A DNA stretch of 57,558 bases, counting the filler, from Dugesia japonica (lineage: Eukaryota), in the NCBI GenBank assembly GCA_001938525.1. It is 6 parts of 6 records of this genome, joined end to end, with 100 filler letters (N's around TTAATTAATTAA, not from the genome) between each part and the next. Parts side by side here need not be neighbours in the genome. Positions count along the whole stretch, not along the records: positions 31,163 to 39,712 come from MQRL01548524.1; 5 more parts are not named here. One strand, given 5' to 3'. A program made the position numbers and the translations under genes. This document shows positions 1 through 57,558 of this stretch, piece by piece (within the stretch, counting starts at the first letter, position 1; every line of letters begins with the position of its first letter). The notes below the pieces were generated by a model. The model saw only the letters and a list, made by a program, of their open reading frames with translations, did no database searches and had not been told where the DNA came from.

Positions 1-268
1 AAATATTTATTATTTATTTTCCAAGATATTCATAAGTCTATTTGAAAAACTGTTTTTGTCGTATAGCTATTATAAAAGAAAACACTTTTGTTGTGCGACC
101 GTCAATAACCAAAAGATTGTGCACCCCTGGTATATCTTTAAGTATCATCGCCATTTTAATAAAAAAAAATTGTTCAAAACATTTCAGTAGTTTTCTATTA
201 TATTTTTTTCAAATATATATTTTTTAATTTAACTAAAAATGTTTTGTTTAAATTTTATTTGAATTTAG

Positions 269-406
269 ATTTTCTGAAATGTCTTGTCTTGGACTTACAT
301 TATTTGTCATAATAATGTGGATTTCAAGAAACATTCAAGGTCATGGATGGGGTTGCGCATTTAGAAATGTATCTGCTAATAATGGAACATCTGATTGTGA
401 TTCACA
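269..406 (+). CDS. SLC13-family Na+:dicarboxylate/citrate/sulfate cotransporter, internal exon
   Basis: ttag|A..CA|gtaagt boundaries; translates FSEMSCLGLTLFVIIMWISRNIQGHGWGCAFRNVSANNGTSDCDSQ, matching the SLC13 pattern (S)FxE..LF..LW..R....GW; joins in phase with the next exon. Confidence 0.85.
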
Positions 407-991
407 GTAAGTATATGAAAAATAGGTTCAGATTTCTTAAATCTGAGATAATCGCTTATCTCAAATATTTATTATGAATAAAAACAAAATTTCTTGACAG
501 ATTATTTGTTAACTTATGGTAAAATTTTCAAACTTAATTTTCTTATATATAAGGTTTTTCAAATAGTTTTCACGATTTTTCACAGTTCAACTTTGAAAAC
601 AATGTAGCAAAGTAAGCACATAATAAATAAAAACTAAACAAAAATTTAAGAAATGTAAGAAAAAATCTAAATATAATGGCTAATAATTTGCTTACTTTTT
701 ATAGAAATTTATTTATTATTTATTTATTTATTTTATACATATATATTTTTTACTAATATTATTAATAAAAAACGATCATTTAAAAAACGATACTGTATAT
801 AACATAAAAGTGTAGAAATAAAATTATTTACATAAATGAATAAGTGAAAGATATTTATTTGAAAAAAAGTATAAATTGTAAGTAAAACATCACCAATGCC
901 TAAATTAGTAAATTAAAATAAGTTAGTTTTAAAATGTTTTATAATTTACTTTAAAATAACATTTTATTTTATAAAAAAAAATTTTTTTTAG

Positions 992-1083
992 ATATGTAAG
1001 TGACGCCACACCAATGGTTTTCGTAATATTTTTACTTTTCATATGGCCTACAAAGTGGGACTTTTGGAGAAAAGTTGATACAG
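992..1083 (+). CDS. SLC13-family transporter, internal exon
   Basis: tttag|..G|gtattt boundaries; YVSDATPMVFVIFLLFIWPTKWDFWRKVDT matches SLC13 YVSDAT..F...LLF..P; phases are compatible with both flanking exons. Confidence 0.9.
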
Positions 1084-1269
1084 GTATTTATATATATTAT
1101 TACTATTATTATCATTGTAATATGACTTTTATTCATATTAAATTCTAAATTATAAATATACTTTAAACATATTCATTTTGTTTAAATAATATATTTTAAT
1201 AGAAAAGCAGAAATTTGAATTTAATAAATATTGCCNTCTTTATCTTATATTTATGGAATCAAAATTGTA

Positions 1270-1471
1270 CGAACTCAAGAATATATAATCAAGTAGTTAA
1301 TATTTCACCTAGCTTCTTTTGGATTAAAATGTCCAGAAAACGAATCTGAAAGTCAATTGATTTCTCTTAAGTGAATTTAATATTATCAGCTATACTATTG
1401 GCTAATTCTAAAATGTTCTCTAAAGGAGAATTAGTTACAAAGAAAATATCATCTATNTATCTAAGCCATAG
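1270..1471 (-). mobile_element. Penelope-like element reverse transcriptase remnant (intronic)
   Basis: Minus strand reads LWLR(Y)IDDIFFVTNSPLENILELANSIADNIKFT*EKSIDFQIRFLDILI..; the WxRYxDDIF / IKFTxE / FLD arrangement is typical of PLE RT; contains stops. Confidence 0.7.
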
Positions 1472-1539
1472 ATCAGTGATGGCGAACGTGTGCGTAAGAA
1501 ATTAACTGACCCGCTGCCTGAACATTTGTCATTTGATTG

Positions 1540-2220
1540 ACTTTATTTCAAGATTTCAGCCCTAGTTGTCAAGAAACCACTAAAATGTTTGGTTTGACCA
1601 AATTGGTCACATCAAATGATTTTGTTCTTAATAAGGATTCAAACGCTTTTGCTTATTGTGAATATCCTTTAATGAATTTTCTATACCAATTAGTTAAATT
1701 CCAAAATAGTCTAACGTGTTTGACATGACTAGTTTCTCAAATGATTTAATATATATTTCAATTTATCATTATCAGACGTAATACTATCAATATGAATTAT
1801 CTGACATAAAAATTTTATTTCTGATTCTTAAAATTTACATTTGCCATAATTGATTCTTAAACCCGATTTTAATATTTTTATAAATAGCTTATCTAAAATT
1901 GTAATATGTTCATCCATGGTTTTCGAAAAAAGTGAAATATTATTCAGATAGAATAAACTTTCTTTCCAATTCATGTCACCAATGACATTTGTCATAATTT
2001 TCTGAAATATTGATGGAGCTGTGATAATTCTAAATGACATCCTATTAAAATGATATTGTCCACATTTTGTAGAAAATGTTGTTTTCAATTTTTTATTCAT
2101 AATATAATAATAATATTAATAATATATTAATAATATATTAATAATAATATTAATATATCATAATATTAATAATATGCACTTTTAATATCTATTGAAGAAA
2201 AATAGTTAATTCTATGTATT
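1540..2220 (-). mobile_element. Ty3/Gypsy RT remnant (intronic)
   Basis: YFSSIDIKSAY, TTFSTKCGQYHFNRMSF..TAPSIFQKIM, degenerate YLNNI (YxDD), KCKF and WYRKFIKGYS; frameshifted. Confidence 0.85.
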
Positions 2221-2390
2221 AGGTAGTTGCATTAGTTCTCGCTGTTTGTTTTAATTAACTAACTTATTAAAAATTTTAGCAATAATTTAAATCAATCGGT
2301 AATATTTGTTTAGTATTAATATTAAAATATTACAATAATGGTATATTATTTAGTTAAGTTGTACAGCAAACGAAAAACAATCCATTTAAT

Positions 2391-2980
2391 TTGACTAGTT
2401 TTATTCCAAAAAACCCACATTTGCGAGAGGCGTTGCTTTTTTGTTTTCATCTCAAAAGAAGTACTGCAGAAAGTCATATGATGCTTTCAGAAGCTTATGG
2501 CAACCATGCTCTGTTTCAGTAATTCAAAATGGGTGACTTTGATTTGCAAAATAAACAACGTTCAGGTCAACCAAAGCGCTTTTTAGATAAAGATTTGGAA
2601 AAGGTGTTGATCAAAGATCGATCCAAAATAATTGAAACAATGTCAGAAATCATTAATGTAAATAAATTTACCATAAGCAGACGATAAAAAGCCATTGAAT
2701 ACAAATAGAAAGTCGGTAAATGGTTGCCTCATCAATTAAAACAAACATATATCGCAAAACGATTAAAGATTTGTCAGACGCTTCTCAGCAGGCAAAGAAA
2801 AAAGTTTTTTTTACTACGCATTGTTACTTGTGATGAAAAATGAATTTCTTATAAAAATCCGAAACTAAGAAAATCATGGGTAAAGCCTGGTAAACATGGA
2901 AAATCAACACCAAAACGAGACTTGCATGGAAACAAGGTGATGTTATCCATTTTTTGAGATCAAAGGGGATTATTTATTTA
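2391..2980 (+). mobile_element. mariner (Mos1/mauritiana-like) transposase pseudogene, 3'-truncated
   Basis: LLFCFHLKRSTAESHMMLSEAYG, GDFDL, KVGKWLPHQL (WVPHEL motif), RIVTCDEK and KVMLSIF*DQRG, collinear with Mos1; several stops. Confidence 0.9.
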
Positions 2981-3084
2981 TATTTTTTCTTATTATTAAA
3001 AAACAGCGAGAATTAATGCAACTACCTAATAATAAATATAGCATTTGTTATCAGTTTGAAACGATTAATGAATATCTATTTCAG

Positions 3085-3194
3085 ATGATCCTGGTTACGA
3101 ACGACTTCTAACGTGGGAATATACGCATAATAATTTACCTTGGGCAATTGTTTTTCTTTTAGGCACAGGATTTGCTATAACTGAGATATGCACT
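3085..3194 (+). CDS. SLC13-family transporter, internal exon
   Basis: ttcag|..|gtaagt boundaries; DDPGYERLLTWEYTHNNLPWAIVFLLGTGFAITEICT matches SLC13 LLxW......PW.I..LLGGGFA. Confidence 0.9.
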
Positions 3195-4491
3195 GTAAGT
3201 GTTATATTGATTATCTAAAGTTATACATAAAAATATATCATTATACGAAATGATTTTTGAAGGTTTTAAAATTTAATTTAAATGTTTCGAATTATTTTTT
3301 TTTAAATTAATTGAAATTATTAAAGATTTTGTTGTTTAAAAAAATTTTAATAATAAAAATTATTGGTTTCGTAGTTTTAGCTAAAAGCTATCTCAAAATT
3401 TTATTGATTAAAAATGTACGAAATTGATTGGATTATTAACCAAAATAAATTGACTTCAAGTGATTTCCTTAACAATATCTAATTTCATTGATATAATTGT
3501 TTAAACTAGATACAGAATTATCTTTAAAATGATAACTTATTAAAAGATAAAAAATAAGATCATTATCATCATCAAAAGACATTTTATTTAATAATAATTT
3601 TACCTGTTACGTTACTATAACTATAACTTTACTATAACTTTACTATTATTTTAATAGTAGATAGATAGTGGCACACGGGCACAATTTAGCAATGAGCCAA
3701 AATTCAGGCACAATTATTTTTAAGCAGTTATCGAGAGCCCCTCCCCCAGGGAGGTCTCGGAAATACATTATGCTTGAGCTGTGTTTTTTAACTATGATTN
3801 TTGTGATCGTTTTTTTTCTAAGACTTTTAGAATCAAAAAATTTTTGATCGGATCAAATTTTTTTTTGATCTGATTAGTTTTTTTTAACCTGAAGGTTTGT
3901 GTGTGTATTTTTAAATTTTAAATTTTCTGTGTTTGGGTTGTTAAGGTGATTTTTAAAACGTAGGTTAAGTTGTATTTGTATGTGTGTGTGAAAGACTGGA
4001 AAAAACGAGGAGGAGTAGCTGGAGATCTTAGAGATAATTTTTTGGGATTTTGAAGATTTATTTGTTGTTGGACAAAAATTTGGTCTATATATTGTCTAAA
4101 GGACTTATGAGTTTTGATAGATGGTTTTCACTACAATGGTAGTGGCACACGGGCACAGGTGTATGAGTTATCGTGGGTGTTTTTTGTTTTGGTTGTAGGT
4201 TTTTATGTTGTTGATGGAATTTGTCATCGGATTTAAAAAGATTTATTTGAAATTTTTCTGTCGGTTGGTTATGACGTCATAAAATTTTGATATATTTAAT
4301 TTAGTAAAAAAGGCTGTATATTGCTTAATTTGATGAATTTAATGAAACTAATGTCATTTTTGAGTATTTGATGTATTTTTGGTTATTTCTTCGGTATTTC
4401 GATCAGGGAAGGTTTGTTTTGTAAGATTTTCGAACGAAAAAAGCGAAGTCTTGTTATTTTTGAATACTTTTTTAGTGGTAAATTCAAAATC

Positions 4492-4640
4492 TTTTTGGCA
4501 GGAAATTCAAAAAAATTAATTTGGCGGGAAATTCAAAAAAAATTATTTTGGGCGGAAATTCAAAAAAAATATTTTGACGGGAAATTCAAAAATAATGCTT
4601 TTGGCGGGAAATTCAAAAACAATATTTTGGTTGGAAATTT
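4492..4640 (+). promoter_or_regulatory. Six ~26-bp tandem units with TTTTGGCGGGAAA (E2F-like) cores
   Basis: tttggcgggaaattcaaaa and variants at ~4492, 4520, 4547, 4572, 4599 and 4625; matches the E2F consensus TTTSSCGC/GGCGGGAAA; function is inferred. Confidence 0.5.
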
Positions 4641-4719
4641 TTCATTGTAACGGGCGGAAATCTTTTTATTATAATTAAATCAAATTTAATTAAATTACTT
4701 TTTTATGTAAGAGATGGGG

Positions 4720-5165
4720 TAGTCTTGATTTTTTGCATGCAGAGTCTCTATATTTTGTATAAGATGGGCAATCCTGATATTTTTTAAGATATTATTACAA
4801 GATATCTATGCATGGTATGGGCAGACTTGATATTGTTTAGATATTATTACAAGATATTTATGCATGTAATGGGCAGTCTTGATATTTTTTAAGATATCCA
4901 TGCATAGTATGGGCAGACTTGATATTTTTTAAGATATTATTACAAGATATTTATGCATGTTATGGGCAGTCTTGATATTTTTTAGATATTATTACAAGAT
5001 ATCGGACAGTCTTGATTGCAGCGTTTTGATTTTTTTCTTTATTTTTTTACTTTAGATGGCTCAGTCTTGATATTTTTTGTAAGAGATTGAGGCATTATTG
5101 ATTTTTTTAAAATTATTTTTGCTTTAGATGTGACAGTCTTGTTATTTTGCAAGGAATGAACAGTC
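4720..5165. repeat. Degenerate ~40-55 bp tandem repeat in the left TIR
   Basis: Recurrent gggcagtcttgatattttttaagatattattacaagatat(c/t)tatgcatg. Confidence 0.85.
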
Positions 5166-5935
5166 TAAAATTCATAGGCACGTGATTTTCAGTGTATCTG
5201 TGTTTCATCTGAGTTGCATATCTATTGCATTTATTTAAAAGAAATTCAAAATGGCGGCTATATTGGGTTTTTTTAAATCAAAATGGTGGCTATGTTGAGT
5301 TTTAAAAATTCTCAGACTTGTGATTTTTAGTGTATGTGTGTTGCAGTTGTAATGCTTCTGAGTTGTATTTATGAAAATATATCTATCAAAACACTTTCAA
5401 GAGGGGAGTCTTTGTGAAATTTACATGTTAAAATATATTTATTAAAAATAATCAAAGAGGGGAGTCTTTGTAATATTTTACATCCATCTTTTCATCATAT
5501 GGTTTTTGATCATCTTGATTGGTTGTTTCTTTTATTTCTTCATTAATATTCATGGATTTGTTATCAATAGCGGAAATTAAATTTTTTAATTTTTCATGTT
5601 TCACAAAATGTTTAATAACTCTTACACTTTGATCTGGATTTTCAAAGATATTTTAATAGAAATTCATTTTTTTTGTTTTTGTAAAAGTGAATATTATTTT
5701 AAAAAAAGAGGTCTTATTTATATAAACCAGGATACCAATCATAACTATTGTAACGAATATTATCGAATCATATCAACTTTATCAAACATTAACTAATCAT
5801 ACAAATTTAAATGAATAATAACAAAACATATCAAATAATAACCAATATGATCTCGCAAATAACGAGTATGTGTGTATCGCAAATAGTATATAAGCAAAAG
5901 TTATACATAACATTAATCACTTTTACAATTAAAAA

Positions 5936-6407
5936 ATGCAAGAAAACCAACTCACTATGGAAAACATCTCAACTAAAACTGTGGAACTTGGAAAAATTAC
6001 AGATTTCCATAATTACAAGTTCTTTTTGAAGACTCCAATTATCTATGACTTCAAAGTAATTATTTTTTATTTCATTATAAATTAATATTTTATTTTAGAA
6101 ACCAGTTTCAATAAAAAGATCCAAATTTAGTTTGTTTCTATCTGGAATTCATGACAAGGATAGAAATATACTGGAAGCTTTGTTTGATAGATTAAGCAGA
6201 CACATTAAAGTCTATGAAGTTATTTATATAGGTTTTAAAGAAAGAGACGAGAACCAATATGAAGACAACAACCAATTCATGATTCAAGTGGATATTAAAA
6301 GTTTCAAGAAGTCCATTAATTNNNNNNNNNNNNNNNNNNNNNNNNNNNNNNNNNNNNNNNNNNNNNNNNNNATATGGAAAGTTAAAAATATTACAATAAA
6401 GATCTAA
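5936..6407 (+). CDS. Spliced two-exon cargo gene (5936 or 5957..6055, 6099..6407), ~135-140 aa; putative OB-fold ssDNA-binding protein
   Basis: 43-bp gtaatt..ttttag intron joins MENISTKTVELGKITDFHNYKFFLKTPIIYDFK in frame to KPVSIKRSKFSLFLSG..IWKVKNITIKI*; TATAAA near 5721 and AATAAA at 6453; a 50-N gap lies in exon 2; product call is inference. Confidence 0.6.
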
Positions 6408-6499
6408 GTTTGTTTACTTAATGTTTGCTTCGTGTTATGTTTTTTATACTGAAATAAATCTTTATGAAAACAAAGTCTTTTAAATTTTAATAACAAACA

Positions 6500-7585
6500 A
6501 TAAACTTATAAAACCTATATTACAAAGTTCCTAAGTAAATATTACAAATATTACACACATAAACCATATATTACAAGGTGACTAAGTAAAAATACCTTCA
6601 TAAACCTGATATTAGGCGTTTGCTATGTAAATAATTATCTTATAATCCTTATAATACAAGTTTGCTATGTATTATATTTCATTATATTTCTTCTATTTCA
6701 TAAACCTTATATTTCATGGTTGCTAGGTATTAATACACATAAAATTCTTATAATACATGGTTGCTATGTAAATAATACAAGATAACTATGTAAAAAAACA
6801 GACTCATAAACCATATAATACATGGTTACAATGTAAATAATACATACAGAAACCATTAAATGATTGTTTTCTAAATAATATACGCGTAAACCCTATAATA
6901 CACCGTTGTTATGCAAATAATACATGGTTGCTATGTATTATTGCACTCAGAATCGTAATAATATATGGTTGCTATGTAAATAATACAAGGTAACTAAGTA
7001 AAAAGACGGACTCATAAACCCTATAATACAAGGTTGCTATGTAAGTAATGTACTGATAAACCTTATATTTTATGGTTGCTATAATACACAATTACTATGT
7101 AAATAATACACACAAAAATCATATATTAAACGGTTGTTATGTAAATATTAAATGGTACCTAAGCAAATATTACACTTATAAATCTTAAATTACACGGCTA
7201 ATATGTTAATAATATACTCATAAACTCTATATTAAGTTTTTACTATGTAAAAAGTGCTTCATAAGTCTTATATTACACGTTTGTTATTTAAATAATTCCC
7301 TCATAAGTCTTATATTTCATTGTTGGTATGTAAAGAATACAAGGTAACTATGCAAATAATATACTCATAAACCCTATAATACTGGGTTATTATGTATTAA
7401 TACTCTCATAAACCTTATATTTATGGTTGCTATGTAAATAATACAAGGTAATTATGCAAATAGTGTACTCATAAATTATATTATTCAGGATTACTTTGTA
7501 ATAATACACTCATAATCCTTATTATGCATGGTTGCTATGTAAATAATACAAAGTAGCCATGCAAATAATATACTCATTAACCTTA
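6500..7585. repeat. Degenerate minisatellite array inside the long-TIR element
   Basis: Many copies of cataaaccctataatacatggttgctatgtaaataatac(aaggtaacta). Confidence 0.9.
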
Positions 7586-8879
7586 TAGATATCAAATTAT
7601 TAGACTTTTTTCTATAGACTTATTAGCTATATATGTTTTTATGAAAACGCTCTATGTACAAAAATTTGTCACTGCATCTATATTATTTTATAGAAAGTTA
7701 CATCGGTAAAGAGATTTTTTATTCGAAATTGCATCGGTAATGAGATTCTTTATTAAAAGTTTCATCGGTAATGAGATTTTTATTTGAGAAAATTGTCACT
7801 AGTAATGTTTTTTTAATAGAAAATTGCCACAAGTAATGTTTTTGAAAAAGGTTCTGTTTTTTTATCATTTTGTAAAGAAAGGTTTTAATTTGAATATTTA
7901 TTCATGTAAATGTCACAAAGACTCCCTCTTTGTACATTTTCAATGGATATATTTTTTATCATGAAAATATCGCAAAGACTCTTTGAACTTTTTTATTTGA
8001 ATATTTTAATAAAAGTTATATTTTATCATGTAAATATCACAAAGAATCCCCTCTTGAAAGTGTTTTGATAGATATATTTTCATAAATGCAACTTAGAAGC
8101 ATTACAACTGCAACACACATACACTAAAAATCACAAGTCTAAGAATTTTTAAAACTCAAAATAGCCACCGTTTTGATTTTTAAAAACTCAATATAGCCAC
8201 CATTTTGATTTTTTACAACTCAATATGGCCCCCATTTTGAATTTCTTTTAAATAAATGCAATAGATATGCATCTCAGATGAAACACAGATACACTGAAAA
8301 TAATATCTTAAAAAATATCAAGCCTGCCCATACCAAACATAAATATCGTTTAATTTAATTTATTTAATTATAATAAAAAAATTTCCCCCCATAACAATGA
8401 AAAATTTCCAACCAAAATACTGTTTTTTGAATTTCCCACCATAAATATTTTTTTTAATTTCCCACCAAACGTTTATTAAAAAATATCAAGACTTCGCTCT
8501 CCCCTGTTCGAAAATCTTACAAAACAAACCTTCCCTGATCAAAATACCGAAAAATAACCAAAAATACATCAAATACTCAAAAATGACATTACTTTCATTA
8601 AATTTATCAAATTAAGCAATATACAGCATGTTTTACTAAATTAAATATTTCAAAAATTTATCACGTCATAACCAACATCTTCACCATCACATTATATCTC
8701 CATCAAGCCATCAACCAACAAATTCCATCATTAACATAAAAACCTACAACCAAAACAAAAAACACCCACGATAACTCATACACCTGTGCCCGTGTGCCAC
8801 TACTATTGTAGTGAAAACCATCCATCCAAACTCATAAGTCCTTTAGACAATATATAGACCAAATTTTTGTCCAACAACA

Positions 8880-8979
8880 NNNNNNNNNNNNNNNNNNNNN
8901 NNNNNNNNNNNNNNNNNNNNNNNTTAATTAATTAANNNNNNNNNNNNNNNNNNNNNNNNNNNNNNNNNNNNNNNNNNNN
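8880..8979. other. Artificial contig spacer (N44-TTAATTAATTAA-N44)
   Basis: The same 100-bp linker with stops in all frames also occurs at 21341-21440, 31063-31162, 39713-39812 and 48881-48980. Confidence 0.97.
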
Positions 8980-11900
8980 CTCTGGTTTTCATTTCTTTAG
9001 TTGTTTTTCTTCCTTTTTCTTTTTTGTTACTACTTCTGTGAAGTCGTCTGGTTTTATTGTTTCTACGGTTTCCACCTGTAGCATGCAGGTTTTATTTGAG
9101 TTGTTCACTGCCTTTTCTTATTCTTCTTTTTTACTGTGGCGAATTTGTGTTGTCTCTTTCAAAGCCCTTTTGCGTTTATTGTCATAATTTTTCTATATGT
9201 GCCCTTTTTCGCCACAGGAGTGGCATATTTTATCTCCCCAACAACTTTCTTTTATTTGTCCCTTCTTTTCACATTTTTTGCATTTTTGCATACTAATAAT
9301 GGTCTGCCGTTCTTATTCTATGAGTTTTAGTTTCCTTGCTACTAACCCGGCTTTCTCTTTTGCTTCTTCAGCCATTAGATTTACTTTGTTAGTTATTTTG
9401 TTTAATTCTTGTAGCTGCATAGTTACCGTTAGTAATACATCTTTAGATAAATTCAAAATTTTTACTTCTTCAATGTTCTTTTCATACTTGGTTTTCTTAT
9501 TCTTTGCCGATTTCGGTTCTTGCCATTTTAATACTATCTGTTCGTTAAATAATGTTAATGCTCAGAGACATTTTTTTGCTTAGGCTTATCTTTAATTGGT
9601 TTAGATGTCTATGGTTTGGTTCGTCTTCTTTATTTTGAACGAATATATCGATTCCAGCATTTGTCCAGTGTACTTCTAATTGTATTAGGTCCATGGACTC
9701 ATTGTCAATAAGTGTAGCACAAAAATATAGTTCTGTAGATTTTTCGTCTGCTGATTCTCTTGACTCTTGGTCATTATTTCTAACTAATTCCGCTATATCA
9801 CACCAGAAGTAGTCTCCTGATATTATTAGTTTTCTCTTATTGTACAGCCAGAAAACATTTGCTTCAAAAGATTCTGGTTTTACACCGGATAATCTTTGGC
9901 CTTGGTTGTAAACTAATTCTTCTAATAACACTTGATTTTCTTGATTTATCATTGGTTTAAAATTATAGAGGGCTCCAATGAGTTTGGCTGATCTGGTTGA
10001 AATTAATTCCTTATTTTCACTTATCACTTTGATGATTTTATTTACCCAATCAATTTCTGCTTCTACTTCTTTGGTTATNNNNNNNNNNNNNNNNNNNNNN
10101 NNNNNNNNNNNNNNNNNNNNNNNNNNNNNNNNNNNNNNNNNNNNNNNNNNNNNNNNNNNNNGTTTGCAGTTACGTGATTCACTTCTTCCATTTCCCGGCT
10201 TAATTGCAACATGCTTCACATTTCTAATCTTGGCTTTTCCACTTCAATTTGAAATGTAGTAAAACCTTACTTTGTTCTGACTAATAGTTTTGGCATTAAA
10301 TTTGCCCCTAGTACTGCATCTACGTTGGTTTTCATTACAAGAAGTTGTTGTTTTATTGTTATTCCTTTGATTTGTGCATTGCATTCTAATGTCCCACTGT
10401 TCTAATTCTAATGCACTGTTTCCCCGTTTATACCTGTTGCCTTGAGATATATTCTTTATGTTTAAAACTGATCGAGATGCTCCAGTATCCAACAGTGTTT
10501 TCATTGGTTGGTTTTTAATTCGTATTTTTAGAGAAAGGCTACATTCGCCATCCTGTGTTTCTATTACTGCTATTTGCTCATTTTGTTCCTCTTCGTTGGT
10601 TTCTGTGTTTATTTCTTTTTCTGGAGAGATTTTATTTTCATTTTGCATCATTTCTTCCGGTGAGCTTTCTCTTACTTTGAGTTTTAGTTTAGCTAGGGTT
10701 GCTCTCAGTCGAGTGATTCTTTGCTGATTATTTTTCATTTGTTCTCGTTAGTGACGGTTTTCATTGAAATAATTCCTGTTATCTCCCTGTTTTTTAAATT
10801 TTCCTCCTCTTTATCGTTTTCAATTCGATACCCTTGATCATATTTCATTGAAGAATGATTTTATTAGGAATCAAAATTTCTTCCGACTTCAGTTACATTC
10901 CTTGGTTTTGCAATTTATATTCTGTGTCTACATAATCTTGCAATATGACCTCGTTTTTCACAGATATAACACACTTTATTTTTTGTGTGACAATCTTTAG
11001 CTTGGTGTCCTTGTTTGTTGCAATTGTAACATTTTTGTACTTGCTGAGCCTTTGGTAATACCTCCTTAATTCTTAGGCTTTCAGGTACTTTGATTCTTAG
11101 CATGTGCAATTTTATTGATTCTTTGCTTTGGTTCACAATTTGGTGGCTGAATTTCGTTAACTTCGTTATCGTCTCTTGAACTTTGATTCTCTTCTGTTTG
11201 GACTCTCTTGAGTAGACATCTCTCTTTAGGGTGCTCCTTCTTGCCGCATTTGCTACAATATCTGTGTCAANNNNNNNNNNNNNNNNNNNNNNNNNNNNNN
11301 NNNNNNNNNNNNNNNNNNNNNNNNNNNNNNNNNNNNNNNNNNNNNNNNNNNNNNNNNNNGCAATTTTGACATTTACTTTTCATGTTAATTTGTTTATACC
11401 TTGTTTTTTGACTAGCAGTTTCCTTTCCTAAAATTATTCGTTGCTCTGCTAATACTTCACTCATTGCCTCTGCTTTTAATATAGCGGTGGTCAAATTAGG
11501 GGGTTTCCTTGAAACAATATGACTTCTTACCAATGGGTCTCGTAAGCCAGATCTCAAACATCTTATTATCATTTTTTCATTAGTTAGGCCTGCTAATCTT
11601 CCTAAATCCTTTATTGCGGCTGCAAACTCTTGAAAGGTTTCATTTTTTTCTTGTTTCCTTCCTGCCAGTTGTTCATATCGTCCCCATATCAGTTTATTTT
11701 CTTGTTCTCTTACTGCTCCTTCTTCCATTGCTTTCCTGATCGTAACGTTTTCTGCTTTCTTCATTTCTTGATTTATATGTGCTCTGTTTGATTCTATATG
11801 TAGCATATACAATCTTTTTGGTTCATTTTTCTTGGGTAATATTTTACAAACTTGCCATTTTCCATTCCAAAAACGTACCTCTTCATCTTCTTCCATACTA

Positions 11901-12660
11901 TTTCTACTACCTCGGCATCCTTTCTTGAGACAATTTGGTATTCGGTGACCCATTTTTTTACAATAGCAATTTATGAGTGCCGGGTTTGGAGACCCTTCCA
12001 TTTTATGTCCATTGCGCCCGCATTTTTCACATTTCTTCTTCTTTGATAAGCATTCTGTCATCGTATGTCCTTTATTGTGACATTTCTTGCAGCACATGGA
12101 TACATAATTATATCCTAGGATCTTTTACTCTTCCTCTCGATGTATTGTAATGACTTCGGTAATCGATTTGAGTTCTTTTAGTGTAACTATGTATTATATT
12201 TCTTTACTTTTGATTCCTTTAATGTAGATTCCGACACACTGATCGATGGTTTCATTTGGTCTAGGTACCTTAAACAATCGTTGTCTAAATCTGAGATGAC
12301 TCTATCACCGGTTGTTGACATTGTGAGAGTTCCTTTGATGCTTGTAGGAAGTCTCTTTGTTCTTCAAAACTTTGTCTTAGAAGTAGGTCTATTTCCTTCC
12401 ATGACTTGAATGGTTCATCAGTTTCTTGACTATGTTGTCGATAAACTTTTAAAGTATTCTTTCTCAGGTATAATGCTACCAAGTTGATTTTGTCTTTTAC
12501 ACTATAACCATAAAAATTTGCGTGATGTTCGTAGCTTCATAAGAATTCGTCCACATAGTCGGGGTTTCTGTCAAAGGGTTTACACCGGTATCTCTCCACA
12601 AGCTTTTGATTCAATGACTGGTTATCATTGTTCATCTATAATGACAATTATTAAAATTGT
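8980..12660 (-). mobile_element. Degenerate Gypsy-like gag-protease region with duplicated Gag and multiple zinc knuckles
   Basis: Gag-like segments (KSWKEIDLLLRQSF..; RKQEKNETFQEFAAAIKDLGRLAG..), CCHC knuckles (CKKCHNKGHTMTEC, CYNCNKQGHQAKDC, CYICEKRGHIARLC, CHSCGEKGH) and aspartic protease LLDTGASRSV at ~10480-10505; no RT within the contig. Confidence 0.8.
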
Positions 12661-13069
12661 ATACCTAGATAGTGCCTATTTGTTGCAACGATTTCCGACT
12701 TGAATGTTCTTGCTCCGTTGAATTCTCTGTACCTGTAACAACATTTTTTATTCATCCCCGACCATAGGATTTTACTCTCGTATTTATCTTTGTACCCACT
12801 TTATTTTAATTTCAGTTTGTATGTTATTTTAGCCATGCCTTGGTGATAATTTCCTCGTTCATTCCCCACCCGGGCTTGTTCAAATTCGACGTCCACGTCG
12901 AAACCCTTGAATGTTATTAATTGCATTTTATCTTTGAATAGCTATGCACGGAATCAACTATGAAAATCCCCTTTTTATGAGAACAGTTAGGCTTGAAATT
13001 CTTTTAATGTTGAATAATTATGCGTGAAAACCCCCTTTTTTTGAAGAACGTTTAAGCGTGGAATACTTT

Positions 13070-13430
13070 TAAATATTAACCATTAAAATTAACGATGAGA
13101 CCATCATTTTTATAAGAACAATTAAACTTAAATCCTTTTTTATATTTGAACAATTATGCATGAAATTAACTATAATTAATCTTGAAATCCTCTTTCGTAT
13201 CCGTACAATTAACTATGATAATTAAATTTGAAATCTTTTCATGTCTAAACAATTAGCTATAATAATTAATGTTGAAATCATTTCATAACTGAACAATTAA
13301 CTATGACAATTAAACTTAAAATCTTTTCATATCTGAACAATTATCTTTGATAATTAGCCTTGAAATCTTTTTTCTTATCTGAAAATCATACTGCGTTATC
13401 AAAATTTAACACTGTGAAATCCTTTTATCA
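13070..13430. repeat. ~40-bp tandem repeat upstream of the Gypsy-like gag (putative 5' leader)
   Basis: Repeated tgaacaattaactatgataattaa(a/t)cttgaaatcttttcatatc. Confidence 0.8.
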
Positions 13431-13975
13431 TTCGAATCTATTATAATACACGTTTGAATTAACTTAAGAACACTTCAATATATGAATCCTATTATGCGCA
13501 AGTATGTTAGGACAAACCAACGAAAAATTTGTCATGAGATTAGGTTAGGTGCTTCTAACAGGTTACCAATGCGAATTGCTTTTGCGTGACGATGAGCTTC
13601 CGGTAATTACAATCAAGTAAATACCGTTTCTGGTGATGAGGTAATTGAGACAGCCAGTATCTCCCGCTACGTGACATGCATGAGAGTAGATCATACCGAT
13701 CGTGGCTTTTAATATTTGCACAGCACTCCTTGACTGTAGGTGCTCTGGTATCCTAGTATATCTCGGTTCAGTATATCCCCATTTCTGGTTTACATATACC
13801 TTGCTCAAGACGAGAAGAGCGTTATCTTAACGAACGAGACTGGTTTTCCTGGTCCAGTCGTTTTCCTTATTTTATAACAATCACCACCGCCTGAGTAGTT
13901 TTGTTGCGGACAAGTGAGCCGATTGTATCTCAGATGTCTGGTTGATTAGACCAATTCACAACCACTAATCTAGTT

Positions 13976-14012
13976 GATAGTATGATAGTATGATAGTATG
14001 ATAGTATGATAG
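13976..14012. repeat. (GATAGTAT)n short tandem repeat
   Basis: About 4.5 perfect 8-bp units. Confidence 0.9.
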
Positions 14013-16367
14013 TTGGGGCACTTTATTGTAGTAAGTCTTTCTGTGGGTTAAGTTAATTTATATTCTTAATTTTTCCACTTTCTTATTTTACTCGATATTT
14101 ACAGTTTACATTTTGTTTAACCCTACTAATTATAGTTACGTGCCTCCATATTATTTAATACGCAACATTCTTATTAATTGTTATTGAGAAATAAAATTTA
14201 AAAAAAATTATTTTACTACGCTAAATATTTTAAGATTTCCAAGATAAATTCGCTTCAAACTCAAAGTAAACCAAAAAATTTATTTGACATTTTAAATTGC
14301 TTTTTCATAGTATCTAGTATGAGATAAATGTGTTCCAAGTATATAATTGGAGAATTAACAGTTAGTTTTGAATATTTGTGAATGTTATTATCATTCTTTT
14401 CCTAGATACAAATATAAGCAGAGGTACCCTAGGTGATGCTACGGGATGCATATTTTGAAGAGTCAAATTTTGATGAAAAATAAAAAAAGTTTTTTTCAAG
14501 AATCGAAGAGATAAAAGTGTTTGGATTTTATTTTTCATAATTAGATAATCTTATTCTTACATTCCGATAATTAGATAAACTAATATAATTTTTTTTTCAG
14601 TTCTGATAATCGAAAATATTTAAAATTTTATATATATTAGTCAAAGGATATTGATAATTTTGACAAAGTTATTTATAAGTTCGAATATTTAAACTTTAAT
14701 ATTTAAGGTTTCTCAATGAATTATAATTTTAATTAAAAGTTGGTTTCGTAATTAATCTTTAACGAGGATTGGATTAAAATATGAAAAAGTTGCATTGCTA
14801 TATTGTAGAATTACTAAAACCGAAATTGTGCCTGATGTAATTTAAAACCCAAACAAAAATAGTTTTTTTTGTATAAATCTTAGATTAAATACTTTATATT
14901 TATCCCCAATATATATTTATCCAATAATTAAATTCCTCGAATGAATAGTTTGAATTTAACTGATATAACTAAGTAGTAGTGATAACGTTGTTTATTGTTT
15001 TTTTTAATAAGCAACTGAATAAATGCTACATTTGAAATTTGGTTATTCGAACAATATTACACACTTCTAAGTAATAATATTATTAAGTTATTAATATGTG
15101 GCTACAAAAAATCGTAAATCAACTCAAAGAATAGTATATATTATTAATTAAAGGAATATTAACCGATAAATCTCGTTTCGTTTATCTATACTACTCTTGA
15201 TAGATCATCGACCACTCATCATCTTGGATGGAGATGGAAGTCCTTTATGAAGTTCATTAAATACTNNNNNNNNNNNNNNNNNNNNATTATCCACATCACT
15301 ATACATAATATTTCATGGTGACCCTATTGTAATCAATCGAGAATTATCAGGAATCCAACTCCCTCCGGATTATGAATGGTCCTTCTATCTCTTAGAGCAT
15401 CATTATGGTAATATCACAAGGTGTATTTTTGTATCTCGAAAAATCTTTAAGGTTTAAATACTGAAATTATAGCTAAGATATTAATATTAATCAATTAACA
15501 GAAATCCAAATAAATGTTTATAATACAATATAAAATTAATGAATAATAAACACATAGTTGCAAGTTTGATATTTTCACATACACTGAACAATCGTTTATT
15601 TCAGTCTTATTGTCATATAATAACGAGAAAGATCCAACCACCCACCTCCAAAATCAGGTTAATCACGTTTAATAGAAAAGTAAGTTTCTAACGACGAGTA
15701 TCTCATTCTATCACTACAATCAATTCGCCGTTTATTATCTAGTAATTATTGTTCGTTCTAATCATCATAGTGTAACATCTCAGCTCTTTCATTTATCAAG
15801 ACAGGAAATTGTCATTTCTTCCGTGTTACCCTGCGTTAATATTTATCATTTCGCGACACTTTGATTTCTTTCTACACATTGTAAATTCGTTATTTATGAG
15901 TGGAAGATCTCGCGAGCAAGTAGCTGATAAAATGGACCGTTAGAGATAGCAGAACTACCCCTGACGATCCCTCCTTCAGTGTCTTCCAAAAAATAAAAAA
16001 CATTTAACAATTTAAAATATGATAACATAAAAATAGAAGGAATCCTTTCTTCTTTTCCCGATAGTTGTTCTGATTTAATTAAACAGTTAGTAAATAGGGA
16101 ATGAAGTATCTAGATCAGGGGGTGGAAAAAAAGAAAAAAAAATTTCCAATTTTTTATTTTTTAATCCTATTTTAGATAAAAAATGAAAAATTTTCCATTT
16201 TAAATGAAGCATAAAAAATGAAAAATTTTCAATTTTAAATGAAGCATAAAAAATGAAAAATTTTCGATTTTAAATCGGTCATGAAAAATAAAAAATCGGG
16301 TATAAAAAATGAAAAATAAAAAATCCTCTTAAAGAGGATACCCACCCCCAACGAAAAAAAATATAAT

Positions 16368-19300
16368 ATGATTAAATTATTAATTTATAAAATGGCACCA
16401 ACAAACAACACTTGTTTAAAATGCGGAAGAAGTTTTTCAAATCGAATGGCTTTAATATCACACATGAAAAAATGTAATAGAGACCCGAATATAAATTACC
16501 CATGTGGGGTATGTAATAAAATAATTAAAACTCCTGAGGTATTAAGATCTCATATTAAAGCATCAAGATGTAGAAACCCTCAAGATGTGAATTTACATTG
16601 TGAGATTTGCAATCAAACATTTTAAAAACAATCTTTAGCAAAAACACATTATAGTAGTGCGGCTCATATAGAGTGTGCAGATTCAAATTCAGAATTTATT
16701 ATTTCAAGAATGTTTAATGAGCTTCCAGGTGATGATACAATTGTTTATATGAATCGAAAAATTAATAGATTATTTAAAGTTAAATATCCAGAATATAAAA
16801 TTAAACATTATAAAAATAGTAGAATTAAAATGAGGCGGGATATTTCTCATTTTGAAGAAGATAAAATTTATCATTATAAAGAAGAAATAATAGAAATTAC
16901 AAAAATATTTTTAGAATATGGAAAGAGGATAAAGTTTAGATTAACAGCTAAAGGTAAATATTTAAAAATTGTAAATGGCGATCTTGAAGAAAGAATTTTT
17001 AAATCTTATGCGCCAGTTGAAAAAAAAGTATTAGAAAGAAAAATTAAAAATATTGTTTTAGAACAATTACTTCATCTTGAGAGGCATTTAGAAGATAAAT
17101 ATATAGAAGGAAGTAATGGGAAGTTACATCACATAATTAGTTATACAATTAAATTAGAAGTGTACAAATCTACAGCAGGTGGTTCTTCATATCGAAAGTT
17201 ACCATTTAAAAAAAGTGGGGTTATTAATATAAAAAATGATGATGATAAATGTTTTCTATGCGCAATTTTAGAACACAAGCATGCTTTAGAAAATCCAAGA
17301 CAATCTGGATATCAAGAATTTCTTAGTGAGTTAAATTATGAAGTGTTTGACTTTCCAATGAAAGTGGATGATATAAAACAATTTGAAACAAAAATAATTG
17401 GAAAATTAATGTTTTTGAAATTGAAAGTGAAAAATCTCTTATTTCAATTTATACACCACACTTTTCATGTAAAACAGGTCGGGAAGAAAATAAATGTAAT
17501 TTATTACTTATTCAAGGACACTATGTACTTTGTAGAGATTTAAATAGTTACATGAGTGATAACAATAAAAATAATGTATGCATTGATTGTATGAATGTGT
17601 ATCGTAGTAAAGATTTATTTGAAAAACATCAAGATGAATGTGTTCGTCACAAGCCAATAAAGACGGGATTTTGCAAAGAAGAATTCTCTTATTTTAAAAA
17701 TCATCATTTCAAGAATAAAGTCCCCTTTAAAGCTTATGGCAATTGGAAAATTACACTTGCACTATAGATAAAAAACAAAAACCATTAAGCTTAATGTTGA
17801 TGTTTGTAAGTTTACATAATAAATAATTCCCACACATAAAAAGATTTTCACAGGTGAAAATCTTATAGATAATTTTATAAAATATTTAGAATTCTTAAAT
17901 AAAAAAAAATCATATTATGGATAATCCCGCAAGGGAAAAAAATGTTCCATATGTAGTACAAAATAAATGTAGGTATTGAAATAAATATTTAGATAAAGAT
18001 CGGGGAAATAATTTTAATAAAATAACTTGAGAATTCCGTGGACACGCACACGAACGTTGTATTAAAAAAGCATCTAAAAAAATATTTCTTCCATTCTACT
18101 TTCACAATGGCTCTGGTTATGACAATCATCTTTTCTTTAGAGAACGTTTAGAAAAACATCCAAAGGATATCACAAATATAATTCCAAATTCAGATGAGGT
18201 AAATATTTAATTTGAATTTAAAAATATTAGATTCCTTGACTCTAATAGAATGTGTAGCAACACGGGGATAGAAAAAGTGGGGGTGGTGTTAAATAAAACA
18301 TGCAAATGTCCATTTTTAAAAGCCTTCGATTTAAAACCGAAAAAATCATTTTCCCATATGAATATGTAAAAGGAAAGAATTTGGAAGAAGTAGTAAAATT
18401 ATTAAAATCGGATAGAATTCCGATAATGAAAGAATTTTACAATACATTAAAACAGAAAGAAATAACGGAATAGGAGTATAAAGAATTTCTTGAAGATCTT
18501 AGTCATTTTGAAAATATGTGGAAATACATGTTTCACTACTTGAAACTCGACGTTTTAATTTTAAAAGATTTTTTTGAAAATTTTAGAAATGTTAGTTTAG
18601 AATATTATGAAATCGATCCATGCTATTGCTACTCAGCTCCAGGACTTACATGAGCCGTTGGGTTGAAATTTACAAGAGTAAAAATTAACATATGCAAAAC
18701 CGCAAACATACTCAATATTTTTAAAAACAGAACGAGGAACTAGAGGAACTAGAATTTATAGAATGTGAGGATTTAGTATATGAAAAAGCAACAGATGATT
18801 ACAATTTCATTTATGAGGTTGATTTAGATTATCCACCAGAGATTCATGAGAAAACGAGATATTATCCATTAGCCCCAGAGAAAATGAATATAACACTGGA
18901 TATGTTAACCCCATATCAAAGAAAATTTGATAAAAAAACATTCGAAAAATAATGTTAAATTAATACTTAACCAATTCAATAAAAAAACTAAATTGTATTA
19001 GGAAGCACATTAGATTTTTATTTAGAACTTGGCATGAGGTTAAAAAAGTTCATTACAAGTTTAAAATGCCAACAAGCCCATGGTTTAGAGAGTATATTCT
19101 CTTTAATGTTGAGAAGAGAAATGAAGCAAAAAGAAATGGTGATGAATTTGGTGATTATTTATTTAAGCTTTTGAATAATTCATTTTATGGAAAGACCCTT
19201 GAAGATGTAATGTAAAAGTCGTTGGATGTGATGAAGATTTTCAAAGATTAGCATCAAAATCAACATATAAATATTCAAAAACACTTTCTCCAAACCTCGC

Positions 19301-19934
19301 CGCAATGCACATGCAAAAAACCAATCTTAAATATAACAAATTTCCGTTCATAGGGTTTACAATTTTAGAATACGCAAAAGAAGTAATGTATGATTTTGTA
19401 TATCGGTCAATGGCCCCAATAATTGGAACTGAAAATTACAAGATTCATTATTCCGACACACATTCCTTGTTTGTGTAAGTCAAGCGGCAAGAAAATTTTT
19501 ACAAGTTGAAAACACTTTTAGGAAATGATCTCTTTCAAATGAAAGATGAATTACCTAATAGTATAATTACAGAGGCTTGTTTTATAAAATCAAAGGGTTA
19601 TGCATATAAATATGTAAATGAAGATGGAAATATAGATTTTAATGCAAAACTCAAGGGAATAGCTAAGGGAAATAATATACAAATGGCAGCTTATAATAAA
19701 ATTTTAGAAGATGCTAGAGAAGTGATTTCTGGAGTAAACTATCGTTTAAAATCTCACAAACATCAAATAGAATTAACTTCTCAATGTAAAATAGCTTTAA
19801 CTGCATATAATGATAAGCATTTACTAGAAGATAATGAAACTATAGAATAGCCACACGGTAATCAACTTAACTGTAAAAGATGTGAAACGTGGCATTTTAG
19901 ATTAGATCTTTTATGGGATCGTTTAGATTGTTAA
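16368..19934 (+). pseudogene. Maverick/Polinton protein-primed family B DNA polymerase with N-terminal C2H2 fingers; frameshifted
   Basis: Intronless; three C2H2-like fingers, GSSY..LP..VINIKNDDDKCF, RGHAHERC, FHNGSGYDNH (exonuclease), RFLDS, YLKLDV, DPCYCYSAPG, YEVDLDYP..YPLAPE, KLLNNSFYGK (motif B), YSDTHSL (degenerate DTDS), K.Y and KLKGI; many stops and frameshifts. Confidence 0.92.
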
Positions 19935-20013
19935 ACTTTTAAAATTTTAATTAAATTTTGGTAATCTGGATTTTGATCTTTAAACTTTAAAATTATTTCT
20001 TGAACTTCACGAA

Positions 20014-20499
20014 TCATGGTTTACTTGTAGAAATTTCTTCATCTGTTAAAATATTATCATTCAAAGCCTTTTGCTGAAATAGGAAAAGTTTATTTTTCAC
20101 TGCCTCTAATTTTACAATTAAATTACCATACTTCTTTTTCTTCTTTTGAATTAGAGATGAATTCAGTGCACCAGTAATTGGAATTGAAGATCCTATTCCA
20201 GTTATTATAGGAAGACCAATTGTAGTAATTCCAAGACCAAGAGGAGTTGCAAAAATTACACCAACAATAGCTACGCCGGTTCCAATTAAAAATTGAGCAA
20301 TTTTTATTTCATCATCGGCAGCAGACCATTTACTATAAAATTTTCGATAGTGTTTTATTTTATCATTTATAAAATATAAGTCATTTTCAAAATCTTTAAT
20401 TCTTAGAGATGACAATTTTGATTTTAGATCTTCAAGTGTATAATTATTTATTTCCTCACGATAATTTTTTAAATCTGGATACAAGGATTCTTCTGCCAT
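20014..20499 (-). CDS. Maverick-associated small membrane protein (161 aa)
   Basis: Intact intronless ORF convergent on pPolB; LYPDL N-terminus, charged helix, Gly-rich hydrophobic segment and KKKKKY; this architecture is common among invertebrate Maverick accessory ORFs. Confidence 0.6.
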   Translation of the reverse strand: MAEESLYPDLKNYREEINNYTLEDLKSKLSSLRIKDFENDLYFINDKIKHYRKFYSKWSAADDEIKIAQFLIGTGVAIVGVIFATPLGLGITTIGLPIITGIGSSIPITGALNSSLIQKKKKKYGNLIVKLEAVKNKLFLFQQKALNDNILTDEEISTSKP

Positions 20500-23058
20500 T
20501 TTTACAAGGGAAAGTTTTTATAGTTCATTTAATATTTTTTCCCTTTCATTTTTAGCACAAGCATGAAGAACAATAAGGTTATTAATATAAATATTTTCCG
20601 GTAAAATTAAATGAAATTTTTTTATTTTCACACTCGCCACCATATTAATTAGATGTTCATTTATTACACCCCCACTAGTAGCATCATAACAAGTTCTACC
20701 ACTCTTTAAATTTAAGATGTTTATTTCTAATTTAAATTTTCCAAGTTTTTCAAATATAAAATCTAAAACCTCATCAAAATCAATAAAATTAATAGTAATA
20801 CTAATTTTAGGTATTTTCGTATATCCACCAATAAAAATACATAACTGGCCAACAGCCGACCCACACGTAAAATAAAGTTACCGCAAGAAAAAAAAAGTTT
20901 TTCATTAAGATATTCCCAACGACCGCTGATTATTACTTTTTCAAAGGTTGTGTAACGACCATACTCGGAATAATAAGGAAATCTAATTTCATTTTTAAGT
21001 AAAAAAACATTTTAAAAAACACAAAGACGCTTAAAGTAATTTCAAAAAAATTTACTTCAGTAATACCCAACCATGGTAAATAATTATTTATTAATTCTTT
21101 TATTTTTTCTAGCGTCTCTGGAGATTTAGATGTTTTAAATATTTTTAAATTTTCATTAATTTTATTTTTATGTTTTTCACTTAGAATATTTTTAATCTTT
21201 TCTAATTCCTCTACTAAAGGAAATAAAGTATCATTTTGTTTTAAAAATATAATATTTAATAAATATTTTAAAATATAATTCTTGGATTGTGTTTTAGTTT
21301 CGACTTTTTAATTATATTTTGCATGATTTGGCTACATTTCNNNNNNNNNNNNNNNNNNNNNNNNNNNNNNNNNNNNNNNNNNNNTTAATTAATTAANNNN
21401 NNNNNNNNNNNNNNNNNNNNNNNNNNNNNNNNNNNNNNNNCTCGAGTGATTGTTAGTTCATTATTATTTACATAAAGTAAGTTTCTTTGACAGTCTTCAA
21501 ATTTCGAATCATTAGAATTTAAGGAGAATCGCTGTTATAGACGCTAAGAAAGCTGAGATATTCCAAGTATACAATATAAAATAATGAAGTTATGTAATAA
21601 TATGTATTAATATTATTTCTAAATTGGTTTTTTAATGAAGCATAAACAGTCTCTTAATGTGACAGATAAAATCAAATAAAATACTTAACTTTTGGAATCA
21701 GAACATTTCATGAAAATAAAGATGAAAATATTAATAAAAATCTTTTTTTTTAAGCAAATAAGTATTAATATTAATTAAGAATAATTTATACGCCATTTAT
21801 TTCTATAACTATCGAAACAATAACGCTTTGAACTTTACTACTTTGCACTATGGATATTTTATTTAAATAAAGCGGCCAAAAATCAAAATTGATAAAACAT
21901 AAATATAATATTATCAACACAATTTCGTGAAAATGTTACTAAATATTCGACATCTANNNNNNNNNNNNNNNNNNNNNNNNNNNNNNNNNNNNNNNNNNGT
22001 ATGGTAAAATTTATTAAAAGAAATTACATTATTTGGAAGCTATTCGCTCTTCTAAATTTTTCTATAATTAATAGGACTTTGTAGATACATCGCAGAAAGA
22101 TAATTAAAACTTTTGTTCGAACCAATAAGGCTAAATGAGCTAGTTGTTTTTGGTACAAATTTATCGATATTAAGACAGCCTTATTTAAGCCGGAACCTAT
22201 TAGAACCTACAACTTTCAGCTTCNNNNNNNNNNNNNNNNNNNNNNNNNNNNNNNNNNNNNNNNNNNNNNNNNNNNNNNNNNNNNNNNNNNNNNNNNNNNN
22301 NNNNNNNNNNNNNNNNNNNNNNNNNNNNNNNNNNNNNNNNNNNNNNNNNNNNNNNNNNNNNNNNNNNNNNNNNNNNNNNNNNNNNNNNNNNNNNNNNNNN
22401 NNNNNNNNNNNNNNNNNNNNNNTTTTTTTTTTAATCCCAATAATACCTTAAAGTGAATAAAATTCCGATTGCATGTTTTGAATTAAGGTTCTTAAGTTGT
22501 TTCACAAGATCATTTAAAAGAATTTTTGACTGAATTAACAAATACTTATTAATAATAAAATATTTTATTATTTTTTAACGCATTTTCAAAAATTTGAAAA
22601 GTGTAATACTCACTCCAGTTTTCTGTTTTTATTCTGTTTTATTTTTCTCTCTTTCTCATAAAGCGCTGTTTTATTTCTTGAAATTAAATAAAACGTGTCA
22701 ATTGAATTGTATACCTAATAGGACTATTATATTTTTAATTTGAAAATGTGTTTATGTAAACTACGAGTAATGGCTTCTTTCACTTGTTATTTTCATTTTC
22801 TCGAAGGAAAAATGCTAGAACTTAAATTTTAACTTGGACGTGAATTATAAAATTTAGTACATTTCTTAAGCTTAAAATATTTTGGTAAATTTTTAATTTT
22901 CTTTGATTTAATACAAAACTAACTGTACATTTTCTTTAAAATTAAAATCACAGATTTATGATTTTTGACCGAAAAAATTAATTTTTATCCCACAGTGCTA
23001 CGTCTTGAAATGTTTTCATTACATTTTATTATATTTAAATAATAAATCCTTTTCCTAA

Positions 23059-24702
23059 CTCTAATCGTACCATGTGTTTTTATAACTAATCATACTACGA
23101 TGTGACTCCAAGTCACTTATGAGTAACGTGGGAATAATTAAAATGTTAATGTTTATAGTTTAAATTCATTTATTTGTCCAAACTAGCTATATACAAACAT
23201 AAAATAATATACACAGGCCATATATTTTTTGATTTCGAATTACAAAAAATACATTCAAAAGATAAGAAACAATTTATTTTTGGATACAATTTTGGTGCAT
23301 GACCGTCTTTGCCGAGAATATATTTTCATATATTTTTTTGCATAAGTTTCAACCCTGCTTTGACACCCTGCATTTGGGCACATGTAACAGCAACGCCGAA
23401 TGTCGGTCTAAGTTGATGTATCTAGGTGGTGTTCAACTTCCATGCTGGTGGATGCTTGGTCAAACATTTCATTTATGCACGCAACAGCAGACTTATTCAA
23501 GTTTCGAGTACTGCGACTCTCTCTGTGTGTGGTACTACCATGTCCTGAACCAAACTTTTAAGGAACAAGTTGTGTCGCAGTTTTGATTTCGAACGATTCC
23601 GATTCGGATAAATATTTAGCCAAATGATTTTCGCTGCTATTGCACACAAGTCAACTAAATTANAAAATAGAACAATTGGCCACATATTAGTTTTAGGTTT
23701 TACAGAAAATGAATGCGCCATTTGATCCAAAATGTAAACTTTTGAAAATATCATCCTTTTGTTGAGTTAAAAAATATATTTATTTAAGATTTGTTTTTGT
23801 TATTTGCATAATTTTTTGCATCGTGGTGTAATGTTGATAATAAAAGCAGTCTTATTTTTTGGTACATAGCTTACTAGGGTAATATTTTTTCTGAAGCCAA
23901 ATATGTTGCTTTTCACTTCTCGCTGTCTCTAAGGTAAAAATACGGGCGGAATGTATCTCTTATTTTTCCGTATAGTTCTAACGCACATCAACCCCACTTT
24001 CAATAAATTTTGGGCAAGTTCGTAAAGAACTCGTAAAGAACTTGTCAAATGAGATACTGTGCTGCAATTGTATGCACAGTTCCCAAACGCAACTCTGTCC
24101 CAAGTTTTGTCCTCAATTGGGTTCTTNCTGTCCAAGATACGAAATTGTTTTCAATGAATAGCCATTGATGCTGTCGGATATCCAAAAATTTTAATCTAAT
24201 ACCTGTCCGGTTTTGATGGTATATTGTAAAAATGATATTTCACATTTATTAACACAACGAATATCAACAGAACACAATCTTCTCACGTATTGAACTAATT
24301 GAATATATCTTTTGCTTTTGTGTTCTCATACACCCACATCACCTATTTGACAGTGTCTATATGAAACAATATGAAACAATACTTTCTGCTGCTCTGGCAA
24401 ATACTATAATAAGTCTCACATGATTAGATGCAAGTTAAAACATATCTTAACAAGTATGGTTTGCATAAATGTTTATTTATAATGTATATATTCCACAAAT
24501 TAACGTAATAATAAACATTTTGTGAAAAAGGTTAATTTTCATATTATCACTAACTCCAAATTTAGAAATATTTATTTTTCAGTGTTAATTGTTAATTTAA
24601 ACTAAAAACCCGAAAAACTTTGGAAATGCAATACGAAATAATCAAAAAATTTAAATTCAAAATTCAAAAGTGACTCAGATTCGTATCATGGTACGAATAG
24701 GA
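23059..24702 (-). mobile_element. Degenerate piggyBac element (PGBD4-like transposase remnant)
   Basis: Imperfect TIRs (ctaa)CTCTAATCGTACCATG and CATGGTACGAATAGGA(ttaa); remnants PSKPDRY*IK, TIRKNKRYIP, TLVSYVPK, DQM..FS...T..WP..LF.NLVD and a C-terminal Cys-rich region. Confidence 0.88.
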
Positions 24703-25338
24703 TTAAAGAAATATTTAAACATAATCAAATCAATTACTTTTTTTCTTGTAGAAAAATCGGCTTGTAATTGTAATCTGGAAAAGTATATGTCATTTCTTGC
24801 TGTATACAATCCTCGTAAATCTATCAAAATATAGTCTTAATTTTTCATAATAAAATCTATAAAAAAAACTTCAATATTACATGGTCTATAATTAAAAATA
24901 AAGCAGTAATAAATAGTGACGACTTTTTCAAATTATAAAAAGAATTCAAAATTCTATGTACAAAATAAAATTTTGTTTTATACAACACTAAGATAATCAG
25001 TGTGAACTCGAGTTCGAAATAATCAAGTCAGTGAAAATTATCATGTATTTTAAAGACTAAAATAATTCTTTAAAATCAATCGAGATAACAATAATTTCAA
25101 CACAAGAAATCAAAACAATTGAAAATTGAAAAAATAATTGTATTGTAAAAATGTTTTACATTCTCTAGAACAGTGTTGTCCAACCAGTGACCTGTGGGAC
25201 ACTTGTGGCCCACTGAGGCATTCCTGTGACTAGCCAAAACTAATGAAAATCCTCGTTGATTAGTTTTTACTTCCTTATTACCACACGCATAAAACACAGA
25301 GTAAGACACTAAGACCTAATCTTGTAAATTTGACATAC

Positions 25339-25416
25339 TTATAAAAAATAGGTTGGCAACAATTTCACATAGTCTCTTTGTTCTAAAGGAGGAATTTGGG
25401 CCCATTCACAGCCCAA
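25339..25416 (-). CDS. Probable terminal exon of the SAPS/PP6R gene
   Basis: tttttaag| phase-0 acceptor; LGCEWAQIPPLEQRDYVKLLPTYFL* in frame with the previous exon; no homology support. Confidence 0.5.
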   Translation of the reverse strand: MGCEWAQIPPLEQRDYVKLLPTYFL

Positions 25417-25783
25417 CTTAAAAATAATTAGATAAACTTGTCAGTCATAATCATGCCACAACAGGGTGATATATATATATATATATATATCATTTTGAGT
25501 GTCCCTTCGACGATCTAATGATGAAACTCTTCTGAGGCATAAAATTTTAAGAGAATTTGAAAGGACTTAACCGAAAACACCTGAACACGATACACATCAA
25601 ATACGAAGTGGTGGACTCCTTGCACTGGAAATGCGTAACAATATCACTAACCAAACACCAGCCAGGCTCAGTCGACACTGCTCACGTTTTAAATACTAAC
25701 GAGNNNNNNNNNNNNNNNNNNNNNNNNNNNNNNNNNNNNNNNNNNNNNNNNNNNNNNNNNNNNNNNNNNNNNNNNNNNNNNNN

Positions 25784-26088
25784 GTACTCTGAGTTAATAT
25801 TAGCTAAAATATTTTATTCATTTCTTCTTATATCATTGATGGTTCTACGGGAAATATCCTTCTTCAATCTTTCAGAAAATATTTCTGAAATTCTAATATC
25901 AGAAACAAGTTTGTTTGCTTTCAAATATCTTAAAATTTCAATTTATTTTATCAATAGTTAGTACATTTACTTTTTGCCATTTTGAAGGAATATTCTACAA
26001 TGTAAAAAAATAATAATTTGATTAAAGAAATTTGCGATTAATTGAAGGTGGCGGTTAAGAGGATTGACGATTAAGAGGAACTTTACTG
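25784..26088 (-). mobile_element. Tigger/pogo 5' fragment (TIR plus CENP-B-type HTH)
   Basis: TA|CAGTAAAGTTCCTCTTAATCG terminus; VLTIDK*IEILRYLKANK..ISRRTINDIRRNE. Confidence 0.75.
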
Positions 26089-26407
26089 TATTTCAAAATA
26101 TGATACACTTACTTTTTGTTAAAATAAAATTACAATATAAAGAAAGAAAATAATTGTTTGTTAATAATCACTACATATTAATAATTTGTAAATTTTAATC
26201 TAAAAACCGAACAAACTTTCTGATCAACCTTATATATATATATANNNNNNNNNNNNNNNNNAGATATAAAAATTGAAAATAACATTTTTCTTATGTCACG
26301 GTTTAACATTTTATTTAATAAAAATTATATTTAGTAAAACTTCAATACATTTTCAATTGATAAAATATATAATATTCATAAAATAAAAATATAATTATGA
26401 ATGAAAC

Positions 26408-26898
26408 CTTTAAAGTATCTTCGTTGTCAATATCTTCAATTGCTTCAATTGTACCTTCTCCATCACTGGATGAATCGTGATATGAAACCATATTCTATGT
26501 GTTGAAATAACATAATTATTGAGAATAAATGCTAATTTACATTTATATTTTTTTTAATTGCGTTCTTTCTATTTTCTTCAGCAAGATAAGATTCAGTAAA
26601 GGCTTTCCAACTACTCAAAGTCTCTTTTAAATGTAAAACACATAAATATATAATTTATAAATGTAATTAATACCTAGACTTATAATTCCGCGAAAAATAT
26701 GAATGTGTTTCTCAATGGTGTTGGCAATTTCTTTCAAAAATGGTCTATGAGTGTTTCTGATCATCATACTGGTACCGTTGCTGCATCAGAACAATTCATT
26801 ATATGTTATAAAATTCTAAAACATAAAACTTACACAGCAGTCATATTTTTATTCCAGGTCACAGTGATTTTAGTAAGAATATCTTGTTTGATTATAAT
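26408..26898 (-). CDS. PP6 regulatory subunit (SAPS family), four exons: 26898-26834, 26780-26674, 26623-26541, 26494-26408
   Basis: GT-AG introns of 53, 50 and 46 bp, all in phase; IIIKQDILTKITVTWNKN..HRPFLKEIANTI..WKAFTESYLAEENRKN..HDSSSDGEG resembles PPP6R LIERILEAW.N..GHLTRIANCI..WETFCTSSLGETNKRN..HSSSDDE. Confidence 0.82.
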
Positions 26899-27184
26899 CT
26901 GACGTATAAAAGTATTATAGTATTGATGCAAGATATTCATTCGCAGAAAATTATAGAAAAAACTACACTTTTGTTTCAGATAGAAATTTAAACACCAATA
27001 TGATTGAATATGTTGTTAATTATATTTATTCATAAATTTACTTAAAATTAGTAAAACCTTTAAATAATAGAATTACAAAACGTAAATTTTTAAAAGAATA
27101 ATTTTAAAAATCCAAATGTTTAAGTTATACTCAATATAAATATGCATAAATAACTAATAACAACAAAAATAACAGTAACAACTA

Positions 27185-28794
27185 ACGAATATTACCGAAT
27201 AATATGAGTCATACTATTTAAATAAGACGACCAAAAGAATAAAAATAAAAATTTAGATAATTAATCAGTTTGGTTATACTATTTGGAGTTTTCAAAAAAC
27301 AGATGATAATATTAATGATTTATTCATCGTTTAAATTAAAAACATCGGAATCTGAATGGCATTCTGAAACATCATTATAAATTGGAATAGAGACAAATGT
27401 TGCACAATTGCTTGATCGTTCATAAAATATTTGTCCATAAATATCATGCTTAGAAATATGTCAATCGTTATATTGCTCAGCAAATCCTGCGGATTTAATC
27501 GAATTTTTAATATTTTCACTTGAAACTGCACCCAGGCTTCACTAACCCAAGAGTTAATCGTTTGTATGGATGGAGGTTTGGAGTTCCCTCCTTTCTTATA
27601 TTCTAATTCATTTGAATGTTTCCATTTATGAATCATTCTTGATATATGATCCTTAAACTCGTGGTAAATAACTATGTCTCCAGCTTGAAGATAAGGTGTC
27701 AACCCACCGGGAATTGCGATCAACAAAATATTTCTTCTATGGCAATGAATCTTCACATTTTCTGAAATGTGAGCACGGCAAGAATCCCAAATTAAACATT
27801 TACAAGGACTAGCATCAAACAATGGGAACATTTAATTAGCCCAGGGAATTCTTAAATCCTGATTGACTCATGCTTTTGGCTGAGTAACGCCCCAAACATG
27901 GTTATATTTTTGATATTACACGTATTTTTTGAGAAGTGTAGCTTTCAAACATCGTCACAGCCAGATAAACCCACGGTTATTCTCATGGAAGAGAATCCAG
28001 TAGTTTTCAAAAGGACATGTTTTCGACCAATTATATCCAAATTTTGGGTTCGATTGTCCTCGAAATATACGGCTGTTTGATCCATTAACAAGGTTTTCAA
28101 TAAATTTATTATAGGAAATAAGCTTCGTAAATAACGCTTAAATAAATAAAGTAACTCTTCATCTGTTAACGTCGTAAAATTGGTTGTTCTTCGCAATGAA
28201 AGATTATTTCTTGACATGAATCCATTTATCAAGGTTCAAAAAATTCAAAAATCTCTAGCAACAGACACTGCTCGATTAGAAACGAAAGTTCTGGTTACTT
28301 TCGTTTTCATCATCCTCAGTTCTATAATTTCATCTACGAGCATTTCTTCCAAGCTTCCCAACGAGCATTTTCTCCCATCACCCTGTATTCTTTTCATGGT
28401 GGGCACTTGATTAAGTATTATTTCTTTATTTTGAAACCATTGCTGATAAATGGATTGCGAGTAATCGTAGTTATCACTTTGGCTGGAGTATAGCCTTGTC
28501 TTATAACACGAATTCCCTTGATCCATGTATACGATTACTTTTTTTTCTAAAATCAATTGTAATTGCCATTTGTTCAGGTAATTTAAGGTATAAATAAATT
28601 AGTATAAATATGATTTATTGAATATTTTTGTTTAAAATAAGACACATACTATTTTTAAAAGTTATTAAAACATAAATATAGATTAGGGCAAATAATAAGT
28701 ACACTTATTTGATGATCATACTAATTAAAAAATATGATCAATAAATTTGTATTGTCATATTATTTGAGTTGGTCATACTATTGGTAATATCCGT
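27185..28794 (-). mobile_element. Full-length degenerate pogo-family element within a PP6R intron
   Basis: TIRs ACG(A/G)ATATTACC(G)AATA flanked by TA on both sides; HTH region, FMSRNNLSLRRTT, MDQTAVYF, WDSCRAH and IPGGLTPYLQAGD (DDE_1); frameshifts. Confidence 0.92.
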
Positions 28795-28801
28795 TAATAG
28801 C

Positions 28802-28847
<46 letters not shown>

Positions 28848-28865
28848 TAAATAAATAAATATTAC

Positions 28866-29015
28866 TTCATGTAAAATATTATGAGAAATATTATTAATTG
28901 AATTTGAGGATTCGTTGATAGTATATGTTTGTGATGCATAAGCAATCAATTTATTGATTATTTCTGTAACAAAACGATGAAGGAATGTATTGAGATGAAA
29001 TTCAAAAAATAAGTT
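28866..29015 (-). CDS. PP6 regulatory subunit (SAPS/SIT4-associated family), exon
   Basis: tttag|..|gtaata, exactly 50 codons: NLFFEFHLNTFLHRFVTEIINKLI..NILHE, similar to PPP6R FFKYTWNNFLH..NLLLKH. Confidence 0.8.
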
Positions 29016-29609
29016 CTAAAAAAATTATTATTAAAACCAAAATTATATAACTAATAAAGAAAATAAAGAACTTTTCATATGTATACTAAAATGAAATTGT
29101 CATTTTAAAATTATTTATTTTTAGCAACATGATTCACAGATTAGCTGTCATCTTCAGNCAAAATTTTAAAACTAAGAATAATATACTTATACTGCCAAAT
29201 TTCAAATTTAACTTCATCTTTTTTCGTTAAACAAAACTAACAGAAAATACTTTTGCGAAGTAAATATTGTTTTTATTCATAATCATTTAAAGTACTGATT
29301 AAAACTAAAATGACTAATTTAACTCAACTATCTTATTTTTTATATAAATTCATATTCCCAATAAAATTAATATTTAATTTAATTTAAAATATTCATTTAA
29401 TGAATATTTATTAAGAATCGTTAATTTCCGATTATCTATAGAATAAATAACAAATATTTCTGTTCGTATGTATGTTTGTCCATCTATAAATTTGAAATGT
29501 GAACATTTTAGAGCCAAACCAATTACATATTCAAAATCAGTATGACCTCAAGGTCTATCGCATGCTATTCATTTTTTTTATATTCAAAATTTATATGAAA
29601 ATAAAATTA

Positions 29610-31062
29610 TCAGGAAATGTAATTCACCGTAGAATACACCATTAGTGTGTGTATGGAAAAAAGATAAAAAAAGATAAAAGATTGTGTTTAGATTTTAGAC
29701 AACTAAACAAAAAACAACTAAACTATTAGACAAGCTTTCCCGATGACAAATGTGGAAGAATTGTTAGATACTTTACATGGTGCATGTTATTTTAGTTCAA
29801 TTGACCTTGGAAATGNNNNNNNNNNNNNNNNNNNNNNNNNNNNNNNNNNNNNNNNNNNNNNNNNNNNNNNNNNNNNNNNNNNNNNNNNNNNNNNNNNNNN
29901 NNNNNNNNNNNNNNNNNNNNNNNNNNNNNNNNNNNNNNNNNNNNNNNNNNNNNNNNACTTATGAATAAAGTATTAATCGGGATAAATGGTGTCGAAGCCT
30001 TAGTTTATTTGGATGATATCTTAGTTTTTTTATAATTTCTTGGAAGAGCACATGGTTCGTTTAAATAATGTGTTAAGTAGAATCAAATCTGCAGGTTTAA
30101 GAATTAATCCAGAAAAATGTTCGTTATTAAAAAAAAAGAAGTTAAATTTTTCGGACATATTATTACAGGTGAGGGAATACGCACAGATCAAAGTAAAATT
30201 GAAGCAATAAGTAAATTTGAAANNNNNNNNNNNNNNNNNNNNNNNNNNNNNNNNNNNNNNNNNNNNNNNNNNACTTATGATTAAAGTATTAATCGGGATA
30301 AATGGTGTCGAAGCCTTGGTTTATTTGGATGATATCTTAGTTTTTTTTCTAATTTCTTGGAAGAGTGCATGGTCCGTTTAAATAATGTGTTAAGTAGAAT
30401 CAAATCTGCAGGTTTAAGAATTAATCCAGAAAAATGTTCGTTATAAAAAAAGAAGTTAAATTTTTCGGACATTATTACAGGTGAGGGAATACGCACAGAT
30501 CAAAGTAAAATTGAAGGCCAAAATGTAGTAAGAGTTTGAGAAGTTTCTTAGGATTATGTAATTATCGAAAATTTATAAATACGCAGAAAAGGCCAGAATT
30601 CTAGAGGCATTGTGTGGTAAAAGTAATGAAAAGTTGATTTGGTCTGATCAGTGTGATAAGTCGTTTAATCAATTAAAAATTGCTATACAGAAAACTCCAG
30701 TGTTATTATATCCGGATTTCAACAAAGTTTTTCTTTTATACACAGACGCTAGCTTTGATGCAATTGAAGCAATACTCGCACAATTAGATGAAAATTGAAA
30801 CGAAAGAGTTATTGCTTATGGATCACATGCAATGATTTCACACGAAAGAGATTATTGTATTACAAGAAAGGAATTGTTAGCTATTTATCATTTCACTCAA
30901 CACTTCAATCATTATTTTTATGGCAAACAATTTATTCTTCGAACGGATCATAAGTTATCTACAAAAAAGCCGATTACTTCACAATTCGAGGCATGGATAA
31001 ATTTTTTAAGCAGTTTAGATATTAAGATGGAATATCGAAAGGGAATTTTACATGCAAACGCT
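29610..31062 (+). mobile_element. Ty3/Gypsy pol fragment (RT-RNase H)
   Basis: RLCLDFRQLN, YFSSIDL, YLDDIL, LYTDAS, YCITRKELLA, LRTDH and EYRKGILHANA. Confidence 0.93.
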
Positions 31063-31162
31063 NNNNNNNNNNNNNNNNNNNNNNNNNNNNNNNNNNNNNN
31101 NNNNNNTTAATTAATTAANNNNNNNNNNNNNNNNNNNNNNNNNNNNNNNNNNNNNNNNNNNN

Positions 31163-32209
31163 TTATTACGGAGTTTCCTCTTAATGGTATAATAGAACTT
31201 GTAGCTAAAAGCAATTGGATACACTAGTGAGTGGTTAAAATGTTGTCGTTTTTCTGTGTTTTATTCTATTCTTCCGATAAATTCTACGGGTTTTTATAGC
31301 ATTCTGGATACAACCTGTTTTGATGAACATTGGTTGATTTGTTTTTAGTTTCCATAACTTGTCTATGATTGGTGATGGCATCAATTTTTTTGATTTTTCG
31401 TAGTTTTAGAACTCTTATTGCAATCTATTTTTGGAGCGTCAGATGATCATTGGGGCTTTGTTTTATTTTCATTTATCTGATCCTTATTGGTCCATTCTTT
31501 TAACCCCTACCGAAGGTCTCCCGATGATGACATGATTCTTTATGGACCAAATTCTAATGCTCTGTCACCGCTTTTTCTCAAATATTTTTTTCCCACGCTC
31601 ATTGGGCTTTTCTGAGCAGAGTTATCCGTGAAAAATAATTTTTGTACTAATTTTGATTTATTTTTTTTCGAAATTAATTACGTTTTTTCTTGTAATTAAT
31701 TATTTTTCGCCTATAATTTTTTATGAATTTTATTATTTATTTTATAGTTACAATTATTGTGAGAATAATTGTTGGACTTAATCATTGATCGCATTTGAGA
31801 TTTCATTAAAATAAGNAAAAGCTTCGATCAAAATAAAATTTATTTGTAAAAAAATTCAAATTTTCAAATTTTCGACAATAGTCTTCTTCAATTTGAAAAT
31901 TTGAACTTATTTACAAGTAAATTTTATTTTGATATTGGTCTGGCTCAGATTTATTCATCTAAGATCTTCATATTCATTTTTTTGTATTTTGATTTTTTTT
32001 TATTAATTCGTTATATTATAATTTAGCCCTTCCGATTATTCCTAATTAATTTTCTTGTGGCTTCTTTATTGATGTTCTTCCTATAACTTTCCATCGTAGT
32101 TACTTGGTTCCTGATTGGCTTTCCTTTCGGCCTCTTTATTCTTCATTAATTTTTTCTTTCTCGGCCCTTGGCTGGGTTTTCATTTCAGGCTGGGTGTTTC
32201 ACCCCAACA
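31163..32209 (-). mobile_element. LTR (U3 end) of the TGTTGGGGTGAAACAC family, truncated by the spacer
   Basis: Ends GGGTGTTTCACCCCAACA; CCAAT boxes and TATAAAA (~31293-31299) on the minus strand; similar to the neighbouring LTRs. Confidence 0.7.
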
Positions 32210-32944
32210 GTACAACTAAATAATTGACTTTTTTGTTGTTGTTTCAACTATATTCTAGCTGTTTAAATACCATTTTCCGACGCAACTCGGCATCATCGCC
32301 ATTGGATTATTATTTTTAATTCAAAATTCTTGTTTCTGATTGGCGATGGTGCCAATTATAAGATTTTTTGGTAGATTTTTTGAACTTACATTGGTGGCTA
32401 TTTTTAAGTCACCCTGTGATTTTCTGTTCTTTGTTTTCCGGCCACTCATTGGCCCGTTTTTGAAATCCCTGTAGCGTTTCTCCAGGTATTGATATGATTT
32501 TCTTATGGCAAAATCTTAGTGCCCCTTATTGTTTCCTTTTCGAATTTTCTTCTCCCGAGTCTCCACGATTTTCCTGAGTGAAGATATTCGCCCGAAACTG
32601 ATTTTTACTTAATTTTTTTCTTTGGTCGTTAAAATTAATTAATTTTTCTTTATTAATTAATTATTATCTTCTTGCCTCTTTTCTTATTTTCTTTTTTGTT
32701 GGGGTTTCACCTGAGTTGATGATGAAAGAGAGCACTGGCCGGGGAAAAAACGGTCTTCAGGAGATCCCCTTCAAGAATTTAATCTAATGTCCCTAAATTA
32801 GATGTTCAGTGCAGAGTGGTTGACCACCATCTTTATGGGAGGTGCGCACTCGTACACTTTTAGTTCGGGTTCCTAAATGTTTCCCTATAATAAAGTAAAC
32901 AGACAAAACGCTATTGTTAAAGTATATTCTATGTTATGTTACAT

Positions 32945-33295
32945 CTACTCCAGAGCGCCTGGATCTAACCACTGAATCGGATCTTCAGGAATAAATTCGA
33001 AGGCTCTATTGTCATCAGCATCGTCCCAATTGAGCCATGCTGCAATACCCAGCTGGTGGGACAAATCGGCAATATATGACTTCAGAAATTCAATTTTATG
33101 TTGAAATTTAGTTGGCTTGGCTAAATTGTGATGTTTTTGGACTATGAGATCTAATTTCTTAATCAGCTTATTCCTTTGGGTCAAATGTTTTAAGAGAGCC
33201 CTGTCAGTTTGACGTTTGAGATGTCTTTCCACAAGTAATCTTTGGATGATTCGATGGCAACGACTTAATCTATTTGGAAGTCTGATGCAGGTCAC
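32945..33295 (-). CDS. LTR-borne ORF/exon, unknown 116-aa protein
   Basis: Open frame starting at the tgtttcag| acceptor (33296-95); basic helical N-terminal half and acidic Trp-rich tail; no ATG, so probably a spliced exon. Confidence 0.55.
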   Translation of the reverse strand: MTCIRLPNRLSRCHRIIQRLLVERHLKRQTDRALLKHLTQRNKLIKKLDLIVQKHHNLAKPTKFQHKIEFLKSYIADLSHQLGIAAWLNWDDADDNRAFEFIPEDPIQWLDPGALE

Positions 33296-33461
33296 TGAAA
33301 CAATTGAAATATTAAAGATAAATTGTCATCACTATATTAGGCTCAATGATTAACAGCAAATATTATTTAGTATAAAAGAAAAATCAAAGAAAATTGAAAA
33401 ACAGAGACAACTCTCAATAACATGAGAAATATTTATTTACAGAGATGGAATATTACAACAC

Positions 33462-33779
33462 TTAGGGACGCGTCGTTTGAGTACCTTTATCAATCATGGG
33501 AGGTTCTAAAGGCATTTTTTCTTTGAGAAGTAAGATGTCGTTGACCAGTTTATTTTCTCGGTCGTGGTTAGACCGGATTATCTCTACGAAAGATTTCACC
33601 TGTGACTTCCAAACTTTCTCTTGAGCGTGAGAAGCCTCAGTCTCTTTACGAATGGTGACATATTTGGCCCTGTAACGCTTTACTTTGGCATTAGTTGTGG
33701 CAATCTTTGCTTCAAATCGCAGTTTAGCTAATCGGTACAACTCGCAAGACATCTCCGTGTCTTCGCTGGACTAGCTCAT
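33462..33779 (-). CDS. LTR-borne coiled-coil ORF (96 aa from 33752; upstream in-frame ATG at 33779 interrupted by TAG)
   Basis: Preceded by ttctgtag| acceptor (33821-20); helical charged protein ending DKGTQT. Confidence 0.55.
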
Positions 33780-33980
33780 TTTCTTGTTAGGGGCTGTAGT
33801 TCGATTTAACAAGGAATCACTACAGAATTAAGAACATCAATTAATCAATGATTCCCAAAACAATTGAACAAAATATTAACATTCCTAATTATTTCTGAAA
33901 AGGTATAACAGAACTCAGTTATAACAAGGTGCGAGACAACTATTTTATTAATTTACGACAAAAGAGGGTGAAGAAAAATA

Positions 33981-34377
33981 TCATACAGAAGTTTCATTAT
34001 TTGGGTCGGAATTTTCCGAAACAATGTTGCCAATGGAATCACGAATATTCCACAAATTATTGTGAACAAATGCCGTAAGTTTATGGAGCGGAGGCAGGTG
34101 ATTGGTGGTGATGCTTACCAAAAAATACCCTTCGTGCCTTTCACGAAAGATCTGGGCATACCATCTCAATCTACGGTTGCAACTGTCACCGCATGATATA
34201 CGGCCCTTGTGGGATCGGGTCCGTTCCATGAATAATAGGAGTGGAGCTCATTTGCGTCCCATTCCCTTTCGTCTTTAGCGTTTCCCATTGGTAAATTGAC
34301 TCTGCCGACCAGAACACCGGCATTTCTATCTTTTGTATATTGTACGGCCAGTGGTACGGTCTAGTAGTATCTTCCAT
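33981..34377 (-). pseudogene. LTR-borne ORF (~130 aa), probably one gene with a frameshift
   Basis: tttgaacag| acceptor (34390-89) just upstream of ATG 34377; two overlapping frames, 34186-34377 and 33981-34229. Confidence 0.5.
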
Positions 34378-34523
34378 TTATGCTACATCTGTTCAAAGAT
34401 AATACTAATTCTAATACCTTAAATTAAAGAAAATAATTTAACGATAGAATATTAATATCAAGACTAGGGTTGTCCCATTGTATTTTATTTAAGACTAAAC
34501 GACATAAAACAAAATTCAGATGA

Positions 34524-34706
34524 TTATTCCTCATCCATATCCACATTCAAGTTTAACGGGAACATCTCGGCGAAACACTGGAGGTCCGTTTTTTCGGGAT
34601 GTTCTATTAGTTTAGGGAATAACTGATGTGCGATTAGTTATCGCGTCCGAGTGGTTTCTCTCTGCTTTCGGATCGATTTGAGGATGCATAACTGTTCACT
34701 TGACAT
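34524..34706 (-). pseudogene. LTR-borne 60-codon ORF with one in-frame stop
   Basis: aatttag|ATAATG; MSSEQLCILKSIRKQRETTRTR*LIAHQLFPKLIEHPEKTDLQCFAEMFPLNLNVDMDEE*. Confidence 0.45.
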
Positions 34707-36539
34707 TATCTAAATTAATTATTAAACGTTGGTAATTATACTACATTAGGTGATTTTAAATAGAACAAAAATTTGGTGTAGTCCTTCCCAACTTATACTG
34801 ACGCTGACTCCTGAGGAATAATTATGGAGACGTAATGAAAATTATCGTGTCATGGATGATTTCCCTAACAGACCGAGCTTCTTAGTAACTGTTGGGTAGT
34901 TGGTACCTGCCATAATGGAGTTCATTGTATTCTTAACTCTTGTACATGGTTAATCATCAATCATAATATTACTGATACGATAAGGATATTTATGAAAATT
35001 GGTTTAGTAAGTATAATGATAACTATAATCAGAATAAATATAACAAGATTGGAAGTATGATAATAACAATAATCATAATTATAATAATACGAAAATTGAT
35101 GTATTATGAATAAGATTGGTAAACATATTAATAATGTCATCGATGTTAAAAATTATCATCATAATAGTAATCGGGTCTAGCATCTCGAGATTCAGCATAG
35201 CCAATTTTGTAATAACAATAGTACTGATTTGGATGTTAGTGGTGCTAAGATGAATTATGCTGAACTAATGTCAAAGAGAACAAGAAAACACCACTATGCT
35301 TAAACTTAAATAATGATTAGTATCAAATCACCACCGATATTACAACTAATTCCTAATTGTACTGAGAGGGGAATGAAGAGGATTCTTTTTTCTTATTACG
35401 ATAATACTGGACAATCTGGCTTGGTAGAGCAGCACATGTCGACTCGCAGTTTTTCATTTTATCTATATCGGTGTAATGTTGACAGTAGTAATCACATCCA
35501 CAATGAATCAGGACAGAGATAAGATATGTAACACTGACTTTGCTCCTTTTATAAATTGTAAAATATACCTAAACGATGATGATAACAATTTCTATAGCTT
35601 TTACAATATTGCCAGATAATCTTATTATAGATTATTAGCAATGCCGTACATCATGATTAACATTCAGTATGTTCTTGAGTTGAGTCCACAATTAGAGTTT
35701 CTTATTCAAATATCACTTCTCGGTAAATGAGAGAAAATATTTTGGTTTCACTTCTTCTTAGGTAAAAAAGGAGATAATTAATAAAATTAGTAGTTAGATG
35801 GTTTTTATTCTGATTTTTAGGGGGTTTAAATAGCTTTCTGGATACACCCCGACATCATTACTATTGGGTTGTTATTTTTAGTTAAAATTTCTCCGATTCT
35901 ATTGGTGTAGACGGGGATTTCTAAGAATTTTTTCTATTTTCTTTTACGCCATTGGCGTCTATTTTTGGAGTGACATGTGATTGTCATTCCTTTGTTTTAT
36001 TTTTATTTTCAGATCTCTTATTGGACCCATCTTCAAATCCCTGTGAAAACTTTCTGAATGGTGCTAAGATTTTCTAATATCCAACTCTTAATGCTTCGTC
36101 CCCAGTTCTTCTCAGATTTTTTAACTAGAAGTCGTTGTGATTATGCAGAGTAGAGATAATCACTAAAACCCGATTTTCGAACAATTTCAATTTATTTTTC
36201 TTTTAATTTAATTAATATTTCTGCCATAAATAATTGTTTACTAATACTAATTTTTTCTGGCGTTTAGTATTAATTTGATAATTCTTTTTAATTATTAGCC
36301 TTGGTGTCAGCTAACTTGGTTTACCCCAAGGTCTTCATATTTATCTTCTTTTTCTTTAAGCAGTATTTTAGCCTATTTTGTCCATGATTGATTATCCGTA
36401 ATTGATTATTATACTCTTTCATGTGACTACTGTTCTTCATTTAGTTATTTCTTTGTTAGTACCCGTCAACTTATGATTTGGGCCCTAAGCCCTGCTTTCA
36501 TCTTAATTGGGTGTTTCACGTCAACATTTTTAATAATTA

Positions 36540-51692: not shown

Positions 51693-51742
51693 NNNNNNNN
51701 NNNNNNNNNNNNNNNNNNNNNNNNNNNNNNNNNNNNNNNNNN

Positions 51743-51782
<40 letters not shown>

Positions 51783-52190
51783 CAAACCTTTTATATTGCT
51801 GCTCTTCTAACTGTCTGTAGACTCATTGTTTGTTAAAATTGAGCTAGACTTAATAAATCTAATGCTATTGGTAGTATTATTGTTATAAAGCTACCATTTT
51901 GTTCGTACAATACCGTTTTCATTACTTTCTTATTCTTGGTATTTACAATTGACAACAAAGAATTTCTATGTTTTTCCAATGCTATTCTTTGCTCTTCGTT
52001 TAAAGTTACATTACCACGAGCAATATTTACAATAATCTCGAGTAAATCATCAGTACCAAATGATGGAAATACTTGCAGAATTTTCATTCTCTTCATACTA
52101 GGAGAATGTATTAATGCTGTAAAGAATGATTTACTTCGTTCTAAATCCATCTTCTATTTAAATACATTAATAACACTAAGTTGTTTATAA
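49128..52190 (-). mobile_element. Decayed Maverick/Polinton (terminus, subterminal repeats, ATPase relic, PX-like ORF)
   Basis: AGTAGAGGGATAG terminus like that at 3656; tttaggtgaa..ggtcaa repeats at ~49440-50240; minus-strand relic GLVILDDVI (Walker B-like, ~50795-50817) and GRKHFSRDDIL; intact PX-like ORF. Confidence 0.65.
51833..52150 (-). CDS. Maverick PX/'GasderminX'-type virion core/membrane-active protein
   Basis: LLEIIVNIARGNVTL..Q...LEKHRNSL..L....K...L..QNGSFITIILP.. matches the recalled Maverick pattern E...N.L.GNV.L...Q...L..H...LR.L..Q.GGF...LLP. Confidence 0.75.
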   Translation of the reverse strand: MDLERSKSFFTALIHSPSMKRMKILQVFPSFGTDDLLEIIVNIARGNVTLNEEQRIALEKHRNSLLSIVNTKNKKVMKTVLYEQNGSFITIILPIALDLLSLAQF

Positions 52191-53619
52191 CATTATCAAT
52201 AAACATTAAATTAATAATCTTCCTTTGTATACGATATTTTTACCTTATTTTATCTTGTTTACCCTATTTTACCATGTTTTACTCAATTTACCATATTTTA
52301 CTTGATTTACTATATTTTTCCTGATTTGCCCGATTTCCCCGTATTTTGCCCGATTTGCCCAGATTCTCCATATTTTGCCCCATTTACCCTTTTTCTCCAT
52401 ATTTTATTCACATTTATCTAATAAGCTTTGAATATCAATAATGAGACTAGATTTAATTTATTGTATTATTACGTAACAAGATAAGCCTCTATTAATAAGT
52501 TATGGTTTATTTTATTTAATAAAGAATTAAGTCTATTATAATTTGAGATCAATATCGTTTCAACATGAAAATAATAGGTTTATTTTGGGACAAATAGGTA
52601 TTTCTTTCAATAAATTCCTTCACTTTTTGCCTTCATCCTTGCTTGCTTCCTGATTCCTTGCGTGCACCTTGGCAAACCTGTGTGCACTTTGGTTTTCATG
52701 GGTTTATTTATCTTTTAAATACTAAATTATCAGTCAGTAAAATCAATACTTTAACTATAACTTATACCTTATTACACGGTTTCGTTATTGAAAATATGAG
52801 TTTCACTATTGGAAAATAATAGACTTATCATAGAAAACCATGGATTTTTCATTGAAAATACAAGTTTTACCGTTAGAAAATATGAGTTTAGACATAAAAA
52901 ATATTTAATAAAGTAAATCTGATCACTAATTATATTGCATTTATTATATACATAGTCATTTAATATGTTTGATTTATACACAATTTGTCACCTTTTACCA
53001 TATTTTCCCATATCTTTAGTCATTTTCCAACATGTACCCCTATTTGCACGATTTACCCCTATTTAGCCATATTTAGCTATATTTCCCATTATTTTCCACC
53101 ATGTGCAGTCATATACCATTATTTAGCTATATTTAAACTATTTAGCCATATTTTCTCTATTTTCAATAACGTATTTTCACTTCAAATTTTCATAGACCTC
53201 ACTTCAATAATCTTTAAAGACTGTTATATAGTGAGAAAAGAAGACATGTAGGCTGAGTGATAGTGAGTAAGAGTTGATATGACATGCTTTTTATTTAAAA
53301 TAATATAACAATTTCAATATATTTTATTTATCTCATTATCCTTCTTCTTCTTTGCTTGCAACTTGGCAACACTGCTTGGTCTTTGGTTTTATGAGATTCT
53401 TTTTCCTTTTGATAGCTAATATTCAGATACATTGTTAGAAAATAAGAGTTTAACATAGAAAATACGGATCTTATCATTAGAAATATTGATCTCCAAATTG
53501 AAAATATTAGTTCCAATAGATAAAGTTATGGTTTCATCATTTAAAATATGGGGTTTATCATGAAATTCTGGTTTCAATTTGAAAAATAGGTTTTTTATAA
53601 TTAAATAATAAAATAAAGA

Positions 53620-56600
53620 TTTATTTATGAATATCACAAAATGGCAAAAGCCAAAAATTACATGACTTAGTCAGTCAATAAATTTTAATATATGATCAGT
53701 TTTTAAAGTTTATAGTAAAGCCGTTTTTTCTTTGCTCATTGAGTAGGTGTTGTGAGCTTTCCAGTTTTCATTGCTCCATTGGATGTTAGAAATGATGCAA
53801 TCATTTTTTAGAGTTTTGATTGCAGTCAAGCTGAGTCCGATATTACTCAAAATATCAGGAGACCAGGAACCCAAACATCTTACGACAATGGTTTTGAGAG
53901 AGACTTCAAAATCAGGAAGATGAGATTTGATTTCTGATTGAAGATCCTTGTAGTAATCTTCATTTTCTAATCTTATCCCATCCATCTGGTTTTTGACATC
54001 ATAAGGTGTTTTGATATCTACTAACCAGAAGATCTTTTTGGACTGATTTCGGATGTGAAGATCAACCCAAAGATTGGTTTTAGAGAGATCGCATGAATGG
54101 TCTTTCATGATACCGAGAAAAGAATTCTCAAATGAGATAGCCTTGAAGTTTAAGTGAAGGATTGCATTATGTCTCTTTTGAAGGTAGTATTGGTTATTGC
54201 ACCAGAGAAAAATGTGCATTTGAGTTTCTGGATCTGATGTACAATGCCGAGAATTGCGATCCTTCACAGGTTTACTCAAATGATCATTAACAGGTAATGA
54301 GTTTGTTCTCGCACTGTGAAAAAATTTCCAATCAGAGATTGAGATAGCACCATTGTGGAGGATCTTGTTGGAGGTTTTGCACATTGAGAGAAGCTTGCTG
54401 AATAGCCTCCCATTTTTTGCTCAATCCAAGTGTTGAAATAGGATAGTCCGATGAGTTCATACAACTTTAGAGAAGACAGTGATGCTGCATCTGGAAGAAG
54501 CATGATAGATTTCTGTAAATAACTGAATTAAAGGCATATGTTTTTTCTAACTGACTAAATGCAGCAGTGATCTAGCAATTTTTTGCCAAATAACGGATGT
54601 TGGTTCTTAATTTTGTTTAGAAGACTTGAATTCCGGATTCATAATCGCCTTCATTGAGCCAGTCAATTGATTTCTTCACTATTACCATAAAACATAGTCA
54701 TTTGATTTGCTTTTCATAACAGCTTTTTTTAAGGCTATATCTGGCAATCTTAGCAACGGTAATGTCAGAGCAGGTGAGATCTCTGAAAGCTTGAGAAATT
54801 ACTTGAATTACTCATCTCTGCACGAAATAAGACCAATACCTCCTAGATGGATAGGAGTGTTGAGGTAAGCTTTTGTTGTTCTGATGCCTATGTGAAGGAT
54901 GTCTTTTTTGATGATTTGCCTGAGCTGTCGATCGATACAATTCTTGTTTTGCGGGCTATCTAGATGAAACGTGGGAATGTTGTAATTCCGGAAAGAGAAG
55001 ATGAGCCGCGGGTGCAAAAAACTATGTATGCATTGATTTTCTGCTAAGAAAAAGAATTGAGTCGATAATAATACGGAACTCGCTGATGATTTTCTTGAGA
55101 ACTTCAGTAGAACAATTCTTTGTTTTGTGATTAATTTCAAGTCCAAGATATCAATACCTCTTGTCATTGTCAACAAAAAGAATAGGCTACGAATTGATCG
55201 TGATAGAGCTGTCATCGTTTATGTCATTGGTGAGATATCCGCATATGTTCACATTGAATTTCATATGGCTCCATTTGACTCAATGATTTGCCAAATTAAC
55301 CATACATTGGAGATCATCTTGGCTTTGAGCAAAGATGGCGATATCATCTGCGTAAGCCAGAAATTTAACATTCTGATCCCCAATGTTGATACCAAATCCT
55401 TTCATTTTTGAAATCACATTGAGAATTGGGTTGAGACCAATATTGAATAATAACATTGAAAGTGGACAATCTTGACGGACTCCTCTTTTTATTTTGATAG
55501 GAGCTGTGTGATGTTGGAACAGGTGTAAAGAGAGGAACAACTGAAGTAAATATTAAGAATGAGATCTATTAAAGATTGTTTCATCTGCATGGCAGCAAGA
55601 ACGCCGACGATATGCTGAATGGGAATAGATCCAAAGGCATCAGAGATATCTAGGAAGGCAATGTAGAAAACCTTGTTTTTTTTCTTCGAGTAGCTGTCCT
55701 CAATTATAGAACGAAGAATACTATTTTGTTTGGCGCAATAAGAAGAAGGAATGAGAAGAGTTTTGAATTCTTTCTACATAGCTGGAATTACCTCAGTGGT
55801 AATAATTTTGTTGAAGAAGGTGCACAAAAGTTCATCTTTGGGATCACAATGCCGGATGTCGCTGTAGGTGACATTGCTGATACCCGGACAAGAGTTGGTG
55901 GTCTTCTTGAGGATTTTGGTTATAGTTTCAGGAGAGATTTGCTTAAATTCAAAGACTTGCCCTTGTTTGATAGATGGAAAGAAAGACCAGTCTGTATCAG
56001 GGCACTCAATTGATTTGAGGCTGTAGAATTTTTCAATATAATCTTTGGATGGATAAGTAGATGTTTTTATAGAGTTTAGAATTGTGTTGACTACCATTTT
56101 TGGTGAATAAAGATAACTTTTGAGAAGATGCAAATCATTGGTAGCAGGCAAGTCTCTATTTGACCAATTAAGGGATTTCCTTTTGGTCTGACGAGAATTC
56201 CAAATAAAATCAGTGAAAGCAATTTTCATATAGTTCGAGTCCATTTATTTGTAAGTTATGATCAAATCACTGACGAGATCAATTCTCTCTTGAAGAGTGA
56301 GAGGTTTCAGAGATTTTGATGCAGTGAGATCTCTGTTGAGATGTTTCTTCGTAGGCTGCAGAGCAATGATGAAAGAGATTTTCTTTTCTTGGTTAAAACA
56401 AAAGAGAAGCCATTGCAATTCATCAATTTGGAGACGACATAAAACAAGATGCTTGTCAATGAATTCTCGATAACTGATTGAATGTCTGATGTAGAGTTCA
56501 TCATTTGAAGCAATTTTACTTCCCATGGTAGGATGCATTAAGAATACTTTCAAAGATTTGATAATCTCACAGCAAAAGAGCAGAATTTCGATAGAAGTAT

Positions 56601-57440
56601 CTCAAGGAATAGAGATAGTAGCAATATTGGTAGACGATTCCTTATGGTTAGTCGTAATAGATTTGTCAAAAGAGACGGTTTCCGTAGGGATAACTTTTAA
56701 AGATAAGTCAATTTTAGGGAAGAGAATGTTGTGTACTGAAACCTTTCCAAATTTGATTTTGTTCATGCGACTGATGTTTCTGATTTCAGTAATTTCGTTT
56801 GGAGAAAGAGCTTTAAGAGTCGATAATTTTTCCCATAAGTTCATTTTATGGAGGAAATTCAAAATGTCAAGATTTAATTTTTTGGAGTTGTAGATTGCTA
56901 ATAGTTTGGTAAAATCTTCAATAAATGAGTTAAGGTTAATTTTAGTCACTTGGCCTAGTCCATTGTATAGAGAAGATATTCTTCTTTCGATTTCATTTCC
57001 AATTAAGTTAAGGCGTTCTATAGTAAAAATACTAGAAGCTCGAGTTTTCGAATTTGTAGAGTTTTCTTGATTAAAAATAGAATGTTTGATCCGAAGAGTG
57101 ATAGCTTCTATGAAAAGGCTGCTAAAATTGAGAGTATTGAAGTAGCTTATAATCTTTTTGCAGAAATTTATTGAAAGCAAATTGAATTTTCTGATATCTT
57201 GAGAGAGAAGTTCAAGATTTTTCATATAATTGTGAATTGTGGAATTCAGAGTGTTTTCTTTAACCATTTTGCTATTTTAATGTTATTTAACAAGTTCTTG
57301 TGATTGGAGATAAGAGCTGAGCCGAGGGGAATATCTTGATCAGTTATATGATTGAGAAGGATATTTGCCTGATGTGAGAATTTTCCCATTGTAGGAGGTT
57401 TTTTGAGTATTTCTTTTAGTTAAAACTGCATTTTTAGAAA
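53620..57440 (-). mobile_element. RLE-type non-LTR retrotransposon (NeSL/R5-like), frameshifted
   Basis: CPGISNVTY..DP, FLDISDAFGSIP, RGVRQDCPLS, LAYADDI, GGIGL; C-terminal degenerate CCHC (RHC..ETQMHIFLWC), RHNAI, VDL..LVDIKTPYD and LGSW; possible Ulp1-like relic at ~56245-56600. Confidence 0.9.
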
Positions 57441-57558
57441 AGATGGGAGCCCTTTCCTCAGTGTTTCTAGCATTCGGACATAAAATGTGACATAAAATAT
57501 AAAAGCAATATGATTAAAGGACTAATTCATCGTTCTTGGTCTCTCTCTTCTACTTTTA

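Follow-up and report, generated by a model that had tools for sequence, protein, structure and literature searches.

The 57,558-nucleotide stretch of Dugesia japonica DNA analysed here (assembly GCA_001938525.1; "the window") carries a 3830-bp minus-strand unit that is probably a gene-bearing solo LTR with an operon-like layout, whose mechanism we infer from its signals. The evidence supports a real unit that is LTR-like, occurs in many copies and has real small genes beyond its promoter. Its likely identity is a decayed solo LTR from a family of gypsy-type retrotransposons, and the 3-kb part downstream of the promoter would hold four or more small protein genes. These genes probably form an operon whose RNA host spliced-leader trans-splicing may resolve into single messages. 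New here are the AATAAA hexamers that follow ORF3, ORF4 and ORF5 at the spacing reported for flatworm operons. The features are collected in Table 1.

Table 1 Features of the unit and of its surroundings, in positions of the window
Feature	Position	Strand	Details
Whole unit, probable solo LTR, 3830 bp	32697..36526	minus	TGTTG...CAACA ends, flanking AAAA(A)
U3-like A-rich region, several CCAAT boxes	35800..36526	minus	last CCAAT 35867, TATTTAAA 35832, AATAAA 35809
Extra Cys-rich open frame, 71 codons, starts without ATG	35353..35568	minus	directly behind acceptor-like AG 35569; uncertain
ORF1 of the original prediction, low-complexity AAT-like stretch	35030..35200	minus	unsupported as gene
ORF2, 72 codons, 2 internal stops	34746..34964	minus	AG ending 34972, stop triplet directly behind; weakly supported
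ORF3, 60 codons, 1 internal stop	34524..34706	minus	AG ending 34710 in frame with ATG; AATAAA 34489
ORF4, ~130 codons, frameshifted, middle frame uncertain	33981..34377	minus	AG ending 34389; AATAAA 33949
ORF5, 105 codons, stop at codon 3	33462..33779	minus	AG ending 33820, then stop triplet; AATAAA 33437
ORF6, open over 116 codons, lacking an ATG here	32945..33295	minus	AG ending 33295, stop triplet directly behind
Terminal region behind last acceptor-like AG	32697..32885	minus	ATTAAA 32783; core 32740-32784
Host LTR-like unit, downstream part (CCAAT + TATA)	32210..32696	minus	interrupted by 32697..36526
Related complete 1.5-kb solo LTR-like unit	36540..38047	plus	clean 4-bp ATTA duplication

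The unit, its neighbours and its relatives

The unit is bounded by TG...CA within a short inverted repeat (start TGTTG, end CAACA), at the minus-strand ends that had been predicted (36526 to 32697). The predicted 4-bp target-site duplication fared less well: AAAA is found on both sides, but because it is located in an A-run, 4 and 5 bp are inseparable and the duplication has little informative value. The unit is inserted into a related LTR, within its A-rich U3-like portion, and the interrupted host unit starts at ~38272, continuing through 38048 and 36539-36527. The start of the unit resembles four neighbouring starts and its end resembles that of the 36540-38047 unit (0-1 of 200 shuffles reach the score). 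It belongs to a nest of four related LTR starts, overlooked by the original prediction, most of which have the same module of CCAAT, 35 nt and TATA; CCAAT is placed 35-36 nt before TATA in four of the five LTR-like units compared, this unit included. All elements of the CCAAT/TATA/AATAAA block expected at the 5′ end are present (Table 1), and the U3-like region is 66-70% identical to 31288-31749 and 32261-32437. A further TATAAAAGG (35553-35545) does occur in this copy, but related contigs from three of four runs differ in length inside it, and a second TATA at this place is not supported. The closest complete neighbour, at 36540-38047, extends only ~750 nt beyond its TATA and lacks an ORF array, a point against the mechanism proposed below.

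Other candidates in the window were not connected to the family. CCCCAAC at 14018 and TGTTGGGG at 9243 were rejected as family ends in the shuffle-scored end comparison, in which the ends of a gag-like element at 9-14 kb were likewise unrelated to the unit. An RNase H fragment (30799-31110) lies beyond an assembly gap and on the opposite strand from the unit, and the search of Rfam gave a single sub-threshold match, outside the unit.

The family is dispersed and multi-copy: 4161 related contigs from one sequencing run, most of them 85-95% alike, cover 30 of 30 bins of the unit, where the summed contig depth does not equal copy number. Contigs ~87-90% identical cover most of the interior between them and run across borders of genes and spacers (e.g., 33349-33957 and 34488-34987), therefore the interior is not a one-off insertion, and the possibility that it is an unrelated nested insertion absent from other copies did not hold up. 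No inner terminal repeat or duplication marking an insertion was found inside the unit, and none of the joints listed among the contigs connects the promoter part straight to the terminal part. We consider it quite likely that the unit is a solo LTR.

The small genes

Six short sense ORFs had been predicted in the unit, and their standing is uneven: ORF5 is a real gene, judged from open frames in excess of shuffles and from diverged relatives whose differences fall mostly on third codon positions, ORF6 is in all probability one, and ORF3 and ORF4 likely code for proteins, while ORF2 is weak and ORF1 unsupported. That the array holds real genes is, on this sequence evidence, very probable. The AT-rich spacers were confirmed, with GC at 0.37-0.44 in ORF2-6 versus 0.19-0.27 in the spacers, and GC variance along the unit exceeds that of 500/500 shuffles. 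The four longest sense frames exceed shuffles both globally (P 0.004) and block-wise (P 0.007), the latter retaining the GC landscape; the longest antisense frame has 74 codons versus 126 and 102 in the sense direction, and all frames are co-oriented with the promoter. ORF1, ORF2 and ORF3 taken singly do not exceed shuffles. As for integrity, the frames of this copy are broken by stops and frameshift (two stops in ORF2, one in ORF3 and at least one frameshift in ORF4). Among the fixed differences listed in two comparisons (40 of 621 and 40 of 646), those in ORF5 and ORF6 fall at all codon positions, the pattern that decay confined to this copy would produce.

The ORF1 stretch has background GC (0.25), two to five stops in each sense frame and matches to AAT microsatellites, and the stop count of ORF2 is no better than in shuffles (P 0.50). 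GC by codon position in ORF3 is 0.48/0.30/0.51, and many diverged contigs align to its 3′ half (depth peak, bins 34476-34609 and 34496-34624); third-position bias was not found in ORF3 (5/12 differences, in the single loose-end row compared). ORF4 has a GC of 0.44, and four of the six differences listed for one related contig (33989-34025, in a listing of 40 of 621 rows) are at third positions of its C-terminal frame.

ORF5 has 96 open codons counted from its second ATG. In four rows of diverged relatives, third positions account for 6/9, 9/12, 9/13 and 8/12 of the differences adjoining its core (binomial P 0.04, 0.004, 0.009 and 0.02), counts that were made by eye on rows that are not independent. 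Contig depth over the ORF5 and ORF3 cores is far above that of their flanks. It was not possible to locate the diverged relatives of ORF5 within LTRs, which is a point against the proposed mechanism. ORF5 is predicted to form a coiled coil ending in an LC8-type motif, DKGTQT, and K.TQT is found twice in the 115,112 six-frame residues of the window. This C-terminus fits the rule for LC8 partners, a TQT anchor within a disordered stretch and often an Asp at -4, although many TQT peptides do not bind LC8 (PMC6607443). ORF6 has no stop, while the two remaining sense frames have 10 and 11 (P 0.003); its single-sequence model (pLDDT 55) suggests, at low confidence, two long helices and an acidic-aromatic tail, and a fold search with it gave no match at E 0.001 or better. 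The Cys-rich frame, which the original prediction had overlooked, has no stops (P 0.011 versus its own shuffles, chosen after the fact). Related contigs show length differences close to its 5′ end, so the frame may not be shared.

Homologues were not found in the searches made. None of seven ORF pieces matched Pfam at the curated cut-off, word-seeded searches with ORF5 and ORF6 gave nothing, the ESM Atlas returned unnamed clusters only, with low recognition, and viral and metagenome contigs held no homologue, the one match (L001) being 16 residues long and due to chance. The single PHROGs match, to the coiled-coil region of ORF5 (E 2e-4), was taken as compositional, and seven other proteins had no match. 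Since these searches are insensitive to short decayed proteins, the "orphan" status of the proteins is provisional.

Signals between the genes and proposed decoding of the array

All six acceptor AGs of the original prediction are present, its positions marking the A and the G lying at 34972, 34710, 34389, 33820, 33295 and 32885. Their close association with ORFs stood in part: a site lies ≤45 nt ahead of all four ATG-bearing ORFs (ORF2-5) versus 17-25% of background ATGs, with thresholds chosen so as to include the claimed sites, but overall the sense strand shows no enrichment of acceptor-like YAGs (8 versus 9 antisense). The AG-free zones before them are borderline long (P 0.07). A stop triplet stands directly behind three of the six AGs versus 5-11% in the background (P 0.003-0.02, noticed after the fact). 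The terminal region behind the last AG had been called structured, which was not borne out, as its folding is no better than that of shuffles (z -1.0).

Overlooked by the original prediction, AATAAA lies 24-34 nt after the stops of three of the six ORFs (ORF3, ORF4 and ORF5), and the same three hexamers lie 101-143 nt before the next acceptor-like AG (P 0.004 versus dinucleotide shuffles); as background, AATAAA occurs in 130 of 1400 comparable 60-mers of the window. The order of stop, AATAAA, T-rich stretch, AG and next gene is repeated three times running; ORF2 and ORF6 have no AATAAA behind them, a point against the proposed mechanism. One acceptor-to-poly(A) unit per gene is a likely arrangement. 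Stop-to-acceptor spacers measure 36-167 nt, two of them only 36-60 nt, and these co-oriented genes behind one promoter fit the ≤300 bp spacing limit given for operons (PMC12582326). No GTRAG donor was found in the leader (35800-35570), and donor depletion across the whole 3.1 kb has a P of 0.06.

No junction was found at any of the acceptors, and none of the joints listed (10 and 8) has GT..AG ends; a joint at 33105-33544, considered as an intron, was seen in one contig with non-splice ends and 8 extra letters and was set aside as a deletion variant. No whole-read match to the unit was found in three sets of poly(A) reads, of which 6-25% of each run was covered. At ≥85% identity, 153, 18 and 15 reads per set matched, every one partially, and most interior bins were empty, therefore the family is silent or rare in these sets. 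De-repression of LTR elements has been described for material such as stem cells, germ line or PIWI-depleted animals (PMC8532177). The acceptor-like sites had zero RNA coverage in the three sets, in which no leader-bearing read was seen. The core of the terminal region is common to transcribed related repeats (partial read matches in 3/3 sets). None of the listed datasets that contain the stretch is recorded as RNA, which is evidence in neither direction. The uneven cover by four contig runs (little over ORF2-ORF4) was left unused, these runs being only guessed to be RNA. Because no junction, leader-bearing read or paired-LTR copy was seen, "LTR", "acceptor" and the mechanism are used here as inferred terms.

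The original prediction had allowed either cis alternative splicing or spliced-leader trans-splicing of an operon-like RNA. No junction at the acceptors was seen for either, but the sequence favours trans-splicing because of the poly(A) hexamers, the ~100-140 nt spacing, the lack of GTRAG and the stop triplets, and we lean clearly towards trans rather than cis. Transcription would start near 35800, and the precursor would undergo cleavage and polyadenylation after a gene, with a capped leader added to the downstream fragment at the next AG. The flatworm spliced leader ends in AUG (Cheng et al. 2006, via PMC9851317). If the host leader is of this type, the stop triplets behind three acceptors would cancel its AUG, and at ORF3 that AUG would be in frame. 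In a full-length element, the last acceptor (32885) may free the gag-pol message of the 3 kb of genes ahead of it, and such a short-leader RNA could remain copyable because the 3′ LTR would restore the cassette. Poly(A) signals inside a 5′ LTR would, unless skipped, truncate the genomic RNA, a point against this scheme; the packaged RNA would have to bypass internal signals, as C. elegans Cer1 bypasses its splice sites. ORF5 is predicted to act as a coiled-coil adaptor binding the dynein light chain LC8. A gene-bearing solo LTR whose operon is resolved by spliced-leader trans-splicing is, as a complete reading, tentative and somewhat short of an even chance. The fuller version, in which a retrotransposon lineage assembled four to six orphan genes as an operon within its LTR, on the downstream side of the promoter, the host AUG-ending leader resolves the array and one gene is a dynein-light-chain adaptor, is doubtful as a whole.

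The genes could be real and nonetheless passengers, a block captured from a Polinton-like or viral array or from the accessory region of a larger retroelement and riding one LTR subfamily, or the unit could be a whole non-autonomous element; selection and poly(A) signals would then date from the donor. In DNA-virus-like elements it is common for small co-oriented genes to carry a poly(A) signal each, which counts for such a capture, as do the array-free relative at 36540-38047, the depth over the ORF5 and ORF3 cores, which suggests relatives outside this LTR subfamily, and the fact that a paired copy was not seen. Yet neither an inner repeat or duplication nor a joint from promoter to terminal part marks an insertion, both ends resemble neighbouring LTR-like units and the frames all run with the promoter, so that we consider this unlikely. 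Open frames that arose by chance in a long LTR of patchy composition would accommodate the single failures of ORF1, ORF2 and ORF3 against shuffles and the lack of homologues in Pfam, PHROGs, the ESM Atlas and the viral and metagenome searches, but they are scarcely credible given the block-wise shuffles, the third-position bias of ORF5 and the placement of AATAAA.

The array could also be decoded in cis, with one short leader exon joined to alternative acceptors and each gene serving as an alternative terminal exon that ends at a poly(A) site of its own, for which complex retroviruses and the adenovirus late unit offer the comparison. The acceptor-gene-AATAAA layout is equally compatible with this, ORF6 could take the ATG it lacks here from the leader exon, and extra ORFs of LTR elements typically derive from spliced messages (PMC5408684). 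Nor is the missing GTRAG decisive, because Tor3a env uses a non-canonical donor (PMC4402516). Against cis decoding stand that same leader without GTRAG, the joints listed, among which no GT..AG joint was found, and the even 100-140 nt spacing with stop triplets behind three acceptors, which it does not explain; we regard it as quite unlikely. Finally, the AGs may be incidental, and expression of the real, LTR-borne genes may depend on reinitiation or on small promoters located within the AT-rich spacers. The similar numbers of acceptor-like sites on both strands, the P of 0.07 for AG-free zones and the internal promoters of Tor elements (PMC4402516) fit this idea, whereas the close sites at 4/4 ATG-bearing ORFs and two spacers of just 36-60 nt speak against it, and it appears very unlikely.

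Comparison with known systems and implications

Accessory genes in or extending into the LTR, expressed from spliced messages, are familiar from MMTV sag, HIV nef and foamy virus bel, which are single genes in U3, upstream of the promoter; the unit differs in having several genes, downstream of it. Ogre elements have long LTRs (1.9-6.5 kb) and one or two extra ORFs that are described as internal, unlike those of the unit, and the extra ORFs of rotifer LTR elements, some coiled-coil, are also internal, with LTRs of 159-551 bp (PMC5408684). Planarian Burro (GYPSM1), a gypsy-type element of AT-rich genomes as the unit would be, exceeds 30 kb and has LTRs and accessory coding capacity, but its extra domains are reported in a polyprotein of 4,900-5,100 residues or an upstream accessory ORF, not as a small-gene row inside the LTR (PMC6431247). 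The unit could belong, as an LTR, to a family that has already been catalogued, and it is set apart from Burro by description only. Cer1, a C. elegans gypsy element, provides a precedent for spliced-leader use, as its subgenomic RNA is SL1 trans-spliced and its genomic RNA skips consensus splice sites, although the account describes one trans-splice site and a cis-spliced coding-region message rather than a polycistronic LTR array (PMC3315495). A similar layout, for which the unit has candidate signals, is that of flatworm and nematode SL2-type operons, in which co-oriented genes are separated by a poly(A) site, ~100 nt and a trans-splice acceptor; these hold conserved host genes, whereas the unit has orphans in a mobile terminal repeat and a putative trans-splicing (PMC12582326, PMC8629364). 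Among the titles and abstract openings searched, there was no multi-gene array inside an LTR and no operon in a retrotransposon, and Repbase entries or planarian genome supplements may list the family.

LTRs are usually viewed as regulatory DNA overlapping one accessory gene at most. If the reading of the unit as a gene-bearing solo LTR is true, solo LTRs, commonly counted as dead remnants, would disperse working genes, each of them a self-contained multi-gene expression unit, and repeat-masked annotation would conceal orphan small proteins. If, in addition, trans-splicing resolves the array, the family would be a clear case of a selfish element exploiting the host operon machinery and a simple test case for the persistence of operons and AUG-ending leaders.

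Nested units and their surroundings

The window has the composition of AT-rich animal DNA (GC mostly 0.2–0.35), broken by numerous assembly gaps and strewn with mobile-element remains. A planarian source would be compatible with this, as such a genome is characterized, in a passage of PMC11410931, as more than 70% AT and gypsy-rich. As the original prediction held, the TG..CA unit is present, opening with TGTTG, closing with CAACA and bordered by runs of A on either side. Five related units, this one included, crowd into 31.2–39.6 kb. Compared in turn with the starts of the other four, its start outscored 199–200 of 200 shuffles, as did its end (199 of 200) when compared with that of the neighbor at 36540–38047. 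The predicted CCAAT/TATA promoter block likewise proved real, lying ~700 nt from the 5' end with 3.1 kb downstream of it, and the last CCAAT is 35–36 nt upstream of TATA in four of the five units. Because of these ends, the related starts and end, and the shared promoter module, we infer that the unit is a solo LTR. It interrupts the A-rich stretch of the unit that begins at ~38272, whose CCAAT and TATA follow at 32696–32210. The five LTR-like units (31163–39645) form a nest of insertions, with two lying head to head, 13 bp apart, within the A-rich part of a third, and the arrangement suggests an insertion preference for AT-rich or self sequence.

Elsewhere in the window, Pfam matches comprised an aspartyl protease, an RNase H and a claudin-family exon. 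The protease (RVP, E 7e-5) belongs to a decayed gag-like element rich in CCHC knuckles. Other coiled-coil and CCHC frames follow in this element, and its leader contains 44-nt tandem repeats; no reverse transcriptase was seen in it, and its ends are unrelated to the family of the unit. The RNase H (E 1e-14) lies in a retrotransposon pol fragment partly duplicated across assembly gaps, and the exon (Claudin_2, E 3e-7) is from a host gene; no longer relative was found at E 1e-10. The foldback-like unit has long nested inverted arms (86–97% complementary) around AT-rich tandem repeats. By eye, some further frames resemble Polinton-type DNA polymerase B fragments and small accessory proteins, some broken frames resemble a non-LTR retrotransposon with reverse transcriptase and restriction-like endonuclease, and one stretch resembles a pogo-type transposase remnant. 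Each of the five joins has 44 N on either side of a 12-base linker with stops in all frames, and the sequence may not be reliably ordered or oriented from one side of a join to the other.

Coordinates of the unit, its frames, its relatives and other elements
Feature	Position	Strand	Remark
Unit	36526–32697	minus	putative solo LTR
ORF1	35200–35030	minus	
ORF2	34964–34746	minus	acceptor-like G at 34972
ORF3	34706–34524	minus	acceptor-like G at 34710
ORF4	34377–33981	minus	acceptor-like G at 34389
ORF5	33779–33462	minus	acceptor-like G at 33820
ORF6	33295–32945	minus	acceptor-like G at 33295
Terminal acceptor-like site	32885	minus	
Related unit starts	39645, ~38272, 36526, 32209	minus	
Related unit start	36540	plus	
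Related pieces	33135–33383, 33349–33957, 33854–34122, 34164–34330, 34488–34987, 35074–35670		five runs, ~87–90% identity
Gag-like element	8980–14000	minus	decayed
Pol fragment	29500–31110	plus	
Foldback-like unit	4063–8879		
Possible Polinton-type frames	16320–21307, 51833–52153		
Possible non-LTR retrotransposon	53710–57276	minus	
Possible pogo-type remnant	27331–28598		
Claudin/PMP22-family exon	41546–41827	plus	
Joins	8880–8979, 21341–21440, 31063–31162, 39713–39812, 48881–48980		

Relatives of the unit and coding signal in its frames

In one sequencing run (X5, kind not on record), 4161 contigs match the unit and cover all 30 bins, with 172 at ≥99% identity, 600 at 95–99%, 2135 at 90–95% and 1254 below 90%. 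Among the pieces listed from five runs (8 and 32 rows), none spans the unit and no diverged piece covers 32873–32988, 34123–34163, 34988–35057 or 35671–35953; together they tile most of it and cross gene–spacer borders, and none of the listed joints connects the promoter part with the terminal part. The interior is therefore a family feature rather than an unrelated nested insertion absent from other copies, and this copy diverges from its relatives by roughly 10–13%. One related contig (X1) is a deletion variant that lacks 33106–33543, its ORF5 and ORF6 sequences being joined at ends unlike those of an intron.

GC is 0.37–0.44 in ORF2–6 versus 0.19–0.27 in the spacers, and is lowest at codon position 2 in ORF3, ORF5 and ORF6. 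Sense frames of 126, 102, 88 and 71 codons exceed both global (P 0.004) and 150-nt block shuffles (P 0.007), the longest antisense frame being 74 codons. The predicted array of about six ORFs held in part: ORF6 (P 0.003) and ORF5 (P 0.037) singly beat shuffles, whereas ORF1 (P 1.0), ORF2 (P 0.50) and ORF3 (P 0.37) did not, and ORF4, being frameshifted, was excluded. Comparison gives the best evidence that these may be genes. A core of ORF5 (~33531–33584) attracts many diverged contigs, whose differences from the window over the 30 letters past 33578 fall mostly on third codon positions (6/9 in X2, 9/12 in X3, 9/13 in X4 and 8/12 in X5, counted by eye in rows that share relatives, with no such row for X1 among those listed). 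A row from the opposite flank of the core is more diverged, with 8/17 at such positions. Diverged contigs gather at the 3' half of ORF3 too, with no third-position bias in the one row compared (5/12). As judged from sequence, ORF5 and ORF6 carry a coding signal.

No homologue was found by Pfam, PHROGs, ESM Atlas or viral/metagenome contig searches, by word-seeded searches for ORF5 and ORF6 or by a fold search for ORF6, all of low sensitivity for short, decayed proteins, and any functions are putative. The ORF5 heptad pattern is 65% hydrophobic at its best a/d register versus 25–45% at others, and its C-terminal DKGTQT, a putative LC8-binding site, fits the LC8 anchor with Asp at −4; many TQT peptides fail to bind, according to part of PMC6607443. 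A low-confidence prediction gives ORF6 two long helices and an acidic-aromatic tail.

Signals between the frames and their possible use

An addition to the original prediction is AATAAA downstream of ORF3 (34 nt past its stop), ORF4 (31 nt) and ORF5 (24 nt), followed by T-rich sequence and, 101, 130 and 143 nt on, by the next AG; such placement in at least three of six spacers occurred in 0.4% of dinucleotide shuffles. The short spacers (36–60 nt) after ORF1, ORF2 and ORF6 contain none. All six predicted AGs are present. A stop immediately follows the AG at ORF2, ORF5 and ORF6 (P 0.003–0.02 depending on background, for a pattern spotted after the fact), and comes as the second triplet at ORF4 and the fourth at the terminal site, while at ORF3 the frame runs into the ATG. 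The layout of stop, poly(A) signal, ~100–140 nt, acceptor and gene is that of SL2-type operons; sections of PMC12582326 and PMC8629364 give a median intercistronic distance of 99 bp in S. mansoni and a peak near 100 bp in Macrostomum. Flatworm spliced leaders end in AUG (portions of PMC12582326 and PMC9851317), and for 6/6 acceptors a leader AUG joined there would either run into a stop immediately or within a few triplets, or else stand in frame. Given the operon-like spacing and these AUG-neutralizing or in-frame triplets, we tentatively favor a reading in which the LTR promoter would yield one precursor RNA, which cleavage at 3' ends and trans-splicing of a leader would separate into messages. 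Splicing at the last acceptor would relieve gag-pol of the 3 kb of genes that precede it; the genomic RNA would need to bypass the internal signals, as Cer1 genomic RNA is described as doing in part of PMC3315495.

Other readings were weighed against this one. That the genes are a passenger cassette, or the unit a non-autonomous element, is rather doubtful, though it draws some support from the complete neighbor at 36540–38047, which has only ~750 nt downstream of its promoter and no ORF array. Cis-splicing, with the genes as alternative last exons, would use the same acceptors and seems unlikely: no GTRAG donor occurs in the leader (35800–35570). Over the 3.1 kb, one GTRAG stands against 4.2 expected (P 0.06). 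The AGs could be incidental, which we consider improbable. Counted by a simple rule, the sense strand has no excess of acceptor-like YAGs (8 versus 9 antisense), and the predicted acceptors stand out by placement: one lies within 45 nt of 4/4 ATG-bearing ORFs versus 17–25% of background ATGs, under thresholds chosen so as to include the claimed sites. Frames open merely by chance would suit ORF1, ORF2 and ORF3, and are very hard to credit for the array with ORF5 and ORF6 in it.

In three poly(A) or cDNA read sets, each from a different study (1.6–1.9 billion letters each, 6–25% of the run), 153, 18 and 15 reads match the unit at ≥85%, every match partial and mostly at a terminal core (32740–32784) or low-complexity stretches. 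No joint at an acceptor was found at this sampling, and in the material sampled the subfamily is either silent or rare. The core, near the 3' end, is common to several related repeats present in poly(A) RNA (partial matches in 3/3 sets) and could serve in packaging or as a 3'-end signal. A further four contig sets (X1–X4), taken as RNA by guess, gave eight joints, 0/8 with GT..AG ends.

An operon-like array in a probable LTR

The original observation holds in part, as does its gene-bearing LTR interpretation. The unit, its family, its promoter module, the coding signal of ORF5 and ORF6 and the spacing of the signals stand; LTR status, use of the signals, trans-splicing and protein function are what we infer. 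The unit would function as an operon and has the look of a gypsy-type LTR. Single genes encoded in the LTR are known from retroviruses. Extra ORFs are already known from Burro, Ogre and rotifer LTR elements (parts of PMC6431247 and PMC5408684), as is spliced-leader use by Cer1 (a portion of PMC3315495). Among the titles and abstract openings listed in literature searches, none described several operon-spaced genes lying past the promoter within an LTR; the family itself may be in repeat libraries. It is possible, if less than probable, that a retrotransposon LTR here carries an operon of four to six orphan genes, which would be resolved by the host's AUG-ending leader.
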